Positions 1 to 64,000 of a DNA stretch of 64,000 nucleotides are shown here, one piece after another. The DNA is from Zetaproteobacteria bacterium (lineage in GTDB: Bacteria > Pseudomonadota > Zetaproteobacteria > Mariprofundales > Mariprofundaceae). The DNA is taken from contig JAJRTF010000109.1 in the NCBI GenBank assembly GCA_021545585.1, positions 2,524 to 66,523 of the forward strand, in the 5' to 3' direction. How positions within the stretch are numbered: the first letter of the stretch is position 1; every line of letters begins with the position of its first letter. The notes beneath the pieces were generated by a model. The model did not search any database. It saw only the letters and a program-made list of their open reading frames with translations, and was not told where the DNA came from. The translations under genes were made by a program, and so were the position numbers.

Positions 1-262
1 TCGCGAGGTGGTTCAGGCAATGGCTGTCGGTGGTATGGCAAAGCCCGCTCCATGCCATTCGGTATGTGTCGCGGTGAGCGGCATAGCAGGTCCGGGCGGT
101 GGCACGTCTGACAAGCCTGTTGGAACCGTATGGCTGGCGGTGGCTATGTCGGAAACGGATATTGTCAGTCGCTGCTATCGCTTTTCAGGTGACCGGGCAG
201 ATATTCAGGCTGCCGCCATTGAGCAGGCCATCATGCTGCTGCTTGAAACCCTGTCTGAATAA
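1..262 (+). CDS. 3' end of a CinA/PncC-family (nicotinamide-nucleotide amidase domain) gene, truncated by the window edge
   Basis: The frame is open from the window start to the stop at 260-262. The peptide [25 protein letters not shown]...FSGDRADIQ matches the conserved CinA C-terminal motif as I remember it. Confidence 0.6.
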
Positions 263-270
263 CTGACCGG

Positions 271-1098
271 TTAAATATGGCTGGACAAGCCGGCGATGGA
301 GTTCAGCTGCATGTCCGGTAAAAAGTCATTGTTTTGCATGATGCTTTCAGCGAATTCCCGACGATATTTGCCGCTGTGTACCAGGCAGGTTTTCAGGCCT
401 GCATGATGGGCGCCGAGGGTGTCGGATTCGATATCGTCGCCGATCATCAGCGCTTGTTCGGGTTCAACATTCAGTGCGCTACAGACGCCATGGAAGAAAT
501 CAATGGACGGTTTACCAAGGATGGCGGCCTGCCTGCCGCTGGCGTATTCGATGGCGGCAACAAAGCTGCCCAGGTCCAGATGCAGGCCATCCGGTTTCTG
601 CCAGAAGCGGTTTTTGTGTAGTGCCAGCAATTCAGCCCCGTCCATCAGATGCAGGAATATCTCCCGCAGTATCTCCGGCGGATACCCCTCGCCGCCGATA
701 TCGCCCATCACAATGGCCTCGGGATGTTCGTTGTCCTCATGTACATCGGAAAAATCCTCCAGCAGTGCATCGCGGATGAACAGCCGGGCAGAGCGTTTGC
801 CGAGTCGTTGCACGGCCAGAGCCGCGGGCGTGAACAGAGCGCCTTGCGGAAGTTCAATTCCCAGGCCATTGAGCTTGTCAGCAATCATACGGCGCGACTG
901 GGTGGTGGTATTGGTCAGCCCGGCCAGCGGCATTCTCCGAGCCCGCAGCTGTTTTATCGCCGTGTCGGCACCCTCAATCATCTGGTCGCCGACATACAGT
1001 ACGCCGTCGAGATCGAGTAGTACGGCACGGATACCCAGCTCATCCAACATACGGTTATTATAGCTGTTTTCAGTGGCAATGGGGTATGTAGGGTGCAA
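271..1098 (-). CDS. HAD-superfamily hydrolase (subfamily IIA / NagD-like)
   Basis: 275-aa ORF with the DxDG nucleophile motif (LLDLDGVLYVG), TN(T) motif II (GLTNTTT) and the C-terminal GDD motif (MIGDDIESD). The start could be the internal Met at 1050. Confidence 0.7.
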   Translation of the reverse strand: MHPTYPIATENSYNNRMLDELGIRAVLLDLDGVLYVGDQMIEGADTAIKQLRARRMPLAGLTNTTTQSRRMIADKLNGLGIELPQGALFTPAALAVQRLGKRSARLFIRDALLEDFSDVHEDNEHPEAIVMGDIGGEGYPPEILREIFLHLMDGAELLALHKNRFWQKPDGLHLDLGSFVAAIEYASGRQAAILGKPSIDFFHGVCSALNVEPEQALMIGDDIESDTLGAHHAGLKTCLVHSGKYRREFAESIMQNNDFLPDMQLNSIAGLSSHI

Positions 1099-1210
1099 GG
1101 TTCTGCATGCAGGGGGAAGATGTTACACTCCGGCAAATTTTTTAAACTGTTAGCCTTGGTCGTGACATAAAGCCGCTAGAGCGCAATGGGAACAAACGGG
1201 GAATATACGC

Positions 1211-1792
1211 ATGAACGAACATGAAATGCTGGCCATGTATGAAGATGCAGGAGCATTGCTCAACGGCCATTTTGTACTGTCCAGCGGGCGCCATTCGGCC
1301 CGCTATCTGCAATCGGCACTGGTGCTGATGAATATCGACAATGCCACCGCACTGGCAAAAGAGCTGATTGGCAAGGTGGATGCCCGTGATATTGATATGG
1401 TGGTGTCACCGGCCATCGGTGGGCTGGTCATTGGTCAGGAGGTGGCGAGGCTTCTGCACAAGCCGTTTATCTTTACCGAGCGCAAGGAAGGTGTCATGCA
1501 AATGCGCCGTGGTTTTGCCATTCCCGAGGATGCCAGGCTGCTGGTGGTCGAGGACGTGATTACTACCGGTGGGTCGGTATGTGAATGCATGGATGTTGTA
1601 CGTCGCCATGGCGGCAAGCCGGTGAAGGTGCTGGCCGTTGTCGATCGCGCCCCGGATGCAGAAGGGCGCTTTGATGTGCCGCACGAGACAGCCATCCATC
1701 TGAGTGTTGAAACCCATGCGGCAGACGAATGCCCGCTGTGCCGCGAAGGGGTGCTGCCGGCCATCAAGCCCGGCAGCCGGGGCGCTGTCTGA
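1211..1792 (+). CDS. pyrE: orotate phosphoribosyltransferase-type PRTase
   Basis: 193-aa ORF with a PRPP-binding loop (LLVVEDVITTGGS) and an N-terminal GHFVLSSGRHS motif typical of short PyrE proteins. Confidence 0.7.
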   Translation: MNEHEMLAMYEDAGALLNGHFVLSSGRHSARYLQSALVLMNIDNATALAKELIGKVDARDIDMVVSPAIGGLVIGQEVARLLHKPFIFTERKEGVMQMRRGFAIPEDARLLVVEDVITTGGSVCECMDVVRRHGGKPVKVLAVVDRAPDAEGRFDVPHETAIHLSVETHAADECPLCREGVLPAIKPGSRGAV

Positions 1793-3450
1793 TGGGTGAT
1801 CCTGTGCTGCGCTGTTTCCCTTTCGGGGGAGTCGGCGAATTCGGCAAGAATATGATGGTGTATGCCGTCGATGATGATGCGGTCATTGCCGATTGCGGTA
1901 TGGGGTTTCCCGAGCCCGGTCAACATGGCGTGGATGTGGTCGTGCCGGATATTTCCGCTTTGCACGAACTCGGACTGAATATTCATGCGCTGCTGCTGAC
2001 CCATGGGCATGAAGATCATATCGGTGGTCTGCCGTATTTGCTGCCACAGCTGAATGTGCCGGTGTACGGCACCGATGTGACGCTGGCGCTGGTGCGCGGC
2101 AAGCTCTCTGAAAGCCGCTACAAGGGCGATCTGCGCTCATTGCCCGATAACGGTGACAAGATACAGGTTGGCCCGTTCGAGGTTGAGGGCGTGCCGGTGA
2201 CGCATTCGATCATGGACGCGGTATCGCTGGCTATTCATACGCGTCTGGGCGTGATTGTGCATACCGGAGATTTCAAACTGGATTCAGCTCCGATTGACGG
2301 GCGCACGACGGCCATCCACCGCTTTGCGCAATTGGGTGATCAGGGCGTGGTATTGCTTGCCTCGGATTCGACCAACGCCACAAGATCAGGTTCCGGCCCA
2401 TCCGAGCGTATTGTCGGCCCGGCCCTGAAGCAGGCTATTTCGCAGTGCACGGGCAAGGTGATTGTCACCACCTTTGCTTCCAATATGTTCCGTATCCAGC
2501 AGATTATCGATGCAGCCGTGGCCAATGGTCGGCGTGTTGCGGTGGCCGGACGCAGTCTGGAAAAGAATATCGGTATTACCACGGAGCTTGGCCGTCTGCG
2601 TGTGCCGGCCGGGTGCTTGGTGAATATCAAACAGACTCAGGGTATTGCTGATCACGAACTGCTGATTATTGCTACGGGTTCGCAGGGTGAATCACGCGCC
2701 GCCGTGGCACGTCTGGCACAGGGACATTTTACGGGCATCAAGCTTGGTCATGGCGATACGGTGATTTTCTCATCCAGTAATATCCCCGGCAATGAGCGTG
2801 TTATCGCCGGCCTGTACAACCACATTTACCGTCGCGGTGCGCGTGTCATCCATGCCCGACAGGCGCCGCTGCATGTTTCCGGCCATGCCCAGGCGCATGA
2901 ACTGAAAATGATGATGCAGCTGACGCGACCGAAGTATTTTTACCCGGTGCATGGTGAATATCGCAATCTGATCGAACATCGTGATCTGGCGGTGGCTACC
3001 GGTGTGGACTACGAGCACACCATTATCGCCGAAAATGGCCAGAGCGTGGAAGTGGATAGTCAAGGTATCCGGCCCGGTGCTGATTTTCATGCCGGTGCCG
3101 TGTTTGTCGACGGGGAAAGCCGTGATGAAATTGACGGTATCGTGTTGCGTGATCGGCGTATCCTTGCTGAGGACGGGATGATTTCAGCTACCGTATTGCT
3201 CAGCCAGCATGAGGGAAGGCTGCTCAACAAGCCGGAGCTGGTAGCACGCGGTGTGCTGCATGAATCGGTCAGTGAAGAGGTGCTGGAAACTGCAGCGGAG
3301 GATTTGCAGCGTTATCTGGAAGGCATGGATCAGGAAATGCTTGCCGACACCGAGGCCTTGCGTGAGGAGGTTCGCCTGTCTCTGCGTCGCTGGTGCAAGC
3401 GCCATATCGGACGCCGCCCCATGGTGTTGTCGGTTGTGGTTGCGGTGTAG
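1792..3450 (+). CDS. rnj: ribonuclease J (metallo-beta-lactamase / beta-CASP RNase)
   Basis: Carries the HGHEDHIGG zinc motif; the FGGVGEFGKNMMVY N-terminus and ~550 aa length fit RNase J. I prefer the ATG at 1792, which overlaps the pyrE stop (TGATG), over the track start at 1729. Confidence 0.8.
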   Translation: MGDPVLRCFPFGGVGEFGKNMMVYAVDDDAVIADCGMGFPEPGQHGVDVVVPDISALHELGLNIHALLLTHGHEDHIGGLPYLLPQLNVPVYGTDVTLALVRGKLSESRYKGDLRSLPDNGDKIQVGPFEVEGVPVTHSIMDAVSLAIHTRLGVIVHTGDFKLDSAPIDGRTTAIHRFAQLGDQGVVLLASDSTNATRSGSGPSERIVGPALKQAISQCTGKVIVTTFASNMFRIQQIIDAAVANGRRVAVAGRSLEKNIGITTELGRLRVPAGCLVNIKQTQGIADHELLIIATGSQGESRAAVARLAQGHFTGIKLGHGDTVIFSSSNIPGNERVIAGLYNHIYRRGARVIHARQAPLHVSGHAQAHELKMMMQLTRPKYFYPVHGEYRNLIEHRDLAVATGVDYEHTIIAENGQSVEVDSQGIRPGADFHAGAVFVDGESRDEIDGIVLRDRRILAEDGMISATVLLSQHEGRLLNKPELVARGVLHESVSEEVLETAAEDLQRYLEGMDQEMLADTEALREEVRLSLRRWCKRHIGRRPMVLSVVVAV

Positions 3451-3477
3451 TGAGGGTATCCGGGTGAGGAATAGCGC

Positions 3478-5691
3478 ATGAATGCCAAAGCTCTGGCTCG
3501 TGAATCGCTGGCCCTGCTGCTGGCCGGTGTAGTGGCCGCCTTGGCCTTGGCCCTGTTTAGCTATACGCCTGCCGATCCATCGTTGAATCATCAGACGGAT
3601 GCGATTGTGAATAATCTGGCAGGCATGGTTGGCGCTTATATGGCGGACTTTTTCTATCAGCTGTTCGGCTATGCCGCATGGCTGTGGGTGGCCTTGCTGC
3701 TCTTTCTGGCGGTGCGCATCGCGCGGGGTCGGAAGCCGTACTCCGGGGGCTGGACATCGCTGTTCTGGTTGCCGCTGGTGCTGGCTGTTGCTGCCCTGCT
3801 GCACGCGCATTTGGGCGGCAGCCTTGATATACAGCAACTTGGCCAGAAACCGGCTGCCGGTACTGGCGGGGCATTGGGGACGATTTTTTCCGGGGCGCTG
3901 GTTGAGCCATTTCACAGCCTTGGCCGTGATATCCTGCTGGTGACACTGGCGATCAGTAGTCTGGTGACAGCTTCGCATTTGTCGCTGCTCATGCTGATCA
4001 GGAAGATGATGGCTATGGCGGGGGCCCTGGTGTTGCGTCTGAGCCGGTTGGTGTCGAACCTGCGTGATACTGCATCGACCCGTAAGGAACGCATGGAGGC
4101 CCGGGATGAGCGTCAGAAGACGCGTCAGGCACGGCCTGAGCACATCGCCGAATCCGAGCCGGAAGTGGTCCCGCAGGCTAGGGTGAAAATATCCAGGCGA
4201 GCCAAGCAGGAACAGCAGACCGAACTGGCCCTGAATGAACCGAAATCGTCCTCGCGCTTTAAGCTCCCATCGCTGAACCTGTTCAATAAACCCGAAGGCA
4301 ATCAAAAGCAGCACAGCCCTGAAGCCTTGCAGGCCATGGCACGCATGCTGGAAAAGAAGCTGCTGGATTACCGCGTTGAAGGGCAGGTCGTTGCTGTGCA
4401 GCCGGGCCCGATCGTTACCCAGTTTGAATTTGAGCCGGCACCGGGAACCAAGGTTAGCCGCATTATCGCCCTGCAGGATGATCTGGCGCGGGCTATGGCT
4501 GCTATCAGCGTGCGCGTAGCCGGTAATATTCCCGGCAAGAATGCTATTGGCATTGAGCTGCCCAATGAGACACGCGAAGGGGTTCTGCTGCATCAGGTGC
4601 TGGCCAGCAATGAGTTTTCCGACAAACGCAAGGCCTTGCCTCTGGCATTGGGTGTGGACATCGCCGGACATCCAGTCGTAACCGATCTTGCCAGGATGCC
4701 GCATTTGCTGGTGGCCGGCACGACAGGTTCCGGCAAATCGGTGTCGGTGAATGCCATGATCTGTTCCCTGTTGATGACCCATGGGCCGGATACATTGCGT
4801 ATGATACTGGTGGACCCGAAGATGCTGGAGTTGTCGGTGTATGATGATATCCCGCATCTGCTGGTGCCTGTGGTCACCAATCCGCACAAGGCAGCCAAGG
4901 CACTGGCATGGGCGGTCTATGAAATGGAGCGCCGCTACCAGTTGATGAGTGATGCCAAGGTGCGCAATCTTGACGGATATAACAGGGCTGTCGCCAGGCA
5001 GAAGGATGGTGATGCCGAACAGTTGCCATATCTCGTTATTGTTATTGACGAACTGGCCGACCTGATGATGGTGGCCAGCAAGGAGGTCGAGCAGGCGATC
5101 TGCCGCATTGCTCAGAAGGCGCGTGCAGCCGGCCTGCACCTTATTCTGGCGACCCAGCGTCCGAGTGTGGATGTGATTACCGGCTTGATCAAGGCCAACC
5201 TGCCGAGTCGTATTTCGTTCCAGGTATCCTCCAAGATTGATTCGCGCACCATCCTCGATCAGATGGGTGCCGAGCAGTTGCTGGGATCGGGTGATAGCCT
5301 GTTTCTGAGCGGAGGTCGTGAACTGAAACGGGTGCATGGTGCCTTTGTATCGGATGGCGAGGTGATCGAACTGGTTGAGCATCTGAAAGCGCAGGGTGAG
5401 CCGGACTACCGTGAAGAGGTGTTTGAAACGCCGACGAGCGAGGATGATCCGGGTGCAGGTCCGGGTGGCGATGAGCATGATGAGAAATATGATGAGGCCG
5501 TGGCACTGGTCATTGAGAAGGGCAGCTGCTCAGTATCCATGGTGCAGCGTTATTTGCGCATTGGCTATAATCGGGCCAGCCGAATTGTCGAACAGATGGA
5601 ACGCGAAGGACTGGTGACGCCGCCCGGTTCCGGTGGTACGCGCAAGGTGATGGCCCGCTCCGAAGCCGCCGGTGGCGGGGTTCTGGAGTGA
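3478..5691 (+). CDS. ftsK: DNA translocase FtsK
   Basis: 737 aa. It has N-terminal TM helices, a charged linker, a Walker A motif (GTTGSGKSV), a motor domain (ATQRPSVDVITG) and a C-terminal winged-helix gamma domain (SVSMVQRYLRIGYNRASRIVEQME). Confidence 0.92.
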   Translation: MNAKALARESLALLLAGVVAALALALFSYTPADPSLNHQTDAIVNNLAGMVGAYMADFFYQLFGYAAWLWVALLLFLAVRIARGRKPYSGGWTSLFWLPLVLAVAALLHAHLGGSLDIQQLGQKPAAGTGGALGTIFSGALVEPFHSLGRDILLVTLAISSLVTASHLSLLMLIRKMMAMAGALVLRLSRLVSNLRDTASTRKERMEARDERQKTRQARPEHIAESEPEVVPQARVKISRRAKQEQQTELALNEPKSSSRFKLPSLNLFNKPEGNQKQHSPEALQAMARMLEKKLLDYRVEGQVVAVQPGPIVTQFEFEPAPGTKVSRIIALQDDLARAMAAISVRVAGNIPGKNAIGIELPNETREGVLLHQVLASNEFSDKRKALPLALGVDIAGHPVVTDLARMPHLLVAGTTGSGKSVSVNAMICSLLMTHGPDTLRMILVDPKMLELSVYDDIPHLLVPVVTNPHKAAKALAWAVYEMERRYQLMSDAKVRNLDGYNRAVARQKDGDAEQLPYLVIVIDELADLMMVASKEVEQAICRIAQKARAAGLHLILATQRPSVDVITGLIKANLPSRISFQVSSKIDSRTILDQMGAEQLLGSGDSLFLSGGRELKRVHGAFVSDGEVIELVEHLKAQGEPDYREEVFETPTSEDDPGAGPGGDEHDEKYDEAVALVIEKGSCSVSMVQRYLRIGYNRASRIVEQMEREGLVTPPGSGGTRKVMARSEAAGGGVLE

Positions 5692-6317
5692 CATCGCTTC
5701 GAATCAGCATGGCCTTGCTTCTGACTATCTGGCTGCAGCCGCAGTTTGCCGCTGCAGCTGATGCTTTTTTCCAGAAAAGCATGGCGACATTATCCGGCCT
5801 GTCCGGCTTTCAATGTCGTTTTGAGCAGGTCATGGGCTTTCCCGACGGGGGACAGCAGCAGTATAGCGGTGAACTGGCGGTACGGCGTCCAGGCATGTTT
5901 CGCTGGCAGTATCAGAAACCCTATGAACAGCTCTATGTTGGTGACGGTAAGCTGATCTGGCATTACGAGCCTGACCTGATGCAGGCCGAGAAGCTCGGTG
6001 ATCTTGAATCGGTGGATCCTGTGATTATGCGTTTGCTGGACGGGCGCCTGTCACCCGAGGATATTCGCATCGTCAATACCCGTAAGCATGCTAAAGACGG
6101 GCTGAGGTATTACCAGGTGACACTTGAATCCACTGCACCTGTGTGGATTGCATTTGCTGCCGATGGACATCTGCACTCGATTGAGCGTGATGATGTGCTG
6201 GGTAACCGTAACCGTATGACGCTTGTTGATTGCGCCTATATTGCGCCGAGCAAAAATCTCTTTAGTTTTGCGCCGCCGGCCGATGTGGAAGTGCTGGATA
6301 TGCGTACTCAGCCTTAA
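5688..6317 (+). CDS. lolA: outer-membrane lipoprotein carrier LolA
   Basis: 209 aa with a signal peptide, a LolA-like core (F.Q........SG.L.V.RPG.FRW.Y..P..QL.V.DG..IW.Y.PDL), and the conserved position after ftsK. Confidence 0.8.
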   Translation: MTSLRISMALLLTIWLQPQFAAAADAFFQKSMATLSGLSGFQCRFEQVMGFPDGGQQQYSGELAVRRPGMFRWQYQKPYEQLYVGDGKLIWHYEPDLMQAEKLGDLESVDPVIMRLLDGRLSPEDIRIVNTRKHAKDGLRYYQVTLESTAPVWIAFAADGHLHSIERDDVLGNRNRMTLVDCAYIAPSKNLFSFAPPADVEVLDMRTQP

Positions 6318-6326
6318 TCTAATACT

Positions 6327-7454
6327 ATGGGAAATATAATGACTCGATTCTGGATACTCCTTGCTGCACTGTGTGCCGCCGCCACCTCAGTACAGGCTGC
6401 AGGCTTCTATCAGGCCAATCAGTCGGCCTCAGCCGCAGGTGTTGCCAATGCTTTTGTGGCTACGGCCAATGATGCTTCAGCCGTGATGTATAATCCGGCC
6501 GGTTTCGCCTGGCAGGATGGCATTTCAGTAACGGCCGGCTTCCTGGTTAATTATCGCGATTCCTCGGTCAGGCTGCCTGCCGGCGTGGCGCCAAATGAAG
6601 GGGTTGAGGACCCGGTTGGTCAATTATATCTGGGCTGGATGCCGCATGACGGATCCATGGGCTTTGCTTTCGGTTTTTCACCGCTGTATCAGGTTAATAA
6701 TGCCTGGGGAACCACTTTCGGTGCGGCATCCGGGAATACCAAAATCAGCGTCGATCATGCCAGTTTCGATACAGTGTATGCGCTCAGCAGTACACTGGCC
6801 ATTGCCGGCGGTGCCGACTGGTATATCAATCGTGTTAGTCTTACGCAGGGAACGAATACATTTAATGGTAACGATTTCGCCAGCTTTGGCGGTCATGTGT
6901 CGATGCTGTGGAGACCTGCTCCGGCCTGGTCAGTGGGCGCGATGTTGCGCTCCGGTGCCGATATCAGTGTTTCCGGCAGTGCCAATGATACATTCAAGAT
7001 GAAGTTGCCCGATAGCGTGACCTTGGGCGTGGCACATGATTTTGTCGACGTCTGGCATCTTGAAGGGGATATCAGCTGGACACGCTGGTCGGCACTGAAG
7101 GATATGAACGTCGTTACAGCCGGTGTTGTTACTCAGATCCATCCATTGAATCTGAAAGACACCCTGAAGGTTTCACTGGGCCTGACCTGGACCTGGCGCG
7201 AAAGTACCGAGTTCCGTTTTGGCTATGCCTATGATCAGGGGGCTAACAAGAGTGCCGGTTTCAATCCGGCCATTGCCGATCAAGACGGGCATCAGATCAG
7301 TATAGGCGCCGGTGGTACGCTGTCCGGCATGCATATTGACCTGGCCTACAGTTATACCTTTTACAGCAATAAAACTGCGACAGGCACCTATGCCGGTATC
7401 TACAGGGACAGGCGTCAGGCGCTGCAACTGTCGGTTTCCAAGCGGTTTGAGTAA
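6327..7454 (+). CDS. FadL/TodX-family outer-membrane hydrophobic-compound channel
   Basis: It has a signal peptide ending SVQA. The N-terminal AGVANAFVATANDASAVMYNPAG motif is typical of Toluene_X/FadL. The sequence is rich in beta-strands and ends in an aromatic residue (RFE). Confidence 0.65.
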   Translation: MGNIMTRFWILLAALCAAATSVQAAGFYQANQSASAAGVANAFVATANDASAVMYNPAGFAWQDGISVTAGFLVNYRDSSVRLPAGVAPNEGVEDPVGQLYLGWMPHDGSMGFAFGFSPLYQVNNAWGTTFGAASGNTKISVDHASFDTVYALSSTLAIAGGADWYINRVSLTQGTNTFNGNDFASFGGHVSMLWRPAPAWSVGAMLRSGADISVSGSANDTFKMKLPDSVTLGVAHDFVDVWHLEGDISWTRWSALKDMNVVTAGVVTQIHPLNLKDTLKVSLGLTWTWRESTEFRFGYAYDQGANKSAGFNPAIADQDGHQISIGAGGTLSGMHIDLAYSYTFYSNKTATGTYAGIYRDRRQALQLSVSKRFE

Positions 7455-7466
7455 CAGGAACGGCTT

Positions 7467-8855
7467 GTGACCCGGCAGGTTTCTTTTTTCGAAGAGTCTG
7501 CCTTATCGGAATCAACCGGGTCTGAGGTGGCTGTGCCGCTTGCCTATCGTATTCGCCCCAAAACGCTTGCTGATGTAGCCGGTCAGGCTGATCTGACATA
7601 TCCTGATTCATGGTTTGCACGCATGGTGGATGAGCAGCGTGCCATTTCATGCATTTTCTGGGGTCCTCCCGGAGTAGGCAAGACGACACTGGCGGCCATG
7701 ATGGCTGATGCGGCGGGACTGCCGCTGGCCCAGCTTTCCGCCGTATCAGCAGGCAAGGCCGAGGTGCAGGCCATCGTGAAGCGTGCAAAAGATGAAGGCA
7801 AAACATGGCTGTTATTCCTCGATGAAATCCATCGTTTTAACAAAGCACAGCAGGATGTACTGCTTCCCTATATTGAAGATGGCACCTTGGTGCTGGTGGG
7901 GGCAACCACCGAAAACCCGTCATTTTCGCTGAACAATGCCTTGCTGTCGCGCTGCCGGATCATTGTACTCAAAGCTTTGCAGCCCGATGATATCAAACAC
8001 ATCCTGCAACGTGCCTGTGAGCATCTGAGGCAGGCTCATCAGGCATTTGAAGTGGATGGGGATGCACTCGAATTTCTGGCCTGTGCAGCTGACGGCGATG
8101 CACGTTATGCATTGAATGCACTTGAGTCGCTGTTTGAGGCCGATGCCGAGCGCATCTGGAATCCCGAGGATGTGCAGGCACAGAGCCTGCGCCGCGCGGC
8201 CCGCTATGATCGGGATGGCGATGCACATTACGATCTGATTTCTGCACTGCACAAATGCGTACGCGATTCCGATGCCGATGCGGCTGTGTACTGGTTGGCG
8301 CGTATGCTGGAGGCGGGCGAAGAGCCGCTATATATTATGCGCCGCCTGATTCGTATGGCGACCGAGGATATCGGCCTGGCTGATCCCCGGGCACTGTCTG
8401 TGGCTATGGATGCACACCGCATGTACCAGGTGCTTGGCTCTCCCGAGGGGGAGCAGGGGCTGTTTGAAACGGCAATCTATCTGGCGCTAGCGCCGAAAAG
8501 CAATGCAGCCTATCGTGCCGAGAAAGCAGCCCGTAGCCTTGCCAGGAAGACGCAGGACACGGAGGTGCCGATGCATCTGCGAAATGCGCCGACCAGGCTG
8601 ATGCAGGAGCTTGGACATGGAAAAGGTTATCAGTATGCCCATGATGCGGATGATGCCGTTGTAGCCCAGCAGCATTTCCCCGATGGCGTACAAGGCGATA
8701 GTCTTTATCGACCGAGCGAGCGCGGCTTTGAAAAGACGCTGCAGAAGCGGCTGGCATGGCTTGCGTCCAGACGCTCGGGAATGCCGGATGAATCAGGGAG
8801 TACGGAGATATCCGGGAAGGCTGAAATATCCGGAGTGGGGAGGCATAAGGCATGA
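7467..8855 (+). CDS. rarA: replication-associated recombination protein A (AAA+ ATPase RarA/MgsA)
   Basis: Walker A (GPPGVGKTTLA), Walker B (LFLDEIHRFNK), and the MgsA C-terminal domain (HYDLISALHKCVRDSDADAAVYWLARML). Confidence 0.92.
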   Translation: MTRQVSFFEESALSESTGSEVAVPLAYRIRPKTLADVAGQADLTYPDSWFARMVDEQRAISCIFWGPPGVGKTTLAAMMADAAGLPLAQLSAVSAGKAEVQAIVKRAKDEGKTWLLFLDEIHRFNKAQQDVLLPYIEDGTLVLVGATTENPSFSLNNALLSRCRIIVLKALQPDDIKHILQRACEHLRQAHQAFEVDGDALEFLACAADGDARYALNALESLFEADAERIWNPEDVQAQSLRRAARYDRDGDAHYDLISALHKCVRDSDADAAVYWLARMLEAGEEPLYIMRRLIRMATEDIGLADPRALSVAMDAHRMYQVLGSPEGEQGLFETAIYLALAPKSNAAYRAEKAARSLARKTQDTEVPMHLRNAPTRLMQELGHGKGYQYAHDADDAVVAQQHFPDGVQGDSLYRPSERGFEKTLQKRLAWLASRRSGMPDESGSTEISGKAEISGVGRHKA

Positions 8856-9229
8856 TGCGTCAGTTACTGGCCGTTGCTGCGGGCGGGGCTATGGGTGCGG
8901 TGTTACGCTGGTTGATGGCGTCGAGCATCCAGAAAATGGTCGGCGGGGCCTTTCCATGGGGTACATTTGCCGTTAATGCACTGGGCAGCCTGATGCTCGG
9001 TTTTCTGTTTGTCTGGTTGATTGAACGTTCTACGGCTGGGGAATTGTTGCGTTTGGCCATTACGATCGGTTTTTTAGGCGCATTTACAACCTTTTCGACC
9101 TATTCACTGGAGTCGATTCGCCTGTTGCAGGAAGGTGCATTCGGCATGGCGCTTGGCAATATTCTGGGGCAGGTCGTGGTCTGTCTGACCCTGACTTGGC
9201 TGGGGGTGCAGTTAGCCCGGAGCCTGTAA
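8852..9229 (+). CDS. crcB: fluoride channel CrcB/FluC
   Basis: 125-aa protein with 4 TM helices and the GFLGAFTTFSTY signature. Its start overlaps the rarA stop (ATGA). Confidence 0.85.
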   Translation: MMRQLLAVAAGGAMGAVLRWLMASSIQKMVGGAFPWGTFAVNALGSLMLGFLFVWLIERSTAGELLRLAITIGFLGAFTTFSTYSLESIRLLQEGAFGMALGNILGQVVVCLTLTWLGVQLARSL

Positions 9230-9287
9230 CAGCTTGAATCATGGCCCGCATCAATATGCGGGCCATGATTGTTACCGTTCATTCAGG

Positions 9288-10280
9288 TTATTCCTGCCAT
9301 GGCAGAGCATGACCTGCAGGCCTTGGCAGTACCGGCAGTGTGATCTGCGGCATCTCGCCGGTCAGGGTTTTGAGAAATGCAACGATATCGGCGATATCGT
9401 TATTTTTAAGTCTCGTATCCAGCTGCACTCGGGCCATGGTTTTGACTGCTTCTTCCAGAGTTGCCGCCGAACCATCATGGAAGTAGGGCGCTGTCATGGC
9501 TACATTGCGCCAGGACTGAACACGGAATACATGCTCGTCATCCGATTTTCCGGTCACCGACTTAAGACCGTGGTCTTTGCCGTAGTCGAATTTCACGAAA
9601 TCGTTGCTGGTGAACAATGGTCCGGCATGACAGGAGGTGCAGCCGATATCGGCCACCTTTTGCATGCCGCGCTTGGCTGCCGCCGAAATATCACCTTCGC
9701 CGCGTACGAAACGATCGAAGGGCGCATTCGGTGTAATCAGGGTGCGCTCGAAGGCGGCAATAGCTTTGGCTGTGTTGTCGAAAGTAAGGCTGTTTTTACC
9801 GAATGCCTTGTTGAACAGCGGCTCATAGCCGGCTTCGGTCAATCTGGATATTGCATCGGCTTCACTACCCAATGCCATTTCAACGGGGTTTAACGGCGGG
9901 CCTTTTGCCTGATCCTCAAGCATTGGTGCACGCCCATCCCAGAACTGCCTGGACCAGAATGCGGCATTCAGTACGGTTGGTGCATTGCGGCCACCGCGCT
10001 GCCAGCGATGGCCGATCGAGAATTTCTGGTTATCCACGCCCCATGTAGCGAGGTTATGGCAGGAATTGCAGGAAAAATGGCCGCTTCTGGACAGGGCCGG
10101 TTCGAAGTACAATTTTTTGCCCAATTCGACTCGATCTGAGGTAGTTGGATTATTGGCCGGTTCAGGCACGACAGTTGGCAGGGCCCCCATGCCATCGGGG
10201 ATAGTGGCAGCTGATGCTGCAGAAATGCCCGTTATGAAAGCCATGCCTAACACCCAACTCATTATGATTGATTTCATCAT
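9288..10280 (-). CDS. ccpA: di-heme cytochrome c peroxidase
   Basis: It has a signal peptide and two CxxCH motifs (CNSCH, CTSCH). The conserved W/PxxRNAPT (GGRNAPTVLNA) and MPQ-type C-terminus are typical of bacterial CCP/MauG. Confidence 0.85.
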   Translation of the reverse strand: MMKSIIMSWVLGMAFITGISAASAATIPDGMGALPTVVPEPANNPTTSDRVELGKKLYFEPALSRSGHFSCNSCHNLATWGVDNQKFSIGHRWQRGGRNAPTVLNAAFWSRQFWDGRAPMLEDQAKGPPLNPVEMALGSEADAISRLTEAGYEPLFNKAFGKNSLTFDNTAKAIAAFERTLITPNAPFDRFVRGEGDISAAAKRGMQKVADIGCTSCHAGPLFTSNDFVKFDYGKDHGLKSVTGKSDDEHVFRVQSWRNVAMTAPYFHDGSAATLEEAVKTMARVQLDTRLKNNDIADIVAFLKTLTGEMPQITLPVLPRPAGHALPWQE

Positions 10281-10348
10281 GCTCTCCTTTTATTTCTAGT
10301 AATGATTCCTAAATGAGATATTAGGCAGGTTTTTATTCTTGTCAACTA

Positions 10349-10362
10349 ATCCTATATAGGAT
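10349..10362. promoter_or_regulatory. perfect 14-bp palindrome ATCCTATATAGGAT in the ccp / fur-family divergent intergenic region (candidate operator)
   Basis: Read directly from the sequence. It lies 13 nt upstream of the Fur-family ATG. A second AT-rich, Fur-box-like element TAGTAATGATTCCT lies at 10297-10310, with an imperfect inverted copy at 10358-10371. Confidence 0.3.
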
Positions 10363-10374
10363 AAATTACTACTT

Positions 10375-10806
10375 ATGAAGCAGCAACCAGCATCTCCGTC
10401 TATTGAATCCAGATTGCGCCAATGCGGCATGCGTATGACCCCACAACGTCTGGCTGTAGCTGAATTAATGCTTGGTGCTCCTACCCATATGATGCCTCAG
10501 GAGGTGTACGAAATCCTGCATCAGCAGCTACCCTCGCTGTCTCCGAATACCATCTATATGACTCTGGATCATTTTGAGCAGGCCGGTTTGCTGAAAAAGA
10601 TATTTATTGATGGCAAGGCTGTGTTCGATAGCTGTACGGATCGGCACGATCATGCTGTCTGTCGCAATTGCGGCACGATCCGGGATGTTCCATGTGGCAG
10701 TATTGAACATACGCCGTTGACGCTGAAGCGTTGGCATATTCATGCCGAAAGTCGCGTCTGGTCAGGCCTTTGTCCTGCATGTTCCGAGATGGAAAAACCT
10801 TCCTGA
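10375..10806 (+). CDS. Fur-family metalloregulator (PerR/Fur-like)
   Basis: It has a winged-helix N-terminus (MTPQRLAVAELM...), an HDH motif (DRHDHAVC) and two CxxC pairs (CRNCG, CPAC). It is divergent from a peroxidase gene. Confidence 0.8.
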   Translation: MKQQPASPSIESRLRQCGMRMTPQRLAVAELMLGAPTHMMPQEVYEILHQQLPSLSPNTIYMTLDHFEQAGLLKKIFIDGKAVFDSCTDRHDHAVCRNCGTIRDVPCGSIEHTPLTLKRWHIHAESRVWSGLCPACSEMEKPS

Positions 10807-10853
10807 CGGACGGCGCGCAATGAGCCTTGTATGGTGGATGAGTTCGTACACAG

Positions 10854-11639
10854 TCAGGGGCGAAGGTGTTTGGCCATCAGATGCAGCGCCAGGGAGCGGG
10901 GCGTTGTTCGTTGCATGAGATATAGCAGCTTGTGCCGCCAGCCGGGGACACAGTAACCGCCACCTTTCTTCAGGGTATTGAGCGATGCATGCACAATCAT
11001 ATCGCTGGCTGCACGGAAGAAGCTTCCAGGCCCCATAGGCATGCCGCTGACATCACGAAAGCCGGTTGGCGAGGGACCGGGCGCCAATGTGACAATGCTG
11101 ATCTGGCCGCACATCTCTATGCGCAGGGCTTCGCTCCAGTAGGACAGGGCTGCCTTGGCGGCTGCATAGGTGCTCATGTACGGGAGAGGAGATTCACCAG
11201 CCAGTGAGGACACATTGATGATGAATCCGTGGTTGGCCCGGAGTCTGGGCAATAGCGCATGGGCCAGTGCGATGGGCGCCTTCAGGTCGGTTTTAATGAC
11301 ATCAATCTGTGGCACAATGCCGGTTTTTTCAAAACTGCCCCAGATACCGAATCCGGCATTGTTTACCAATCCGTATAAATCTGCATCGGCAACCCCGGCC
11401 AGTAGTGATGTGAGGCCATCCCTGGCATTTAGATCAGCCAGTATGGTGCTGTGTCGTTCGGGATGTTTCAGGCTGTCGAGGGTGAGTTGCAGGCGGGCAG
11501 CATCGCGTCCATGCAGAATGAGCGTATAACCCATCGGTTCGAGTTGTTTGGCATACTCTAGACCGAAGCCACCCGAAGCCCCGGTAATCAGGATTGATTT
11601 CAATGTTTTCTGATTCGAGTCCGTTGAGGGTTCAGGCAT
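10854..11639 (-). CDS. short-chain dehydrogenase/reductase (SDR)
   Basis: TGASGGFG Rossmann motif, NNAG, and YxxxK (YAAAK). I prefer the ATG at 11639 (MPEPST...), which overlaps the upstream gene's stop by 8 nt, over the track start at 11708. Confidence 0.75.
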   Translation of the reverse strand: MPEPSTDSNQKTLKSILITGASGGFGLEYAKQLEPMGYTLILHGRDAARLQLTLDSLKHPERHSTILADLNARDGLTSLLAGVADADLYGLVNNAGFGIWGSFEKTGIVPQIDVIKTDLKAPIALAHALLPRLRANHGFIINVSSLAGESPLPYMSTYAAAKAALSYWSEALRIEMCGQISIVTLAPGPSPTGFRDVSGMPMGPGSFFRAASDMIVHASLNTLKKGGGYCVPGWRHKLLYLMQRTTPRSLALHLMAKHLRP

Positions 11640-12465
11640 CGATTGTATCCATAATCGGCAGCATGTGGCGCTGTTTTTTGCTGAAAGCGGCGATGCCGGT
11701 GACACCACAGGCTGTCAGCATCTTCAGGCAGGTTTGCATGCCATGCCCAACCTCGCCGGGGGCATGCGCATCGGAGCCGAAGGCAAAGGGGATACCCATA
11801 TCGGCGGCTCTGGCGATGATACGACCGTGCGGGTAGACCTCGGCAACCGGTTTGCGTAGACCGGCCGAACTGATCTCCAGCGCTGCTCCTGAGGCTTTAA
11901 CGGCTTTTAACATCAATGTTTCGGCTTCTTCGACTCGCTGGCTGTCGACAGGCGCGCGATGGCCTAATTTCTTGATCAGGTCGGGGTGGCCGATGATATC
12001 AAACATGCCGGTATCGGCGGATTGTCCGACCAGCTCGAAATAGGCGCAGTAGGCATCCTCGATATCCCAGCTGTCCCAGGTCGCAACGGTGTCCGGATTA
12101 TCAAAGCCCCAGTTGCCGATATAGTGCACCGAACCGATGACATAGTCCCAGTCGTGTGCCGCAATCATATCCTCGACATAGGCTTCGCTTCCGGGATGGA
12201 AATCGGCTTCAAGCCCGCAGCGCAGTGTTAACTGGTCCATAAAACGCCGGCGGGCGCTATCAAGCTCTTTCAGATAATCGCGCAGTTCATCATGCTGCAT
12301 GCGCCATTGCCTGTCGAAACCGCCGGGCATCGGCGAATGATCCGACATGCCGATCTCTGTGAGGCCGAGCTGGATGGCTGCTTCTGCGTAATCGGCGATG
12401 GTGCCGATCGCATGATTACAGCGCGGCGTATGCATATGATAATCGGGAACCGGTTGGTAAGGCAT
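11632..12465 (-). CDS. PHP-family histidinol-phosphatase (HisJ/HisK type)
   Basis: The N-terminal DYHMHTPRCNHA metal-binding motif and further PHP His/Asp motifs (GMSDH, GSVH, GHPD, GSDAH). Confidence 0.75.
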   Translation of the reverse strand: MPYQPVPDYHMHTPRCNHAIGTIADYAEAAIQLGLTEIGMSDHSPMPGGFDRQWRMQHDELRDYLKELDSARRRFMDQLTLRCGLEADFHPGSEAYVEDMIAAHDWDYVIGSVHYIGNWGFDNPDTVATWDSWDIEDAYCAYFELVGQSADTGMFDIIGHPDLIKKLGHRAPVDSQRVEEAETLMLKAVKASGAALEISSAGLRKPVAEVYPHGRIIARAADMGIPFAFGSDAHAPGEVGHGMQTCLKMLTACGVTGIAAFSKKQRHMLPIMDTIDA

Positions 12466-12585
12466 GTGGGTATGCTAAATCGGCACAGGCTCATGGGAAA
12501 GCGCCAAGTCACTGGTTGATGTTTGCGGCGAATGAAAAGGGTTTGACACTAAGGCATTAATTTGCACACTTCGCGGCTCTTCAAC

Positions 12586-12661
12586 GCGCCTATAGCTCAG
12601 TTGGTAGAGTAGCGGACTTTTAATCCGTGGGCCCTTGGTTCGAGTCCAAGTGGGCGCACCA
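12586..12661 (+). tRNA. tRNA-Lys (anticodon UUU)
   Basis: Cloverleaf drawn by hand. The acceptor GCGCCTA pairs with TGGGCGC. The D arm is GCTCAGTTGGTAGAGT, the anticodon loop CTTTTAA and the T arm GGTTCGAGTCC. CCA is encoded. Confidence 0.9.
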
Positions 12662-12671
12662 TTGAGCAAAA

Positions 12672-12701
12672 AGCACCTGTGGCAACGCAGGTGCTTTTTT
12701 G
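12672..12701. terminator. intrinsic (possibly bidirectional) terminator after tRNA-Lys
   Basis: AGCACCTG-8 nt loop-CAGGTGCT followed by TTTTTT, with an A-run on the 5' side. Confidence 0.65.
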
Positions 12702-12705
12702 TTGT

Positions 12706-12981
12706 CTATTTGCTTATCTCTGAAGACCCGCGAAGCATGGCCTCCTTTTCGTATTTGGACATTTTTTTAATGGTTGACTCAAGCTTCAGGGCGGCGGCCC
12801 GCTCGCCGACGGCCTGTTTGAATACCAGGCTCAGCGGCCCTTTGCCGCGCAGGTATTTGGCTCCCTTGCCGGCCGTGTGCTCCTTAAAGCGCCGCTCCAC
12901 ATCGGTGCTGATGCCGGTATACAGATGCCCGGCAGCCGTGCGGACCAGATATATAAACCATGTATGCTCAGTCATGCTCAA
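12706..12981 (-). CDS. GIY-YIG nuclease-superfamily small protein (YhbQ/UPF0213-like)
   Basis: 91 aa with [26 protein letters not shown], i.e. the GIY...YTG...R..EH signature. Its start overlaps the GT2 stop by 14 nt. Confidence 0.8.
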
Positions 12982-14227
12982 ACCTTTCTGTATCCATCCG
13001 GCGCATGAGCATGAGCAGGGAGCGAAGGTCCGAACTCCGGTTCGGAAGCCCCATGCCTCCGAGCAACTGCGCTAAAGCCTGCTCAATCGCTATCTGTCCG
13101 TCATCTCGATTCACATAACGCCATGCCGTCAGTCCGTCGAACCAGGTGAAAAACCGGGCTGCGAATGTCTGCGGACTGGCGGCGTGCCGGCGCATATTTT
13201 CTGCTGCCTGAACAATACCGGCCTGATCAAGAAATATAGCCAGTGCTTCGGGCAGTGTTTTCAGCCATGGCCCGGTTGGCATGTGATAGAGCTGCGATAG
13301 CGCTTCCCGCATGCATTTCAATTCATCAAACACCCTCGGGTCTGCAACCGGCCAGAGCTTTTCCGTGCCATGGTAGAAAACGCCGATCGTCTGCCCGGTT
13401 CCGAAAGGTGTTCGTGAAGATATGCGGGCGGATGGATAAACGCATACATTCGGGATATGCCCCAGCGGTTTTTCCCTGGCCAGTTTGTGCAGAAAGTAGA
13501 AATCCTCGCCTGCCTTGCGCCTGTTCATGCCGTGGTGGCGGGCACAGGCATTGGCTCGCACGGCAAAGCAGGATCCTATGGAAGTAAAGGCATAGGGGAG
13601 CCCGGCATGTCTCCAGCCCAGTTCTACATAACGCAGGAACAGCTCATAACAGATCATGGCCTGCAGGTGCCTTGGATCATCAATCTCTTCCAGCCGGTGG
13701 GCATAGGCAAGGGTGGCCGCATGCATATCATGATGTGCTTCAAATGAAGCGATCAGGCCGGATATGTAGTTTTTCGAGACGAGGCAATCAGCATCCAGCG
13801 AGGCAATGATGCCGTCTGGCCTGTCGACAATGGCAAAGCGGTGCATAGCCTCATCCATGGCGATTTTTCGTGCCAGCCCGACCCCGGCTGTTTTGACCGG
13901 TAGATCAAAGGCATCGATTGGATATAACTGGAATGTGGATGAGGAGTGCTGTGTCTGCCATTGCCGGAGTTGCTCGATGGTCTTTGCATTGGCCGCCCTG
14001 ATGGCAGCTGATGCATGCTCCGAGTGATTGACAATAACAAGGATTTCCACTGCCGTATCTGGCATAGTTTGGCCGAGGGTCTGATCGTGCAGCTGTTTGA
14101 GCAGTAGCGACAGATTCGGCTCGTCCAGGCAGGGAATGACGATGGACAGGGCCAGCCGGGGATGAGGTGTTTTGGCGATACGGGGCTGCATCTGTTGCTG
14201 CTCCAGATAACGATTCAAATAATGCAT
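12968..14227 (-). CDS. family-2 (GT-A) glycosyltransferase, unknown acceptor
   Basis: 419 aa with an N-terminal [12 protein letters not shown] motif and a later DAD (ASLDADCLV) DxD-type motif. The start could be the Met at 14191. Confidence 0.6.
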
Positions 14228-14241
14228 AATGAGGGACTAAG

Positions 14242-14826
14242 ATGGCGAAGAAGTCGGTGGATTTGAAGTGCGGGACGCCCGGGGCATGGCTGGATGCGGT
14301 GATGGCGGATTTCCCCCGCTTTCTTGCCGACCATGCCAATTGTGAGCGCAAGGCCAGCTCCACGGCCATGAGCATGGTTGTCCGCTTCCATGATCGCCAT
14401 GAAATCATATCGACGCTGACCGACCTTGCCATTGAGGAACTGGAACATTTCAGGGCATGCTATCGTCTGATGCAGGCAAGGGGTATTCCCATGCTGGCCG
14501 ATAGCCCTGATCCGTATATCAAGGCGCTGTTGAAACTGCAACGGCACGGCCGCGAAGAACACTTTCTTGATCTGCTGCTTATTGCCTCCATTGTTGAAAC
14601 GCGCGGTGGTGAGCGTTTTCGACTGGTCAGTGAAGCCAGTGCGGATGAAGAGATTGCCCGTTTTTATAAGGACCTGTGGGCCTGCGAAGCCCGCCATGCA
14701 CATGTCTATGCCGATATGGCGCTGACCTATTTCGATGTCGAGAGCGTCTATATGCGACTTAATGAGCTGGCCGCTGAAGAGGCGGAGATTGTACAGCGCT
14801 TACCCAGTCGTGCGGCCCTGTATTAG
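14242..14826 (+). CDS. miaE: tRNA-(ms2io6A37) hydroxylase MiaE (di-iron)
   Basis: 194 aa. The LADHANCERKASSTAM and EELEHF / ARHAH helices match the MiaE ferritin-like di-iron motif. Confidence 0.75.
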   Translation: MAKKSVDLKCGTPGAWLDAVMADFPRFLADHANCERKASSTAMSMVVRFHDRHEIISTLTDLAIEELEHFRACYRLMQARGIPMLADSPDPYIKALLKLQRHGREEHFLDLLLIASIVETRGGERFRLVSEASADEEIARFYKDLWACEARHAHVYADMALTYFDVESVYMRLNELAAEEAEIVQRLPSRAALY

Positions 14827-14918
14827 AGCCTGCTCGTTTGGATCGGCGGGGATGTTGAAACGATAGCTTTTCTGTCTGCTATACTCGGTAAAGCATCTGT
14901 ATTGACTGGAGGCCTGCG

Positions 14919-15698
14919 ATGAAAAGAGTGCTGCTTGGACTGCTTGCTGTTGTCATCGTGATTGCTGGCGGACTGGTGTATGTATGGTCATCGCTGGATG
15001 GTATCGTTAAGGATGCTATCCAGACCTATGGTTCCGAAGCCACGAAAACCGTGGTGAGCGTGGCTGATGTAAGCATTAAACTGGAATCCGGCGAAGGGGC
15101 TATCTCCGGCCTGAATGTAGGCAATCCAAAGGGGTTTACCAACCCGAATATCTTTCAACTTGGCAAAATAAGCACGAAAATAGATACTGCTACGGTAACC
15201 GAAAATCCGATCGTGATTGATGAACTGATTATCCGTGACCCGGTTGTTTTTTACGAGATCGATGAGGATGGCTTGTCGAATGTGGATGCAATGAAAAAGA
15301 ATCTGGGCCTGTCATCCGGGCAGGGCAGCAGCACCAGCGGGGATAAGAGTGGTGAGCCGATAAAGATGATTATCCGAAAACTCGTTGTTGAGGGTGGCCA
15401 GGCCAGGGTGTTGATCGCGGCCTTGGGTGATAAGGAACAGACGGTCACACTGCCGAAGATTCACTTGAATGATGTCGGTAAGAAAAGCGGTGGCGCCACA
15501 TCTCTGGAGGTTGCGCAGATATTGTCCAATGCGCTGCTGAAGAATGTCAAAGGCTCGGTGATTCGTATCGGTGTGAGTCAATATCTGGGTAAATCAGCCA
15601 TTTTTTTTACAAAAGGACCGCTTGGCGAGGTGCGAGGGGCTATCATAGACGCTCCTGCCGGTGTGGGCGGTGCATTGAAGGGGCTACTCGGTCAATAA
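14919..15698 (+). CDS. membrane-anchored hypothetical protein (AsmA N-terminal-like)
   Basis: 259-aa ORF with a single N-terminal TM helix followed by a repetitive beta-rich region resembling the start of AsmA/DUF748 proteins. The function is not supported beyond that. Confidence 0.4.
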   Translation: MKRVLLGLLAVVIVIAGGLVYVWSSLDGIVKDAIQTYGSEATKTVVSVADVSIKLESGEGAISGLNVGNPKGFTNPNIFQLGKISTKIDTATVTENPIVIDELIIRDPVVFYEIDEDGLSNVDAMKKNLGLSSGQGSSTSGDKSGEPIKMIIRKLVVEGGQARVLIAALGDKEQTVTLPKIHLNDVGKKSGGATSLEVAQILSNALLKNVKGSVIRIGVSQYLGKSAIFFTKGPLGEVRGAIIDAPAGVGGALKGLLGQ

Positions 15699-15839
15699 CC
15701 CGCATGAGTGTTGTTGTCGGCGCACGTTTAGAGTCCCCGATAGGGGATCAGTAAACCCCTCACCTTTAGGCGACGGATAGGTAGTTTTCCATGGTATGCA
15801 AGACTATAAGCGTGGCAGCCACACAGTATGGGATTGTAA

Positions 15840-15998
15840 ATATTGTTCTGCTCATTGTACGGGGCTGGCGATGAGTGGCATCAGTCATTTGTTGCAGGTC
15901 GCGATGCCAGTGCCTGGGACTGGCTAGCCGATACGCTCGGTGCTATGTTGTTCAGCGGTATTCGCCTGAATGCCGGGAGGATGGCGTCACGAACATAG
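15840..15998 (+). pseudogene. VanZ-like C-terminal remnant (no start codon; frame opens just after a TAA)
   Basis: The frame translates to ...SLYGAGDEWHQSFVAGRDASAWDWLADTLGAMLFSG..., matching the VanZ motif DE.hQ.f.pgR..s..D..aN..Ga. Only 52 codons are open. Confidence 0.3.
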
Positions 15999-16018
15999 CT
16001 GGGGTTCAGGGAGGGAGC

Positions 16019-17578
16019 ATGTCGAATACGTGGATACTTACGGCTGCGCAGATGCGCTGGGCCGATCAGGAGACTATCGAGGCCGGTGACACCACCGGCT
16101 ATGAACTGATGGATCGGGCCGGCCGGGCTGTTGCTGCAAGTGTGCTGGAGTGTATCCCTGATTATGGCCGAGTCCTGATTGTGGCAGGCCCGGGCAATAA
16201 TGGTGGTGATGGTTTTGCAACCGCGTATTATTTGAGAAACCGGCGTATCCCGGTGACCGTTGTGACCCTTTTTCCAAGTGACCAGTTAAGCGGTGACAGT
16301 TTACGGCATGCCAAGCGGGCGATGGAAGCCGAGGTCAAGGTGCGTGAGGTGTCCAGCAGTGAGACATTGAGCGAGCTGGATCGCTGGCTGGCGCGTTCGG
16401 TGATGGTGGTGGATGCCATCTTTGGAACCGGTCTGGTTCGGCCGCTGAGCGGTTATATGATTGAAGCTGTGGAGCGTATCAATACCTGGGAACGCCCGGT
16501 ATTGAGCATTGATATAGTCAGCGGGCTTGAGAGTGATACCGGTGCGGTGATGGGGGCTGCAATCCGGGCTGACTGGACCGTACCCATTGCCGCCTGCAAA
16601 TGGGGGCACTGGTTGGGAGAAGGCCGGGATTATTCCGGGCAGGTGTTAGACGCAGTGCCCATTGGTATCAGTGATGCAACATTGTCTGCGGCTTACGCAG
16701 CCGAAGCGAATGGCCTGCAGCGCGCTCTGTTGATTGATGATGAGGTGCTGGAGACGGCCTGGCCGCCGAGGAAACGTATGTCGCATAAGGGTGACTACGG
16801 TCACGTGTGGATATTCGGTGGGTCGGCCGGCTATACAGGCGCTCCGAAGCTTGCGGCCCTCGGCGCAAGTTCAGCCGGAGCCGGGTTGGTAAGCATTGTC
16901 TGCCCCGATGATATCTGGTCGGTGGTGGCTGCCGGCAGTCTGGAGGTGATGGTGCACCCGGAAAGTACGGCGCCATGGCAACAGCCTGACACCAATGTCG
17001 GTGCTATTGTGGCCGGGCCCGGCTGGGGGAAGGCGCGTTCGCAGTGCCTGATGCAGTTGCTGGCAACCGACAAGCCGCTGGTGCTGGATGCCGATGCGCT
17101 GAACATGATCGCTGAAGATGAATCCTTGCAGACACTGGTTGCCGACCGTTCGGCATTAACTGTTTTAACCCCGCATCCGGGCGAGGCGGCACGCCTTTTA
17201 GGCATATCGGTGCAGGAGGTTCAGGCTGAGCGTAAGAACTCCATTCTGGCGCTGACCAGGCGCTATCATTGCTGGGTGATTCTGAAAGGGAATGAAACGC
17301 TGGTCGGATCAACTGACAATGAGGTGTTTTTATCGCCGTTCGGTTCTCCGCAGATGGCCGTGGCAGGATGCGGTGATGTACTTTCCGGGGTCATTGCAGC
17401 GCAACTGGTCATGGCCAGGGCTCGCGAGGAGGGTAACGCTGCGATAGAAGCCTGCATGACTGCAGCCGTAGCATTACATGGTTTGGCGGGAGAAGAGCAT
17501 GGCTGGCATCTGGCAGGCGAGCTTGCTGAGCGGATTGCCTGTCTGCGTCAGGGTATTGAACGGCGGGAGGAAGGTTGA
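16019..17578 (+). CDS. nnr: bifunctional NAD(P)H-hydrate repair enzyme Nnr (epimerase + ADP-dependent dehydratase)
   Basis: It has a YjeF-N domain (GPGNNGGDG) and a C-terminal carbohydrate-kinase domain (GGSAGYTGAP, GPGWG, GCGDVLSG). The ATG at 16019 follows GGGAGGGAG. Confidence 0.85.
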   Translation: MSNTWILTAAQMRWADQETIEAGDTTGYELMDRAGRAVAASVLECIPDYGRVLIVAGPGNNGGDGFATAYYLRNRRIPVTVVTLFPSDQLSGDSLRHAKRAMEAEVKVREVSSSETLSELDRWLARSVMVVDAIFGTGLVRPLSGYMIEAVERINTWERPVLSIDIVSGLESDTGAVMGAAIRADWTVPIAACKWGHWLGEGRDYSGQVLDAVPIGISDATLSAAYAAEANGLQRALLIDDEVLETAWPPRKRMSHKGDYGHVWIFGGSAGYTGAPKLAALGASSAGAGLVSIVCPDDIWSVVAAGSLEVMVHPESTAPWQQPDTNVGAIVAGPGWGKARSQCLMQLLATDKPLVLDADALNMIAEDESLQTLVADRSALTVLTPHPGEAARLLGISVQEVQAERKNSILALTRRYHCWVILKGNETLVGSTDNEVFLSPFGSPQMAVAGCGDVLSGVIAAQLVMARAREEGNAAIEACMTAAVALHGLAGEEHGWHLAGELAERIACLRQGIERREEG

Positions 17579-17690
17579 AGTCAGGATGGCCAGCGAATTT
17601 GCTTTGCAGGAGCGACGAGTCAAATGGACATGCATGAGGGGCAGTGCTATAAACTCGGCTATGATGTCAGAGAGAGAGGATTGATCTGAT

Positions 17691-18077
17691 ATGAGAAGTC
17701 GTTTGCCAACTTCCCAGGGGCCCTTGTCGCCGAGAGTTTCCATTTATCGCTGGCAGCCTGCAATGATTGCCAGCTTTGCCCACCGGGTCAGCGGCCTTGT
17801 GCTGGTACTGTTTGTGCCTCTTTATCTGTGGCTCTTGCACGGTATGACCGGCAGTCCGGAAGATTTCAATCAGGTCTATGCGTGGATGCATTCATTTCTC
17901 GGCAAGCTGTCATTGTGGCTGGTTGGCGTGGCACTGGTGTATCATTTCTCCAATGGCCTGCGCTTTCTGAGCCTGGATGCCGGCTGGTGCGAAAGCAGAG
18001 AGATGATGCGTTTATCAGCCAGGATTGTGCTGGGGATTGCAGTACTGGCAGCCATCATTCTGGCGGTCCTGTTATGA
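17691..18077 (+). CDS. sdhC: succinate dehydrogenase cytochrome b556 subunit
   Basis: 128 aa with 3 TM helices, RPLSPRVSIYRW and the HR.SG motif; first gene of the sdh cluster. Confidence 0.8.
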   Translation: MRSRLPTSQGPLSPRVSIYRWQPAMIASFAHRVSGLVLVLFVPLYLWLLHGMTGSPEDFNQVYAWMHSFLGKLSLWLVGVALVYHFSNGLRFLSLDAGWCESREMMRLSARIVLGIAVLAAIILAVLL

Positions 18078-18436
18078 AGCTGACCAAAGAGCCGGGATCA
18101 GCACGTAGCGGTATTGATGACTGGTACTGGCAACGCCTGTCCGCAGTCATGCTGGCGCTTCTGTTGCCGCTTCCATTTGTCCTGATTATTTCTGTCTATA
18201 GCGGTGGCGTGGATCAGCTTGGATTGCTGGATTTGCTCGATCATTTTGTTTCACGCCTGTTGCATACACTACTGATTCTGGCTCTGATCGTGCATGCCTA
18301 TATGGGGTTGAAGGTGATTTTCGAGGATTATGTGCAGCAGATCGGCTGGCGTGTAACCCTGATTGCCGGCATGCTGGTTGTGATGTCCGGCTTTGGCCTC
18401 TGGTGGCTGGCCATTATCTGGGCCTGGGGCGGATAA
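18074..18436 (+). CDS. sdhD: succinate dehydrogenase hydrophobic membrane anchor
   Basis: 120 aa with 3 TM helices. The ATG at 18074 overlaps the sdhC stop (ATGA). The track ORF from 17828 is an in-frame upstream extension. Confidence 0.75.
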
Positions 18437-18467
18437 TGGGCGTGCAACATCTGAGGAGAACATTGTA

Positions 18468-20267
18468 ATGGCGTATCTGTCCACGGATAAGGTTGAACAT
18501 CATTTCCATGATGTGGTGATTATCGGTTCCGGCGGTGCCGGTATGCGCTGTGCCCTGCAACTGGCCGATGCAGGCCATCGTGTCGCAATCATCACCAAAG
18601 TGCTGCCGACCCGATCCCATACGGTGGCTGCGCAGGGCGGCATCAATGCCTCACTGGGCAATATCGATTCTGATCACTGGCATTGGCATATGTATGACAC
18701 GGTCAAGGGCTCCGATTATCTGGGTGATCAGGATGCTATCGAATACATGTGTCGGGCTGCACCGCTTCTGGTGCGTGAGCTTGAGCATCAGGGTGTACCA
18801 TTCTCGCGCCTTGATAACGGGCGTATTTATCAGCGTCCCTTCGGCGGCCAGTCGCGTGAGTTTGGCGAGGGCGGTCAGGCTGCGCGCACCTGTGCAGCAG
18901 CGGATCGGACCGGCCATGCTATCCTGCATTCGATGTATCAGCAGAACCTTCGTGCCAAGACGCACTTTTACCAGGAGTTTTTCGCCCTTGACCTGATCAC
19001 CGATGATGAAGGCTGTCAGGGTGTGATGGCCTGGGATATTGCCAAAGGCGAATATCATCTGTTTCAGGCCAAGGCGGTGATTCTGGCCACCGGCGGCGCC
19101 GGTCGTGTTTTCAAGGTGACGACCAATGCCCATATCTGTACCGGTGATGGCGGAGCACTGGCTCTGGACGCCGGACTGCCGATGGAGGATATGGAGTTCT
19201 TCCAGTTCCATCCGACCGGCATCGCCGATGTCGGCCCGTTGATTACCGAAGCGGTGCGTGGTGAGGGCGGCTACCTGCTCAACTCTGAGGGTGAACGCTT
19301 TATGGAGCGCTATGCACCGACGGCCAGGGATCTGGCCAGCCGCGATGTGGTGTCCCGGGCCATTGCACAGGAACTCCGCGATGGTCGGGGCTGTGGTCTG
19401 AACAAGGATCATGTGCTGCTGAAACTCGATCATCTGGGCAAGGAACTGATCATGTCCAAATTGCCCAACATCCATGAACTGGCACTGCGCTTTGCCAATG
19501 TGGATTGTACCCGCGATCCCATTCCCGTACAGCCAACGGCGCACTATACGATGGGCGGTATCCCGACCAATCGCTTCGGCGAGGTGGTGTATAACAAGGG
19601 TCGCAGTAAAGAAGGCGTGTTTCCGGGACTGTATGCCATTGGTGAGGCAGCCTGCGTATCGGTGCATGGCGCCAATCGTCTGGGCGGCAATTCGTTGCTG
19701 GAGATTGTTGTGTTCGGCCGGGCCTGTGGCAATCAGGTGATGAAGCGGTTGAGAGAGCATCGTTATCATCCCCAGCTGGATACCGAAAGCTGGCAATCGG
19801 GTGTCGAGCGGGTTGAGCGCTGGCTGTCTGCTGCCACCGAGAATCGGCAGGGACCGGGTATTGCCGATATCCGTTTGCGTATGCAGACCATTATGCAGGA
19901 TCATTTCAGTGTCTATCGTACTGAGGATGTGATGTCCGAAGGTGTGCAGCATATCGAGGCGCTGGCAGCCGAGATGGAGCATGCCGTGATTTCGGATGCC
20001 AACCGCCTGTTCAACACCGAACTGATTGAAGCCATGGAGCTGGAAAACCTGATGTCGCTGGCCCGTGTGACGGCAGCGGGCGCTCTGGCACGCAAGGAGT
20101 CACGTGGCGCGCATGCCCGCGATGATTACCCCGAACGCGATGATGAACACTGGATGCAACACACGCTGGCATCCATCCAAAAGAATAAAGTAAAACTTGC
20201 TTACAAGCCGGTGCGTACCAAACCGATGACAGTCGAATCATTCCCGCCCAGAAAGAGGGTATACTGA
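18468..20267 (+). CDS. sdhA: succinate dehydrogenase flavoprotein subunit
   Basis: [14 protein letters not shown] dinucleotide fold, the covalent-FAD His motif ([10 protein letters not shown]), HPTG and RGEGG. The ATG at 18468 follows GAGGAG. Confidence 0.95.
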
Positions 20268-20977
20268 TGACTGACGTGATTAAGCTCTCCGTATTCCGCT
20301 ATGATCCCGAGAAGGATGATAAGCCGTTCATGCAGTCCTATGAGGTGGCTGTCACAAAACCGGGCATGAAACTGCTTGATGCACTGAATTATATTAAATG
20401 GCACATCGACGGCACGTTAACCTATCGACGCTCCTGTGGTGAGGGCGTATGCGGTTCTGATGGCCTGAATATCAATGGTGTAAACGGCCTTGCATGCATC
20501 ACCCCGATTGAGGGTTTGAAGCAACCGATCCATGTGCGACCGCTGCCGAGCATGCATGTAATCCGCGACCTGGTTGTGGATATGAACCATTTCTTCGATC
20601 AGTACCGTCAGATTCAACCCTGGATGCAGACCACGACTCCGACACCTGAGCATGAACGCCTGCAATCGCCCGAAGGCCGCAAAATGCTGGACGGCCAGTA
20701 TGAGTGTGTGCTGTGCGGCTGCTGTACGACTGCCTGCCCATCCTGGTGGTGGAATGGTGATCGCTTCCTCGGCCCGGCCGCGTTGCTGCAGGCCAACCGC
20801 TGGATTGTCGATTCGCGCGATGAATTAACCGGCAAACGACTGGATCAGATCGAAGACGCTTTCCGCCTTTATCGCTGCCATCAGATTATGAACTGCATGG
20901 AGGCCTGTCCGAAAGACCTGAATCCGACGGCTGCCATCGACAGCATCAAGCGCAAGCTGCTCGCCAGAAAGTCGTAG
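20267..20977 (+). CDS. sdhB: succinate dehydrogenase iron-sulfur subunit
   Basis: Three Cys clusters: CGEGVCGSDG..C, CVLCGCCTTAC, and C..IMNC.EACP. Confidence 0.95.
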   Translation: MTDVIKLSVFRYDPEKDDKPFMQSYEVAVTKPGMKLLDALNYIKWHIDGTLTYRRSCGEGVCGSDGLNINGVNGLACITPIEGLKQPIHVRPLPSMHVIRDLVVDMNHFFDQYRQIQPWMQTTTPTPEHERLQSPEGRKMLDGQYECVLCGCCTTACPSWWWNGDRFLGPAALLQANRWIVDSRDELTGKRLDQIEDAFRLYRCHQIMNCMEACPKDLNPTAAIDSIKRKLLARKS

Positions 20978-20986
20978 GTTTTTTTG

Positions 20987-21217
20987 ATGGATGATGCGCA
21001 GTTGCAAATGCGCCGCATGCGCTATCGGCTGAACCGGCAGGGCATGCTGGAGCTTGATGCGTGGCTGGCACCCATGCTGGATGCTGATTTCAGTGATCCC
21101 GAGATTGTACAGGCGGCGCTGGCGCTGCTGTCTTGTGAGGCGCCTGAATTGCAGCGCATGATGCATGGTGAGATCGAGATGCCCGAGATTCTGAAGCCAT
21201 GGCTGGTCTGTCCGTGA
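20987..21217 (+). CDS. sdhE: FAD assembly factor SdhE (Sdh5/DUF339)
   Basis: About 76 aa with R.RY...RGMLELD and DxD..ll motifs, immediately after sdhB. Confidence 0.75.
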   Translation: MDDAQLQMRRMRYRLNRQGMLELDAWLAPMLDADFSDPEIVQAALALLSCEAPELQRMMHGEIEMPEILKPWLVCP

Positions 21218-21954
21218 AAGGGCTATGGCTTGTCGGGCTGCTGTTTGTACTGCCCGGATGCCCTGCTGCGGGCCCTGAGAAGACTCCGGATTTCGTGGAT
21301 GCGTATGCCCAGCATGATGCGCTGGATCTGCCGGCATCAGCGCTGGTGTTCGAGCCGGCTGAACTGGATATGGGTCAGGTTCGCGAGGGGGAAAAGGCAG
21401 TTGCACATATTCTGATTCGCAACTCCGGCAGCAGTATGGAAAGCATTGTTTCCATGCAAACATCCTGCGGCTGCTCTGTGGTTGAACCCGGGCAGCATCT
21501 TTTGCAGCCCGGCGGTTTCACCCGTGCGACCATTACCATTGATACCTTCGCCAAGCAGGATGATGTGAAGAAATGGGTGGAACTGACCGATGGTCAGGGG
21601 CGCAGGAGTCGTGCGATCCTGCATCTGAAGGTGTTGCCGAACCCGCATCTGAAAACCGGTGGCCGCAGTATTTTCGATGGGCAGTGTGCCACCTGCCATG
21701 TTAAGCCTGCCGAGGGTAAGACGTCTGGTCCTGCGGTCTATCAGGCTGTGTGCTCCATGTGTCATGGCGCGCAGGCCGAGGGTGCCTATGCCCCCTCACT
21801 TCGGAGATTCAGGGATATGGACGCGTTATCTGCATTGATCGGCCATGGAACCGGATCCCGGTATATGCCCGGGTTTGCCCGCAGGCAGGGCGGGCCGCTT
21901 GATGATGCGCAGATCAGGGCACTGGCTGCATGGCTTTTGACGCTGGACGATTAG
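21199..21954 (+). CDS. lipoprotein fusing a DUF1573 (Ig-like) domain to a c-type cytochrome domain (two CxxCH)
   Basis: It has a lipobox LPGC. The DUF1573-like core is FEPAELDMGQVREGEKAVAHILIRNSG...CGCSV. CATCH and CSMCH heme motifs are followed by an MPGF-type Met ligand region. Confidence 0.65.
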   Translation: MAGLSVKGLWLVGLLFVLPGCPAAGPEKTPDFVDAYAQHDALDLPASALVFEPAELDMGQVREGEKAVAHILIRNSGSSMESIVSMQTSCGCSVVEPGQHLLQPGGFTRATITIDTFAKQDDVKKWVELTDGQGRRSRAILHLKVLPNPHLKTGGRSIFDGQCATCHVKPAEGKTSGPAVYQAVCSMCHGAQAEGAYAPSLRRFRDMDALSALIGHGTGSRYMPGFARRQGGPLDDAQIRALAAWLLTLDD

Positions 21955-22147
21955 GCGCTGTACGGGTATACATTCGGACTATTCAAAAAACACTGAAATG
22001 GCTAGCAGGTGATTTCAGATGGCAGGGCAACCCTGTAGGTTGTGGTTGCCCGATGGATGCTGTTGTTCAGTGCTGCCAGCTTGGTATGGATCAGGCAAGT
22101 GTCCCGAGGCTTCGGGCTGTGTCAATATTAAGAGGGGATATTCAACC

Positions 22148-22810
22148 ATGAAAAAAGATTTAGTTATTGCGCCATCCATTCTATCAGCTGATTTTGCTGA
22201 TCTGGGGGCTGAGATTCGGGCCATTGACGTGGGCGGCTGCGACTGGGTTCACTTCGATGTGATGGACGGCTCATTCGTACCGCCGATCACCATCGGTGAT
22301 AATGTATGCAAGGCGATCCGCTCGCATACCGAGAAGCCGATTGATGTACATCTGATGGTCAACCATCCGGATACGCAGGTTGAGGCATTCGCCAAAGCCG
22401 GTGCGGATATCATTACTGTGCATCAGGAGGCGTGCACGCATCTGGAGCGCACGCTGCAATTGATCCGTTCGCTGGGTAAAAAAGCCGGTGTGAGCCTGAA
22501 TCCGGCCACACCTGTATCGACCATCAAAAACGTGCTCCATTGTACTGACCTGGTGCTGCTGATGAGCGTGAATCCGGGTTACGGGGGTCAGTCCTATATC
22601 CATGCGGTTACCGACAAGATTCGTGAAGCTCGCCAGATGCTGGATGATGCCGGTTGTGATGCATGGCTCGAAGTCGATGGCGGTGTGAATGCCGCGACGA
22701 TTGCCGAGGTTACAGGTGCCGGAGCTGATGCTGTAGTGGCCGGCTCGGCTGTCTACAACAAGCCGGATTATGCGGGGGCCATGGCCGAGTTGCGAGATCT
22801 GGCCGAGTAG
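22148..22810 (+). CDS. rpe: ribulose-phosphate 3-epimerase
   Basis: PSILSADFA, HFDVMDG.FVP, H.MV, VNPGYGGQ and DGGV motifs. I prefer the ATG at 22148. Confidence 0.92.
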   Translation: MKKDLVIAPSILSADFADLGAEIRAIDVGGCDWVHFDVMDGSFVPPITIGDNVCKAIRSHTEKPIDVHLMVNHPDTQVEAFAKAGADIITVHQEACTHLERTLQLIRSLGKKAGVSLNPATPVSTIKNVLHCTDLVLLMSVNPGYGGQSYIHAVTDKIREARQMLDDAGCDAWLEVDGGVNAATIAEVTGAGADAVVAGSAVYNKPDYAGAMAELRDLAE

Positions 22811-22820
22811 GGTTCCGGGA

Positions 22821-22846
22821 GCTGCCGGAAACCGGCAGCTTTTATT
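22821..22846 (+). terminator. intrinsic terminator after rpe
   Basis: GCTGCCGG-AAA-CCGGCAGC followed by TTTTATT. Confidence 0.65.
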
Positions 22847-22928
22847 GACGGATGTCGGACAGGCTGCTAGCCATGCGGCTTGTGAATTTCCGATGAAGCT
22901 TTTTTCATAGTCTAGGGAGGAGGTATTT

Positions 22929-23528
22929 ATGACAGATCAAGCAGATCAGTCGCGGCGCAATTTTCTTTATGTTGCTGCAGGCGGCATGGGCGCAGTTGCT
23001 GCCGGTGCAGCCGTTGTTCCATTTTTGGGAAGTATGTTACCGGCTGCGGATACGCTGGCCGCATCCAAAACCGAGTTTGAGGTTTCTACCGTTGAAGCCG
23101 GCCAGCTGGTCGTGATTCAGTGGCAGGGCAAGCCGGTGTTTGTCGTTAACCGTACGCAGGAATATCTGGCTCAGGTGGATGGGCATGATGATATGCTCAA
23201 GGATGCAAACTCCGAAGCCATTGAAGCCGTGTCGGCTGCATGGATGGATACGCCGGAGAAACGTAAATATCGTTCGATCAAACCTGAATACCTGATTGTG
23301 GTTGCCAGTTGTACGCATCTGGGCTGCATTCCGCTGTTCAAACCGACCAAGGGCCGCAAGGACTGGGGCGATTCAGTGCCTGAGAACTGGCCGGGTGGCT
23401 GGCATTGCCCATGTCATGGTTCCCTGTATGACATTTCCGCACGCGTGATTAATGGTTCGCCTGCACCGCATAACCTGCATCTGATGCCATATAAATATCT
23501 CAGCGACACGAAAGTGTTGATCGGATAA
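22929..23528 (+). CDS. petA: ubiquinol-cytochrome c reductase Rieske Fe-S subunit
   Basis: A Tat-like RRNFL signal and Rieske boxes CTHLGC and CPCHGS. Confidence 0.92.
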   Translation: MTDQADQSRRNFLYVAAGGMGAVAAGAAVVPFLGSMLPAADTLAASKTEFEVSTVEAGQLVVIQWQGKPVFVVNRTQEYLAQVDGHDDMLKDANSEAIEAVSAAWMDTPEKRKYRSIKPEYLIVVASCTHLGCIPLFKPTKGRKDWGDSVPENWPGGWHCPCHGSLYDISARVINGSPAPHNLHLMPYKYLSDTKVLIG

Positions 23529-23541
23529 GGGGGGGGGATAA

Positions 23542-24759
23542 GTGTTAGATAAAATGATGAAATCCAAGCTGTTCGGCTGGATCGATGAGCGCACAGGCGC
23601 TGAAGCGATCATCAAATCCCAGCTGACAGAATACGAAGTGCCGAAAAACCTGAATTATATGTGGAACTTCGGTTCGCTCGCGCTGCTGGTGCTTGTGCTG
23701 CAGATTGTCACCGGCATTTTCCTGGCCATGTACTACAAGCCGTCTGCGGCTTTGACCTATGGGGGCTATACCATCGCCTTCGATTCGGTTGAGCGTATTA
23801 TGCGTGACGTGAATTTTGGCTGGCTGCTGCGTTATATGCATGCCGTGGGCGCATCGGCCTTCTTTGTTGTGGTCTACATGCACATTGGCCGCGGTCTCTA
23901 CTATGGTTCTTTCAAGGGTCCTCGTGAGCTGCTGTGGATTATCGGTGTGGTGATTCTGCTGATTATGCAGGGTGCCGCATTCTTCGGTTATTTGCTGCCC
24001 TGGGGCCAGATGTCCTTCTGGGGTGCAACCGTGATTACCAACCTGTTCGGCGCCCTGCCGGTGATTGGTGAGTTTATCCAGCAGTTGCTGATGGGTGGAT
24101 TTGCAGTGGGTGATCCGACGCTGAACCGTTTCTTCTCCCTGCATTATCTGTTCCCGCTGTTACTCGCAGCCATTGTCGGTGGTCATGTGCATGCGCTGCA
24201 TGTGGTACATTCTAATAACCCGACGGGCCTGGACGTACACGAGGGCAAGAGCACGATTCCGTTCCATCCTTACTATACGGTGAAGGATGCTTTCGGTGTG
24301 GGCGTGTTCCTGACCATCTATACCTACATCGTGTTCTTTAACCCGCAGATGGGTGGCTACTTCATTGAGGTGGATAACTATGTACCGGCCAATAATCTGC
24401 AGACGCCTGCGCATATTGCTCCGGTCTGGTATCTGACCCCGTGGTATACCATCCTGCGTTCGTTCGAAAGCAAGTTGCTCGGTGTGCTGATGATGGGTGC
24501 ATCACTGGCGATTCTGTTCGTGTTGCCGTTCCTGGATCGCTCCAAGGTTCGTTCAGCACGCTACCGCCCGGTGTACAAGCAGATGGTGTTCCTGTTCTTC
24601 ATCACTGTGGTTGTGCTGGGCTACTGTGGTCATTCCGCTCCGACCCCGACCCTGAAACTGATCGGTCAGTTGGCTACGACCTATTACTTCGCTTTCTTCC
24701 TCTTGTTGCCGCTGGTGAACAAGTTCGAGAAGACCAAGCCATTGCCGGAGGAGATTTAA
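23542..24759 (+). CDS. petB: cytochrome b of the bc1 complex
   Basis: 405 aa and polytopic, with N.NYMWNFGS, the RY.H..GAS heme His region and PEWY-like PVWYL. The start may be the ATG at 23554 or 23557. Confidence 0.92.
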   Translation: MLDKMMKSKLFGWIDERTGAEAIIKSQLTEYEVPKNLNYMWNFGSLALLVLVLQIVTGIFLAMYYKPSAALTYGGYTIAFDSVERIMRDVNFGWLLRYMHAVGASAFFVVVYMHIGRGLYYGSFKGPRELLWIIGVVILLIMQGAAFFGYLLPWGQMSFWGATVITNLFGALPVIGEFIQQLLMGGFAVGDPTLNRFFSLHYLFPLLLAAIVGGHVHALHVVHSNNPTGLDVHEGKSTIPFHPYYTVKDAFGVGVFLTIYTYIVFFNPQMGGYFIEVDNYVPANNLQTPAHIAPVWYLTPWYTILRSFESKLLGVLMMGASLAILFVLPFLDRSKVRSARYRPVYKQMVFLFFITVVVLGYCGHSAPTPTLKLIGQLATTYYFAFFLLLPLVNKFEKTKPLPEEI

Positions 24760-24760
24760 C

Positions 24761-25456
24761 ATGATGTTGAAGCAATTGTGGATTGCAGCTGCTGCTGCAC
24801 TGGCTCTGGGCATGCCTGCCATGACATGGGCGAACGAGGGCCATGGAACGGCTCTGAAACATGCGGAAATCGATGTGACGAATCAGGAACAGATTCGCCG
24901 CGGTTTGACGGTATTTACCGATGTTTGCATGGGTTGCCACTCGGCCAAGTATGTCACCTACAAGGGATTGATGGATTATCCCGAGATCGGCATCAGTCGT
25001 GAGCTGGTGGATGAACTGCGTGGCGACAAGCCGCTGACTTCAGGCATGATCACGGATCTGAGCCCGGAAGATGCGGAAGTATCCTATGGCAAGGTTCCGC
25101 CTGATCTTTCCCTGATCGTCAATGGTCGTCGTGGCGGGCCGAACTACGTCTACTCGATCCTTACCGGTTTCGAGCATGATCCGGATGGCAAGGTTCCGGA
25201 TGGAAACTTTAACAAGTATTTCCCGGGCAACCGCATTGCCATGCCGGATCCGCTGTCCTGGCTCGATCACGATGCATCGGATACTGCTGAACTTGAGGAA
25301 CAGGCACATGACGTTGCTGCTTTCCTGACCTTTATCGGTGATCCGCACCAGAATGAACGCCATACCATTGGTAAGTATGTGGTGGGATTCCTGATCCTGT
25401 TGACGCTGGTTCTGTACCTGCTGAAGAAGGAAGTCTGGAAAGACGTGAAGCATTGA
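24761..25456 (+). CDS. petC: cytochrome c1
   Basis: Signal peptide, CMGCHS heme motif, and a C-terminal TM anchor; follows petB. Confidence 0.88.
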   Translation: MMLKQLWIAAAAALALGMPAMTWANEGHGTALKHAEIDVTNQEQIRRGLTVFTDVCMGCHSAKYVTYKGLMDYPEIGISRELVDELRGDKPLTSGMITDLSPEDAEVSYGKVPPDLSLIVNGRRGGPNYVYSILTGFEHDPDGKVPDGNFNKYFPGNRIAMPDPLSWLDHDASDTAELEEQAHDVAAFLTFIGDPHQNERHTIGKYVVGFLILLTLVLYLLKKEVWKDVKH

Positions 25457-25480
25457 TTTACTGATGCTGCATTGAATAAG

Positions 25481-25513
25481 GCCCGCCGGCATCCACCGGC
25501 GGGCTTTTTCGTT
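25481..25513 (+). terminator. intrinsic terminator after petC
   Basis: GCCCGCCGG-CATCCA-CCGGCGGGC followed by TTTTTCGTT. Confidence 0.7.
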
Positions 25514-25635
25514 GGGCAGATGCCCCGCGCGGTCGGTGTTTACCTTGACCGGTTCTGGCCCCGTTCGTACACTCGCCATCACTGTGCGGCCTCAGGCCCG
25601 GTGCAGTGTATATTCTTTCGGGAGCCAGTCAGTTC

Positions 25636-26817
25636 ATGCGTGAATTCGATAAAATCAAACGACTGCCTCCCTATGTTTTTGCAGTTGTTAATCAGCTGAA
25701 AATGGAACTTCGCCATGCCGGTGAGGATATTATCGATCTGGGCATGGGTAATCCCGATCAGCCGACCCCGCAACACATTGTTGATAAGCTTTGTGAGGCG
25801 GCTCAGGACGGCCGTAATCATCGCTATTCCGTGTCGCGTGGTATTCCGGGTTTACGCAAGGCCATCTGTGCGTGGTATAAACGCAAGTTTGATGTCGACT
25901 TGGACCCCGAGGCCGAAGCCATTGCAACCATCGGTTCCAAGGAAGGCCTGGCGCATCTGGCTGTGGCCATTACTTCGCCGGGCGATCTGGTGCTTACCCC
26001 GAATCCTGCTTATCCGATCCATCCCTACGGTTTTATTATCGCGGGTTCCGATATTCGCCATGTGCCGATGGGGCCGGGCTATGATTATTTTGAGGAAGTG
26101 CAGAAGGCGGTGAAGGATTCCTGGCCCAAACCGAAGATTCTGGTGGTCAACTTCCCGTCCAATCCAACGGCAGAAGTAGTGAATATCGATTTTTACGCCA
26201 AACTGGTCGATTTTGCGCGCGACAATGATCTGATTGTGATTTCCGATATCGCCTATGCCGAAATCACCTTTGATGATTACAAGTGCCCGTCCATTTTGCA
26301 GGTTCCGGGCGCCAAGGATGTGGCGGTGGAATTCTATTCGCTGTCCAAGAGCTATAATATGCCCGGTTGGCGCATGGGTTTTATGGTGGGTAACCGGGAA
26401 ATTGTCGCTGCCCTGACCAAGATCAAGTCGTATCTTGATTACGGCACATTTCAGCCGTTGCAGATTGCTGCATGTGCAGCCTTGAACGGGCCGCAGAAAT
26501 GTGTTGAGGAGATTCGGCTGATGTATCAGTCGCGCCGCGACACCCTGATCAGCGGCATGCACAATATGGGCTGGATGGCTGAGAGTCCGAAAGCCACGAT
26601 GTTTGTCTGGGCCGAGATTCCTGATGAATTCAAAGCGATGGGCTCGCTGGAGTTCTCCAAACTGATGCTCAGGGAGGCAGGGGTGGCTGTGTCGCCCGGC
26701 GTTGGCTTCGGTGATTATGGTGATCATTATGTGCGTATTGCCCTGATTGAAAACGAGCATCGTACCCGCCAGGCGCTGCGCGGCATGCGCCAGTTTCTGC
26801 ATGCCGGTGGTGAGTGA
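25636..26817 (+). CDS. class-I PLP aminotransferase (AlaA/AlaC-like)
   Basis: [16 protein letters not shown]-terminus, GNPD, and the [15 protein letters not shown]-lysine motif. The position upstream of hom-thrC is common in proteobacteria. Confidence 0.85.
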
Positions 26818-26882
26818 AGCGCAAATTAAGCCGGAGTGTAAGGATATCTTCTTTCGAGCCTTCGTGATGAGTGGAGTTGTAT

Positions 26883-28208
26883 ATGAATGAAATACGGGTA
26901 GGTCTGCTGGGTTTGGGCACGATCGGTACGGGCGTGGCTCGTATTTTGATCGAGCAGCAGGAGCTGATGTCTCGCCGCCTTGGTAAAACATTACGCCTTG
27001 CCGCAGTGGCCGATCGCAATCTTGAGGGTGATCGGGGTCTGGATTTGAGCGGTGTGCGTATGTGCAGCGATGCTCAGGATATCGTGACGGCCGGTGATAT
27101 TGATCTGGTGATTGAGCTCATTGGTGGCTATGAGCCGGCGCGCAGCTTTGTGGCCACGGCCATTGAGCATGGCAAGCATGTGGTGACAGCCAATAAGGCA
27201 TTGATAGCCAAACACGGCGAAGAATTGTTCCCTCTGGCGCGCAAGCATGGCGTGGCAATCGGTTTCGAGGCTGCTGTGGGCGGCGGTATCCCGTGCCTGA
27301 AGGCGCTGCGCGAGGGTCTGGCTGCCAATGCTGTTGAATCGGTGTATGGCATCCTGAACGGCACCTGTAATTTCATTCTCACCAAAATGGAGAACGAGGG
27401 CGCGGATTATGCCGAGGTGTTGAAAGAGGCGCAGGAACTCGGTTATGCCGAGGCCGATCCAACCTTCGATGTGGAAGGCGTGGATACGGCCCACAAGCTG
27501 TCTATTCTTGCTTCCATGGCATTTGGCTCACGCATCAGGTTTGACGAGGTATTCACCGAGGGTATCAGCAATATTACTGCGGCGGATATCGAGGCAGTAC
27601 GTGAACTGGGCTATCGCATCAAATTGCTGGGTATTGCCAAGCCGCATGGGCAGAACGGCCAGGTGGAAAGTATCGAGATGCATGTGCACCCGACACTGGT
27701 GCCGGTTGAGGCGCAGATTGCCCAGGTTTCGGATTCCTATAATGCGGTGCAGGTGTCCGGTGATTTTGTTGAGCATACGATGTATTTCGGCCGTGGTGCC
27801 GGCGAGCGGCCAACGGCTTCGGCAGTGATGGCCGATGTGATGGATATCGCCCGCGTACTGCCGGGCGGTGTCGAATATCTTGCACCTCCGATGGCTTATG
27901 TCGAGGAAGAACGCCGGGATGTCGCGACACTGCCAATGGCCGATGTGGAGTGTGAATATTACATCCGCCTGATGGTGAATGATGAGCCGGGTGTGATTGC
28001 CGCAGTGACGTCCATTCTGGCCGATCAGCGTATCAGCCTTGAGGCTGTATTGCAGAAGGAACGCCATGCCGGACATCAGGTGCCCATTATTCTCATGGCC
28101 CATGAAACGACTGAAGGTAATCTGCAGGCGGCGATGGCGCGCATTACGGAGCTTGCTGCCGTGAATGAGAATGTGCTGATTTTGCGCAAAGAATCTTTTG
28201 GGGCCTAG
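26883..28208 (+). CDS. hom: homoserine dehydrogenase (with C-terminal ACT domain)
   Basis: GLLGLGTIGTG NAD fold, the ILNGTCNFIL catalytic region, and an ACT-like tail. Confidence 0.92.
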   Translation: MNEIRVGLLGLGTIGTGVARILIEQQELMSRRLGKTLRLAAVADRNLEGDRGLDLSGVRMCSDAQDIVTAGDIDLVIELIGGYEPARSFVATAIEHGKHVVTANKALIAKHGEELFPLARKHGVAIGFEAAVGGGIPCLKALREGLAANAVESVYGILNGTCNFILTKMENEGADYAEVLKEAQELGYAEADPTFDVEGVDTAHKLSILASMAFGSRIRFDEVFTEGISNITAADIEAVRELGYRIKLLGIAKPHGQNGQVESIEMHVHPTLVPVEAQIAQVSDSYNAVQVSGDFVEHTMYFGRGAGERPTASAVMADVMDIARVLPGGVEYLAPPMAYVEEERRDVATLPMADVECEYYIRLMVNDEPGVIAAVTSILADQRISLEAVLQKERHAGHQVPIILMAHETTEGNLQAAMARITELAAVNENVLILRKESFGA

Positions 28209-28217
28209 GGGATAGAC

Positions 28218-29276
28218 ATGCCACGTTACGAAGGAATCATTAACCGTTACCGGGCCTTCCTGCCTATCGGCAAGGATGATGCTGTCATCACCCTGTATGA
28301 AGGCAATACGCCATTGCATGAATCGCATAATCTGCGCAATGCCATCAATCCTGAATTGAACATCTTCCTGAAATTTGAAGGTCTTAATCCGACCGGTTCG
28401 TTCAAAGATCGCGGTATGACGATGGCTGTAACGCAGGCTTACAATACCGGCAGCCGCAAGGTGATTTGTGCTTCAACAGGGAATACTTCGGCTTCTGCCG
28501 CCGCTTATGCAGCTAACTGCGGCATGGAAGCCTATGTGCTGATTCCCGACGGCAAGATTGCGCTGGGCAAGATGAGCCAGGGGATGCGCTATGGTGCAAA
28601 GGTGATCCAGATTCGCGGCAACTTCGATGATGCGCTGGAGCTGGTGCGCAACATTTCGACGGATGGTTCGATTTCGCTGGTGAATTCGGTCAACCCTTAC
28701 CGTATTCAGGGGCAGAAGACGGCATCATTCGAGATTGTCGATGAGCTTGGCTTTGCGCCCGATTATCATACCCTTCCTGTTGGCAATGCCGGCAATATCA
28801 CAGCCTACTGGATGGGCTATAAAGAGTATTTTGACAAACGTATCAGCAAGAGCCTGCCGAAGATGATCGGCTTTCAGGCCGCCGGTGCGGCTCCGATTGT
28901 CAATGGCGCCCCGGTTGAGAATCCTGAAACCGTTGCTACGGCTATTCGTATCGGAAAGCCTGCATCATGGAAGCAGGCGGAAGCGGCGCGTGATGAATCC
29001 GGTGGTGTCATTGAGGCGGTGACGGATGAAGAAATCCTTCAGGCCTACGACATGCTGGCCTCCATGGAAGGTGTGTTCTGCGAACCGGCTTCGGCGGCTT
29101 CGGTTGCCGGCGTAATCAAACTGAACAAGGACGGCCGCTTCAGGCCGGGTGACAGGATTGTCTGTACACTGACCGGCAATGGTTTGAAAGACCCGGATAC
29201 GGCCATGAAGGGGATCCCCGCACCGGTCACCATTGATGCCACAGAGGATGCGGTTCGCAGAGTGCTTGGAGCCTGA
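28218..29276 (+). CDS. thrC: threonine synthase
   Basis: PLP-lysine motif [12 protein letters not shown] and the GNAGN loop, 352 aa. Confidence 0.92.
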
Positions 29277-30194
29277 GTGAGTGACCGCGTTGCGGCGCTT
29301 ATCGTCACTGCGTCTCTGCTTTCAGGGGAAGACGGATTTGTGTTGCACCCGAATCTTGAACCCTGGCACCATCAGCTGATACGCCGCAGGCGAACATGGT
29401 TTCACAATTCGGCCAATGTACCTGTTTCCTGCTATGCCCGATTGCTGGGAGAGAACGAAAGCAGCTTGCTGGCTGCATCTGTCTCCGGGCTTCCCTCTGA
29501 CACTGCGCAGGTCTGGCTGGCCAGCCCTTATCACGCTCAACTGGCGCGGGACACAGTGCGCTTGCTGCCGGAAGGGCAGCTTTCTTTGCATGCGCAGGAT
29601 GCCGAATGGTTATGTGCCGAACTGAATCCGATGCTGAAGGAAGATGGCATGATGTTGATGGCCAGCGGCGCGGCCCTGTTTTTGTGCTGCCGGGAGGCCA
29701 TGGATGCACAGCCGGCCGACTTTGGCAGCATTTCCGGGGCATGTCTGCCCGACCGGCATCCGAAAGGCTCTGACGGCGGGCGACTGATGCGGCTGCTGTC
29801 TGAAATCCAGATGCATCTGCACCGGCATCCGGCGGCCCACCGGCGCGAGCGCGGTGAATGCGATATTCACGGTCTGTGGTTCTGGGCCCCGGCTGAAGTG
29901 GGTGGAGCAGGGCCGGACAAGGCTCTGGCGGTGGCGACACGCAATCCGTGTCTGCAGGCCGTTGTGGATGGTCGTGATGCATGCATGATCATCAGTGAGG
30001 CGGATTGTTTGCCGGAGTTGCTGCATCAGGACGAACGTTTGCCGGAGTATGTGCTGCTTACAGGCACCGCCCATGCCTTGCTGCTCAGTACATCTTTGAT
30101 TCCCCGGATCGGAAAAGCGTCATGGCAGGCAAAGTCGGTGAAAGAGGAAGCGGTGCTTACGGCTTTGCTACAGGGCTGGGCTGATGCTGCCTGA
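29277..30194 (+). CDS. conserved hypothetical protein (possibly RpfE-type / misannotated phosphoglycerate-mutase-like family)
   Basis: 305-aa ORF. Its GTG start abuts the thrC stop and its end overlaps the recJ start by 11 nt. I can name no catalytic motif. The HGLWFW motif near the C-terminal third recalls the N.LWLWG motif of RpfE-type proteins, from memory only. Confidence 0.5.
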   Translation: MSDRVAALIVTASLLSGEDGFVLHPNLEPWHHQLIRRRRTWFHNSANVPVSCYARLLGENESSLLAASVSGLPSDTAQVWLASPYHAQLARDTVRLLPEGQLSLHAQDAEWLCAELNPMLKEDGMMLMASGAALFLCCREAMDAQPADFGSISGACLPDRHPKGSDGGRLMRLLSEIQMHLHRHPAAHRRERGECDIHGLWFWAPAEVGGAGPDKALAVATRNPCLQAVVDGRDACMIISEADCLPELLHQDERLPEYVLLTGTAHALLLSTSLIPRIGKASWQAKSVKEEAVLTALLQGWADAA

Positions 30195-31881
30195 ACAAAC
30201 CACAGTGCGCGGCCTGCGGCTTGCCTGGAACAACGGATCGTTAACGGCCGATGATCCGCTTAAGGCATGGCAGGGACTCCTGTCAGCGCGCGGCCTTGTT
30301 GAGTCTGATGTGTATTTCTCCCCCAAGCTGGCCGATCTGCCCGATCCTTTGGATATGCGGGATATGGCCAGAGCTGCTGATCGTATTGCACTGGCGGTCA
30401 TGCAGCATGAACGCATACATGTATTTGGTGATTTTGACTGTGATGGTGTGTCGGGCACGGCGATTTTAACCGAAGCACTGAAGGCCGCCGGGGCAGAGGT
30501 GAGTTTTTCGATTCCTCACCGTGCTGATGATGGACACGGCATTGGCGAGGAATCCGTGCGTGAGGCGTATGCATCGGGTGTTCGTCTGGGGCTCAGTGTG
30601 GATACAGGCACAAGCTGTTTTGATGCCTGCGATGCGGCACGGGAGCTTGGCTTCGATCTGATTATCAGTGATCATCATTTGCCCGAAAAAGACCTGCCCG
30701 GGGCTTTTGCACTGTTGAATCCGGCGCGAAATGATTGTGGCTTTGCGGATCGAAAACTGTGCGGAACGGGCGTGGCATTCTTTTTACTGATGGCGATCTG
30801 GAAACGGCTGGGGGAGCAGGGGCAGCGCCCCGCATTTGATTTGCGCACCCTGCTGGATCGGGTTGCTGTGGCAACCATTGCCGATGTAATGGATCTGGTC
30901 GGGGTGAATCGGGTGCTGGTGCATCATGGTTTGCAGAGACTCAATACCCGGCCCTCGGTCGGCATGGCGGCCCTGATGCAGGTGGCACGGGTGAAGTCGC
31001 GGGTGACAGCTGAAACGATTGGCTTTTATCTGGCGCCGCGCATCAATGCGGCAGGGCGGATGCATCATGGCGAGGAGGCGTTGCGCCTGCTCTCCAGCCA
31101 TGATGCGGATGAGGCTATGGCCATCGCCATGCAACTGGATGAAACCAATAAACAGCGTCGGCAGGTGGAAGCGGATGTGTTCAGGCAGGCTGAAGCTCGG
31201 CTGAAAGATGCCGAGGTGCTGGCGGTTTATCATCCGGACTGGCATGCGGGCGTGGTGGGTCTGGCAGCGGGGCGCTTGGCCCGTAAACATCGCAGGCCGG
31301 CTGCGGTGGGCTTTGTGACACCCGATGAAAAGATACGGGTATCGCTGCGCGGTATTCCGGGATTTCATATCGGTGACTTGCTGAATCAGTGCGGCGAGTA
31401 TCTGGAAAGCTTTGGCGGCCATGCCGGCGCCGGTGGCGGTACGGTCAGGGCGGGGGTATGGCAGGACTTTGTGCAGGCCTTTGGCAAGGCAATTGCGGTA
31501 CAGAATCAGGGCAAGTCGAATCATGCCACCTGCATGATTGATGGCGTACTGGGCCTGGGGGCCATGCATATCGGTCTGGCGGAACGGTTGCAGCGATTTG
31601 AGCCGGTCGGGCGCGGCAATCCTGCCTGTACATGGTTGCTTCAGGATGTGCATATTACCGAGCGCAGGGATATGAAGGGCGGGGTGGTGCGACTCAGTCT
31701 GAGTGATGGACATCGTTTTGTGTCGGGGATTGTATTTGGCGGTGGAGTATTCAATGGTAGCTTGCAAGTGGGTCAGGTGGTTTCTGTCATCGGACAGTTG
31801 CAGGCGGATGACTGGCGCGGCGCTGGCGCGGTCCAGTTCGTGATTGGCGATGTGTTGATGGACGAGGCGGCTACGGGATGA
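30184..31881 (+). CDS. recJ: single-stranded-DNA-specific exonuclease RecJ
   Basis: DHH-family motifs (GDFDCDGVSG, VDTG, ISDHH) and a DHHA1 GGH motif (FGGHAGAGG). Confidence 0.92.
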   Translation: MLPEQTTVRGLRLAWNNGSLTADDPLKAWQGLLSARGLVESDVYFSPKLADLPDPLDMRDMARAADRIALAVMQHERIHVFGDFDCDGVSGTAILTEALKAAGAEVSFSIPHRADDGHGIGEESVREAYASGVRLGLSVDTGTSCFDACDAARELGFDLIISDHHLPEKDLPGAFALLNPARNDCGFADRKLCGTGVAFFLLMAIWKRLGEQGQRPAFDLRTLLDRVAVATIADVMDLVGVNRVLVHHGLQRLNTRPSVGMAALMQVARVKSRVTAETIGFYLAPRINAAGRMHHGEEALRLLSSHDADEAMAIAMQLDETNKQRRQVEADVFRQAEARLKDAEVLAVYHPDWHAGVVGLAAGRLARKHRRPAAVGFVTPDEKIRVSLRGIPGFHIGDLLNQCGEYLESFGGHAGAGGGTVRAGVWQDFVQAFGKAIAVQNQGKSNHATCMIDGVLGLGAMHIGLAERLQRFEPVGRGNPACTWLLQDVHITERRDMKGGVVRLSLSDGHRFVSGIVFGGGVFNGSLQVGQVVSVIGQLQADDWRGAGAVQFVIGDVLMDEAATG

Positions 31882-31903
31882 GATATGACGGTGATGGTCT
31901 GGC

Positions 31904-32437
31904 ATGATGAGTGATTCACAAACTGTTTATCCGGTTCTTATCGGCTTGATGGGCTCGGGGAAGAGCAGTATTGGCCGCCGTCTGGCCGCACATCTGGGGC
32001 TGCCGCTGGTTGATCTGGATGCAGTGATTGTCGAACAGGCAGGTTGTTCGATTCCGGATATCTTTGCCGGGAAGGGTGAGGAGGGCTTCCGCGATGTGGA
32101 AACCCGCGTGCTGGCCGAGGTGATTGGCGGGGCTGCGGTTCTGGCGACTGGCGGCGGCATCGTGATGCGTGAACAGAACAGGGAGATACTCAAACAGCAT
32201 CCGCCGGTGATCTGGCTGAAGGCCACACCGGAGTTTCTCGCCCGGCGTATTGATGGTGATACGAACCGCCCGTTGATCACAGGCGGCGATACCCTGAATA
32301 CATTGCAGGGGCTGGCCCGTGTCCGCTATCCCCTGTATGAGGCGTGTGCCGATTTCATACTGCCCCGTGGTGATATGACGAAGAGCGAGGCACTGGCGGC
32401 CATCATTGAATTTCTTCAAACATGGCAGAAACGCTAG
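31904..32437 (+). CDS. aroK: shikimate kinase
   Basis: Walker A GLMGSGKSSIGR, the ATGGG shikimate-binding loop, 177 aa. Confidence 0.85.
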   Translation: MMSDSQTVYPVLIGLMGSGKSSIGRRLAAHLGLPLVDLDAVIVEQAGCSIPDIFAGKGEEGFRDVETRVLAEVIGGAAVLATGGGIVMREQNREILKQHPPVIWLKATPEFLARRIDGDTNRPLITGGDTLNTLQGLARVRYPLYEACADFILPRGDMTKSEALAAIIEFLQTWQKR

Positions 32438-32588
32438 GGCCCGCCGGGGGGTATATCTGTATATGGAATTTTTTAATGCCGCTTGTGTTGATTTGGTCGC
32501 ATGAAGCGTTAACTTCCCGGCTTGCTCAGGATGCGCCGATATGGTGAAGATGAATGGTTCTGGTTCTTTGGGCCAATGAGAGGAATAC

Positions 32589-33714
32589 ATGAGTGTTGAA
32601 GATCAGATTGCGGGATTCAGAAGCAGGGCGGAAGATTATTCCGTTCGCCTGAATGCGCTGCGGAGGTCACTTTGACGTTGAGGCCAGGGAAGACGAATTA
32701 CGCGAGCTGAATGCGCGCATTGAGGATCCGACCCTGTGGGATCAGCCCGATGAAGCGCAGGCCCTGATGCAGAATCGCACCCGTGTTGAGCGCGTGTTGA
32801 AGACTTTTTCGGGCGCCACTTCAGCATTGGATGATGCTGTGACCCTGTTTGAGATGGGGGCCGATGAAGGCGATCAGGATTCCCAGCTGGAAGCGGTTGA
32901 GGGGCTGAACGGGGTGCAGGCGGAGATCGAAAGGCTTGAACTTGCCCGGATGCTCGGTGGTGAAACGGATGCCGAGTCCGCCTTTCTGGATATCAATGCC
33001 GGATCAGGCGGTACCGAGGCCCAGGACTGGGCCGAGATGCTGTTGCGTATGTATCTGCGCTGGGCCGAGCGCAAGGGCTTTAAAACCGAGCTGATGGAAT
33101 GCACGGCGGGCGAAGAGGCCGGTATCAAGTCGGCCACGGTGTCGATCAAGGGCGAATATGCATATGGCTTCCTGAAAGCGGAGGTGGGCGTACACCGGCT
33201 GGTACGCAAGTCGCCGTTCGATTCGGGTAATCGTCGCCATACATCCTTTGCATCGGTTTTTGCCTATCCTGATATTGATCGCGAGATTGATATTGAGATT
33301 AACGAAGCGGATGTCCGTACGGACACCTATCGCGCCAGCGGCGCCGGTGGTCAGCATATCAACAAGACCGACTCTGCCGTGCGGCTGACCCATTTGCCGA
33401 CAAATATTGTCGTGCAGTGCCAGAATGACCGCTCCCAGCATAAAAACAGAGCTGCAGCATGGAGTATGCTCAAGGCCCGTTTGTATGAGCATGAGCTTAA
33501 AATTCGCAATGCCGAAAAGCAGGCGATGGAAGATGACAAGACCGATATCGGCTGGGGACATCAGATCCGTTCCTATGTGCTCGATCAGTCGCGCATCAAG
33601 GATCTGCGCACAGGCATGGAAACCGGCAATACCCAGGCCTTTCTGGACGGCGACATTGATGCTTTCATCCATGCCGAACTGATGGGTATCCGCCGCGGCG
33701 AGGGCGGGGAATAG
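32589..33714 (+). CDS. prfB: peptide chain release factor 2, expressed via programmed +1 frameshift
   Basis: Frame 0 runs from ATG 32589 to CTT 32670-32672 and then TGA 32673-32675. The +1 frame from GAC at 32674 continues to 33714. SPF (RKSPFDS) and GGQ (SGAGGQHINK) motifs are present. Confidence 0.92.
32662..32676 (+). promoter_or_regulatory. prfB autoregulatory frameshift cassette (internal SD GGAGG, then CTT TGA C)
   Basis: The sequence is GGAGG TCA CTT TGA C, identical in logic to the E. coli prfB shift site. Confidence 0.88.
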
Positions 33715-33818
33715 TTCGCAGCCTGATCCAGAAAAGTCTTTATTTTTTTACAGATAACGCTAGTGTGCGCAGCCTTTTTTGGGCCGTACATGGTCTGGCA
33801 CTGAACTTGGAGGTTTAG

Positions 33819-34412
33819 ATGATCAAGTTGTATTCCGACGGTCATTGTCCCGATTCGCACCGTACTCGTATTGTTTTGGCTGAGAAAGAGCTGCCGGTTT
33901 CAATGATTGAAGTCGAGAAGGACAATATTCCGGCCGACTTTCTGGAACTCAATCCGTATGGCAAGCTGCCGACGGTGGTGGATCGTGACATCGTCTTTTT
34001 CGAGTCATCGGTGGTCAATGAATACCTCGACGAGCGTTATCCCCATCCGCCTCTGAAGCCCGGTTCACCGGCAGAGCGCGCTCAGATGCGTATGGCGGTA
34101 CTGCAGCTGGAGCGTGAACTCTATACCCTGTTTGCCGATATGCAGAATAGTCGCAAGAAGAAGGATGCGGCCAGGAAGATGGCTACCTATCTGGAATCCC
34201 TGAATACCTATCTGGCCAGACAGGAATATTTTATCGGCGAGCAGTATACACTTGCTGATGTCGCACTGGCGCCAATCCTCTGGCGTTTGTCATCCATGGG
34301 TGTTGATACCTCGAAATGGGGTAACCTTGAAGGCTATATGGATCGCCTGTTTGAGCGACCTGCCTTTCAGCGTTCATTGTCCGAACATGAGCAGATGTTA
34401 CAGGATTTCTGA
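33819..34412 (+). CDS. sspA: stringent starvation protein A (GST-fold RNAP-associated protein)
   Basis: VLAEKELPVSMIEVEKDN, LNPYGKLPTVVDRD and YLDERYPHPPL closely follow the SspA pattern. No sspB follows. Confidence 0.8.
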   Translation: MIKLYSDGHCPDSHRTRIVLAEKELPVSMIEVEKDNIPADFLELNPYGKLPTVVDRDIVFFESSVVNEYLDERYPHPPLKPGSPAERAQMRMAVLQLERELYTLFADMQNSRKKKDAARKMATYLESLNTYLARQEYFIGEQYTLADVALAPILWRLSSMGVDTSKWGNLEGYMDRLFERPAFQRSLSEHEQMLQDF

Positions 34413-34424
34413 TTGAAATAAGCC

Positions 34425-34457
34425 GGCCCCGTAAGCATAATTACGGGGCCTTTTTTT
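34425..34457 (+). terminator. strong intrinsic terminator after sspA
   Basis: GGCCCCGTAA-GCATAA-TTACGGGGCC (10-bp perfect stem) followed by TTTTTTT. Confidence 0.8.
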
Positions 34458-34536
34458 CACCGACTGTATCTATTTTCCTCTATTTCTTGCGCGGGCAGTC
34501 GGCAAGCAGGCAAAACTGACCAGGGGCTTTATCGTT

Positions 34537-35172
34537 ATGATTGAGGTGTTGCACAAAGGCCAGGCAGGCTGGGATGAAGCGACAACCATGGTATCCCGGA
34601 CCTTTGAAAAGGCCTATGGGGCGCATATCAAACATTTCATGCCGCACTTTATCCGAGTTTCCGACAAGAATGATGAACTTAAGGCGCTGCTCGGCTATCG
34701 CGATGCCGGGAATGAAAAGCTGTTTCTTGAGGTTTACCTTGATGAACCTGTCGAGGTCGCGCTATCGCGCTATCTGGGTTATCCGGTTGAGCGTTCCAGT
34801 ATTATAGAGATGGGCAATCTGGCCGAAGTTGAAGCGGGCGATGCGCGCATGGGGATTATTGCCTGCACCGCATTCCTGTACACGGCCGGATACCGCTGGG
34901 TCGTGTTTACCGGCATCACCCGTTTACGCAACGCATTCCGCCGCCTGGGCATCGATACCAAGGAACTGATGGTGGCCGATGAAAGCAGGTTGAGTGATGA
35001 GCAAAGGGCTGACTGGGGAAGTTATTATGACGGCAACCCGGTTGTCTGTTTTGGTGATATCAAGCAGGGCCATGACAATCTGCAGGAGCTGTGGGTCAGC
35101 CTGCGTGATACATGGGCCAGCGCGGTGGAAGAGGGTGAGCGGCAGGCCGGGGTGAAGGAACCATCCGGATGA
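34537..35172 (+). CDS. thermostable-hemolysin-family protein (T_hemolysin, GNAT-like fold; putative acyltransferase)
   Basis: 211 aa. It matches the family pattern I remember from delta-VPH-like proteins: F..AYGA....FMP, LFLE.YLD.P.E, GNLA, W.VFT....LRN.F.RLG, and WGSYY...P.V..GDI. Confidence 0.65.
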   Translation: MIEVLHKGQAGWDEATTMVSRTFEKAYGAHIKHFMPHFIRVSDKNDELKALLGYRDAGNEKLFLEVYLDEPVEVALSRYLGYPVERSSIIEMGNLAEVEAGDARMGIIACTAFLYTAGYRWVVFTGITRLRNAFRRLGIDTKELMVADESRLSDEQRADWGSYYDGNPVVCFGDIKQGHDNLQELWVSLRDTWASAVEEGERQAGVKEPSG

Positions 35173-36695
35173 GCCGGGTTCTCGAAGCGGTTTTTCATGT
35201 TGCCGGAGAACATCCTGAAAGCGTAGCGCTGGAAGCGTTGCACGATGCTGAATCACTGACTTACAGTGAGTTTGCAGCGTCTGTTGAAGAGCTGGCCGCA
35301 CAGCTTAAGGACGCGGGATCCGGTCCTTGTGCATTGCTGGCAGATAATACGCCGGCCTGGGCCGTTGCCGATCTGGCAGCGATTCACGCCCATATCCCCC
35401 TGGTTCCCGTGCCTCATTTTTTCAGCCCTGAGCAGATTCATCACCTGATTCAAAGTTCCGGAGTTACGGCGCTGCTAACCGATCAACCCGATCAGGCGGC
35501 GGTGTTGCTCGATGGGCTGGGTGTTGCCCATGCATCGCCAGTCCTTTATCAGGCCGGCAAACAGTCGTTGTCAGTATTTGTTTTGCAGGGAGAGAAAACC
35601 GCCACCCGGCCACAATTAAAAAACTGTGCCAAACTCACTTATACCTCCGGTTCAACGGGCGATCCGAAGGGCGTGTGCCTGAGGCAGGACGTTATGGAAA
35701 CAGTGGCTGCATCCTTGGCCGCTGCAACAGAGGCAACTGCGGCTGAGCGGCATCTTGCAGCGTTGCCGTATGCGACCTTGCTGGAGAATATCGGCGGCCT
35801 GTACGCGCCATTGCTGGCAGGTGGTACGGTGTGCGCTCCCGGACTGGCGGCAGTGGGGCTGTCAGGCGCATCCGGCCTGGATGTCGGGCAATTTGTTAGT
35901 ATCCTCCAGGAGCGTCGCATCAGCACCTGCATCATGATTCCGCAAATGCTGCACGGGCTTGTTGCCGCGCTTGAGGCAGGCATGCCCAGGCCTGAATCCC
36001 TGCGCTATATCGCTGTGGGCGGGGCGCCGGTTTCCGAATATCTGTTGCAGCGCGCCGACGCACTCAATCTGCCTGTGTTTGAGGGCTATGGCCTGTCCGA
36101 GGCAGCCAGTGTCGTGGCAGTCAACAGGCCGGGGGCATGCAGGGCCGGCAGTGTCGGCAAGCCCTTGCCGCATGTCGAGCTGAGCTTCGCCGAGGATGGC
36201 GAAATACTGGTGCGCGGCAGCCTGTTTTCGGGTTATCTGGGAGATGCCGCGCTGGCCGGGGATGCCTGCTGGCCGACCGGTGATATTGGCAAGCTTGATG
36301 ATGAGGGTTTTCTGCACCTGACCGGGCGTAAAAAACATCTGTTCATCACTGCCTTTGGACGTAATGTTTCACCCGAATGGGTGGAGCGGGAACTGAGCAT
36401 TGAACCGGCCATTGCACAGGCCTGTGTGTTCGGTGAGGCGAGGCCTTTTAATGTAGCTGTCATCCAGCCTCGAGAGGGTGTGGCCGATGAGTCGCCCGAA
36501 GCAGCGGTACAGCAGGCCATTGATATGGCAAACGGGCGATTGCCGGATTATGCGCGCGTATCGCACTGGCTTATGGCCGATGAGCCGTTCAGCGTTGCCA
36601 ATGGTCTGTGGACAGGCACCGGCAGGCCGCGCCGACAGATGATTTATAAAGCCTATGAAACAGGGATTGAAGATCTGTACAAGGAGTTTGCATGA
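35169..36695 (+). CDS. AMP-dependent synthetase/ligase (adenylate-forming enzyme)
   Basis: Motifs TYTSGSTGDPKGV, EGYGLSE, TGDIGKLDDEGFLHLTGRKK. Its start overlaps the upstream stop (ATGA). Confidence 0.88.
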   Translation: MSRVLEAVFHVAGEHPESVALEALHDAESLTYSEFAASVEELAAQLKDAGSGPCALLADNTPAWAVADLAAIHAHIPLVPVPHFFSPEQIHHLIQSSGVTALLTDQPDQAAVLLDGLGVAHASPVLYQAGKQSLSVFVLQGEKTATRPQLKNCAKLTYTSGSTGDPKGVCLRQDVMETVAASLAAATEATAAERHLAALPYATLLENIGGLYAPLLAGGTVCAPGLAAVGLSGASGLDVGQFVSILQERRISTCIMIPQMLHGLVAALEAGMPRPESLRYIAVGGAPVSEYLLQRADALNLPVFEGYGLSEAASVVAVNRPGACRAGSVGKPLPHVELSFAEDGEILVRGSLFSGYLGDAALAGDACWPTGDIGKLDDEGFLHLTGRKKHLFITAFGRNVSPEWVERELSIEPAIAQACVFGEARPFNVAVIQPREGVADESPEAAVQQAIDMANGRLPDYARVSHWLMADEPFSVANGLWTGTGRPRRQMIYKAYETGIEDLYKEFA

Positions 36696-37360
36696 GTTTT
36701 TATGATGAATTACTAGCTGCAACCGAGGAGGAACGAAACGATCTGTTGTCGATTCCATTTATCCAGATGGGTGCGGTGGGGCAGTTATCGCTGGAGAGCT
36801 ACGAGGCTTTTCTGGGCCAGGCCTATCACCATGTGAAGCATACCGTGCCTCTGCTGATGGCCACCGGGGGGCGCTTGCCTGAAGAGAAGGAATGGCTGCG
36901 TGAAGCCATTGGTGAATATATTGAAGAGGAAATGGGCCATCAGGAATGGATATTGAACGATATCGAGGCCTGTGGTGGTGATAAGGAAGCGGTTCGCCAT
37001 GCCACCCCCTCAGCGGCTACGGAACTGATGGTGGCCTATGCCTACGATACCATTCAGCGCTGCAATCCTGTCGGTTTCTTTGGTATGGTACTGGTGCTTG
37101 AGGGTACCAGCGTGTCACTGGCGACCCAGGCGGCCGATCATATCCGGCAGGCGCTGGATTTGCCCAAAAAGGCTTTTTCCTATCTGACTTCGCATGGTTC
37201 GCTGGATGTCGGGCATGTTGATTTCTATGAAAAGCTGATGAATCGTCTGGAAAAGGATGAGGATAAGCAGGCCGTGATCCATGGTGCCAGGATGTTCTAC
37301 AAGCTGTATGGCGATATCTTCCGCAGCTTGCCATTGATTGCCATCAAGCAGGAGTCCTGA
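36692..37360 (+). CDS. heme-oxygenase-like di-iron enzyme (TenA / Haem_oxygenas_2 iron-containing redox enzyme family)
   Basis: 222 aa and all-helical. Candidate carboxylate/His ligands are spaced as in HDOs (YHHVKH, EYIEEEMGHQEW, LVLEGTS, SHGSLDVGHVDF). Its start overlaps the upstream stop (ATGA). Confidence 0.65.
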   Translation: MSFYDELLAATEEERNDLLSIPFIQMGAVGQLSLESYEAFLGQAYHHVKHTVPLLMATGGRLPEEKEWLREAIGEYIEEEMGHQEWILNDIEACGGDKEAVRHATPSAATELMVAYAYDTIQRCNPVGFFGMVLVLEGTSVSLATQAADHIRQALDLPKKAFSYLTSHGSLDVGHVDFYEKLMNRLEKDEDKQAVIHGARMFYKLYGDIFRSLPLIAIKQES

Positions 37361-38152
37361 ATGAAAATGAACGACAAACATATCATTCTGACCGGCGCCG
37401 CTGGCGGCATGGGTCGGATACTGGCTGCCAGCCTGCATGAACGCGGTGCCAGGTTGTCACTGGTGGATGCAAATGCAGGGGTATTGAACGAGGTGGCCGG
37501 GGAACTGGCGGGAGCGCATGCCATTGTCGGTGATCTGTCCACAGCCGGGGGATGTGCCGAGATTGCCGCAGCTGCACAGACAGGCCATGGTCCGGTGGAT
37601 GTATTGATCAATCTGGCCGGCATGATGAGCTTCCGCTGCTATGAGGATGAAGACCCGGCCATGATTGAGCGCATTGTGCAGGTCAACCTGCTCGGAGCCA
37701 TGCAATTGAGCCGCGCTGTATTGCCGGAGATGGTAGAGCGCAACAGCGGGCGTATTATCAATGTCGGTTCGGTATTCGGCTCGATTGCCTTCGCCTATTT
37801 TACCGCTTATTCGGCCAGCAAATTCGGCCTGCGCGGTTTTTCCGAGGGCCTGCGCCGGGAACTTTACGATACCGATATCCGTGTCATGTATGTGGCGCCG
37901 AGAGCGGTGAAAACCCCGTTGAATACCGGCCGTATCATGCGCATGGGCGCTGCAACCAAGATGAATATGGACGATCCGGAACTGGTGGTGAAGAAGATCA
38001 TGCAGGCCATCGATAATGATCGAAAGGAAGTATATATTGGCTTCCCGGAATCGTTTTTTGTCGGCATCAATGTTCGCTTTCCGAGGCTTGTGGACAAGGC
38101 GCTGGCTGCCCAGAATCGCATTGCCCGTAAATTTGCCAAAGAAGAAGATTAA
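37361..38152 (+). CDS. short-chain dehydrogenase/reductase (SDR)
   Basis: TGAAGGMG, NLAG, S...YSASK catalytic triad. The ATG directly abuts the upstream TGA. Confidence 0.88.
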   Translation: MKMNDKHIILTGAAGGMGRILAASLHERGARLSLVDANAGVLNEVAGELAGAHAIVGDLSTAGGCAEIAAAAQTGHGPVDVLINLAGMMSFRCYEDEDPAMIERIVQVNLLGAMQLSRAVLPEMVERNSGRIINVGSVFGSIAFAYFTAYSASKFGLRGFSEGLRRELYDTDIRVMYVAPRAVKTPLNTGRIMRMGAATKMNMDDPELVVKKIMQAIDNDRKEVYIGFPESFFVGINVRFPRLVDKALAAQNRIARKFAKEED

Positions 38153-38163
38153 GGAGGATGAAT

Positions 38164-38823
38164 ATGAAAAAGACTTTTTTATTGCTGGCGGGGCTTTTGC
38201 TGGCCGGGTTACCGGCTTTTTCCGCTGCCCATGCTGAGGATACCGCGCTGCAACTGTCGCAGCGCTGGGATCAAATCAAATACAAGACCGCTGACAAGAA
38301 GGAGCGGGTTGCCGCTTATGAAAAGCTGATTGCCGATGCCAAGGCACTGGCAGCCAAAGAACCTGAGAATCCGGCACCGAAGGTCTGGGCCGGTATTACG
38401 CTCGCCACACTGGGCGGTGAAGTTGGCGCTATGGGTGGCGCTTTATCGAAGGTGAAGGAAGCTAAGGCTCTGCTCGAAGAGGCACTTGCCCTGCATCCCG
38501 GGCCGGAGCTTGAAACCTCGATTCATACCACGCTGGGCAGCCTGTACTATCAGGTGCCGGGCTGGCCGCTTGGCTATGGTGATGAAGACAAGGCGGTGGA
38601 GCATCTGAACAAGGCGCTTGAGCTGAGTCCCGACGGGCTGGATTCGCACTTCTGGATGGCTTCATACCTGTGGGATGAAACCCGAAAATACAAGCAGGCG
38701 GCCGAACATTTCAGAAAGACCCTCGCCGCACCGGCCCGCCCCGGACGTGAAATTGCTGATGCCGGACGCAAGGCAGAGGCAAAAGAGCTGCTGGCCAGGG
38801 TGGAAAAGAAAATCCGTCATTGA
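38164..38823 (+). CDS. secreted TPR-like helical-repeat protein
   Basis: It has a signal peptide (AFSAAHA/ED) and helical repeats with a TPR-like A/L/Y spacing. The ATG at 38164 lies 7 nt after AAGGAGG. It is the last gene of the operon. Confidence 0.55.
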   Translation: MKKTFLLLAGLLLAGLPAFSAAHAEDTALQLSQRWDQIKYKTADKKERVAAYEKLIADAKALAAKEPENPAPKVWAGITLATLGGEVGAMGGALSKVKEAKALLEEALALHPGPELETSIHTTLGSLYYQVPGWPLGYGDEDKAVEHLNKALELSPDGLDSHFWMASYLWDETRKYKQAAEHFRKTLAAPARPGREIADAGRKAEAKELLARVEKKIRH

Positions 38824-38919
38824 TTCATGCGTCGGGGCAGGCTGGTTTTGGCCATCCTGCCCCGATATTTTTTGATTGACCTCAAGGGGGCATTCGCTAA
38901 TCTTCGCCGCGCTCACTAG

Positions 38920-38996
38920 GTCCCCATCGTCTAGTCGGCCTAGGACACCGCCCTTTCACGGCGGCAACAGGGGTTCGAATCCCCTTGGGGACGCCA
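38920..38996 (+). tRNA. tRNA-Glu (anticodon UUC)
   Basis: The acceptor GTCCCCA pairs with TGGGGAC. The anticodon stem-loop is CCGCC-CTTTCAC-GGCGG and the T arm AGGGGTTCGAATCCCCT. CCA is encoded. Confidence 0.92.
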
Positions 38997-39004
38997 ACTG
39001 TCAA

Positions 39005-39042
39005 GGCTTCGGAAGGCTTTCTTCCGGAGCCTTTTTCCTTTT
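39005..39042 (+). terminator. intrinsic terminator after tRNA-Glu
   Basis: GGCTTCGGAAG-GCTTT-CTTCCGGAGCC (one mismatch) followed by TTTTTCCTTTT. Confidence 0.65.
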
Positions 39043-39222
39043 GATTTCATTGTGAGTCTGAAACGGAGACTTCTGGCGATTAAGCATTCTCTGCCTGCAT
39101 CAGAGCATTTGAGTGCATCTTGACAGGGGGAGGGAGGGTTGCCTGTTCCAGTATATAAAATTTACGCTCTGAAAAAAATCACTTCATTGAATTTTAATTT
39201 AATCGAGCCTAGCGTCGACCGC

Positions 39223-39648
39223 ATGTTGATACGCCGAATGAATCTTCGTGGTTTGTCCCGCCTGATGGCCGGGCTTTTTGCTGTGCAGATTATGGTAGCG
39301 GGCTTCTGCCTGTTGACGGCCGATGCACACGCTATATCGATGCATCAGATGATGCCGGAGCAGGCCGAGCAGCTGGCAGAGGATATGGCGGAGCATTGCA
39401 GTAAATCGCTTGCCGGTAGTGATCAGCATCATGCCGATTCCTGTTTCCATTGCGATGATCCGGATATGTTCGTTAAGGCAGCTCCTGTTGACCTGCCGGG
39501 TTTTGATCCGGTGCTGTCTTTTGTCGCAACATTGCCCGATATTTCTGTATCGATTGTTTCAACGCTGGCGCCCAGTGGCCTGATGCCGACCGGGCCGCCG
39601 CGCTCATCTTCACTCCTTTTTTCAACAACCCAACGCATCCGCGTTTGA
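39223..39648 (+). CDS. small exported Cys/His protein preceding the cus-type RND operon (positional analogue of CzcI/CusX-type proteins)
   Basis: It has an N-terminal TM/signal segment, a HCSKS...DQHHADSCFHCDDPD cluster and a C-terminal PTGPPRSSS motif. The family is not recognised with confidence. Confidence 0.45.
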   Translation: MLIRRMNLRGLSRLMAGLFAVQIMVAGFCLLTADAHAISMHQMMPEQAEQLAEDMAEHCSKSLAGSDQHHADSCFHCDDPDMFVKAAPVDLPGFDPVLSFVATLPDISVSIVSTLAPSGLMPTGPPRSSSLLFSTTQRIRV

Positions 39649-39740
39649 TACCCGTCTTCTGCTAATACTGCAGTTCGTATGAACTGTGGTGTGCGCGCCT
39701 TTGCGGTTGCGTACGAATCATACGCAGGAGGCACGTGCGC

Positions 39741-41120
39741 ATGCATGTTCCAGTAAAAGCCCAGTCACGGCTGGCAGTTTTAACATTTTCACTGATGCTG
39801 ATATCAGTGGCATGGAGCCCGCTCCCGGCCAGCGCTAAAGCTTCGCTATTGAGCCTGGCTGCAGCTGAACAGATAGCGATTGATCATAATCCGGCCTTGA
39901 TGGCGGCGGGCAGTCAGGCTGCGGCGATGGCGGCTGTGCCTTCGCAGGTGGGCACGCTTCCCGATCCGAAAGTGTCATTTAAGGCGCTGAATCTGCCGGT
40001 GGACTCTTTTTCGGCCACACAGGAAAACATGACTCAGTTGCAACTGGGCATTTCACAGGCCATTCCATTCCCCGGCAAACTCGGTCTGAAAGCCGAAGCC
40101 GCTGAACATATGGCTGCGGCTGCACTGGAGAACAGGCAGGAATTCCGGCTTGTACTGCTGCGCAATACCCGCATTCACTGGTGGAATCTGGCCTATCTGG
40201 ACAAGGCGCTGGAAATCATTCGCCGCAATCAGGACCTGTTGCGGAATCTGGTGAAGATTGCCGAAACGAAATACAAGACAGGCAAAGGCTTGCAGCAGGA
40301 TGTGCTGCTGGCGCAACTGGAACTGTCCAAACTGCTTGAGCGGGAACTGAATCTGGTTGCGGTACGTGCGAGCGAAGCAGCCAGGCTCAATGCGCTTTTG
40401 GGCCGTCCTGCCGCCACTGCGATTATATTGCCGCAACAAAATGCGCATGACCTGAAAGAATTGACCTATAAAAACAGCCATGACCTGGAAAGCATCCATG
40501 AGCAAACCGGGCTTCTTAAACAGTGGGCCCGGGCACATCGTCCGATGTTGCTGAGTATGGACTGGCGGATAAAAGCGAGCGATTCACGACTGGCGCTGGC
40601 AGAGAAGGATTACTATCCGGACTTCAATCTTGGTGCGGCCTACGGCTTCCGTTCGGGTGTGAATCCGGCCAATCAGCAACCGCGGGCGGATTTTGCTTCC
40701 ATTATGCTGAGCATGAGTGTGCCATTGTACGCGGGAAGCAAACAGGACAAGGCCGTGGATCAGCGCACGGCTGAAAAAGCTCAGGCTGAATTCCTGTGGG
40801 AAGATGCCGCCAATCAGGTGGATGCGGATATTGATGCTGCGGCATCAGATTTCAGGATTGCGCGCAACCAGCTCATTCTGTTCGAAAAAGGCATCCTGCC
40901 TCAGGCACGGCAGACAACAGCCTCCATGCTGGCCGGTTATCAGGTGAACAAGGTGGACTTTCTTAACCTGGTTCGCGCCCAACTCAATGAATTCAATACG
41001 GATATCCAATACTGGCTGCAGGTATCGAAGGCTCATCAGGCCGAAGCGCGCCTGGCAGCTGCCGCAGGTAAAGAAACGCTGGAACATGAAGCGAACAAGG
41101 AAGTTATCAATCATGAATAA
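39741..41120 (+). CDS. cusC: outer-membrane factor of a Cu/Ag-type RND pump (TolC family)
   Basis: 460 aa with a signal peptide and two OEP repeats (NP.L.....A........G.LPDP..). The ATG at 39741 lies 9 nt after AGGAGG. Confidence 0.8.
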   Translation: MHVPVKAQSRLAVLTFSLMLISVAWSPLPASAKASLLSLAAAEQIAIDHNPALMAAGSQAAAMAAVPSQVGTLPDPKVSFKALNLPVDSFSATQENMTQLQLGISQAIPFPGKLGLKAEAAEHMAAAALENRQEFRLVLLRNTRIHWWNLAYLDKALEIIRRNQDLLRNLVKIAETKYKTGKGLQQDVLLAQLELSKLLERELNLVAVRASEAARLNALLGRPAATAIILPQQNAHDLKELTYKNSHDLESIHEQTGLLKQWARAHRPMLLSMDWRIKASDSRLALAEKDYYPDFNLGAAYGFRSGVNPANQQPRADFASIMLSMSVPLYAGSKQDKAVDQRTAEKAQAEFLWEDAANQVDADIDAAASDFRIARNQLILFEKGILPQARQTTASMLAGYQVNKVDFLNLVRAQLNEFNTDIQYWLQVSKAHQAEARLAAAAGKETLEHEANKEVINHE

Positions 41121-42492
41121 CAAGAATATGATCATTTTAGTTGTTGCTTTGGGGCTGGGGCTGGCCGGTGGCTATGTGCTCTTTGGCTCGAAGGGTGGCG
41201 ATCAGACCGCCACATCTGCCAGAGGCGACGGTCCGTGCGCCAACGGCGCGCAGCCGCTGACATGGCGTAATCCGATGAATCCGTCGGTTACCAGCCCGAC
41301 GCCGGCGAAAGACCCGATGGGCATGGATTATGTGCCTGTCTGTGCGGAAGATGCAGCCGCAGGCGGCAATGCTCCTGCCGGTACGGTCACGATTGATCCA
41401 ACCGTTACGCAGGATATTGGTGTACGGGTGGCGAGAGCCGAGCAAAGGAATTTATCACGCGAGATCACCACGGTTGGGCGCATTACCTATGATGAAACGA
41501 AGCTGGTCACGCTGCATCCGAAAGTGGATGGCTGGGTGGATAAGCTTTTTGTCGATAAAACCGGCGAGAGCGTAAAGAAAGACACCATGTTGCTATCTTT
41601 TTATTCGCCGCAACTGGTGGCTTCCCAGGACGAGTATCTGCTGGCACTGGCCAATTGGGAGCAATTGAAAGACAGTCCCTATGTGGATATCCGCGATGGC
41701 GCCGGGCGGTTGCTGGAATCATCGCTGGATCGGTTGCGCTTTTTCGATGTGGCCGAACACCAGATCAGGAAACTGCAAAAAACGCACAAGGTACGTAAAA
41801 GCATGCATATCCATGCGCCGGCTGCCGGTGTGGTCACCAAGATCGGCGTGCGTGAAGGTGCGCATGTGTCACCCAGTTCCGAGCTTTACCAGATTGCTGA
41901 TCTGTCACGTGTCTGGGTGCTGGCGGACCTGTATGAATATGAGATTTCCTGGGTCAAAGTCGGGGATGAAGCCAGGCTGAATATCCAGTCGCTGCCCGGC
42001 CGCGATTTTACCGGCCATATCACCTATATTTATCCCTATCTGGATGCCAAGACGCGTACCAACAAGGTGCGCATCGAATTCGACAATGCCGAGGGCTTGC
42101 TCAAGCCGGATATGTTCGGTGATGTAACCATTGCTGCCTCAGTGAAAAAGCCCGGTGTATTCGTGCCCAGGGAGTCGGTGTTGATTACCGGCAAACGGGC
42201 GCATGTATTCGTTCAAACCAGACCCGGCCGTTTTGAGCCGCGCACGGTGAAAACCGGCGCCAGAAGTGATGGTCTTCTCGAGATTCTCGACGGTGTCAGG
42301 GCCGGCGAACTGGTGGTGTCCAGCGGACAGTTCCTGATTGATTCCGAATCCTCCATCCGTGAAGCGGCTGCCAAAATGGTGGCCCCCAAGCAACCTCAGC
42401 AGAGCTCCATGGATGGCATGGATATGGATGGCATGGATATGAAGGGGATGGATATGAAGGGGATGGATATGAAGGGGATGGGGCATGAGTAA
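41113..42492 (+). CDS. cusB: periplasmic adaptor (MFP) of a Cu/Ag-type RND pump with a Met-rich repeat tail
   Basis: It has an N-terminal anchor, an HlyD/CusB-like barrel-sandwich region (MHIHAPAAGVVTKIGVREG) and a C-terminal MDGMDMDGMDMKGMDMKGMDMKGMGHE tail. It overlaps cusC by 8 nt. Confidence 0.85.
   Translation: MNNKNMIILVVALGLGLAGGYVLFGSKGGDQTATSARGDGPCANGAQPLTWRNPMNPSVTSPTPAKDPMGMDYVPVCAEDAAAGGNAPAGTVTIDPTVTQDIGVRVARAEQRNLSREITTVGRITYDETKLVTLHPKVDGWVDKLFVDKTGESVKKDTMLLSFYSPQLVASQDEYLLALANWEQLKDSPYVDIRDGAGRLLESSLDRLRFFDVAEHQIRKLQKTHKVRKSMHIHAPAAGVVTKIGVREGAHVSPSSELYQIADLSRVWVLADLYEYEISWVKVGDEARLNIQSLPGRDFTGHITYIYPYLDAKTRTNKVRIEFDNAEGLLKPDMFGDVTIAASVKKPGVFVPRESVLITGKRAHVFVQTRPGRFEPRTVKTGARSDGLLEILDGVRAGELVVSSGQFLIDSESSIREAAAKMVAPKQPQQSSMDGMDMDGMDMKGMDMKGMDMKGMGHE
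42409..42483 (+). repeat. in-frame tandem repeat, (ATGGATATGAAGGGG)x3 preceded by ATGGATGGC-type units, encoding (MDG/MDMKG)n
   Basis: Read directly from the sequence. Three perfect 15-nt units lie at 42433-42477, with two related degenerate units upstream. Confidence 0.9.
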
Positions 42493-42522
42493 ATTTGCTG
42501 GTATTGCTTTCGGGGTACGCAC

Positions 42523-45500
42523 ATGATTGCAAAAATTATTGATGCGAGTCTGCGCAACAAGCTGCTGGTGCTTATCTTTACCGGCATACTGGTTGCAGCG
42601 GGAGCATTCGCAGTAAAAAATATTTCACTGGATGCCATTCCTGATTTGTCCGATGTGCAGGTGATTGTGTTCACTGATTATGCAGGTCAGGCGCCGCAGG
42701 TGGTTGAGGATCAGGTGACCTATCCGTTGACCACGGCCATGCTGGCTGTACCGCATTCCAAGGTAGTGCGCGGTTATTCGTTTTTCGGTTTTTCGGTGGT
42801 GTATATCATCTTTGAAGACGGTACGGATATGTACTGGGCGCGTTCGCGGGTGCTGGAATATCTGAACTATGTGGCCGGGCGCTTGCCTGCAGGTGTTACC
42901 CCGTCGCTGGGCCCGGATGCCACCGGTGTGGGCTGGGTATACGAATACGCACTGGTCGATAAATCGGGCAAGCATGATTTGTCCGAACTGCGTTCGATTC
43001 AGGACTGGTATATGCGCTATGCATTGCAAACGGTCAGCGGCGTATCCGAAGTTGCTTCAATGGGCGGCTTTATCAAACAGTATCAGGTTGAGGTTGATCC
43101 CAATGCCATGGCCGAATACGGCATCCCGCTGGCCAAGGTGAAGCATGCGATCAAGCGTTCGAATAACGATGTCGGCGGTCGCCTGATCGAGATGGGCGAA
43201 ACCGAGTTCATGGTGCGCGGCAAGGGCTATCTGAAAGGCATTGCCGATTTGGAGAGCATCCCTGTCGGTGTGGATCTGCACGGTACGCCGATTCTGTTGC
43301 GCGATGTGGCACATATCCATCTGGGGCCGGAGCTCAGGCGCGGGCTGGTCGAGCTGAATGGCGAGGGTGAAGTGGCTGGCGGCGTGATTATTATGCGCTT
43401 TGGCGAGAATGCATTAACCACCATTGAAGCGGTACGCGAAAAGCTGGAGGAGCTGAAAAAAGGTCTGCCGGATGGGGTGGAGATTATACCGACCTATGAT
43501 CGCGGCGATCTGATCGAGCGGGCAGTGGAAAACCTGAAAGACAAGCTGTTCGAGGAATTCATTGTCATTTCGCTGGTCTGCATGTTATTTTTGATGCATG
43601 CCCGTTCCGCCCTAGTGGCCATTGTGACCCTGCCGCTTGGTGTGCTGATCGCCTTTATGCTGATGCAGTGGCAGGGCCTGGCGGCCAATATCATGAGCCT
43701 CGGAGGTATCGCCATCACCCTTGGAGCCATGGTCGATGGTGCCATCGTGCTGATTGAGAATGCGCATAAGCATCTGGAACATGCATTGCACGACAAAGCA
43801 AAAAAACTCGGGCAGCAAATGGATGCGATCCAGTTGTCTGCCAAAGAGCGCTGGGCTGCTGTGGGACAGGCTTCACGCGAGGTCGGGCCGGCATTGTTCT
43901 TCTCGCTGCTGATTATCACCGTGTCGTATATGGCGATATTCACGCTCGAAGCGCAGGAAGGACGGCTGTTCAAGCCGCTGGCCTTTACCGCCACTTACGC
44001 GATGCTCGGCTCGGCTGTATTGGCGGTGACGCTGGTGCCGTTGCTGATGGGCTGGTTTATTCGCGGAAAGGTGATGCCGGAAGAGAAGAATCCGGTGAAT
44101 CGCGCCCTGCAATGGGCGCACGGACCGGCACTGGCCAATGCGCTGAAGCATAAATGGGTCACGTTGCTGATTGCCGTGGGCCTGCTGTTTTCCATGGCTA
44201 TTCCAATGTCGAAAATCGGTTCGGAATTTATGCCGCCGCTGGACGAAGGCGATATCCTGTATATGCCGACCACGTTCCCCGGCCTTTCGATTACCAAGGC
44301 CAAGGAACTGGTGCAGCAGACGGACCGGATCCTTAAAACCTTCCCCGAAGTGCGGTCGGTATTCGGCAAGGTGGGGCGCGCGGATTCGGCAACCGATGCA
44401 GCCCCTTTATCGATGATGGAAACGATTATTCGTCTGAAGCCTAAAGAGGAATGGCCGCAGCCGGATAAATCAACGCAGGAACTGATGCGGGAAATGGATG
44501 CGGCGATCAAGTTCCCGGGGCTTGCCAATGCCTGGACGTATCCGATCAAGACGCGCATCGACATGCTGTCAACCGGCATCAAGACGCCGATCGGCATCAA
44601 GGTATCCGGCCCGGATCTGAACGTGCTGCAGGAAGTCGGCAAATCGATTGAACAGGCGGTCAAGACTCTGTCGGAAACCACATCGGCATTCAGTGATCGC
44701 GCTGCCGGCGGTTATTATCTGGATATTGATATTCAGCGGGATCAGGCGGCGCGTTACGGCCTGACCGTGGGCGATATCGAAGATGTGATTCAATCGGCCA
44801 TTGGCGGCATGAATGTGACGCCAACCGTGGAAGGGCTGGAGCGTTATCCGGTGAACCTGCGCTATCCGCGCGATTATCGCAGCGATCCTGATGCATTGAA
44901 ACGGGTGCTGATTCCAACACCGACCGGTGCGCAGATTCCATTGATCGCCGTGGCCGAGATCAGCATCTCGCGCGGGCCACCGTCGATCAAGAGTGAAAAT
45001 GCACGCCTGAATGCCTGGATCTATGTCGATATCAGTTCCAGCGATATCGGCGGCTATGTTGCCCAGGCAAAACAGGTGATTCGTGATCAGGTGAAGATAC
45101 CGGCCGGTTATACGCTGGAGTGGTCGGGTCAGTTTGAATACATGGAGCGGGCAGCCGCGAAAATGCGCATTGTGATTCCGGCCACCCTGTTGCTGATCTT
45201 TTTACTGCTGTATTTCAATTTCGGCAGTCTGACTGCACCGGTCGTGGTGATGATGAGTGTGCCGTTTTCGCTGATCGGCGGTTTCTGGCTGGTCTGGTGG
45301 CTGGGCTTCAATCTGAGTGTGGCCGTGGCTGTCGGGTTTATTGCTCTGGCCGGTGTGGCCGCTGAAATCGGAGTGCTGGTGCTGACCTTCATTGATCAGG
45401 AAATCACGCTGCGTCGCAAGGCGATCGGTGATGGTTTTTCGGAAAAGGATCTGAGTGAAGCGGTGCAAAGCGGAGTGGCCAAACGTGTGCGTCCGATTGC

Positions 45501-45711
45501 AATGACGGCGACTGCCGTCATTGCGGGCCTGGTACCGATTATGCTAGGCGGCGGTACGGGCTCGGATGTCATGCAGCGCATCGCTGCACCAATGATCGGC
45601 GGCATGGTAACGACCACGTTGCTGTGTCTGATCGTGTTGCCGGTGATCTACGGCATGATTTTACAGCTTCAGGAAAAGCGAATAACAAACAGGAGAAAAG
45701 ATGATGAATAA
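42523..45711 (+). CDS. cusA: heavy-metal RND transporter, CusA/SilA type
   Basis: 1062 aa with 12 TM helices. GAMVDGAIVLIENAHKH and SEFMPPLDEGDILYMPT are characteristic of monovalent-cation HME-RND pumps. Confidence 0.9.
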   Translation: MIAKIIDASLRNKLLVLIFTGILVAAGAFAVKNISLDAIPDLSDVQVIVFTDYAGQAPQVVEDQVTYPLTTAMLAVPHSKVVRGYSFFGFSVVYIIFEDGTDMYWARSRVLEYLNYVAGRLPAGVTPSLGPDATGVGWVYEYALVDKSGKHDLSELRSIQDWYMRYALQTVSGVSEVASMGGFIKQYQVEVDPNAMAEYGIPLAKVKHAIKRSNNDVGGRLIEMGETEFMVRGKGYLKGIADLESIPVGVDLHGTPILLRDVAHIHLGPELRRGLVELNGEGEVAGGVIIMRFGENALTTIEAVREKLEELKKGLPDGVEIIPTYDRGDLIERAVENLKDKLFEEFIVISLVCMLFLMHARSALVAIVTLPLGVLIAFMLMQWQGLAANIMSLGGIAITLGAMVDGAIVLIENAHKHLEHALHDKAKKLGQQMDAIQLSAKERWAAVGQASREVGPALFFSLLIITVSYMAIFTLEAQEGRLFKPLAFTATYAMLGSAVLAVTLVPLLMGWFIRGKVMPEEKNPVNRALQWAHGPALANALKHKWVTLLIAVGLLFSMAIPMSKIGSEFMPPLDEGDILYMPTTFPGLSITKAKELVQQTDRILKTFPEVRSVFGKVGRADSATDAAPLSMMETIIRLKPKEEWPQPDKSTQELMREMDAAIKFPGLANAWTYPIKTRIDMLSTGIKTPIGIKVSGPDLNVLQEVGKSIEQAVKTLSETTSAFSDRAAGGYYLDIDIQRDQAARYGLTVGDIEDVIQSAIGGMNVTPTVEGLERYPVNLRYPRDYRSDPDALKRVLIPTPTGAQIPLIAVAEISISRGPPSIKSENARLNAWIYVDISSSDIGGYVAQAKQVIRDQVKIPAGYTLEWSGQFEYMERAAAKMRIVIPATLLLIFLLLYFNFGSLTAPVVVMMSVPFSLIGGFWLVWWLGFNLSVAVAVGFIALAGVAAEIGVLVLTFIDQEITLRRKAIGDGFSEKDLSEAVQSGVAKRVRPIAMTATAVIAGLVPIMLGGGTGSDVMQRIAAPMIGGMVTTTLLCLIVLPVIYGMILQLQEKRITNRRKDDE

Positions 45712-46195
45712 AATGGTTTTGCTATTAGCCGGGGCTCTGGCCTTTGGTACAAGCAAGATGGCTGTGGCGCATGGAGATATGCACGAGATGAATGCTCATG
45801 AGCACATGGACGACTCGATGCATGGGCAACATCAGGCAGGTGCGATGGCCGACATGAAGGGTTTTATGGTGAAGAAGGATATTGATGGATATACGGTCAG
45901 TTTCCATATCATGAAAGCCCCGGAAGGGCAGCCCCACGGAGGCACGCATCATTTGATGGTCAAGATTGAAAAAGACGGAAAACCTGTCGATATCATGGCG
46001 GCAAATTCAAAGTCGGCCCACCCCAACGGCCAGTCCGAATCAAAGATGATGATGAAAATGGGTAACTGGTATATGGCCAGCTATGATTTTGTCCATGCAG
46101 GACAGCATCAGGTGATGGTGTTGTTCAAGACGCAGGACGGAGCCAAGCATTTTGGTGGCATTAACTATCCCGAACAGGGCAAGGAGCAGGAATGA
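45701..46195 (+). CDS. periplasmic His/Met-rich protein of unknown family (paralog A)
   Basis: It has a signal peptide (MAVAHG). The mature N-terminus DMHEMNAHEHMDDSMHGQHQAGAMADM is His/Met-rich. The core is DGYTVSFHIM..PEG...HHLMVKIEKDGKPV...MGNWYMASY. It is coupled to cusA (11-nt overlap) and to the next gene (ATGA). Confidence 0.6.
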   Translation: MMNKMVLLLAGALAFGTSKMAVAHGDMHEMNAHEHMDDSMHGQHQAGAMADMKGFMVKKDIDGYTVSFHIMKAPEGQPHGGTHHLMVKIEKDGKPVDIMAANSKSAHPNGQSESKMMMKMGNWYMASYDFVHAGQHQVMVLFKTQDGAKHFGGINYPEQGKEQE

Positions 46196-46695
46196 TGATC
46201 AAACAGGCGAAGAAACTATTGTATATCGCTGTTGCCGGAGGAGCTGTTTTGGCGCTTGCCTCCTGTGACGGTAACCCGGCGGCTGGTACTGGCAACAGTG
46301 TGAAAGATGCCGTTGCCAGCGGTAAGGAAATCGTGATGTATAAATCCCCAACCTGCGAATGTTGTGGCAAGTGGGCCGAACATTTGCGTCAGGCCGGGTT
46401 CAGGGTGATTGAAAAGAAACGCGAGAATATGGATATCATCAAAGTAAAATATGGTGTGCCTGAGAAATTAGCCTCCTGTCATACGGCTATTGTCGATGGC
46501 TATGTCATCGAAGGACATGTGCCGGCTGCCGATGTGGAGCGGTTGTTAAAAGAACGGCTACAGGTGGCGGGCCTGACTGCTCCGGGGATGCCGATGAAGT
46601 CACCCGGAATGCAGGAAGTGGGGCAGAAACCGCAAGGTTATGATGTGCTGTCATTTGATAAAAACGGTACCTATCGGGTATTCAGTAAATATTAA
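46192..46695 (+). CDS. copG: DUF411 / CopG-family periplasmic copper-binding (lipo)protein
   Basis: Lipobox LASC, the CxCC motif (PTCECCGKW), CHTAIVDGYVIEGHVP, and a Met-rich GMPMKSPGM tail. Confidence 0.8.
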   Translation: MMIKQAKKLLYIAVAGGAVLALASCDGNPAAGTGNSVKDAVASGKEIVMYKSPTCECCGKWAEHLRQAGFRVIEKKRENMDIIKVKYGVPEKLASCHTAIVDGYVIEGHVPAADVERLLKERLQVAGLTAPGMPMKSPGMQEVGQKPQGYDVLSFDKNGTYRVFSKY

Positions 46696-46730
46696 GGCTG
46701 TGGCAGTAGTGCCTGGTAAAGGAGGCTGAA

Positions 46731-46949
46731 ATGGTGAAAGAAGTGCGGTTAAAAGTTGAAGATATGAAATGTGCAGGCTGTGAAGCCACGATTCGCAAGC
46801 GGCTGCTGACCCTGAAGGGTGTTTACGATGCCAGAGCAAATTTCAAGACCGGCGATGTGTTGTTGAATGTTAATTCAAGCTTCCAGATATCAAGGGCAGA
46901 TGAGGCTATTCGGACGCTGGGTTATACACCCGGAACCCCGGCGGACTGA
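46731..46949 (+). CDS. small cytoplasmic heavy-metal-associated (HMA) protein, CopZ-like
   Basis: 72 aa with no signal peptide and the MKCAGCEATI (MxCxxC) motif in a beta-alpha-beta-beta-alpha-beta pattern. Confidence 0.8.
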   Translation: MVKEVRLKVEDMKCAGCEATIRKRLLTLKGVYDARANFKTGDVLLNVNSSFQISRADEAIRTLGYTPGTPAD

Positions 46950-47009
46950 GTCGATATCACCTCTTGATTGACAGGAATACCGGCCGGGGCCGGGCCGAAA
47001 GGAGATGAT

Positions 47010-47477
47010 ATGAGAAAATATATTGTATGGCTGGGTGTGTTGTTCATGCTCGGGGCATGCGCAACGTTACCGGAAGGCCAGAAAAGTGAACGGCAACATG
47101 GTGCGGGCGACATTCAGGGTATGGATCATAAATCATCCTTTTTCGTAGCACGGAAGGGTGTAGCGGATGGTTATGTTTTTATCTTCCATGTTATGCCCAG
47201 TCCCGAAGGGGAGAGTTATAGCCGTACCTTTTATCATCTCATGGTCAGCGTTGAAAAAAATGGCCAGCCCATGGTGCATTTGAAACTGTATTCGGCCGTG
47301 GAGCATCCGGATGGAAGTATGGAGAAGAAAGCACTCATGATGCAGATGGGTAACTGGTATATGGCACGCTATAACCTTAGCCATGAACAGGGGCGACATT
47401 GGATTACGGTGTCATTTGATCTGGATGGAAATCACTATCCGTCCGGCATTTATTACCCGGAATGGATCGTTCGGTGA
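47010..47477 (+). CDS. periplasmic lipoprotein of unknown family (paralog B of 45701..46195)
   Basis: It has the lipobox LGAC. The core DGYVFIFHVM.SPEG...YHLMVSVEKNGQPM...MGNWYMARY...GIYYPE aligns by eye with paralog A. The ATG at 47010 follows AAAGGAG. Confidence 0.6.
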   Translation: MRKYIVWLGVLFMLGACATLPEGQKSERQHGAGDIQGMDHKSSFFVARKGVADGYVFIFHVMPSPEGESYSRTFYHLMVSVEKNGQPMVHLKLYSAVEHPDGSMEKKALMMQMGNWYMARYNLSHEQGRHWITVSFDLDGNHYPSGIYYPEWIVR

Positions 47478-47603
47478 GCAGGGCTTCGATCTGCCGCTTC
47501 CTGGCCTGCATATCTGTGCTGAAAGACATGATCAATTCGGCGACTGCACTCAGGCTCGGGGCGGATGCCCAGAGGCCTTGCCTGACGCGAAAGGAGGTTA
47601 ACC

Positions 47604-48107
47604 GTGGATGCAATGCATATAGAGGATGATGCCTGCCCGGTATGCGGGATGGATGCAGGGGGTTCGACAATTTGCGCGGAACATCTGAGTATTGAATATC
47701 ATTTTTGCACGGCACAGTGCAGGGAGAATTTCCTGGCCAGACCAAAGCTGTATACAGCCGGCCAGTCAGCCGGGGGCTCCGGCCGAAAGGTAGTCAAGCG
47801 CAGGTCTTTTACACTGGACTCTCCGGTTGATCTGGTACACCGGGAGCATCTGATCGGGGTGCTTGAACTGTTGATGGGCATTCAGCATGTGAACATTGAT
47901 CAGCGTAAGATATCGATTGATTATAATTTAATCGAGATCACAGCCAGCCAGATTGAACAGGCTCTGGAAAATGCCGGTGCGACGCTGGGTTCGGGTTGGT
48001 CTGAGCGCTTGAAACGGGGCTGGGTACATTACACCGAAGAAAATGAACTGGATCATCTGGCTGCCGGTGAGGCCGCATGTTGCAATAAACCGCCGGCAAA
48101 AGGATAA
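47604..48107 (+). CDS. YHS/TRASH domain fused to a degenerate HMA-like domain and a C-terminal CC tail
   Basis: It carries CPVCGM...YHFCTAQCRENF (YHS/TRASH). A ferredoxin-like segment (FTLDSPVDLVHREHLIGVLELLMGIQHVNID...ISIDYN...IEQALENAGA) follows, lacking the CxxC. The protein ends AACCNKPP. The GTG start follows AGGAGG. Confidence 0.6.
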   Translation: MDAMHIEDDACPVCGMDAGGSTICAEHLSIEYHFCTAQCRENFLARPKLYTAGQSAGGSGRKVVKRRSFTLDSPVDLVHREHLIGVLELLMGIQHVNIDQRKISIDYNLIEITASQIEQALENAGATLGSGWSERLKRGWVHYTEENELDHLAAGEAACCNKPPAKG

Positions 48108-48112
48108 GGTGA

Positions 48113-48811
48113 ATGACTGAAAACATAACAGAACAGGCCTCCTACCATCCTGTAACCCGCTGGTTGCATGCCGGGCTGGTGCTGGGGGTGCTCTTTCAGC
48201 TGTTCTGTGCTGCCATGATGGCTCATCCGGAGCATAAGGATGGAGGCCATGGCGGTTCGCTGCTCCTGCAGCAGGAAGCGGTTGCGGCCGAACTCCACCA
48301 TGCGGCGCATGAAGAGGATGTGTCGGGAGAGTTGTTCATGACAGCGCACCGGACAGGTGGTCTGCTGGTGGTGTTCATTGTGCTGGCAAATTTACTGTGG
48401 GCAGTCGTAGCCAGAGGCAATCCCCGTAAACGCCAGATTGCGGTGCTGTTTTCCGCCCTCCACTGGCGAGAGGCATGGGTCGTTGCCAAACAGCTTGCAC
48501 TGATACCGGTGGGGAAAGGCTCCTTTCCCGAACCGGGAAATGCGCTTTCACTTATTGTTGAAATGTTCGGTTTACTGACGATGACGGCCATGGCGATTAG
48601 CGGCTCTATTGTCTGGAACATGTGGGGAGGCCCGGGCAGCACGGTTTCCGGACAAGCTGAGGCATGGATGGGCATTCATGCGGGCATAGCTATATTGCTG
48701 TTTATGTATCTGGCCGGACATATTTCCATGGCATTGTTGCATATGCGGGCAGGCGACCGGGTTTTCGCCCGGATTGTCCCCGCTGTTTCGAGCAAAAAGA
48801 TGAGAATCTGA
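48113..48811 (+). CDS. cytochrome b561-family membrane protein (Ni_hydr_CYTB-like, 4 TM) with a His-rich loop
   Basis: Candidate heme His residues in TM1 (RWLHAG), TM2 (TAHRTGG) and TM4 (HAGIA...GHISMALLH). The TM1-TM2 loop is HPEHKDGGHGG...HHAAHEED. Confidence 0.6.
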   Translation: MTENITEQASYHPVTRWLHAGLVLGVLFQLFCAAMMAHPEHKDGGHGGSLLLQQEAVAAELHHAAHEEDVSGELFMTAHRTGGLLVVFIVLANLLWAVVARGNPRKRQIAVLFSALHWREAWVVAKQLALIPVGKGSFPEPGNALSLIVEMFGLLTMTAMAISGSIVWNMWGGPGSTVSGQAEAWMGIHAGIAILLFMYLAGHISMALLHMRAGDRVFARIVPAVSSKKMRI

Positions 48812-48869
48812 AAAGGACGTTGGCATGGTGAACGGGTTTGCGAATGCATATTTTGACCACGCCTTCTGA

Positions 48870-48905
48870 ACACAAGGCTGAAATAGGTGCTCGTCAGCCT
48901 TGTGT
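48870..48905 (+). other. 12-bp perfect-stem hairpin between the cytochrome b561 gene and the His-rich gene
   Basis: ACACAAGGCTGA-12 nt loop-TCAGCCTTGTGT with no U-tract. It could be an attenuator, a processing site or an RNA-stability element. Confidence 0.4.
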
Positions 48906-48944
48906 GATGGTTGAGCACATGAAATGAAGATAAGGGAGTCCGAT

Positions 48945-49271
48945 ATGAAAAAAACAGGTGCGATGGGTCTGTTGGCAGGAATCATGCTGGTGTCGATACC
49001 GGTTGTTTATGCAGAGCATAGCATGTCCGATACTCAACATCGTAAAGCGATGAGCGGTCTGCATCATCCCGAGCATGCCGATGATATGAAACATTCGGAT
49101 GGCAAGGCAACAATGTCCGATGCACAGCATCGCAAGACAATGGGTGGCATGCATCATCCGGATCGTGAGGATGAAGGCATGAAAGACAGCCATGAAGAAA
49201 AGAAGGAATCGACCATGTCTGACAGCCAGCATCGTAAGAGCATGGGTGGATTGCATCACCCCAAGGACTAG
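48945..49271 (+). CDS. secreted His-rich triple-repeat protein
   Basis: A signal peptide (VVYA/EH) is followed by three copies of MSDxQHRKxMxGxHHP, separated by acidic/His linkers. The ATG at 48945 follows AAGGGAG. Confidence 0.6.
   Translation: MKKTGAMGLLAGIMLVSIPVVYAEHSMSDTQHRKAMSGLHHPEHADDMKHSDGKATMSDAQHRKTMGGMHHPDREDEGMKDSHEEKKESTMSDSQHRKSMGGLHHPKD
49023..49262 (+). repeat. three in-frame degenerate repeats encoding MSD(T/A/S)QHRK(A/T/S)M(S/G)G(L/M)HHP
   Basis: The repeat units start at codons 27, 57 and 91 of the ORF; read directly from the sequence. Confidence 0.85.
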
Positions 49272-49370
49272 GCTAAAGCGCCCCTGACGAACCATGGCAA
49301 GCGCTGTCAGGGGCGTTCAGGCATGCCGATTTGAAAAAAGACAGGGCAGTGTTCAGCCAAGGAGACAAGT

Positions 49371-51938
49371 ATGAGTATCGATCCGGTTTGTGGAATGACA
49401 GTCAAGGCTGAGAGCGAACATGCACGATCCTTCCGCGGTGTGGATTATCATTTTTGCAGTGAACGCTGCTTAGAAAAATTCGGAGAAAATCCGGAAGATT
49501 ATCTGGGTGAGGATTGCACCCATGATCCGGTCTGCGGCATGAAGGTGTCTCGCGCCTCGGCCAATCATGTACGCCATGCCGATCACGACTATTTTTTCTG
49601 TTCGCAACATTGTGTGGAGAAATTCACCACCGATCCGGCATCTTTCGAGGGCAAGGATCAGATATGCGAGCATGGGCATCATGTGAAAAAGGTATCCGTG
49701 CCGGACAATCCCGATGCGACCTATTTCTGCCCGATGTGCCCCGGACAGGAGCAGCAGGGGCCGGGCACATGCAAGGTCTGTGGCATGGCACTGGAGCCCA
49801 TGGCGACACCGACACTGGCGCAGAAGACCGAATATGTCTGTCCGATGCATCCTGAGGTGGTCAGTGATGAGCCGGGCAGTTGTCCGAAATGCGGCATGGC
49901 GCTGGAAGCGCGCACTGTCGATGCAGACGAAGAAAACCCTGAACTGGAGGATATGAGTCGCCGTCTCAAGGTGGGTACTGTACTCGCAGCCCCCGTATTT
50001 GTGCTGGCCATGGTGGCTGATCTGGCACCATCGTGGCTGCCATCCGGCTTGAGCATGGGCATGGTACAGTGGATTGAATTCGTGTTGGCGACACCGGTGA
50101 TTCTGTGGGGTGGCTGGCCGTTTTTCGAACGTTTCTGGTTATCCGTTACAACATGGAATCTGAATATGTTTACCCTGGTCGGTCTCGGTGTCGGTGTGGC
50201 GTGGGTGTACAGCGTCGTGGCCCTGCTTGTTCCCGGTGTTTTCCCGCCTGTGATGCAGATGGACGGTGGGCTGGTGGATGTTTATTTCGAGGCTGGAGCC
50301 GTGATTACTGCACTCGTTCTGCTCGGTCAGGTACTGGAGTTGCGCGCCCGCTCCCGCACCAATGAAGCGATCAAACTGTTGCTTGGCATGGCTCCGAAAA
50401 CAGCACGGCGCGTGGCGGCGGATGGTTCGGAGGCCGATGTGCCGCTGGAGGATGTGCTTGCCGGTGATGTGCTGCGTATTCGACCGGGCGAGAAAGTGCC
50501 GGTGGACGGTGTAGTGACGGAAGGTGAGAGCAATGTCGATGAATCCATGGTCACCGGTGAACCTGTGCCGGTTGAAAAAATGGCCGGGGAGAAACTGATC
50601 GGTGCAACGGTGAACGGTAATGGTTCGTTGTTGATGCGCGCCGAGAAGGTGGGGGCCGACACCTTGCTGGCGCAGATTGTGAATATGGTGGCAGAGGCTC
50701 AGCGCTCGCGTGCACCGATTCAGAAAATGGCCGATACCGTGGCCGGTTATTTTGTACCGGTTGTGGTTGGTATTGCTGTCGCGGCGTTTGCGGTATGGAT
50801 GTTGATCGGGCCGGAACCGCGTCTGGCGCATGCCATTGTCAATGCGGTGGCGGTATTGATTATCGCCTGCCCCTGCGCTTTGGGGCTGGCTACACCGATA
50901 TCCATTATGGTGGGAACAGGTCGCGGTGCGACGGCCGGTGTGCTGATCAAAAATGCTGAGGCGCTGGAGGTGATGGAGAAGGTCAATACCGTTGTGGTGG
51001 ATAAAACCGGCACCCTGACCAAAGGCAAGCCGACGTTGACCACAGTGCTGGTAATGCATGGCATGGAAGAAAACCAGGTACTGCGTATGGCGGCCAGTCT
51101 GGAGCGCGCTAGTGAGCATCCGCTGGCTGAAGCGATTGTTGCCGGTGCCGCAGCACGGGATATCGAGCCTGAACCGGTGGAAGGGTTTGCCGCGATTACC
51201 GGTAAAGGTGTCAGTGCCCGTTTCGGCGGTAAATCGGTATTGCTGGGCAACCTGAAACTGTTGCAGGACAATGGCATTGATGCCGAAGATGTGACTCCGG
51301 TGGTTGAGGAACATCAGTTGGATGGAGAAACGGTGATGTATCTGGCTGCCGACGGGAAACTTGCCGGTCTGATCGGCGTATCCGACCCGATCAAGGCATC
51401 CACGCCCGATGCAATCCGGGAACTGCGTGATGAAGGCATCGACGTGGTGATGCTGACCGGCGATAACCATAACACGGCGGCTGCTGTGGCCGAGAAGCTG
51501 GGTATCGACCGTTTTGAGGCGGATGTATTGCCGGATCAGAAGGCGGCCGTGGTGAAAGCCTTGCAGGCGGAAGGGAAGACCGTGGCCATGGCCGGCGATG
51601 GTATCAATGATGCGCCGGCGCTGGCGCAGGCTCATGTCGGCATTGCCATGGGGACGGGTACGGATGTGGCGATGGAATCGGCCGGGGTGACGCTGATCAA
51701 GGGTGAACTGACCGGTATTGTGCGGGCTCGCAGACTTTCGCGGGCGACGATGAAAAATATCCGCCAGAATCTTTTCTTTGCCTTTATCTACAACTCGGCC
51801 GGTGTGCCGGTTGCGGCCGGGGTACTGTATCCGGTGTTTGGTTTATTGCTTTCACCGATTATTGCCGCTGCCGCGATGAGTTTTTCATCGGTTTCGGTGA
51901 TTACCAATGCGCTCAGACTGCGCCATGCGAAGCTTTGA
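49371..51938 (+). CDS. copA: Cu(I)/Ag(I)-translocating P1B-type ATPase
   Basis: CPC ([12 protein letters not shown]), [18 protein letters not shown]. The N-terminus has 2 YHS/TRASH units and 2 CxxC...CxxC units instead of HMA domains. Confidence 0.92.
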
Positions 51939-51970
51939 ACAGTACATGATGGTTAAAAGGAGAATATTGA

Positions 51971-52735
51971 ATGATTGAAGTAACGCTGGCAGGTGCACTG
52001 ATTGCAGGACTGCTTTCTTTTCTATCACCATGCGTGTTGCCACTGGTGCCTGCCTACCTGTCGTATATTTCCGGCGTGTCGGTCAATGAGTTGCGACAGC
52101 AGGATGAACGGACGGCAGTGGTGCGGCGACATGCACTGGTTCAGGCGCTGTGGTTTGTGGCGGGGTTTAGCCTGATCTTTATTGCATTGGGGGCATCAGC
52201 CACACTGCTCGGGCAATGGATGATGGGGCATATGGAATTGCTTGGTAAAATTGCCGGAGCGATTATTGTGGTGTTCGGGTTGCACTATACCGGATTGATT
52301 CGCATCCCCCTGCTGATGATGGAAGCGCGATTCGATGCGGGCGGTGTCAATGCCAAACATGGTATGGGAGCCTTGATTCTTGGATCGGCTTTTGCGTTCG
52401 GCTGGACACCGTGCATCGGCCCGATTCTCGGCGCCATTCTGGCTGTTGCCGGCGTTCAGAGTGAAATGATGCACGGCATTATGTTGCTGCTTGTGTATTC
52501 CATGGGGCTGGCGATTCCCTTCCTGCTGGCAGCACTGGCAACAGATTCGTTCCTGCGCTGGTCACAGGATTTCAAGCGGCATTTGGCGGTGGTGGAAAAG
52601 GTGTCCGGTGTGTTGCTGATTCTGGTCGGCATACTTATTTTTCTGGGCAGTTTTAACATCGTTTCCGGATGGCTGATTGACTGGTTTCCGGCTCTCGCTG
52701 ATATCGAAGGCGCTTTTGCAGGGCTGGCGCAATAA
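51971..52735 (+). CDS. ccdA: CcdA/DsbD-family thiol-disulfide transmembrane electron transporter
   Basis: About 6 TM helices, with the conserved FLSPCVLPLVPAYLSY motif and a second Cys in WTPCIGPILG. Confidence 0.8.
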   Translation: MIEVTLAGALIAGLLSFLSPCVLPLVPAYLSYISGVSVNELRQQDERTAVVRRHALVQALWFVAGFSLIFIALGASATLLGQWMMGHMELLGKIAGAIIVVFGLHYTGLIRIPLLMMEARFDAGGVNAKHGMGALILGSAFAFGWTPCIGPILGAILAVAGVQSEMMHGIMLLLVYSMGLAIPFLLAALATDSFLRWSQDFKRHLAVVEKVSGVLLILVGILIFLGSFNIVSGWLIDWFPALADIEGAFAGLAQ

Positions 52736-52864
52736 TCTGCCCGGTAGGAGGAGCAAGTTCAGTGACAGAAGCTGTCTTTCACAAGAGAGCCGGACAATCC
52801 ACTTATATGGATGGCTATCCACGCTCACTGCCTGCCCTGTTATGGGTGCTCTGGAGGACGTTGG

Positions 52865-53764
52865 ATGATGTTTGCATGGGTCATTGTGTTTGCTGCCGGA
52901 CTGTTCGCATGTTCGGGTACTGCCAATGCCGGGCCGATTACCTTTAACAGTGCCCTGCCTGTTTCTGAAGGCGTGGGTATTTTTCGCAGTCAGATCAGGC
53001 TGATGCGGAAATCAGGAGATTCTGCGCCTATGAACCGGGATCTGGCTGTCACCGCCGTGCCGCTGGTGCTGGCCTACGGTGCCAGTCCCAGACTGGCCCT
53101 GTTCGGCGTGCTTCCGTATGTCGAAAAGCGTCTGCATATAACTGTGAACGGAGCGCGGGTCCGGCGTGAGGCCCGAGGCATCGGTGACGCTTCATTCTTT
53201 GGTCGCTATACCATGATCCAGATAGACCGTCCCGGCGACACACTCCGTATCGCACCGTTTGCCGGTCTGAAAATTCCGACAGGGGCACATGATAAACGCG
53301 ATGCCTTTGGAGTGTTACCGCGCACACTGCAGCCCGGCTCCGGATCATGGGATCCGTTTGCAGGGCTGACCATCACCCGCCAAACCCTGGATTGGGAGTT
53401 TGATGCAGCGGTCAGGTACCAACTTAACACCGGAGCATCGGGATTTGCTTTTGGCGATCAGGCAAGAGCAGATGTCTCATTTCAATATCGGATCTTTCCG
53501 CGCACGCTGAAAAGTGGTGGCGTGCCTGCCTTTACCTATGCTGTTCTGGAAGCCAGTCTGATCTGGAATGGCAAGAATAAAGCGGCAGGAGCGACAGATA
53601 TGAATAGCGGCGGAATGATATGGCATCTGGCGCCTGGGCTGCAATATGTGACGAGTCGCTATGTGCTGGAAACTGCTGTCCAGATACCGGTCATACAACG
53701 GCTGAACGGTTCAGCCCTGAAAACAGACTGGGTGTGGACGGCGGGGTTTCGTCGGAACTTTTAA
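52865..53764 (+). CDS. outer-membrane beta-barrel protein (Phenol_MetA_deg/transporter-like)
   Basis: It has a signal peptide (GTANA/GP), alternating amphipathic strands, a GIGD motif and a C-terminal FRRNF ending in Phe. I prefer the ATG at 52865. Confidence 0.55.
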   Translation: MMFAWVIVFAAGLFACSGTANAGPITFNSALPVSEGVGIFRSQIRLMRKSGDSAPMNRDLAVTAVPLVLAYGASPRLALFGVLPYVEKRLHITVNGARVRREARGIGDASFFGRYTMIQIDRPGDTLRIAPFAGLKIPTGAHDKRDAFGVLPRTLQPGSGSWDPFAGLTITRQTLDWEFDAAVRYQLNTGASGFAFGDQARADVSFQYRIFPRTLKSGGVPAFTYAVLEASLIWNGKNKAAGATDMNSGGMIWHLAPGLQYVTSRYVLETAVQIPVIQRLNGSALKTDWVWTAGFRRNF

Positions 53765-53776
53765 GGAGCGTTTAAC

Positions 53777-54082
53777 ATGCATATATTACCGGGGTTGTTC
53801 ATGCTTGCATGGTTGTCAGTCGTTCCTGTGGGCCTGGCATGTGCGGAAGCTGCTACAGAACACACAGCCACTATTGCCGTGGATGGCCTGTCCTGCCCGT
53901 TTTGTGCATACGGCCTTGAAAAGAACCTGAAAAAGCTGAAGGGAATAGAAACAGTCGATATCAATATGAAGACTGGCAAGGTAACGGTAATGATAAGGCC
54001 AGATGCGGATGTTGATGATCGGGCACTGCGTCAGGCGGTGAGAAAAGCGGGTTTCACTGCACGGGATATTACGCGCCGGTGA
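53777..54082 (+). CDS. periplasmic HMA-domain metal-binding protein (MerP/CopZ-like with signal peptide)
   Basis: It has a signal peptide (GLACA/EA) and an HMA fold with a CPFC metal site (VDGLSCPFCAYGLEKNL). Confidence 0.75.
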   Translation: MHILPGLFMLAWLSVVPVGLACAEAATEHTATIAVDGLSCPFCAYGLEKNLKKLKGIETVDINMKTGKVTVMIRPDADVDDRALRQAVRKAGFTARDITRR

Positions 54083-55032
54083 AGGTTTTGACGCGCTCTT
54101 TTTCAACGCTGTTCGGACTCTTTGTGATCACTCTGCTCGCTGCCTGTAGCGGTAGCCCTGCCAATGTACTGGTATGGGGTGGTTTGGGTGATGCACCGGG
54201 TCAATTCAATGAACCGTTTGATGTGGCGGTGGACCAGAAAGGTTTTGTCTATATCACCGATGTACGCAACAGGCGCGTGCAGAAGTTCAGTGCAGGTGGC
54301 GATTTTCTGATGGCATTCGGCCAGGAAGTATTTGAAAAGCCCGGCGGGATTGGCATCGGACCTGACGATACGGTCTGGGTAACAGACTATGATTTGGACC
54401 GAATCTTTCACTTTGATAACAAAGGGTTCCTTATCGCGGCATGGGGAGAAGCCGGTGAAGGGCTGGATGCATTCGATTCACCGGTGGATGTGGCGGTGAA
54501 TGCTGCAGGGATGGTGTACGTGGTGGATCAATACCATCATCGCATTCAACAGTTCACTCCAGATGGTCGTTTGATTCGTGTATGGGGCAAACGTGGAAAG
54601 GTCAATGTTGTGCGATCCGCTCTCAACTTTCTGATTTCGGATGATCGGGAAAGTGAATTCTATTATCCATCGCGCATAGCTGTCGGTACAGATGATCACA
54701 TTTATGTGTCTGATGCTTATAACAATCGTGTGCAGGTATTCGATGCCAAAGGTCATTTTCTGCACCAAATCGGTGGAGTGGGGTTGTGGGGAGGGCGTTT
54801 TCGTGTCGCCTCCGGTCTTGCTGTGAGTCGGGATGGGAGCCTGTTTGTGGCGGATTTTTATAATAATCGTATCCAGCATTTTGATCATCAAGGCCGTTTT
54901 CTTGCTGCATGGGGAGCAAAAGGCAACAGGCCCGGATTCTTTTCCGGCCCTACCGGTGTTGCCGTGAGTCGCAATGGGCAGATTTATGTGGCCGACTGGG
55001 GCAATCATCGTATGCAAAGGTTTGCGCAGTGA
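54079..55032 (+). CDS. NHL-repeat six-bladed beta-propeller lipoprotein
   Basis: It has the lipobox LAAC. Six NHL-type repeats are visible (e.g. FNEPFDVAVD..G.VYITD..N.RVQKF, YVVDQYHHRIQQF, YVSDAYNNRVQVF, FVADFYNNRIQHF, YVADWGNHRMQRF). The GTG start overlaps the upstream stop. Confidence 0.8.
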   Translation: MKVLTRSFSTLFGLFVITLLAACSGSPANVLVWGGLGDAPGQFNEPFDVAVDQKGFVYITDVRNRRVQKFSAGGDFLMAFGQEVFEKPGGIGIGPDDTVWVTDYDLDRIFHFDNKGFLIAAWGEAGEGLDAFDSPVDVAVNAAGMVYVVDQYHHRIQQFTPDGRLIRVWGKRGKVNVVRSALNFLISDDRESEFYYPSRIAVGTDDHIYVSDAYNNRVQVFDAKGHFLHQIGGVGLWGGRFRVASGLAVSRDGSLFVADFYNNRIQHFDHQGRFLAAWGAKGNRPGFFSGPTGVAVSRNGQIYVADWGNHRMQRFAQ

Positions 55033-55079
55033 ATCTTGCATGCTTGCTATCACACGCCTTTAAACCTAAGGTTGCCGGC

Positions 55080-55403
55080 ATGCGTTATCTGGCTTGGATT
55101 GCTGTTTTTTCTCTGCAAATGGGCATGTTTGTCTGCGCAGCGGGTATTGATGTATGCCACGCGGCTGATACGCCTGCCCAGCTTGAAGCAACATTATCCT
55201 ATCCTGACCACGACAATTCCACGGAGAACAACAGCGTTGATCAGACATGTTCCGCCCATGCAGCACATGTGTTTTTGGGGCCGGCTGATCATGCCCAGAG
55301 CCAGCCAGAGGCATATGTTGAACCGGCCATTCGGCTTATCTCACTGAATCTCCCGGAGATTCTTCACCTCATCGAACAACCGCCCAGGTTTTTGCACAGC
55401 TGA
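55080..55403 (+). CDS. small exported Cys/His protein preceding the czc-type RND operon
   Basis: 107 aa with an N-terminal hydrophobic segment, a CSAHAAH / ADH His-Cys region and a C-terminal EQPPRF motif. Its architecture parallels 39223..39648. Confidence 0.4.
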   Translation: MRYLAWIAVFSLQMGMFVCAAGIDVCHAADTPAQLEATLSYPDHDNSTENNSVDQTCSAHAAHVFLGPADHAQSQPEAYVEPAIRLISLNLPEILHLIEQPPRFLHS

Positions 55404-55518
55404 TTTCCTGAATCAGGAGCCAGTCCGGTCTGCAGATCGCTTCAGGCTCTCGAAATGATTCCGTTCCTGGAAAATCAGCTTCCCCGTAACCCACTTATTC
55501 TATTTACAGGGGGAAACC

Positions 55519-56763
55519 GTGCATACACGTTTCTTGATGATCGGAATGCTATCATGCATTCACCCGTTTTATGCCCATGCCGACAGCTTGAAAGATGCGA
55601 TGGATACCGCAGCCAAGCAGCATCCGGTATTGCAAATGGCAGAGCAGAATACGGCCATGGCCAGAGGAAACCTGGCCGAACAAAGCGCTTATACTTATAA
55701 CCCCGAGCTTTCTCTGGAACCGCAGCGCCGTCGTCTGAACGGCGGTGGAACATCCAGTGATTACTATATCACCCTGTCTCAGGGCATTGAAATAGGTGGC
55801 AAGCGCGGACTTAGGGAAAAATCGGCTCAGGCCGCGCTGGATAGCGCCAGTCAGATTCAGCAAAACACACGCCAGCAACTTATGATTGAAGCCGCCAGAT
55901 CTTATATCGCACTTTATTTTGCCAGGCGTGTATTCGACTTACGCAGTCAACAGAGCGATATGCTCAAGAAGGTGGCCGAGGCCGTTGCACAGCAACTGGA
56001 GCTGGGGGAGTCCAGCCAGCTTGATGCAAACCTTGCCCGGTCGGCTTTTGCTTCGGCGCTAAATACAACCACGGCTGCCCGGCAGCTTTTGACGCAAAGC
56101 CGGCAGCGCTACCGGCTTGCCCTTGGTAATGTGCAGGATTCGGAGAACATCCCTCAACTGGAGCTTTCGTCACTGGATACGGACTGGCAACCGCCCTCGG
56201 ATGCATACAGGGTGGCATTGCAATCCAGGCCTGACCTTTTGGCTTTGGGGTCGAAACTGCTGCAGTTCAATGCCCAGGCGGATATGGCCAGTGCTGCCCG
56301 CATCCCTGATATTACATTGAGCGCCATGACCGGGCGTGAAGCGGGAGAACAGCTGATCAAGCTGGGCATTACGGTTCCATTTCCAGTTCTGAACAGTCAT
56401 CAGGGTGCTTACCGCGCCGCACTGGCAGAAAAAGAGCGGGTAAGCACCGGACTGGAGTGGTCGCAACAGCAACTGCGTTATGCCGTACAGAGTGCCATCG
56501 ACAATCATGCCAATGCCATGCACGCCCTGTCCGATATGATCGAAACAGACATGTTACAGAGTGCTAAAAACACCATCTCCCTTGCTCGCCAGGCCTATGA
56601 TGCAGGCGAACTGGATCTGGAAGAACTCGTGGTTCATATCAAGCAGGGCATTGATGCTCAAATGACCGCACTGGAAATCATTCAACAGGGCTGGTTGACC
56701 CGAATCCAACTGGCCGAAGTGCTCGGTCATCCCGAATATATTCTTAAAGGAATCCAATCATGA
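55519..56763 (+). CDS. czcC: outer-membrane factor of an HME-RND pump (CzcC-like)
   Basis: 414 aa with a signal peptide and TolC-family repeats (HP.L........A.......A.....NPEL). GTG start. Confidence 0.78.
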   Translation: MHTRFLMIGMLSCIHPFYAHADSLKDAMDTAAKQHPVLQMAEQNTAMARGNLAEQSAYTYNPELSLEPQRRRLNGGGTSSDYYITLSQGIEIGGKRGLREKSAQAALDSASQIQQNTRQQLMIEAARSYIALYFARRVFDLRSQQSDMLKKVAEAVAQQLELGESSQLDANLARSAFASALNTTTAARQLLTQSRQRYRLALGNVQDSENIPQLELSSLDTDWQPPSDAYRVALQSRPDLLALGSKLLQFNAQADMASAARIPDITLSAMTGREAGEQLIKLGITVPFPVLNSHQGAYRAALAEKERVSTGLEWSQQQLRYAVQSAIDNHANAMHALSDMIETDMLQSAKNTISLARQAYDAGELDLEELVVHIKQGIDAQMTALEIIQQGWLTRIQLAEVLGHPEYILKGIQS

Positions 56764-57935
56764 AAACAATAACGATATCTATCACAACCATGCTGATGAC
56801 AGGATTTCTGGTCATCAGCCCCAATCTCATGGCGGGCGAGCATGGTCACGAAAACACCGGGCATGGCGGCCATGAAGAAGGCGGTTTGATCAAGCTGACT
56901 CCAGCACAAATCAAACAGGCTGGTACTGTCACCGAAATCATCCGCCTGCGCCCCAAACCGCAGACCATCACGGCCCCCGGTGCGATAACCTTCAATGCCT
57001 ATACGCTGGCGGATATCACGACACTGGTGGATGCCGTGGTACATGCCCGCCATGTCCGTCTTGGCGATCATGTGAAAAAGGGGCAGGCACTGGTTACCCT
57101 GAACAGCACGACGCTTGCACAGGCCGAGGCAGCTTATCTCAGAGGCAAGGCCGAACATCAGCGCAGCAAGCAGGCACTGGCACGTCTGGAATCACTGGCA
57201 CAGCAAAAAATTGTTTCGCAGGCGCGGCTGCAACAGGCTGCGAGCACCTATCAGGCCATGCATGCCAATTTTGCCGCTGCAAAAGCCACGTTGTTTTCTT
57301 ACGGCTTGAACAAACATGATATTGCAAAACTGCTCAAGCAGGAAAAATACGGTCTGCTGACCTTACGGGCTCCCCATACCGGAACGGTTGTGGCCGATGA
57401 TTTTCGCCTCGGTCAACACTTGGCGGCGGGCAGTCGTCTGATGCAGGTGGCGGATGAATCGTATGTATGGGTCGAGCTGAATATCCCTGAAACGCAGCTG
57501 GCCAGGATAAGCGTTGGGCAGACAGCATCGGTGATGCCGAAAGGTACCAGCGGGCACTATACGGGCACGGTGATCAACATTCATCATCAACTTGATCGCG
57601 TGACCCGTACCGCCGGAGTCCGGCTGAAGGTTCAAAACAAAAACGACCTTTTGCATCCGGGCATGTTTGTGAGTGCAGATATTGCAACGGGTGCGGGTGA
57701 AAAGGCACTGCTCCTGCCAGAGGCGGCCATTCAGCGGCAGGGCAGTGAATTGATTGTTTTCGTTGAAGAAGAGCCGGGGCATTTTGAACGCCGCGAAGTA
57801 ACGGTGTACAAAGCCAGTATGGGACTGACGGAGGTTGTCAGCGGTATTAAGGCCGGTGAATCCGTTGTTGTGAATGGTGCTTTTGTACTCACTTCAGAGT
57901 TGGCTAAATCCGGCTTTGAAGTACATAACCACTGA
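56760..57935 (+). CDS. czcB: periplasmic adaptor of an HME-RND pump (CzcB-like)
   Basis: It has a His-rich N-terminus (GEHGHENTGHGGHEEG), a coiled-coil hairpin and an HlyD_D23-like region (LTLRAPHTGTVV). It overlaps czcC (ATGA). Confidence 0.8.
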   Translation: MKTITISITTMLMTGFLVISPNLMAGEHGHENTGHGGHEEGGLIKLTPAQIKQAGTVTEIIRLRPKPQTITAPGAITFNAYTLADITTLVDAVVHARHVRLGDHVKKGQALVTLNSTTLAQAEAAYLRGKAEHQRSKQALARLESLAQQKIVSQARLQQAASTYQAMHANFAAAKATLFSYGLNKHDIAKLLKQEKYGLLTLRAPHTGTVVADDFRLGQHLAAGSRLMQVADESYVWVELNIPETQLARISVGQTASVMPKGTSGHYTGTVINIHHQLDRVTRTAGVRLKVQNKNDLLHPGMFVSADIATGAGEKALLLPEAAIQRQGSELIVFVEEEPGHFERREVTVYKASMGLTEVVSGIKAGESVVVNGAFVLTSELAKSGFEVHNH

Positions 57936-57945
57936 GGTATCGATC

Positions 57946-60900
57946 ATGTTTGTCAAAGTGATTGATTCGGCGGTCAACAACCGCCTGCTGATTCTTATGC
58001 TGCTCATCGGCTCCATGGCTTATGCCATGTTCGTTGTGCCCAAACTGAATCTTGATGCATTCCCCGATGTGACCAACGTGCAGGTGCAGATCAATACCGA
58101 AGCCGAGGGACTTGCCTCGGAAGAAGTGGAACAACTGATCACCTATCCGATTGAGGCAGTGATGTATTCGCTGCCTGATGTCGAAGAGGTGCGTTCAATC
58201 TCCAAGACCGGACTATCCGTCATCACGGTTGTATTCAGGGAAGGCACGGATATCTACTTTGCCAGACAACTGGTGTTCCAGAAACTTCAGGATGCCCGCC
58301 AGACCGTGCCGGCATGGGCGGGCACACCCAAGGTCGGCCCGAACACCTCCGGTCTCGGACAGGTATTTCAATACATCATCAAGTCCGATCCGGAAGCCGG
58401 TTTTGATGCCCTTACACTCAGAGCCCTGAACGACTGGGTGGTGAAGCTGATGCTGATGCCGGTCGAAGGCGTGACCGATATTCTCTCCTACGGCGGCGAA
58501 GTGCGGCAGTATCAGGTGCAAATCGATGCAGAAAAACTGCTTTCCTATCAGCTACATGTGTCTGATGTGGTCAATGCCGTTGAAGCCAATAATCGTAATG
58601 CCGGTGGCTGGTATCTGCCGCAGGGCGCCGAACAGCTGGTCATCCGGGGCGTCGGCTGGGTTCCCGGCGGTAAAGACGGGCTGGCAGCCATTGCATCCAT
58701 TCCCGTGAAAACGGTTCATGGTACATCGGTTCGGGTACGCGATGTCGCAACCGTGGCCTTTGGCGGGGCTATTCGTCAGGGCGCAGTAACGATGGTCGAA
58801 CGCGAACAGAATGGCCGGATCAAGGATCTTGGGGAAGTGGTGGTCGGTATTGTTCTCAAACGCTTTGGCGCCAACACGAAGAACACCATTGATGATGTAA
58901 AATCGCGTTTGGAAATCGTGCAGAAATCCATGCCTGAAGGTGTCAGTATTCAGCCCTTCTATGATCAGTCCGAGCTTATCAACAAGGCAGTATGGACCGT
59001 GGAAAAAGCGCTTCTCGAGGCATTTGTGTTGATTATCATCATTCTGTTTCTGTTCCTGATGAATGTGCGTGCAGCAACGCTGGTTTTACTGTCGGTACCC
59101 ATCTCGGTTCTGTCTGCACTGGCCGTGATGGAGCATTACGGTATTTCGGCCAACCTGATGAGTCTGGGCGGCCTAGCTATCGCCATTGGCATGATGGTGG
59201 ATGGTTCGGTAGTCATGGTGGAGAATATTTTCAAACATCTGGAACAGGGTCATATGAATGATCATCGTCTGGATAACAATCAGGGCATTCCGCTGCGAAT
59301 CACTGAAGCGTCCAGAGAGGTTGCGCGCCCTGTGTTGTTTGCCGTGCTCATCATTCTGTTGGTGTTCACGCCGCTGTTTTCACTGGAAGGCGTAGAAGGC
59401 AAGATGTTCACCCCCATGGCGCTATCGATCTGCTTCGCCATGTTTGCTTCGCTGCTGGTGGCATTGTTTGTTATGCCGGTACTGGCCACATATGCATTCA
59501 CCAGGGGCATCGTCCATAAAGAAAGCCCTGTGCTGGCGCCCATTGCACGGGCCTATCATGAACTGCTCCAGTCCGCTTTAACGGTGCGTAAAAAAGTGGT
59601 CGGCGGTGCCGCAGCTGCATTTGTCTTAACGCTTGCCATTGTACCGTTTCTAGGTACGGAATTTGTTCCTGAGCTTGAAGAGGGGACACTGGCCATCCGG
59701 GTGACGCTGGCGCCGTCATCTTCGCTGTCCTATGCCAAGGAGATGGGCGGAAAACTGGAAAAGGTGCTGATTGAAAACTTTCCGGAAATCACCTATGTGT
59801 CAGCCCGCATCGGCCGCGCAGAAATCGGCGGTGATCCGGAACCCGTATCGAATGTTGAACTGTTTGTCGGTCTGAAACCTGTTTCCGAATGGACAAGTGC
59901 CGACAACAGGCAGGCGTTGCAGAAGCTGATGCGCGAACAGATGGATGTTGTTCCCGGGGTGCTGATTGCATTCACCCAGCCCATTGCCATGCGTGTCGAT
60001 GAGTTGATCTCCGGTGTTAAGGCAGCTCTGGCCATCAAACTGTTCGGCCCGGATCTGAAAGTGCTGGCCGAGATGGGTAAAAAGATTGAAACGCTGACCA
60101 AAAGCATCGACGGCACACGCGATGTGGCCATGGAACAAATCGAGGGCGAAGCTCAGCTGGTGGTTCGCCCGGATCGCAGCAAACTGGATCGCTACGGCAT
60201 TCCTGTGGATGATGTCATGAGCCTGGTTGCCGATGCCATTGGTGGCGCCTCGGCCGGACAGGTGATTTCCGGCAACGAGCGCTATGATATCTATGTCCGC
60301 CTGGGTAAAAACTTCCGCAACAGCATCGAAAGCATCGGTAACCTTATTCTGCAGGCCTCCAATGGCGCCTGGGTACGCCTTGAGGATGTGGCGGTGATTG
60401 GCGTGGAGCAGGGACCGCCGATGATCAAACGCGACGATGTACAGCGACGGGTGGTCATTCAAAGCAATGTGGAAGACCGGGATATGGGCTCGCTGGTGGC
60501 TGAACTGGATCAACGCATCCAGAATGAGATTGACCTTCCACCGGGTTATGCCGTGGTGTTCGGCGGCCAGTTTGAGAACCAGCAACGGGCACAGGCCAGG
60601 TTGATGATTGTTGTGCCGCTGTCGCTGCTGATGATATTCCTGCTGCTCTATTTCATGTTCCATTCCGTCGGGCAGGCAACATTGATTATGCTGAATGTGC
60701 CGATGGCATTGATCGGCGGTATTCTGGCCCTGTTCGTTTCCGGCCAGTATTTATCCGTACCTTCCAGCATCGGCTTTATCGCCCTGTTCGGCGTTGCAGT
60801 CCTCAACGGCGTGGTACTGGTCGATGCCATCAATCGCCACATTGACGACTGCAGCGACATGGATGAAGCCATATGCCATGGCGCCGAAAGTCGTTTAAGA

Positions 60901-61086
60901 CCGGTATTGATGACCGCCATGATTGCAGGCCTGGGACTGGTGCCCCTGCTTCTGGCTACGGGTATCGGTTCGGAAATTCAGCGTCCACTGGCAACAGTGG
61001 TGGTTGGCGGGCTGGTGTCATCAACGCTGTTGACACTGTTTGTGTTGCCATGTCTTTATGCACGCTTCAGCAACAGGAAAATATAA
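57946..61086 (+). CDS. czcA: heavy-metal RND transporter (CzcA-like HME-RND)
   Basis: 1046 aa with 12 TM helices and AIGMMVDGSVVMVENIF. Specificity is not provable from sequence by eye; the adjacent CDF genes suggest divalent cations. Confidence 0.88.
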   Translation: MFVKVIDSAVNNRLLILMLLIGSMAYAMFVVPKLNLDAFPDVTNVQVQINTEAEGLASEEVEQLITYPIEAVMYSLPDVEEVRSISKTGLSVITVVFREGTDIYFARQLVFQKLQDARQTVPAWAGTPKVGPNTSGLGQVFQYIIKSDPEAGFDALTLRALNDWVVKLMLMPVEGVTDILSYGGEVRQYQVQIDAEKLLSYQLHVSDVVNAVEANNRNAGGWYLPQGAEQLVIRGVGWVPGGKDGLAAIASIPVKTVHGTSVRVRDVATVAFGGAIRQGAVTMVEREQNGRIKDLGEVVVGIVLKRFGANTKNTIDDVKSRLEIVQKSMPEGVSIQPFYDQSELINKAVWTVEKALLEAFVLIIIILFLFLMNVRAATLVLLSVPISVLSALAVMEHYGISANLMSLGGLAIAIGMMVDGSVVMVENIFKHLEQGHMNDHRLDNNQGIPLRITEASREVARPVLFAVLIILLVFTPLFSLEGVEGKMFTPMALSICFAMFASLLVALFVMPVLATYAFTRGIVHKESPVLAPIARAYHELLQSALTVRKKVVGGAAAAFVLTLAIVPFLGTEFVPELEEGTLAIRVTLAPSSSLSYAKEMGGKLEKVLIENFPEITYVSARIGRAEIGGDPEPVSNVELFVGLKPVSEWTSADNRQALQKLMREQMDVVPGVLIAFTQPIAMRVDELISGVKAALAIKLFGPDLKVLAEMGKKIETLTKSIDGTRDVAMEQIEGEAQLVVRPDRSKLDRYGIPVDDVMSLVADAIGGASAGQVISGNERYDIYVRLGKNFRNSIESIGNLILQASNGAWVRLEDVAVIGVEQGPPMIKRDDVQRRVVIQSNVEDRDMGSLVAELDQRIQNEIDLPPGYAVVFGGQFENQQRAQARLMIVVPLSLLMIFLLLYFMFHSVGQATLIMLNVPMALIGGILALFVSGQYLSVPSSIGFIALFGVAVLNGVVLVDAINRHIDDCSDMDEAICHGAESRLRPVLMTAMIAGLGLVPLLLATGIGSEIQRPLATVVVGGLVSSTLLTLFVLPCLYARFSNRKI

Positions 61087-61126
61087 ATGCAGCCCGACCG
61101 AACAGCGATGCTTTCAAGCTGATAGT

Positions 61127-61981
61127 ATGCCAAATATGAGTCATGCCGGTCATTATCATGCCCTGAGTGCCGCCTTCTGGTTGACGGCGGTATTTGCTGT
61201 GGTGGAACTGTTCGGTGGCTTGATGGCAAATTCGCTGGCGTTGCTGGCCGACGCCGGGCATATGGTCTCGGATGTCGGCGCCCTGGGACTGGCCATGCTG
61301 GCCCGGCATATTGCCGGGCGGCCAGCTCATGCGCAAATGACGTATGGCTATGGCCGCGCCAAGGTGCTTGCAGCACAGGCGAATGGCTTGATGCTGTGGT
61401 TCTTAAGCGGCTGGATCGTCTGGGAAGCCGTAGGCCGTCTCGCCGATCCGCCCGAGGTTCAGGGCGGCATGGTGCTGTTGATTGCTGCGCTTGGCCTTGG
61501 CATCAATCTTATCATTATGCGCTGGCTGCATGACAGTCACGATATCAATACCCGCGCTGCCTACTGGCATGTACTGGGCGACGCGCTTGGCTCTGTTGCT
61601 GCGATTGTTGCCGGCACTGTGGTTCTTCTGACCGGATGGATGCCGATTGACCCGATTCTGTCGTTTCTTGTTGCCGGTGTTCTGGCTTGGGGCGGTTGGC
61701 GACTGGTACGTGAAACCACGCTGGATCTGATGGAGGCGGTTCCGCAGGGGCTTGATTCCGATACCATTGTACTGGCAATCGAATCGCTTGATGGGGTCGA
61801 TGGTATCCACCATATTCACCTGTGGCGTTTGCCATCCGGTCAACTGGCCATATCGGTACATATTCATATCCATCAGATGGATCAATGGCCGACCCTGTTG
61901 CCGATTCTTCTTGAAAGGCTTCAGCAACTGGGTGTTGAACATGCCACCTTACAACCGGAAAACCATTGCCATGATCATTAA
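61127..61981 (+). CDS. czcD: cation diffusion facilitator (CzcD/ZitB-like)
   Basis: 6 TM helices, HxxxD sites (ADAGHMVSD, HVLGDALGS), a cytoplasmic C-terminal domain, and a His-rich C-terminus (HCHDH). Confidence 0.85.
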   Translation: MPNMSHAGHYHALSAAFWLTAVFAVVELFGGLMANSLALLADAGHMVSDVGALGLAMLARHIAGRPAHAQMTYGYGRAKVLAAQANGLMLWFLSGWIVWEAVGRLADPPEVQGGMVLLIAALGLGINLIIMRWLHDSHDINTRAAYWHVLGDALGSVAAIVAGTVVLLTGWMPIDPILSFLVAGVLAWGGWRLVRETTLDLMEAVPQGLDSDTIVLAIESLDGVDGIHHIHLWRLPSGQLAISVHIHIHQMDQWPTLLPILLERLQQLGVEHATLQPENHCHDH

Positions 61982-62002
61982 ACCATCCCGGGCAGAAACA
62001 CC

Positions 62003-62605
62003 ATGAGTGGATGCGATTGTCATATTGAGGTTACACAGAAGGAACAGCAACGCACCTTGGTGCTATTGCTTGCGATCAACGGCGTGATGTTTGTGATCGA
62101 ATTTGTTTTCGGCCTGATCGGACAATCCACCGGCCTGATTTCCGATGCCATCGATATGCTTGCCGATGCCTTGGTGTATGCCGTAGGACTGTATGCAGTG
62201 GGCAAGTCCATCAACGTCAAAGTACGGGCTGTTCACATCAGCGGCATCTTTCAAATCATGCTGGCTATGGGCGTATTGAGTGATGTTGCTCGCCGCTATC
62301 TGTTCGGCAGTGAACCGGAATCCATGTTTATGATAGGCTTTGGCCTGCTGGCTCTGGCGGCCAATATCTGGTGCCTGTCACTGATTGCCAAACACCGCCA
62401 CGGAGAAATCCATATGCGAGCCAGCTGGATATTTTCAAAGAATGATGTCATTGCCAACTCGGGAGTCATTCTGGGAGGATTACTGGTATACCTGCTTGAC
62501 TCCAATCTGCCAGATCTGTTGATCGGTTTTGCTATTGTATTGATTGTGATCCGGGGTGGCATCTCCATGATAAAGGAGGCAGGTAATGAGAGCGCAAGCC
62601 TTTGA
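62003..62605 (+). CDS. short CDF-family transporter (transmembrane domain only) with a Cys/His N-terminus
   Basis: 200 aa with an MSGCDCH N-terminus and the CDF TM2/TM5 motifs (SDAIDMLADA, and the region with KNDVIAN where the HxxxD usually sits). No C-terminal cytoplasmic domain is present. Confidence 0.65.
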   Translation: MSGCDCHIEVTQKEQQRTLVLLLAINGVMFVIEFVFGLIGQSTGLISDAIDMLADALVYAVGLYAVGKSINVKVRAVHISGIFQIMLAMGVLSDVARRYLFGSEPESMFMIGFGLLALAANIWCLSLIAKHRHGEIHMRASWIFSKNDVIANSGVILGGLLVYLLDSNLPDLLIGFAIVLIVIRGGISMIKEAGNESASL

Positions 62606-62640
62606 TTTGATGGTCTGTGGCAGCCGCAGGTCTTGTTGGC

Positions 62641-64000
62641 ATGCGAATGTGGTCCATTGTGTCTGCAGCTTGGTTTTTGACTGGAGGCTTTATTTTGAAA
62701 GTGTTTAAAGGACTTTCCGGAACTTTGACTATGGGGCTGTTGGCGGTATTTGCCTATGTCGCATTTGTCGGCTGGCACCAGTTGAAGGATATCTCAATGA
62801 TCCACGATATGGCAGTACAGATTGAGAAGTCGAACCATGAAAGTCATCATTTGCATGAGCTGGAAATGCGGATCAGGGGAATGGTGGCACACATACATGA
62901 TTATCTGATTACCGGTTCCATTGACCACATCAGTCGGTATCGAATGAGTTCAGCGAAGATTGACGCACTGCTGGCCGAAAGCGGACTGGTCCAAGCTGGG
63001 GGCATGAATATAAAACCCCAGTTGCAGGCGATGCATCAGATTGCAGATAAGATATTTTCATTACCGTTTGCGACCGGTAATATGGAAGGGCCGATTCTGA
63101 TGCAGGAGCTGGATGAAAAGTTGCAGACGCTGTCGCAGTCGATGTCAGCCAGGCATCACGGTATGGATAATGCTGTCAATCAATCCATGCGTATGGTGTC
63201 CGGCCTGCATCTGGATATGCGTGAAGACTTCATCGTTTCGCTGTTTGTGTTGTTCGGCCTCCTGGCCGGGGTGAGCGGCTATTTGTTTCTGAAGATTGTC
63301 AGACCACTGGTGCTGCTTCGCAGGGAGGTGGCGAGAATCGGAAAGGGTAATTTTTCACCCAGCTGCCCGGATTTTGGAGCCAATGAGATTGGCGAACTAT
63401 CCAGCGCACTGAATAAAATGGGGGATGCCCTGACCCAGAGAAACAGCGAGCTTATTCAGGCTAGGAGTTTCGCAGCGCATCAGGAGAAGATGCATGCGCT
63501 GGGTTTGATGACAGCCAGCATTGCACATGAGGTGGGTAATCCGTTGTCGGCGGCATCGGTGTCGCTTGAGGTGTGCAGACGCAAGCTGGGCAAAGGTGAT
63601 ATGGAGGCGGCGGAAAAAAACCTTGAGGCTACAGCCAGTGAATTGCGCCGCACTGAAAACATCATTCGCAACGTGCTGGATTTCGGCCGGCAATCATCCA
63701 ATGAACATGAGAGCATTGATATTCAAGCCGTTGTCGAGAGTTCACTGAGCCTGGTTCGACTTTCCCGTCAGGCCAAACCATTGGAGTTTCAGGTGTCATT
63801 ATCTCCGAATTTGCCGACGGCTCTTGGCAGCGAAGATGTGATCCGTCAGGTGCTGGTAAATCTGCTGTTGAATGCTGTTGATGTATCCCGGACGGGTGAT
63901 ACGGTCAATATCATGGGTTCTTGCCAAAACGATTGTATCTGTCTCGATGTGGCGGATCACGGGGGCGGTATCCCTGAAGAATTGGGAGAGCAGATTTTTT
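62641..64000 (+). CDS. membrane sensor histidine kinase, 3'-truncated by the window edge
   Basis: The frame is open from 62611 to the window end and is absent from the track because it has no stop. It has 2 TM helices around a ~150-aa periplasmic domain. A HAMP domain (IVRPLVLLRREVARIGKGNF...IGELSSALNKM), an H-box (SIAHEVGNPL) and an N-box (NLLLNAVD) follow. Candidate starts are the ATG at 62641 or the TTG at 62695 after GGAGG. Confidence 0.8.
   Translation, partial: MRMWSIVSAAWFLTGGFILKVFKGLSGTLTMGLLAVFAYVAFVGWHQLKDISMIHDMAVQIEKSNHESHHLHELEMRIRGMVAHIHDYLITGSIDHISRYRMSSAKIDALLAESGLVQAGGMNIKPQLQAMHQIADKIFSLPFATGNMEGPILMQELDEKLQTLSQSMSARHHGMDNAVNQSMRMVSGLHLDMREDFIVSLFVLFGLLAGVSGYLFLKIVRPLVLLRREVARIGKGNFSPSCPDFGANEIGELSSALNKMGDALTQRNSELIQARSFAAHQEKMHALGLMTASIAHEVGNPLSAASVSLEVCRRKLGKGDMEAAEKNLEATASELRRTENIIRNVLDFGRQSSNEHESIDIQAVVESSLSLVRLSRQAKPLEFQVSLSPNLPTALGSEDVIRQVLVNLLLNAVDVSRTGDTVNIMGSCQNDCICLDVADHGGGIPEELGEQIF

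Follow-up and report, generated by a model that had tools for sequence, protein, structure and literature searches.

In the 64,000-nucleotide stretch of the Zetaproteobacteria bacterium contig JAJRTF010000109.1 analysed here (the window), five translationally coupled plus-strand genes were found at positions 34537-38823, flanked by two terminators. Gene 1 (34537-35172, 211 aa) belongs to the T_hemolysin family (PF12261), gene 2 (35169-36695, 508 aa) encodes an adenylate-forming (ANL) acyl ligase, gene 3 (36692-37360, 222 aa) a heme-oxygenase-like di-iron oxidase (HDO), gene 4 (37361-38152, 263 aa) a classical SDR and gene 5 (38158 or 38164 to 38823, 221 or 219 aa) an exported TPR protein resembling the TatT/BstC type. 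Direct reading of the sequence placed the stop codon of gene 1 and the start codon of gene 2 in an ATGA overlap at 35169-35172, those of genes 2 and 3 in another at 36692-36695, and those of genes 3 and 4 in direct abutment, TGA followed by ATG, at 37358-37363. The junction of genes 4 and 5 was read as TAAGGAGGATGAATATG at 38150-38166, in which the plus-strand Shine-Dalgarno sequence AAGGAGG (38151-38157) lies 6 nt from the ATG at 38164. Because of this spacing, we preferred that ATG as the start codon, leaving 11 nt between genes 4 and 5; the ORF list begins gene 5 at 38158.

The 5' boundary of the operon is the plus-strand intrinsic terminator of an upstream sspA-like gene (34425-34457), where a hairpin scan and sequence reading showed a stem of 10 bp (34425-34450), 7 of them G-C, and then TTTTTTT. 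At the 3' boundary, a terminator-like hairpin with a T-run was read on the plus strand downstream of gene 5 (38834-38873), where GGGGCAGG (38834-38841) and CCTGCCCC (38856-38863) enclose a 14-nt loop and are followed by GATATTTTTTG. The terminator scan was limited to loops of 8 nt or less and therefore missed this hairpin, which, judging from its sequence, ends the operon ahead of the tRNA-Glu at 38920-38996. The earlier note on this DNA had described five co-oriented, coupled genes between the upstream terminator and tRNA-Glu, and its coordinates and junctions all agreed with this reading.

Gene 1 matched Pfam T_hemolysin with an E-value of 5.4e-56, while no PDB entry matched it by sequence. 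The top Foldseek matches of its AF2 model (pLDDT 93.6) were TofI, LasI, RpaI, MesI, BjaI and FeeM, where the AHL synthases and FeeM were matched with E-values of 2.6e-8 to 7e-6, against about 1e-4 for ordinary GNATs, and TM scores to the LuxI/FeeM folds were 0.51-0.57. Among these closest folds, RpaI, BjaI and MesI are CoA-dependent AHL synthases and FeeM is an N-acyl amino acid synthase; the DfoC acyltransferase domain appeared at rank 37. No LuxI sequence signatures were detectable in gene 1 by Pfam or hhalign (0.3% probability against LasI) and, since the likeness is at the fold level only, its catalytic residues could not be mapped from LuxI/FeeM. Among 15 diverse family members, R86, Y67, G161, Y163, Y164 and P168 were invariant and E91 and W160 nearly so. 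We predict from the model that gene 1 is a LuxI/FeeM-like GNAT-fold acyltransferase, and the Pfam and Foldseek results both agree with its earlier placement in a T_hemolysin/GNAT-like group.

These closest folds favour an acyl-transfer role for gene 1 over a toxin role. Taken literally, the annotation would make gene 1 a secreted heat-stable pore-forming hemolysin with unrelated neighbours, a reading that we find scarcely credible. Clones of Vibrio delta-VPH/dth are said to have lysed erythrocytes in the work of Taniguchi in 1990 and Fallarino in 2002, and the Pfam and NCBI names derive from that lysis phenotype, but the protein is cytoplasmic with no signal peptide, has a compact acyltransferase-like GNAT fold, is obligately linked and at times fused to an acyl ligase, and is found in non-pathogenic chemolithotrophs. 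Moreover, dth had no clear role in hemolysis or virulence (PMC6474259).

The earlier identification of gene 2 as an adenylate-forming ligase was borne out by Pfam matches to AMP-binding (2.9e-52) and AMP-binding_C_3 (9.9e-14) and by the intact, invariant motifs A3 (TSGTTGxPKG), A5 (EGYGLSE), A7 (TGD) and A8 (GRxK). At the A10 position, where ANL enzymes carry a catalytic Lys, gene 2 has an invariant Arg486, so its chemistry may be atypical. Its best PDB relatives, at about 1e-25, were CoA ligases for oxalate, feruloyl/fatty-acyl substrates and o-succinylbenzoate.

Gene 3, which is conserved more strongly than any other gene of the cassette, matched Haem_oxygenas_2 (1.7e-36) and also TENA_THI-4 in Pfam. 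In nine orthologs from four classes, the six metal ligands E80-x2-H83, E137 and H168-x3-D172-x2-H175 were invariant, as proposed earlier for an HDO with a six-residue di-iron site, and Y45, H47 and H50 were likewise invariant. The best PDB match was the uncharacterized entry 3DDE (7e-13), whereas CADD and AetD were matched at 0.03 and 0.1. For gene 4, assignment to the classical SDRs was upheld by a Pfam adh_short match of 1.4e-47, an NCBIfam PRK09072 match of 267.5 bits (cutoff 238), an invariant TGAxGGxG motif and an intact, invariant N109-S137-Y150-K154 catalytic tetrad; the best PDB match was the (3R)-hydroxyacyl-CoA dehydrogenase 2et6 with 115 bits, the runner-up scoring 88 bits.

The same gene order was found in 16 zetaproteobacterial genomes and, with differing flanking genes, in Zeta-, Beta-, Gamma- and Alphaproteobacteria; the T_hemolysin-ligase-HDO-SDR core also occurs between unrelated flanks in Vibrio, Pseudoalteromonas, Citrobacter, Variovorax, Novosphingobium and Sideroxydans. 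We then surveyed 80 metagenome loci, using only the HDO as the seed; they represent 46 lineage clusters with a GC content of 0.35-0.67. Where the contig leaves room for the neighbour to be counted, the ligase was next to the HDO in 75/75 loci, T_hemolysin in 55/55 and the SDR in 69/70, and the median gap between genes of cassettes elsewhere was -4 nt. Ligase-HDO fusions were found in Novosphingobium (678 aa) and Pseudoalteromonas (719 aa), and a T_hemolysin-ligase fusion of 726 aa in a metagenome locus (L058). From the near-constant adjacency in 46 lineage clusters, the gene order shared across classes and the 4-nt overlaps, we infer that the four enzymes are one functional unit. The five genes are thus not adjacent by chance, and the ligase, HDO and SDR accompany T_hemolysin well beyond this genome, a question that the earlier note had raised; the family matches, the di-iron site and the synteny on which it had staked its reading were all found.

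The TPR gene is an accessory member of the cassette, found in 36 of the 57 HDO-seeded metagenome loci with room on the contig and missing from about 37% of cassettes. The description of gene 5 as a secreted TPR-like part of the operon therefore stood for the protein but not for a constant place in the cassette. Its signal peptide ends in FSAAHA ahead of ED, and Pfam TPR_1/TPR_2 were matched barely over cutoff. Matches to BstC and TatT were under the family cutoffs: NCBIfam BstC was matched at 4.2e-11, a profile of the orthologs matched BstC (7t1s) at 2e-10 and 8g52 at 2.6e-7, and Pfam TAtT was matched by 2 of 9 orthologs, the one from Novosphingobium being annotated as TatT family. The top Foldseek match was again 8g52, a TPAT family transporter component (7e-4, TM 0.60), and no TRAP permease accompanies gene 5. 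By analogy, this resemblance to TatT/BstC-type lipid-binding TPR proteins fits a role of gene 5 in handling the product in the periplasm.

The product of the operon is most likely a small acylated lipid or signal molecule and not a protein toxin. The reading that we prefer, with a confidence somewhat short of even, is a self-contained cytoplasmic pathway that depends on acyl-CoA and supplies the envelope with an acyl-amide amphiphile modified by oxidation, alongside a protein that handles the product in the periplasm. The ligase would activate a carboxylic acid, most likely to acyl-CoA because the cassette encodes no carrier protein. The HDO would carry out an O2-dependent oxidation of the acyl group, such as hydroxylation or desaturation, and the SDR would interconvert hydroxy and oxo groups on the acyl chain. 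Gene 1 would move the tailored acyl group onto an amine acceptor, for example an amino acid or SAM (the cassette encodes nothing that makes an unusual amine), to give an N-acyl amide similar to a lipoamino acid. Gene 5 would bind this hydrophobic product in the periplasm and help bring it to the outer membrane. An amphiphile of this kind might also be the link to hemolysis. The ligase-HDO fusions and the best match of the SDR to a (3R)-hydroxyacyl-CoA dehydrogenase suggest that tailoring on acyl-CoA precedes transfer, so that the opposite order given in the earlier note is probably wrong. Acyl-CoA chemistry is supported by 2et6 as the relative of the SDR and by the CoA ligases as the nearest solved relatives of gene 2.

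The SDR match and the fusions are also compatible with a CoA-dependent catabolic or detoxification module, in which an acid would be converted to its CoA thioester, oxygenated in that form by a di-iron enzyme and oxidised by the SDR, with the GNAT-fold gene 1 as a thioesterase or transferase. The model is likened to the Box and Paa pathways, where BoxB and PaaABCE set the precedent for pairing a ligase with a di-iron oxygenase whose substrates are CoA thioesters. We nevertheless consider such a module quite improbable: the conserved set never includes a hydratase, thiolase, ring-cleavage enzyme or uptake transporter, its gene content stays constant and minimal in bacteria that live very differently, obligate chemolithoautotrophic iron oxidisers among them, which disfavours a carbon-source pathway, and an exported lipid-binding-type TPR protein and envelope-sensor neighbours would be unexpected.

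For the acyl-amide amphiphile, the cell envelope is the favoured destination because the cassette is elsewhere accompanied by a PmrAB/QseBC-like sensor and lipid A remodelling genes. This two-component system directly adjoins the cassette in 16 of the 46 lineage clusters, being immediately downstream in Vibrio, Pseudoalteromonas, one gammaproteobacterial MAG and many metagenome loci. The best matches of its response regulator were PmrA (240 bits) and QseB (228 bits), those of its histidine kinase QseC and PmrB. Neither a two-component system nor a LuxR-type receptor was found near the cassette in the window, in the 16 zetaproteobacterial loci or in Sideroxydans; the operon is thus an orphan with no regulator here, as first described, but not in every lineage. 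EptA adjoins the cassette in 4 lineage clusters (592 bits, over cutoff), and a PAP2 lipid-A-phosphatase-like protein and an LtaS/OpgB-like transferase were also found adjoining cassettes. Such envelope-gene neighbours are confined to about 4 lineage clusters, an ArnT-like PMT_2 gene was found at one locus (L040), and none of these neighbours occurs in the window, nor does the two-component system.

The two-component neighbour is equally compatible with a signalling role, and the main rival, which we judge rather unlikely, is that the cassette synthesizes a diffusible acyl-amide autoinducer, AHL-like or a 3-oxo-acyl amide. T_hemolysin would then represent a third type of LuxI-like synthase, with a dedicated acyl-CoA ligase as its supplier and the HDO and SDR determining how oxidised the acyl chain is; the signal would be received by the periplasmic TPR protein together with the adjacent QseC-like kinase. 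The AHL synthase folds closest to gene 1, CoA-dependent ones included, and the two-component system in 16 of 46 clusters, most of which also carry the TPR gene where the response regulator is present, speak for this model, as does the HDO, whose very strong conservation implies a precisely defined small molecule. LuxM/LuxN and CqsA/CqsS of Vibrio are precedents for a synthase encoded beside its sensor kinase. On the other hand, loci with no receptor nearby and the missing LuxI signatures weigh against a signal, the two-component system matches PmrAB, an envelope and Fe(III) sensor, equally well, and the lipid A remodelling neighbours suit a structural lipid better.

Iron-related neighbours bring in a further model, in which the HDO, likened to the N-oxygenases SznF, BelK and PvfB, would yield an N-hydroxy amine. 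T_hemolysin would join this to the acid activated by the ligase, and the resulting acyl-hydroxamate would bind iron, so that the cassette would serve iron handling. Several HDOs are N-oxygenases and GNAT-type enzymes make hydroxamates in siderophore pathways, in line with the DfoC domain among the fold matches. In 6 lineage clusters, the genes after the two-component system encode an EfeU/Ftr1-like permease and a cupredoxin; in Novosphingobium, ECF sigma, FecR and TonB receptor genes come after the cassette, which is also carried by iron oxidisers (Zetaproteobacteria and Sideroxydans). We regard this metallophore as improbable, given that the conserved core has no NIS synthetase, NRPS, exporter or cognate receptor, that the scheme gives the SDR no obvious role, that the ligase-HDO fusions suggest action of the HDO on the acid or acyl side and not on the amine, and that the iron-related neighbours are limited to certain lineages. 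PmrAB-type systems are themselves responsive to Fe(III), and this could account for the iron links with no metallophore involved.

We found no paper on the function of the cassette, and the old hemolysis phenotype was the only experimental record found for its members. With the acyl-amide pathway as the preferred reading, the T_hemolysin family, misnamed 'thermostable hemolysin', gains a testable enzymatic role. The T_hemolysin-ligase pairing was already known as the 'dth region' of Vibrio cholerae (PMC12208996, which, like PMC6474259, cites Fallarino 2002), and to this known pair the present analysis adds a T_hemolysin-ligase-HDO-SDR core that recurs across four proteobacterial classes.

The five cassette genes were all present on the + strand at the positions that the earlier note had read from the sequence. 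The ORF listing placed gene 1 (T_hemolysin) at 34537-35172, gene 2 (an ANL acyl ligase) at 35169-36695, gene 3 (a heme-oxygenase-like di-iron oxidase, HDO) at 36692-37360, gene 4 (an SDR) at 37361-38152 and gene 5 (a secreted TPR protein) at 38158-38823 or 38164-38823, according to which of two candidate starts is taken. The ATGA overlaps at 35169-35172 and 36692-36695 and the TGA/ATG abutment at 37358-37363 were exact, and the 11-nt gap described before gene 5 holds with ATG 38164, the likelier start, as AAGGAGG (38151-38157) lies 6 nt 5′ of it. The upstream terminator (stem 34425-34450 with a T-run) and the downstream tRNA-Glu (TTC; 38920-38996), both previously reported to flank the operon, were found again, the tRNA gene being followed by a strong terminator with a 14-bp stem at 39003-39033. 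A further terminator-like hairpin was read from the sequence just 3′ of gene 5 (38834-38863, followed by a T-run to 38873), which the automated terminator scan had missed because its loop is 14 nt long. A terminator thus lies at either end of the operon, and the hairpin at 38834-38873 probably separates tRNA-Glu from the operon transcript.

Because the genes overlap or abut, the operon has no space for a carrier gene, and no carrier-protein gene (ACP/PCP) was found in the cluster or among the conserved neighbour sets, which bears out the earlier statement that no carrier protein is encoded nearby. No riboswitch or other Rfam element was found in the operon, and a conserved operator 5′ of gene 1 was rejected because the intergenic region varies across Zetaproteobacteria. 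The GC content of the operon was 0.559 versus 0.546 for the window, with similar GC3; on this match, together with sspA/prfB flanks that are kept across Zetaproteobacteria, a recent horizontal acquisition was rejected.

The surroundings of the operon held two other features. The prfB gene (release factor 2; 32590-33714) showed the classic +1 programmed frameshift, in which a short upstream ORF runs from ATG 32590 into CTT TGA C at 32670-32676 and the ORF listing starts the main ORF at 32653. Downstream of the cassette lies a CusCBA-type heavy-metal efflux operon (39139-45711), encoding a TolC-like outer membrane protein (39735-41120), a CusB-like adaptor with a Met/Asp-rich repeat (MDGMDMKGMDMKGM) at its end (40987-42492) and a CusA/CzcA pump (42523-45711), preceded by a 169-aa His/Met/Cys-rich ORF without a family match (39139-39648). 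A tie between the cassette and this RND pump was discarded, as the pump is of the CusCBA type and not syntenic with the cassette elsewhere.

The loci closest to the window were from Mariprofundaceae genomes and MAGs, and the window is zetaproteobacterial in origin. The gene order was kept in 16 of 16 related zetaproteobacterial loci as far as their contigs reach, along with the upstream sspA-like gene and prfB. With unrelated flanks, all five genes were found in Sideroxydans (Betaproteobacterium), Vibrio sp. HDW18 and a conjugative plasmid of V. parahaemolyticus, and four of them in a gammaproteobacterial MAG; the cassette was also found among unrelated genes in Pseudoalteromonas, Variovorax, Novosphingobium (Alphaproteobacterium) and a mobilizable plasmid of Citrobacter freundii. 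The adjacency therefore recurs across four proteobacterial classes. None of 5,426 complete Escherichia coli genomes carried the cassette, with only an IS26 end being matched.

A metagenome scan seeded by the HDO alignment alone yielded 80 loci, in which neighbours were counted only where the contig leaves room for them. The ligase accompanied the HDO in 75 of 75 such loci, T_hemolysin in 55 of 55 and the SDR in 69 of 70, while the TPR gene was a neighbour in 36 of 57. By these counts, the four enzymes are obligate partners of one another, with the TPR protein as a frequent accessory. Dereplication at 80% HDO identity of the loci with a called HDO ORF, the window included, gave 46 lineage clusters with a GC content of 0.35-0.67.

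Several lineages encode cassette members as single proteins. The ligase and HDO of Novosphingobium pentaromativorans form one 678-aa ORF without an internal stop that has both Pfam domains (L024:7519-9555, a locus compared with the window), a 719-aa ‘AMP-binding protein’ of Pseudoalteromonas shioyasakiensis (L111:4522-6681) spans the HDO match, and the same fusion pattern was seen in four more Pseudoalteromonas records. The metagenome locus L058 contains a 726-aa single ORF (5834-8014) that combines T_hemolysin, AMP-binding and AMP-binding_C_3. The ligase is thus physically joined to the HDO and to T_hemolysin in different lineages, which is strong evidence that the three proteins share one substrate stream.

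We also observed a second type of cassette, in which T_hemolysin and the ligase are joined by a TauD/TfdA dioxygenase, an MFS transporter and, in some copies, a hypothetical protein, on plasmids of Pantoea agglomerans (L027:6950-12385) and Streptomyces (L025:6995-11693). The Streptomyces copy sits inside a ketosynthase/KSIII/cyclase cluster. T_hemolysin and the ligase thus make up an invariable core to which different oxygenases can be added, suggesting that this pair is a reusable acylation module of natural-product clusters.

Gene 1 matched T_hemolysin (PF12261) over profile positions 2-173 of 174 with an E-value of 5.4e-56 (189.6 bits against a cutoff of 27), so its assignment to the thermostable-hemolysin family stood. 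This family comprises 2,204 clusters at 50% identity; the best 120 matches of a profile search were all close relatives and included no distant members, and the distant members named here were taken from a plasmid collection. The predicted structure (pLDDT 93.6) was a compact alpha/beta GNAT fold. Gene 1 had no sequence relatives in the PDB, and in the Foldseek comparison foreseen in the earlier note the nearest folds were AHL synthases and FeeM: the best matches of the model were the LuxI-type proteins TofI, LasI, RpaI, MesI and BjaI (E-values of 2.6e-8 to 3e-5, TM-scores of about 0.5-0.66), EsaI was likewise close, FeeM (2g0b) was among the top matches (7e-6, TM 0.56/0.65), and generic GNATs trailed LuxI and FeeM by an order of magnitude. 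Neither Autoind_synth (PF00765; E<=0.1) nor PF13444 was matched by gene 1, and hhalign of the T_hemolysin family alignment against LasI, a confirmed Autoind_synth member, gave a probability of 0.3%. The LuxI catalytic residues could not be placed on gene 1 by profile alignment, there being no detectable sequence similarity. Judged from the predicted structure, gene 1 is akin to LuxI and FeeM at the fold level only, and by sequence it belongs to neither family.

The literal annotation of gene 1 as a pore-forming or secreted protein toxin would call for an export signal or a membrane-inserting architecture. No N-terminal signal peptide was found in its sequence, which argues against a secreted toxin, and the GNAT fold and the obligate enzyme partners make this reading hardly tenable.

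The identification of gene 2 as an adenylating ligase with core motifs was upheld by Pfam matches to AMP-binding (2.9e-52) and AMP-binding_C_3 and by intact A3, A5, A7 and A8 motifs, with TSGTTGxPKG, EGYGLSE, TGD and GRxK invariant in 11 orthologs. At the A10 position, an invariant Arg486 replaces the usual catalytic Lys (T482-x-x-G485-R486-x-x-R489), and this Arg, within the stretch NGLLTxNGRPRR, is common to both cassette types. The solved structures nearest to gene 2 were CoA ligases.

Gene 3 was likewise correctly recognized as an HDO: it matched Haem_oxygenas_2 (PF14518; 1.7e-36, 126.1 bits, cutoff 28.9) as well as TENA_THI-4, and has a complete 3-His/3-carboxylate ligand set. The ligands E80-x2-H83, E137 and H168-x3-D172-x2-H175 were invariant across Zeta-, Beta-, Gamma- and Alphaproteobacteria, as were Y45, H47 and H50. 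This fully conserved E-x2-H, E, H-x3-D-x2-H pattern is that of UndA and CADD. The score against the CADD/pABA-synthase model TIGR04305 was nevertheless 41.3 bits, under its cutoff of 200, the PDB sequence matches to CADD and AetD were marginal (E-values of 0.03 and 0.1), and the structure nearest to gene 3 was the uncharacterized 3DDE. Gene 3 thus falls into none of the characterized HDO subfamilies (UndA, CADD, BesC, SznF and AetD); its own subfamily is essentially confined to the cassette. The HDO was also the best-conserved gene, with 47-66% identity between classes as against 29-46% for T_hemolysin.

Gene 4 is a classical SDR, as proposed, matching adh_short at 1.4e-47 and the uncharacterized NCBIfam equivalog PRK09072 at 267.5 (cutoff 238). 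The TGxxxGxG motif and the N-S-Y-K tetrad were intact, with T11-G12-A13-x-G15-G16-x-G18, N109, S137, Y150 and K154 invariant, and the residue closing beta-strand 2, which bears on cofactor preference, differed among orthologs. Like the core motifs of genes 2 and 3, these motifs were unchanged in orthologs from four proteobacterial classes. The best solved relative of gene 4 was a (3R)-hydroxyacyl-CoA dehydrogenase at 115 bits, with the runner-up at 88.

For gene 5, a signal peptide and a TPR Pfam match agreed with the exported, TPR-like protein described earlier. The gene 5 protein of the window had no match to TAtT (PF16811) and scored 42.8 bits against BstC (NF045602), under the cutoff of 350. 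TAtT was matched by two of nine orthologs at 4e-6, one ortholog, from Novosphingobium, is annotated as TatT family, and the ortholog profile matched BstC (7t1s) at 2e-10 and also the TPAT-family component 8g52. Foldseek of a single-sequence model (pLDDT 82.6) ranked 8g52 first (7e-4, TM 0.60) as the sole match below 1e-3, with BstC at rank 9 and TatT (3u64) at rank 35. As the scores lie below the TatT and BstC family cutoffs, we regard this as resemblance and not membership. Both TatT and BstC are TPR proteins of the periplasm with hydrophobic ligands, and BstC is named sterol transporter protein in NCBIfam. Gene 5 is, like both, an exported all-helical TPR protein, but that of the window has no lipobox cysteine, and no TRAP permease or BstA/BstB partner was found in the window or the conserved neighbour sets.

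We then considered the neighbours of the cassette in other lineages by clustering the flanking ORFs over 113 loci, followed by dereplication by HDO identity. In 16 of the 46 lineage clusters, the genes immediately 3′ of the cassette encode an OmpR-type response regulator and a histidine kinase, and these adjacent regulators were about 47% identical among Vibrio, Pseudoalteromonas and a gammaproteobacterial MAG. The best families were PmrA (240 bits) and QseB (228 bits) for the response regulator and QseC (254 bits) and PmrB (172 bits) for the kinase, all below cutoff. By tblastn, no two-component system was found beside the cassette in the window. The description of the operon as an orphan without a regulator therefore holds within the window but not for the cassette in general.

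In about four other lineage clusters, the cassette adjoins an EptA phosphoethanolamine-lipid A transferase (592 bits, above cutoff), together with a PAP2 lipid-A-phosphatase-like protein, an LtaS/OpgB-like transferase and cytochrome b561; an ArnT-like PMT_2 protein was found at a single locus (L040). The window contains no lipid A genes. Two secreted proteins without Pfam or NCBIfam matches were also encoded on the strand of the cassette, some kilobases 5′ of it, a 353-aa porin-like protein (L050:1913-2974) and a 162-aa protein (L046:836-1324), and occurred in 14-17 further metagenome loci, mainly freshwater loci that also carry the EptA, PAP2 and LtaS-like genes. In a gammaproteobacterial MAG (L019:424-5929), the cassette is divergent beside two very large multiheme cytochromes of 843 and 983 aa with faint matches to MtrC/MtrF-like domains.

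The adjacent kinases bear on the main rival explanation, in which the cassette makes a diffusible acyl-amide signal that is sensed by the neighbouring QseC-like kinase. No sensor lies nearby in Zetaproteobacteria or Gallionellaceae, and we consider a signal of this kind unlikely.

In six lineage clusters, the next genes after the PmrAB/QseBC-like kinase encode a Cupredoxin_1 protein and an EfeU/Ftr1-like permease (L028:13085-14171, L111:10115-11168, L064:5445-5813 and L099:12777-13607), and they may form an iron-uptake unit under the same sensor. Neither of the two is a neighbour of the cassette in the window. Such iron-related neighbours fit an acyl-hydroxamate metallophore, for which the HDO would act as an N-oxygenase; since that reading leaves both the SDR and the ligase-HDO fusions unexplained, it appears quite improbable.

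Our preferred reading is an acyl-CoA-dependent pathway to a tailored N-acyl amphiphile. The ligase would activate a carboxylic acid, probably to the acyl-CoA, because no carrier is encoded, its nearest relatives are CoA ligases and the folds nearest to gene 1 include CoA-dependent synthases. The HDO and SDR would act on the acyl chain, probably at the thioester stage, an order favoured by the ligase-HDO fusions and by the similarity of the SDR to hydroxyacyl-CoA dehydrogenase. T_hemolysin would then move the acyl group onto an amine to give the N-acyl amphiphile, which the TatT/BstC-like protein would handle in the periplasm. A role in envelope remodelling is favoured by the occurrence of PmrAB-like sensors and lipid A enzymes beside the cassette in other lineages. 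We consider the common biosynthetic core of this scheme to be probable, while the full proposal, including periplasmic handling and envelope remodelling, is tentative, with a chance that we would put just short of even.

A CoA-dependent catabolic module would start from the same ligase step. Every downstream catabolic enzyme is missing, and a module of this type would be odd for obligate chemolithoautotrophs, so we judge it very unlikely.

With T_hemolysin as the acyl-transfer step of the N-acyl amphiphile pathway, its name would be wrong. Surveys of Vibrio and Aeromonas regularly count this family among the virulence genes. Since N-acyl amino acids have surface activity, the product could be what caused the hemolysis by cloned Vibrio genes, and the old phenotype would become a testable enzymatic side effect. 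The HDO subfamily would gain a genetic handle, with the acyl product of the ligase as its likely substrate. The PmrAB/QseBC-like sensors, EptA-type enzymes and TatT/BstC-like carrier suggest an unrecognized level of envelope remodelling or signalling, with possible consequences for polymyxin and metal tolerance and, more speculatively, for how the cell surfaces of iron oxidizers cope with Fe(III). A broader idea is that T_hemolysin represents a third family of LuxI/NAS-like acyl-amide synthases, unrelated to the others in sequence, that makes, with the ligase, HDO and SDR, a new class of oxidized acyl-amides bound by the TatT-like protein and sensed by the QseC/PmrB-like kinase. This is doubtful in our estimation, but if true it would amount to a new signalling or envelope-adaptation circuit in at least four proteobacterial classes, including Vibrio cholerae and marine and freshwater iron oxidizers. 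Tractable carriers include Vibrio, Pseudoalteromonas, the conjugative V. parahaemolyticus plasmid and the mobilizable Citrobacter plasmid, and the natural fusions could serve biochemical work as stable constructs. A role in anti-phage defence was rejected, as none of the five proteins matched PADLOC models.

In the literature, the Vibrio dth/delta-VPH family is described by its hemolysis phenotype only, without a reaction, product or operon logic, and in virulome papers dth serves solely to mark hemolysin, its contribution being uncertain (PMC6474259). The V. cholerae dth gene VCA1111 adjoins the ligase gene VCA1110, labelled ‘DthC’ in a ‘dth region’ (PMC12208996), and this table entry is the sole published notice of the T_hemolysin-ligase arrangement that we found. 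A full-text search returned no paper tying T_hemolysin to an HDO, an SDR, biosynthesis, acyl transfer, the envelope or signalling, and papers on Zetaproteobacteria offered nothing on the subject either. The window cassette differs from Vibrio dth in its non-pathogenic context, a deep-sea-type iron oxidizer.

By analogy with RpaI and BjaI, which are among the systems structurally closest to gene 1, gene 1 would take acyl-CoA and not acyl-ACP, from a supplier ligase encoded next door. The cassette differs from LuxI systems in that gene 1 has no sequence-level relationship to them, no LuxR-type receptor is present, and the HDO and SDR are obligate partners, for which we know of no precedent among LuxI systems. 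FeeM-type NAS and OlsB enzymes belong to PF13444, use acyl-ACP and, to our knowledge, are never coupled to an adenylating ligase, HDO or SDR; NAS enzymes make surface-active N-acyl amino acids, and such a product would account for hemolysis by E. coli clones. FeeM is among the top fold matches of the gene 1 model, and the protein has no PF13444 match. Vibrio AlmEFG, which decorates lipid A, pairs an adenylating enzyme with a transferase, as does the cassette, but the latter has no AlmF-type carrier protein and its transferase is unrelated to AlmG. The tie to PmrAB-controlled envelope systems (EptA and ArnT) consists of neighbourhood in other lineages.

In sum, the components come from known superfamilies, and RpaI/BjaI and FeeM are precedents for an acyl-CoA ligase that supplies a LuxI/NAS-like transferase. 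What is new is the placement of T_hemolysin in the LuxI/FeeM structural branch, as suggested by its predicted fold, the obligate four-enzyme unit with a cassette-specific HDO and natural fusions, the TatT/BstC-like accessory protein, and the PmrAB/QseBC and lipid A neighbourhood.

Follow-up and report, generated by a model that had tools for sequence, protein, structure and literature searches.

In a marine iron-oxidising bacterium, an island of copper-export genes encodes a four-helix cytochrome b561 that accompanies the ATPase CopA as a conserved but optional partner. We judge the chances to be about even that this protein is an accessory of CopA in periplasmic copper redox chemistry, linked to quinones and operating beside multicopper oxidases; it probably transfers electrons between the quinone pool and copper in the periplasm. 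The island lies in the window, namely, the whole stretch of 64,000 nt analyzed, taken from a Zetaproteobacterial (Mariprofundaceae) MAG (GCA_021545585.1, contig JAJRTF010000109.1, 2,524-66,523) with an assembly completeness of 87%.

The genes of the island are real and form one operon-like array on the forward strand, in the order cusCBA, YtkA-like, copG, copZ, YtkA-like, YHS/HMA-like, b561, His/Met-repeat protein, copA, and ccdA. The upstream edge of this metal island is marked by tRNA-Glu(UUC), detected with ARAGORN, and the strong terminator hairpin that follows it (38920-39033), with a 14-bp stem and a T-run at 39003-39033. The ORFs of cusC, cusB, and cusA (39735-45711), encoding Cu(I)/Ag(I)-type RND efflux, head the array, and OEP, CusB, and ACR_tran domains are present in their orthologs of PV-1 and other loci. 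The next gene encodes a periplasmic, His/Met-rich YtkA-like protein of 164 aa (45701-46195; weak PF13115 match); its 5' end runs into cusA and its 3' end into copG, the latter through an ATGA overlap at 46192-46195, and its position after cusA is kept in relatives. The copG product (46192-46695; DUF411, 89.6 bits) is a lipoprotein with the lipobox LASC, from which periplasmic export is predicted, and its alignment with CopG of P. aeruginosa (6WIS; E 2.2e-28) comprises the CxCC, SCH, GHVP, and Met-rich PGMPxxSPGM motifs. The copZ gene (46731-46949) encodes a cytoplasmic 72-aa CopZ-type HMA chaperone (PF00403, 47.4 bits, cut-off 24.8; CopZ-family NCBIfam matches), the MxCxxC motif of which reads MKCAGC. 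The initial annotation had called these two genes, their motifs, and the ATGA overlap correctly, as it had the positions of the YHS/HMA-like and b561 genes, and it overlooked, between the HMA and YHS genes, the gene for a 155-aa lipoprotein with the lipobox LGAC (47010-47477). This second YtkA-like protein is a paralog of the first (38% identity); in relatives, its gene usually adjoins the YHS/HMA-like gene upstream, often overlapping it (by 4 nt in six loci).

Between b561 and the gene that follows it there is a perfect 12-bp hairpin (48870-48905). The following gene (48945-49271), assigned from sequence and synteny, encodes a secreted 108-aa protein with three MSDxQHRKxMGGxHHP repeats; its likely start is ATG 48945, preceded by AAGGGAG. 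A Pfam search with this protein returned no match, and its gene lies directly 3' of b561 in about 10 loci. Pfam and synteny identify the next gene (49371-51938) as copA, encoding a P1B-type ATPase whose N-terminus consists of two YHS and two HMBD modules and in which Pfam detects no HMA domain. The island's second transmembrane redox conduit is the CcdA/DsbD-type thiol-disulfide transporter encoded after copA (51971-52735; PF02683, 60 bits), and the same order of copA and ccdA recurs in two other loci.

The b561 gene (48113-48811) starts 5 nt past the stop of the YHS/HMA-like gene (48107), and its product matches PF01292 with 62.5 bits (cut-off 30.1), the match spanning residues 11-223 and profile positions 2-178 of 179. 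In the AlphaFold model (pLDDT 83.8), the four TM helices comprise residues 13-36, 68-98, 144-170, and 180-212. The four His predicted to ligate haem, H19 in TM1, H79 in TM2, and H189 and H203 spaced 14 residues apart in TM4, are invariant in 83 orthologs, and H12, H38-P39, and H210 are also conserved. These data support the view that b561, which the initial annotation had called a 4-TM b561-type cytochrome with the same gene start, is a bona fide di-haem-type cytochrome, presumably binding haem at these residues. Sequence and fold searches of the PDB retrieved no homolog. H189, H203, and H210 align with H137, H151, and H158 of Escherichia coli CybB, in an alignment that is weak (E 0.46); H151 and H158 are quinone-site residues of CybB (PMC11869295), and the pairing of H210 with H158 hints at a quinone site in b561. 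The charge distribution over the 83 orthologs (median K+R: loop 2, 8; C-terminus, 3; loop 1, 1; loop 3, 0) predicts, by the positive-inside rule, a cytoplasmic N-terminus and a periplasmic TM1-TM2 loop. The periplasmic location of this loop is further supported by the position of the antenna loop in CybB (PMC11869295).

The TM1-TM2 loop (residues 37-75; 48221-48337) is acidic and, as had been noticed, packed with His: it contains 6 His in 39 residues (binomial P of ~1e-3 with respect to the 3.1% His of this genome), and the enrichment holds in the 83 orthologs, whose loops consist of 16.6% His, 15.6% D+E, and 3.7% K+R. Across the orthologs the loop keeps its composition and not its sequence, with a length of 20 to 99 aa and 2 to 14 His, and it is flanked by the conserved anchors M-x-H-P-[DE]-H and M-x-x-H(79). 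Since a short-loop subgroup has only 2-3 His, the long His-rich stretch is not essential for fold or core function. The loop may bind copper, as its composition suggests, and being acidic and His-rich rather than an Arg antenna, it would attract copper cations and not an anion.

The b561 clade is small and restricted almost wholly to Zetaproteobacteria. There were 214 clade matches among 1.84 billion representatives, and a scan of 185,579 species genomes with a clade-specific pattern retrieved Zetaproteobacteria alone, save for one match of 28% identity in Litorisediminicola. All ortholog loci examined (~45) are copper islands, which supports the specificity of b561 for this context. In at least 18 of ~24 loci, b561 is followed by copA, either directly or with the His-repeat gene or MerR in between, and b561 and copA overlap in three loci. 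Upstream, the neighbor of b561 is a gene for a cytochrome c, a multicopper oxidase, CopG, or a YHS protein, and often overlaps it; the redox genes that do so encode a cytochrome c in five loci, a redoxin in two, a PcoA-type oxidase in L045 (by 11 nt across the b561 start), and CopG in L055 (by 4 nt). However, b561 is found upstream of only ~18 of the ~60 YHS-type copA orthologs and is thus dispensable for copA, and because the synteny of the islands is mosaic, adjacency alone is weak evidence of physical partnership. The cultured strain Mariprofundus micogutta ET2 carries the module.

The reading that we prefer starts from observed gene content, conserved residues, topology signals, and synteny; from these we infer electron transfer by b561 and each of its candidate partners. 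The block would form part of a Zetaproteobacterial copper-efflux island with interchangeable modules upstream of copA, and b561 would be a CybB/PF01292-type cytochrome of the membrane, with two haems and a link to the quinone pool. Acting on the Cu(I) that CopA brings to the periplasm, it could pass single electrons between the quinone pool and copper that sits either on its own loop or on a protein encoded next to it, for which the secreted His/Met-repeat protein, CopG, a c-type cytochrome, and a multicopper oxidase are the candidates; it would work beside multicopper oxidases, not in their place. Two directions are conceivable: b561 might oxidise Cu(I) independently of O2, or it might reduce Cu(II) and so supply a Cus substrate. 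We lean slightly toward the former, which would suit microaerophiles. A bolder version, possible but doubtful in our estimation, is that the copA-linked clade constitutes a transmembrane copper oxidoreductase with haem b, through which the quinone pool would be coupled directly to Cu(I)/Cu(II) in the periplasm, either as an O2-independent cuprous oxidase or as a quinol-driven cupric reductase feeding CusCBA, with copper docking on the His-rich loop or the His/Met-repeat protein. On this bolder version, the clade would be the bacterial counterpart to Dcytb and a form of CybB directed at copper.

Alternatively, b561 could be a CybB-like superoxide:quinone oxidoreductase, drawn into copper islands, that clears the superoxide arising from autoxidation of exported Cu(I) at the membrane surface, the His-rich loop being a side feature. 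Membership of both proteins in one Pfam family, the alignment of the TM4 His pair and of the H158 equivalent, and the adjacency to copA, which fits a local source of reactive oxygen, speak for this possibility. However, CybB, for which a structure is available (PDB 5OC0), acts as a superoxide:ubiquinone oxidoreductase and gathers superoxide with a positively charged periplasmic antenna of R30, R35, R38, R108, and K134, the first three of which are part of the loop corresponding to the His-rich loop (PMC11869295). Such an antenna is absent from b561, where the medians are 1 K+R and 6 D+E for loop 1 and 0 K+R for loop 3, and the His-rich loop would repel the anion unless loaded with metal. The overlapping genes for cytochrome c, oxidase, and CopG suggest protein or metal partners instead, and we consider a superoxide-directed role rather unlikely.

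Another explanation that we regard as unlikely is that the loop, displayed on a membrane scaffold, buffers or senses periplasmic copper without a redox role, or that the cytochrome belongs to ordinary respiration, for example as an electron acceptor for a c-type cytochrome, and just travels with the island. His-rich loops can act as plain metal buffers, and the length and sequence of the b561 loop are hypervariable, as in metal-sponge proteins; in addition, the islands have a mosaic makeup and adjoin a tRNA gene, and b561 is optional for copA. Against this, the clade keeps all four haem ligands and further His/Met anchors with few or no exceptions, which argues for a working redox core beside the loop, and none of the ~45 loci places a clade member outside a copper island.

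The initial annotation had proposed that b561 and CopG stand in for the multicopper oxidase in carrying out the Cu(I)/Cu(II) redox step of the periplasm, with the YHS/HMA-like protein as cytoplasmic partner or sensor. In agreement with its observation, no multicopper oxidase is encoded in the window, nor is there one elsewhere on the contig, and a tblastn search with PcoA, PcoB, and a 389-aa membrane protein of a relative detected no ortholog in this 87%-complete genome, so that its island is devoid of a PcoA/CopA/CueO-type oxidase gene as judged by PF07732 and tblastn. Replacement is also favored by M. micogutta ET2, whose 99%-complete genome contains cyt c-b561-copA and has no PF07732 match, and the 4-nt overlap in L055 provides some support for a link between CopG and b561. 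We found no description of such a linkage in the literature searched; the CopG family is known beside copA and cusCBA and matters under anoxic conditions, according to the account of Hausrath et al. (2020) given in PMC7558416. Yet the search of the rest of this genome, which had been suggested as a check, revealed a two-domain oxidase on another contig, C6, the only one with a PF07732 match. Furthermore, at least eight relatives carry a PcoA-type oxidase, with or without PcoB, in the same island as b561, the two overlapping in L045, and oxidase domains are enriched rather than depleted in b561-bearing genomes (9 of 10 high-quality genomes versus 24 of 54 others). The role of b561 as a general oxidase substitute was rejected on account of these shared islands and of the oxidase on C6; replacement is contradicted as a general rule and may apply to single genomes, such as that of M. 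micogutta ET2.

The proposed partner, a 167-aa protein encoded at 47604-48107 (GTG start 6 nt past AAGGAGG; TAA stop), is predicted to be cytoplasmic, with neither a signal peptide nor a TM helix. Its N-terminal TRASH motif, CPVC...FCTAQC (C-x2-C ... C-x3-C), is conserved in orthologs, and the Pfam YHS score is 18.7 bits, below the cut-off of 30.3, as compared to 33.8 bits in one ortholog. In the structure model (pLDDT 84.1), the middle domain adopts a βαββαβ ferredoxin-like HMA fold, which superimposes on CopZ (2qif) with a Foldseek TM of 0.89 and an rmsd of 1.2 Å over 67 columns and matches many other HMA domains. The CxxC after strand 1 is missing, the site reading DSPVDLVH, and in 86 orthologs there is no conserved Cys at this site, the conserved Cys being confined to the TRASH motif and the C-terminal CC; the protein also carries the conserved helix RLKRGWVHYTEENELDNL. 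The description in the initial annotation was thus accurate except for its end, since the protein terminates in AACCNKPPAKG and not in AACC. A conserved pairing of its gene with b561, about which the initial annotation had asked, was not seen: they adjoin only at this locus, b561 occurs without the YHS/HMA-like protein in 12 genomes, and the reverse is seen in ~20. Elsewhere, the gene lies 14-106 nt upstream of copA (five genomes) or precedes P-II/MerR. It is not a dedicated partner of b561 and would be a separate cytoplasmic part of the copA module; most likely, it acts as a Cu(I) chaperone or sensor of the TRASH type, serving the TRASH-type N-terminus of CopA or the MerR regulator. With ~32 genomes holding one protein and not the other, and with oxidases sharing the islands, oxidase replacement assisted by this partner appears quite improbable.

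To our knowledge, almost all periplasmic copper redox of bacteria is attributed to multicopper oxidases, which depend on O2 and do not function in its absence. Among specific cupric reductases of bacteria, a 2020 review names just one, CcoG (PMC7558416). If our reading is true, the cytochrome beside CopA, linked to quinones and binding copper on its loop, would provide an oxygen-independent route and would account for the way in which iron oxidisers that are microaerophilic deal with Cu(I). It would also illustrate how the change of one loop can redirect the minimal CybB scaffold from an anion toward a metal cation. The idea is directly testable because the cultured M. micogutta ET2 carries the module and the protein is small.

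Several known systems resemble parts of this block. The 46192-46695 product is a clear ortholog-level relative of P. aeruginosa CopG, from which it differs in being a lipoprotein and in that copG is translationally coupled to b561 in some Zetaproteobacterial relatives. In the copper RND cluster cusCBA-cusF of another iron oxidiser, Acidithiobacillus ferrivorans, a b561 gene ('cb561') is likewise present, as drawn and without analysis in the account given (PMC7463520); our pattern scan of the 185,579 species genomes retrieved no Acidithiobacillus locus. The LcoA-BcnA system of Burkholderia cenocepacia (PMC9113575) also consists of a b561 gene followed by a co-transcribed gene for a small secreted partner, paralleling b561 and its His/Met-repeat gene, whereas the partner there is a YceI-type lipocalin and the role is defence against lipid peroxidation, outside any copper context. 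Eukaryotic Dcytb/Cybrd1, as cited in PMC7558416, offers a functional analogy only: it is a transmembrane di-haem b cytochrome with an outer-face metal site that reduces Fe(III)/Cu(II), yet it belongs to a separate six-TM family with ascorbate as donor and is no homolog of b561. CybB shares with b561 the PF01292 four-helix di-haem design and the spacing of the TM4 His pair, and its periplasmic TM1-TM2 loop, beside the outer haem, is the substrate site in the very position of the His-rich loop (PMC11869295). In contrast to the short, Arg-rich loop of CybB, the loop of b561 is 3-8 times longer, acidic, and His-rich; the two proteins give no sequence match by phmmer or profile, and the b561 gene lies within copper islands, next to copA.

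An ORF check of the window recovered every gene that the initial annotation had called in the copper block, on the plus strand and at the same coordinates, along with the two junctions it had described: the copG start (46192) lies within the ATGA that closes the upstream 164-aa gene, and the TAA of the 167-aa gene ends at 48107, 5 nt before the ATG of the cytochrome b561 gene (48113-48811). The 167-aa gene starts with a GTG at 47604, 6 bases past an AAGGAGG. CopG matched the DUF411 profile (89.6 bits) and the Pseudomonas aeruginosa structure 6WIS (E 2.2e-28), with CxCC, SCH, GHVP, and PGMPxxSPGM all aligned, and the 72-aa protein and b561 matched the HMA (47.4 bits) and PF01292 (62.5 bits) profiles, respectively. 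The 167-aa protein scored 18.7 bits with the YHS profile, under the cut-off, and one of its orthologs scored above it (33.8 bits). A lipoprotein gene at 47010-47477 (YtkA-like 2), absent from the initial annotation, encodes a product that shares 38% identity with YtkA-like 1, the His/Met-rich protein of 164 aa (45701-46195). The four-gene block is one segment of a longer array of genes on a single strand, in the order cusC, cusB, cusA, YtkA-like 1, copG, copZ, YtkA-like 2, YHS/HMA-like, b561, repeat protein, copA, and ccdA. The array begins past the gene for tRNA-Glu(UUC) and a strong terminator (38920-39033); these two lie directly 5' of the metal island's first gene, a setting typical of genomic-island insertion sites. 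The CopA encoded here (49371-51938) carries YHS and HMBD modules, two of each, and is without an HMA domain. For the secreted His/Met protein with three repeats encoded between b561 and copA (48945-49271), the longest ORF begins at 48924, and the length of the orthologs (107-109 aa) agrees better with the ATG at 48945, which is preceded by an AAGGGAG. Its gene is flanked by perfect hairpins without T-runs, of 12 bp (48870-48905) and 10 bp (49279-49315), which may serve in attenuation or transcript processing in the interval from b561 to copA. Sites returned by a promoter scan were no more numerous than in shuffled sequence.

The redox core of b561 is strictly conserved. All four predicted haem-ligating histidines (H19, H79, H189, and H203) are present and invariant among 83 orthologs, and the 14-residue spacing of H189 and H203 in the last helix matches the PF01292 family pattern. 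P39 is likewise invariant, H12, H38, and H210 are conserved in more than 90% of the orthologs, and M36 and M76 in 96%. The AlphaFold model (pLDDT 83.8) contains four transmembrane helices, the first two of which are joined by a loop of low confidence. Because the median number of Lys and Arg residues among the orthologs is low in loop 1 (1) and loop 3 (0) as compared with loop 2 (8) and the C terminus (3), loops 1 and 3, and with them the His-rich segment, are predicted to be periplasmic. Loop 1 comprises 20-99 residues with 2-14 His; pooled over the orthologs, it consists of 16.6% His and 15.6% Asp plus Glu, and His amounts to 6% in the whole protein and 3.1% in the genome. It is the composition and not the sequence of this loop that is conserved, between the anchors M-x-H-P-[DE]-H and M-x-x-H79. 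In one ortholog (P0131), loop 1 contains tandem VNSAD-like repeats, which suggests a change of loop length by replication slippage.

Homologs of b561 and of the 167-aa protein come nearly all from Mariprofundus, Ghiorsea, and other Zetaproteobacteria. A pattern scan of 185,579 species, with one genome per species, returned 32 b561 loci, all zetaproteobacterial except for a weak match in Litorisediminicola (28% identity), and an even phylum sample gave weak matches in only 6 of 282 genomes from genera outside the 30 tallied individually. Searching 1.84 billion representative proteins with a profile yielded 214 matches at E ≤ 1e-3, ten of them at E ≤ 1e-30. The loops of remoter relatives are mostly short, many with Arg, and a few have independent His/acid-rich loops. 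The source genome also encodes a short-loop paralog outside the window (contig C20, 785-1465), with Tyr at the position of the fourth haem ligand (GY, not GH). At the head of a second RND efflux operon, this paralog precedes a MerR gene, a small membrane protein gene, and a gene paralogous to the one for the 317-aa outer-membrane protein in the window.

We analyzed the b561 neighborhood in two overlapping sets, namely, 18 loci of related genomes and 30 loci that the species scan had returned. On the downstream side, copA comes either directly after b561 or beyond the repeat-protein gene, sometimes with a MerR gene, an arrangement found in at least 18 of the approximately 24 long-loop loci that extend far enough; in three loci, copA overlaps b561. 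The gene upstream often overlaps the b561 start and encodes a lipoprotein c-type cytochrome (PF13442; L035, L037, L040, L041, and L043), a YHS-HD phosphohydrolase fusion (L031, L038, and L042), a redoxin (L052 and L054), a 522-aa multicopper oxidase (11-nt overlap; L045), or CopG (4-nt overlap; L055). The fusion, a 266-aa YHS/TRASH and HD_5 phosphohydrolase protein whose gene overlaps the b561 start in these three loci and in L009 (8008-8808), may link copper sensing to nucleotide signaling. The class contains about 60 full-length copA orthologs with a YHS-type N terminus, and b561 lies upstream in 18, so b561 is optional for copA. It is a copper-island-specific accessory of copA, accompanied by periplasmic redox proteins.

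In the best-supported reading, b561 would provide CopA with an attached, quinone-linked redox step for periplasmic copper, in cooperation with CopG, the repeat protein, and a cytochrome c or oxidase where these are present. As to the direction, the His, Asp, and Glu ligands of the loop favor Cu(II) and hence Cu(I) oxidation; the Cu(I) requirement of the Cus pumps speaks for copper reduction. A function as superoxide oxidase is downgraded by the acidic nature of loop 1. Two further readings, in which b561 buffers copper passively or is an unrelated cytochrome of respiration, are weakened because the redox core is invariant and the context exclusively copper-related.

The initial annotation had proposed that b561 and CopG may replace a multicopper oxidase. 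The window lies on a 69.7-kb contig (C99), and the genome, 1.75 Mb in size, is 87% complete. No multicopper oxidase domain was found in the window or elsewhere on this contig, so that an oxidase just outside the window on C99 was rejected. The source genome does contain one two-domain oxidase of 353 aa, on contig C6, in a cluster (21400-27000) with two cupredoxin-type proteins of 316/317 aa and two c-type cytochromes; this cluster is unrelated to the copper island. Orthologs of a relative's PcoA, PcoB, and 389-aa membrane protein were absent from the 87% complete assembly. The latter, a conserved protein without a Pfam match, is encoded between copA and the PcoA-type oxidase gene in many relatives (e.g., L012, 4682-5851; L027, 10333-11502). 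The near-complete cultured strain Mariprofundus micogutta ET2 has a cyt c-b561-copA arrangement and no oxidase domain; life without an oxidase is therefore possible, and substitution by b561 is not thereby shown. The replacement is contradicted by the relatives, since TAT-signal PcoA-type oxidases (520-573 aa) with PcoB (PF05275) share the island with b561 in at least eight genomes. Among genomes at least 90% complete, an oxidase domain occurs in 9 of 10 with b561 versus 24 of 54 without it, a difference clear in direction, for which genome relatedness inflates any test.

The 167-aa protein, in turn, had been proposed as the cytoplasmic partner or sensor of b561. It lacks an export signal and consists of a TRASH Cys4 motif, a linker, an HMA fold, a long conserved helix, and a near-invariant CCNKPP tail; the modeled HMA fold has a metal loop without Cys and resembles CopZ (TM 0.89). 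A sequence search of the PDB with this protein gave no match. It is present in 40 of 133 genomes of the class: 16-18 genomes contain both proteins, about 20 the 167-aa protein alone, and 12 b561 alone. Where both genes are on one contig, they have the same orientation and are separated by 0.3-5.5 kb that holds other genes, and direct adjacency is seen in this window only. An obligate pair was thus rejected. The steadier upstream neighbor of the 167-aa gene is YtkA-like 2, with 4-nt overlaps, and a P-II and/or MerR regulator gene or copA lies downstream, the latter at 14-106 nt in five genomes. GlnB-family P-II and MerR genes follow it at L005 (10515-11261), L007 (10511-12914), L030, L033, and L051. 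Since CopA has YHS and HMBD modules and is without an HMA domain, its likeliest, though tentative, role would be to carry or sense Cu(I) in the cytoplasm as a TRASH-type protein serving the copA module. The initial annotation stood in its genes and junctions and only partly in its interpretation.

No description of the b561 clade was found in the literature searched; the sole trace, in a figure legend, is a 'cb561' gene drawn in a cus cluster of Acidithiobacillus ferrivorans and not commented on there (PMC7463520). Comparison of b561 with the PDB by phmmer and by profile gave no relevant match, and the structural matches of the b561 model in Foldseek were all to helical bundles and without meaning (best E 0.37). 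An hhalign comparison of the clade with Escherichia coli CybB, whose query sequence agrees with 5OC0 at each of the 176 residues, had weak statistics (E 0.46) and was used for the local TM4 alignment only, in which b561 H189, H203, and H210 pair with CybB H137, H151, and H158. In CybB, H151 and H158 are located at the cytoplasmic quinone site, and R30, R35, and R38 of the TM1-TM2 loop form, with R108 and K134, a periplasmic superoxide antenna beside the outer haem (PMC11869295). The b561 feature is a variant form within a known family, located in an island of a familiar kind, and its interest rests on a proposed, directly testable function. The clade appears to keep the electron wire of CybB, but its substrate-collecting loop differs in charge and chemistry, and would have shifted from attracting anions to binding cations and metals.

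Follow-up and report, generated by a model that had tools for sequence, protein, structure and literature searches.

Gene content of the locus

Within the window (the whole 64-kb stretch of DNA that was analysed), copA occupies positions 49371 to 51938 of the plus strand and encodes a Cu(I) ATPase of P1B type whose N-terminus carries YHS and HMBD domains, identified by Pfam and NCBIfam matches and by a CPC motif that reads CPCALG in the translation. An earlier account made from the letters of the DNA (the sequence-only reading) described four consecutive plus-strand genes directly after copA, and all of these open reading frames are present. The first is ccdA (51971 to 52735, plus strand), which encodes an inner-membrane conduit for thiol-reducing power of the DsbD_TM family. 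The CcdA/DsbD core that had been proposed for it was confirmed: the product matches Pfam PF02683 DsbD_TM (E 2.6e-16, 60 bits against a cutoff of 27.1) and the solved CcdA structure 5VKV (E 2.5e-37 over residues 4-236), and both conserved membrane-embedded cysteines are found in PC motifs of the translation (SPCVLP and TPCIGP). No ccm, res or thioredoxin-like gene lies next to ccdA within the window.

The second gene encodes an outer-membrane beta-barrel protein (OMP) of COG4313/Phenol_MetA_deg type. Its open reading frame spans 52811-53764, but the ATG at 52868 is taken as the start, in agreement with homologues, the family alignment and the 298-aa database copy P0001, so that the gene runs from 52868 to 53764 on the plus strand. 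The protein has a signal peptide ending in SGTANA (the mature chain beginning GPITF) and a C-terminus that reads RRNF, with Phe as the last residue. The window protein itself has no match in Pfam or NCBIfam, even at E<=10. Its orthologues (50-59% identical) match PF13557 with 33-58 bits (cutoff 22), and the same family is recorded in precomputed matches of other OMP family members. An AlphaFold2 model of the protein (pLDDT 73, pTM 0.72) was compared with solved structures by Foldseek, which returned the COG4313 channel 4RL8 (E 6e-10, TM 0.74) and FapF 5O67 (E 3e-10). The family assignment, which had also been made earlier together with the terminal Phe, thus holds by transitive homology and predicted fold rather than by a profile match of the window protein. 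GPITFNSALPV, the mature N-terminus, is conserved; across the family, no stretch is better conserved than the N-terminal segment, yet that segment is modelled at pLDDT <50. No Cys, His or Met is conserved in the OMP family alignment. The COG4313 family has been implicated in the passage of hydrophobic molecules, and the N-terminus of its members plugs their own barrel (PMC4493636).

The third gene (53777 to 54082, plus strand) encodes an HMA protein (PF00403, E 3.7e-14) with a Sec-type signal peptide and the motif GLSCPFCAYG, of which the signal peptide and the CPFC site had been read from the sequence before; it is predicted to be secreted to the periplasm and to bind metal at the CPFC site. 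Among 82 cassette HMA orthologues the motif GLxCPFCAYGxEKxL is at least 90% conserved, and this protein carries the sole evident metal site of the cassette. MerP was considered as its identity and rejected, since the score against the MerP model TIGR02052 (39.3 bits) is below the cutoff of 92.55 and the motif is GLSCPFC instead of GMTCxxC. A true, separate MerP stands beside the cassette HMA protein in Ghiorsea bivora (L028) and at locus L148. The cassette HMA protein resembles MerP in its architecture and is a separate paralogue.

The fourth gene (54079 to 55032, plus strand) encodes a lipoprotein with a six-blade NHL beta-propeller (PF01436, E 5.3e-47; PF17170 also matches). Pfam PF01436 covers five stretches of the protein, and six blades of the form D-x-x-N/Y-x-R-(I/V)-Q-x-F are readable in its sequence, in keeping with the six repeats described before. 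Among solved structures, the NHL domains of TRIM71 and Thin match it with E 1e-53 to 1e-57, and SOQ1 and NHLRC2 are among the weak sequence matches to solved NHL domains. The lipobox reads LLAAC; a lipobox is found in 22/22 zetaproteobacterial NHL orthologues, while most other orthologues have an N-terminal signal-anchor. No Cys, His or Met is conserved in the NHL family. A GTG at 54079 serves as the start codon and overlaps by 4 nt with the end of the HMA gene, whose stop is at 54080-54082; the overlap had been noted earlier, and one of the same length occurs at L009, L028 and L030. The NHL gene is translationally coupled to the HMA gene.

A mobile cassette separate from copA-ccdA

The three genes from 52868 to 55032 are adjacent and co-directional, in the order (OMP-HMA-NHL) that is seen in zetaproteobacterial loci. 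They are the structural genes of a widespread, horizontally mobile cassette that is separate from copA-ccdA. When complete, the cassette consists of merR (encoding a three-Cys regulator) with a merO-like operator, a secreted CPFC-HMA protein, a COG4313 OMP and a membrane-tethered NHL protein, and it is found mostly in metal-resistance islands. In an NHL-based scan, loci of related Zetaproteobacteria hold OMP-HMA-NHL with merR upstream wherever the contig reaches, and metagenome relatives have merR upstream at every locus long enough to show it. A scan with an OMP profile matched 220 genomes, and 80 loci were read. The cassette is tightly conserved, both among Zetaproteobacteria and across eight or more further major lineages, the OMP-profile loci including Alpha-, Beta-, Gamma- and Deltaproteobacteria, Nitrospirae, Bacteroidetes/Rhodothermales, Acidobacteria, Verrucomicrobia, SAR324 and NC10. 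Hosts of the intact cassette include Ghiorsea bivora, Mariprofundus micogutta, Litchfieldella/Halomonas and Roseovarius. The HMA gene is adjacent to the OMP gene at 67 of 70 evaluable loci (48/51 and 19/19 in two sets) and the NHL gene at 51 of 55 (39/41 and 12/14), and MerR is encoded within 2.5 kb at 23/33 and 10/10 loci of two sets. In nearly every case a three-Cys MerR-family regulator and a merO-like operator of its own accompany the cassette. Clustering of neighbouring genes yielded only four core families (74, 52, 49 and 47 loci), followed by MerA at 15 loci and MerT at 12. Some loci have, in place of mer genes, genes for P1B ATPases, RND or CDF efflux systems nearby, and zetaproteobacterial cassettes are flanked by cusCBA on one side and by czc-like RND and CDF efflux genes on the other. 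No earlier description of the cassette was found in the literature searched. In a 2021 survey of mer genes the list is limited to MerP/T/C/E/F/G/R/D, and passage through the outer membrane is drawn as diffusion (PMC8261052).

CcdA lies outside this cassette and goes with copA or with the core genome. It is found at only one of 83 cassette loci, where the lone copy is 25% identical and on the opposite strand, and the triad is downstream of ccdA at none of 26 related zetaproteobacterial ccdA loci, which have copA upstream in 13 cases and cutA in five. Both ccdA and the cassette are present in at least 9 assemblies in which they lie on different contigs. The ccdA product is 71-87% identical across Zetaproteobacteria and is most likely the organism's ordinary thiol-reductant conduit. 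It is plausible that a housekeeping CcdA occupies its present site by chance. In the CcdA tree, copies linked to copA and copies linked to cutA do not form separate groups. The four genes had been proposed to form a single envelope-spanning module whose families would occur together elsewhere. That proposal survives for OMP-HMA-NHL, which are co-conserved and linked to metal resistance, but not for CcdA.

Regulator, operator and linkage to mer genes

A MerR-family regulator, its operator and the linkage to mer genes are established in relatives of the window copy. The cassette MerR of these relatives has a Cys at the position of MerR C82 together with a C-x8-C motif (the C82, C117 and C126 positions), which is the Hg/Pb pattern. 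For all six cassette regulators tested, the best NCBIfam model is the Hg-type MerR TIGR02051 (128-142 bits), ahead of CueR, ZntR and CadR-PbrR. These scores are just below the equivalog cutoff of 150.85, and the MerR of the bona fide mer operon next to the cassette in Ghiorsea also falls short of it. The Cys spacing of the cassette regulator is found in PbrR-type Pb sensors as well. In the merO-like operators of relatives (e.g., TTGACACCGTACCATGGTACGCCTGCTATCTT), the spacer is 20 nt long and a GTAC-N4-GTAC dyad is present.

Several loci join the cassette to mer genes. In Ghiorsea bivora the genes merR-OMP-HMA-NHL-merR-merT-merP-merF-merA form a single run, and at L148 merRTPCA is followed by merR-HMA-OMP-NHL. 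At L149 and L150 the cassette stands beside merR/T/P/A on an island that also encodes an integrase and ParDE, and at L128 and L108 merA is directly followed by HMA-OMP-NHL without a second regulator. Among cassette loci that extend 4 kb or more in both directions, mer genes are nearby at 10/28 and 5/8 in two sets (15/36 together) and are absent at about 60%. The most specific location of the complete cassette is beside or within merT/P/F/A operons. Its most likely role is therefore that of an accessory stage in mercury-type envelope handling (of Hg(II), possibly Pb or Cd). The sequence-only reading had named the metal as "Cu, Ag or Hg-like"; of these, Hg-like fits the cassette best.

The window copy

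The window copy is best read as an orphaned cassette that has lost merR and the operator. Immediately before the OMP gene, positions 52821 to 52867 of the plus strand hold a remnant of about 47 nt of the merR 3' end, which reads TLTACPVMGALEDVG followed by a stop that overlaps the OMP start. The remnant is in register with the last merR codons of L030 (28/36 identities) and L002 (28/35), with alignment scores of 32 and 30 against maxima of 28 and 26 in 200 shuffles. It is a short stretch. Between it and the ccdA stop is a spacer (52736 to 52820) of unmatched origin, which has no similarity to any fetched locus, was not found elsewhere and contains no promoter or terminator signal above chance. 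The adjacency of ccdA and the OMP gene is therefore secondary, because the merR remnant lies between them, and this junction was not found in any other locus or assembly compared. No full MerR and no merO-like operator occurs anywhere in the window, and none of the mer genes for MerA, MerT, MerF and MerC is present in its 64 kb.

The triad itself is well preserved. The GGAGG ribosome-binding site upstream of the OMP start is kept, and the three reading frames are intact over about 2.2 kb, with all family-invariant residues and no frameshifts or stops. The right flank (orf164, then OMF, MFP and RND efflux-pump genes, then CDF) is syntenic with the cassette flank in relatives.

Proposed function and alternative explanations

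The explanation that we favor, with a probability of roughly 0.55 as a whole, is that the locus is a junction of two independent units (copA-ccdA and an orphaned mercury-type envelope cassette). We infer the following route, including which metal is carried, in which direction, and what the NHL propeller does. The COG4313 channel would admit small neutral or hydrophobic metal species through the outer membrane, and the periplasmic CPFC-HMA protein would then bind the metal, like MerP. The NHL propeller, which is a lipoprotein in Zetaproteobacteria and has an inner-membrane anchor in most lineages, would serve as a dock that positions the loaded HMA protein. The docked protein could then hand the metal to an inner-membrane transporter (MerT/F/C, or a P1B pump at some loci). 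In the window, a rearrangement would have deleted merR and the operator, leaving the remnant of merR, and the orphaned triad may be expressed only by read-through from copA-ccdA, or not at all. The more specific idea that the cassette is the missing outer-membrane and periplasmic stage of mercury detoxification (a gate for neutral Hg, a CPFC metallochaperone and an NHL dock, followed by MerT/F/C) is offered tentatively. If true, mer systems would gain a first outer-membrane component, and NHL propellers a first assigned function in the metal homeostasis of bacteria. A channel that raises Hg entry is counter-intuitive. MerT and MerP likewise raise Hg entry.

The earlier proposal was that CcdA, OMP, HMA and NHL form one reductant-driven route for metal handling or export, or for periplasmic thiol repair, with CcdA electrons keeping the CPFC-HMA protein or metal-damaged proteins reduced. 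The four genes are indeed adjacent and co-directional, without a terminator signal between ccdA and the OMP gene; CPFC is a CxxC motif of the glutaredoxin-like kind, and SOQ1 and NHLRC2 are examples of proteins in which a CxxC domain is fused to an NHL domain. The NHL and OMP families lack conserved Cys, the sole possible acceptor of CcdA reducing power would be the CPFC of the HMA protein, and a thioredoxin-fold partner is lacking. With CcdA missing at 82 of 83 cassette loci, so that the cassette occurs elsewhere without a dedicated CcdA, with ccdA syntenic with copA or cutA instead and unlinked to the cassette in at least 9 assemblies that have both, and with a merR remnant inside the supposed unit, this model is highly improbable. 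The cassette might otherwise act as an exit route, in which the HMA protein picks up periplasmic metal (pumped there by a P1B ATPase or accumulated) and the metal leaves through the COG4313 barrel with NHL as a scaffold, much as in the outer-membrane and periplasmic parts of Pco/Cop. A P1B ATPase gene is directly upstream in one operon at L100 and nearby at L094, L102, L107, L109 and L120, copA is the upstream gene in the window, and the cusCBA and czc-like surroundings of zetaproteobacterial cassettes are also those of efflux. An outer-membrane barrel has no energy coupling, however, no soft-metal ligands are conserved in it, and importer-type mer genes (MerA, MerT) are commoner companions of the cassette than P1B pumps (8 loci). 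Export is thus unlikely, though worth keeping in view.

Two further explanations concern this genome only. The orphaned triad may have been co-opted into a copper regulon, where read-through from copA-ccdA would let it buffer periplasmic Cu(I)/Ag(I). The intact reading frames with every family-invariant residue, the retained GGAGG site and the failure to detect a terminator after ccdA are compatible with such co-option, and HMA CxxC sites bind Cu(I) generally. Against it, the arrangement is absent from all other loci and assemblies compared, and the loss of merR may simply be recent; co-option is accordingly rather improbable. Alternatively, the triad may be a silent, decaying remnant after the loss of promoter and regulator, or the junction may be a chimera of assembly. 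In favor of these stand a unique junction and the absence of merR, operator and promoter, but about 2.2 kb without frameshifts or stops, the preserved translational coupling of HMA and NHL and the synteny of the right flank with that of relatives make both distinctly improbable.

Comparison with known systems

The ccdA part of the locus resembles the E. coli cutA-dsbD (dipZ) locus and the Scs-type DsbD-like copper-tolerance systems, in which a membrane thiol-reductant conduit is genetically tied to copper tolerance, and five zetaproteobacterial loci likewise have cutA followed by ccdA. The window protein, a minimal CcdA, lacks the periplasmic domains that DsbD has, and no Scs-like thioredoxin partner stands beside it; any functional tie between ccdA and copA is putative. 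SOQ1 and NHLRC2 also pair a CxxC protein with a six-blade NHL propeller in an oxidising compartment, a general resemblance to HMA plus NHL, but their CxxC is on a thioredoxin fold fused to NHL, whereas here it is on a separate HMA fold.

The predicted OMP barrel superposes on Pput2725 (PDB 4RL8), one of the COG4313 channels, which also include SphA, and on FapF; its orthologues match PF13557 and it ends in Phe, and its highly conserved mature N-terminal segment recalls the N-terminal plug of the COG4313 family. The known members, however, are tied to uptake of hydrophobic organic compounds or to amyloid secretion, not to metals, and are not known to have HMA or NHL partners, and the window OMP itself is below Pfam detection. 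With PcoB/CopB plus PcoC and PcoE, and with CusF plus CusCBA, the cassette shares a soluble periplasmic carrier and an outer-membrane protein in a metal island near a P1B ATPase and RND pumps. There is no homology to these systems (no matches to the PcoB/CopB, CusF or multicopper-oxidase families were found), and the cassette regulator appears to be of the divalent Hg type rather than CueR or CusRS. The mer operon (MerP, MerT, MerF and MerC under MerR/merO, of the Tn501/Tn21 type) differs in that no described example includes an outer-membrane barrel or an NHL propeller, and MerR, merO and the mer genes are all missing from the window copy. It is like the complete cassette in its three-Cys MerR-family regulator, its merO-like operator (with a 19-20 nt spacer in the cassette) and its secreted HMA protein with a CxxC site, and the cassette adjoins or sits within merTPFA operons.

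Genes downstream of copA

Four plus-strand open reading frames come after copA (49371-51938, +), and the description given of them by the sequence-only reading is confirmed by ORF reading and family matches. The product of ccdA (51971-52735, +) is, as judged from its sequence, a solid CcdA. It matches PF02683 (E 2.6e-16, Pfam search) and the solved CcdA 5VKV (E 2.5e-37), and it keeps both cysteines of the PC motifs. The second gene encodes an outer-membrane beta-barrel protein (OMP; start ATG 52868, +, 298 aa) whose start was set by a database copy and homologues. This protein has no Pfam or NCBIfam match, even at E<=10. Its family assignment, missed by direct search, was recovered through orthologues and fold: PF13557 (cutoff 22 bits) scores 33-58 bits against orthologues about 50% identical, and an AlphaFold2 model of the window protein (pLDDT 73, pTM 0.72) superposes on the COG4313 channel 4RL8 (E 6e-10, TM 0.74) and also on FapF.

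A secreted protein bearing the motif GLSCPFCAYG is encoded by the HMA gene (53777-54082, +). The GTG start of the NHL gene (54079-55032, +) falls within the end of the HMA gene, with a 4-nt overlap. The NHL product, a lipoprotein by its lipobox LLAAC, shows six readable blades and matches PF01436 (E 5.3e-47) and solved TRIM-NHL domains (E 1e-53 to 1e-57). The OMP, HMA and NHL genes (the triad) are all intact and retain the family-invariant residues. An exact-sequence database look-up of the NHL and OMP products returned no match because the start codons differ, and no curated NCBIfam model names the OMP, HMA or NHL protein.

Positions 1-39000 of the window are ordinary housekeeping sequence of the chromosome, with genes for RNase J, FtsK, MgsA, homoserine dehydrogenase, RecJ, RF-2 and a succinate dehydrogenase/fumarate reductase flavoprotein, and the metal island starts at a cusC-like gene at 39735. 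Two paralogous, His/Met-rich, YtkA-like secreted proteins are encoded in the cus/cop island (45701-46195 and 46968-47477, +) on either side of a DUF411 (CopG-like, CxCC) gene and a 72-aa HMA gene; this set recurs in the relative loci L035, L038 and L048 with varying copy number. Just 5' of copA lies a gene (48924-49271, +) for a secreted 115-aa protein with three copies of MSDxQHRKxMxGxHHP. It has counterparts at this place in L048 and L054 (47-53% identity), carries no family assignment and is probably a periplasmic His/Met-type metal binder.

Separation of ccdA from the triad

CcdA, OMP, HMA and NHL had been proposed to form one unit, a proposal that the neighbourhoods of relatives contradict. 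The triad lies downstream of ccdA in 0/26 zetaproteobacterial loci recovered by a CcdA scan (71-87% identity), and CcdA is present in 1/83 cassette loci. In at least nine assemblies having both, ccdA and the triad are on different contigs, as in M. micogutta (BDFD01000003 vs BDFD01000013). For this window the four-gene module was thus over-joined: ccdA is to be grouped with copA or with the core genome, apart from the triad.

Within the 26 loci copA is upstream of ccdA in 13, and cutA is immediately upstream in 5. A neighbor-joining tree of CcdA does not separate the copA-linked and cutA-linked copies, and ccdA therefore looks like one core orthologue with a variable neighbourhood. A cop-specific (metal-island) CcdA paralogue is unsupported, there being no clean split in the tree. 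The cutA-like gene just before ccdA is found in L046, L047, L049, L051 and L056 (around position 8000; about 2080 in L051). The cutA-dsbD pair is a classical arrangement, and the zetaproteobacterial order mirrors that of cutA-dsbD (dipZ), a copper-tolerance locus of E. coli. In Mariprofundus ferrooxydans PV-1 (L034:5409-7946) copA and ccdA are separated by two inserted genes, one being transposase-like, and a 394-aa membrane protein is encoded at this place in L035, L037 and L040; the copA-ccdA adjacency is therefore a synteny that tolerates insertions.

A conserved cassette headed by merR

The relatives found by scanning with the NHL protein are essentially all Zetaproteobacteria and keep the order OMP-HMA-NHL, with neither ccdA nor copA beside the triad. 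Wherever the contig extends upstream, a same-strand MerR-family gene precedes OMP, its stop overlapping the OMP start. A metagenome scan with OMP likewise found merR upstream in every close relative whose contig extends there. An OMP-family profile scan matched 220 species-level genomes, and 80 loci were examined. Beyond Zetaproteobacteria the usual order is merR-HMA-OMP-NHL, with about 50% (OMP) and 37% (NHL) identity to the window proteins. Hosts include Alpha-, Beta-, Gamma- and Deltaproteobacteria, Nitrospirae, Bacteroidetes/Rhodothermales, Acidobacteria, Verrucomicrobia, SAR324 and NC10.

Among loci with enough flank, counted separately for the two groups, HMA adjoins OMP in 48/51 non-Zetaproteobacteria and 19/19 Zetaproteobacteria, NHL adjoins OMP in 39/41 and 12/14, and a MerR gene lies within 2.5 kb (<=2.5 kb) in 23/33 and 10/10, respectively. 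Clustering of neighbouring ORFs returned four core families (OMP in 74 loci, NHL in 52, HMA in 49, MerR in 47), followed by MerA (15), MerT (12), a small thioredoxin-like protein (8) and P1B ATPases (8). A search with a Halomonas-type OMP gave >2,900 database clusters at E<=1e-30; the named best matches listed go only by 'transporter', 'hypothetical' or the title of the Pfam family, 'Putative MetA-pathway of phenol degradation'.

OMP identity of 66-90% across distant phyla points to horizontal spread. In L149 (10074-16930) and L150 (9091-13008), the cassette and a mer operon adjoin a ParDE toxin-antitoxin, a tyrosine integrase and a Y1 transposase; this region is a mobile island, which fits such identities. 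Plasmid carriage was set aside, as PLSDB gave only one weak match (32% identity). No HMA-NHL or OMP-NHL gene fusions were found. The triad is tandemly duplicated in L006 (1-3200), and in many cassettes a second, divergent COG4313 paralogue (about 28% identity) precedes the HMA and OMP genes (L012:5898-6752, L064, L065, L094 and L099 among them). Zetaproteobacterial cassette operons start with a small cytoplasmic thioredoxin-like gene (CPxC) located between the merO-like promoter and merR (L002:855-1127, L011:6020-6352, L065:986-1258); in L009 and L030 it is reduced to an internally deleted remnant 5' of merR (MIIKQKIE...ASLRADGLLCSVST).

Association with mercury resistance

The cassette adjoins mer genes in several arrangements. 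In Ghiorsea bivora one unbroken plus-strand run reads merR-OMP-HMA-NHL-merR-merT-merP-merF-merA. In L148, merR-T-P-C-A is followed by merR-HMA-OMP-NHL, and in L149 and L150 the cassette lies beside merR/T/P/A. In L128 and L108, HMA-OMP-NHL comes directly after merA without a second regulator. A general link to organomercury was rejected, since just 1-2 cassette loci carry a MerB-like gene.

The cassette regulator has a cysteine at the MerR C82 position and C-x8-C, and the Hg-MerR model TIGR02051 is the top NCBIfam model for 6/6 regulators from four lineages, ranking above CueR, ZntR and CadR-PbrR. Their scores of 128-142 bits are just below the equivalog cutoff of 150.85, as is that of the regulator of the adjacent bona fide Ghiorsea mer operon (128 bits). 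The promoters 5' of cassettes are MerR-type, with 20-nt spacers and a merO-like dyad (TTGACACCGTACCATGGTACGCCTGCTATCTT in L085, TTGACCCTATACCATGGTTATGGGTTTAGAGT in L030).

P1B ATPases are encoded directly 5' of the cassette in Litchfieldella and a SAR324 MAG (L100:3097-5553, L107:140-2638, L094:3-2183). They carry GYPCA(L/V/M)G in TM4 at the expected CPC position and FNG and MAASVT, vs YN and MSxSS in CopA, and may represent an uncharacterised subtype tied to the cassette. The L100 regulator is a MerR-HMA fusion (2351-3049).

The regulator-less copy in the window

The window contains no MerR, MerA, MerT, MerP or MerF, a generic HMA match at 46.7 kb aside; no merO-like operator was found in it, even with up to 9 mismatches in 32 positions. 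The triad is thus a regulator-less copy. The 47 nt that precede OMP (52821-52867) can be aligned, in register, to the final merR codons of relatives (28/36 identities vs L030, 28/35 vs L002), both scores exceeding those of all 200 shuffles. This segment translates to TLTACPVMGALEDVG and a stop, where merR of relatives ends in ACPIMDSLEGDG and a stop, and it still keeps the stop/start overlap with OMP. The right flank (orf164, then efflux-pump OMF, MFP and RND genes, then CDF) is that of the relatives' cassettes. From the missing MerR and operator, the merR 3' remnant and the retained flank, we infer a rearrangement in which the cus/cop block, at its copA-ccdA end, was fused to a cassette and merR was lost together with its promoter. 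No source could be recognised for the 85-nt spacer, and the ccdA/merR-remnant junction has no exact match in genome or metagenome collections; formally, the junction could also be a chimeric assembly. No promoter or terminator signal above chance was detected between ccdA and OMP. On the rearrangement reading the triad could, from its layout, be expressed only if transcription of copA-ccdA reads through into it. The triad may be silent, or it may have been co-opted for a role with copper.

Proposed function

The CPFC of the HMA protein is the sole conserved thiol site of the cassette families, and GLxCPFCAYGxEKxL is >=90% conserved among 82 HMA sequences. The NHL and OMP families have no conserved Cys, His or Met, the conserved NHL positions being a generic blade signature. 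NHL is membrane-tethered throughout, with a lipobox in 22/22 Zetaproteobacteria and, in other lineages, an N-terminal signal-anchor without lipobox in at least 30 of 43 sequences. Conservation in OMP is highest at the mature N-terminus (GPITFNSALPV or APQTFNTALPVAEG). The solved COG4313 channel has its lumen occluded by the N-terminal ~14 residues, and the family is implicated in the passage of hydrophobic small molecules (PMC4493636).

The cassette may form a relay in which metal would pass from the outer-membrane channel to the periplasmic CPFC-HMA shuttle, then to the membrane-tethered NHL dock and on to a partner in the inner membrane. Hg(II) is the most probable metal, and Pb or Cd is possible. 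An inward direction, to MerT/F/C and MerA, is preferred since, among specific neighbours, mer genes of the importer type are the commonest. The main rival suggestion is that the cassette disposes of periplasmic metal outward. It is prompted by P1B ATPase genes, which share an operon with the cassette in L100 and lie near it in several further loci, and by the efflux-island context in Zetaproteobacteria. Of the earlier idea of a reductant-driven metal-handling module spanning the envelope, an envelope module for an Hg-like metal is supported; CcdA membership and the reductant drive are not.

Comparison with known systems

We place the cassette among the MerR-controlled metal-resistance operons, with component types that are new there. 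It resembles the mer uptake genes in regulator, operator and MerP-like carrier. Its HMA protein differs from MerP in failing the equivalog test (39 bits vs 92.55), and it coexists with true MerP. To our knowledge, no described mer operon includes an outer-membrane barrel or an NHL propeller, and full-text literature searches yielded nothing relevant tying NHL, beta-propeller or MetA-pathway proteins to mer or mercury. A 2021 survey gives the mer set as MerP/T/C/E/F/G/R/D and draws the passage of Hg(II) across the outer membrane as passive diffusion (PMC8261052). The interest lies in the conserved cassette, for which no description was found in these searches, and in its bearing on this passage, not in the window's regulator-less copy. 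Three families now labelled only 'transporter', 'HMA domain protein' and 'NHL repeat protein' gain a context. The conserved, horizontally mobile four-gene cassette joins a COG4313 channel to a MerP-like carrier and an NHL propeller, all controlled by a MerR-type switch and, in many phyla, directly beside merTPFA. It supplies concrete gene candidates for the entry of Hg across the outer membrane that can be tested in cultivable hosts.
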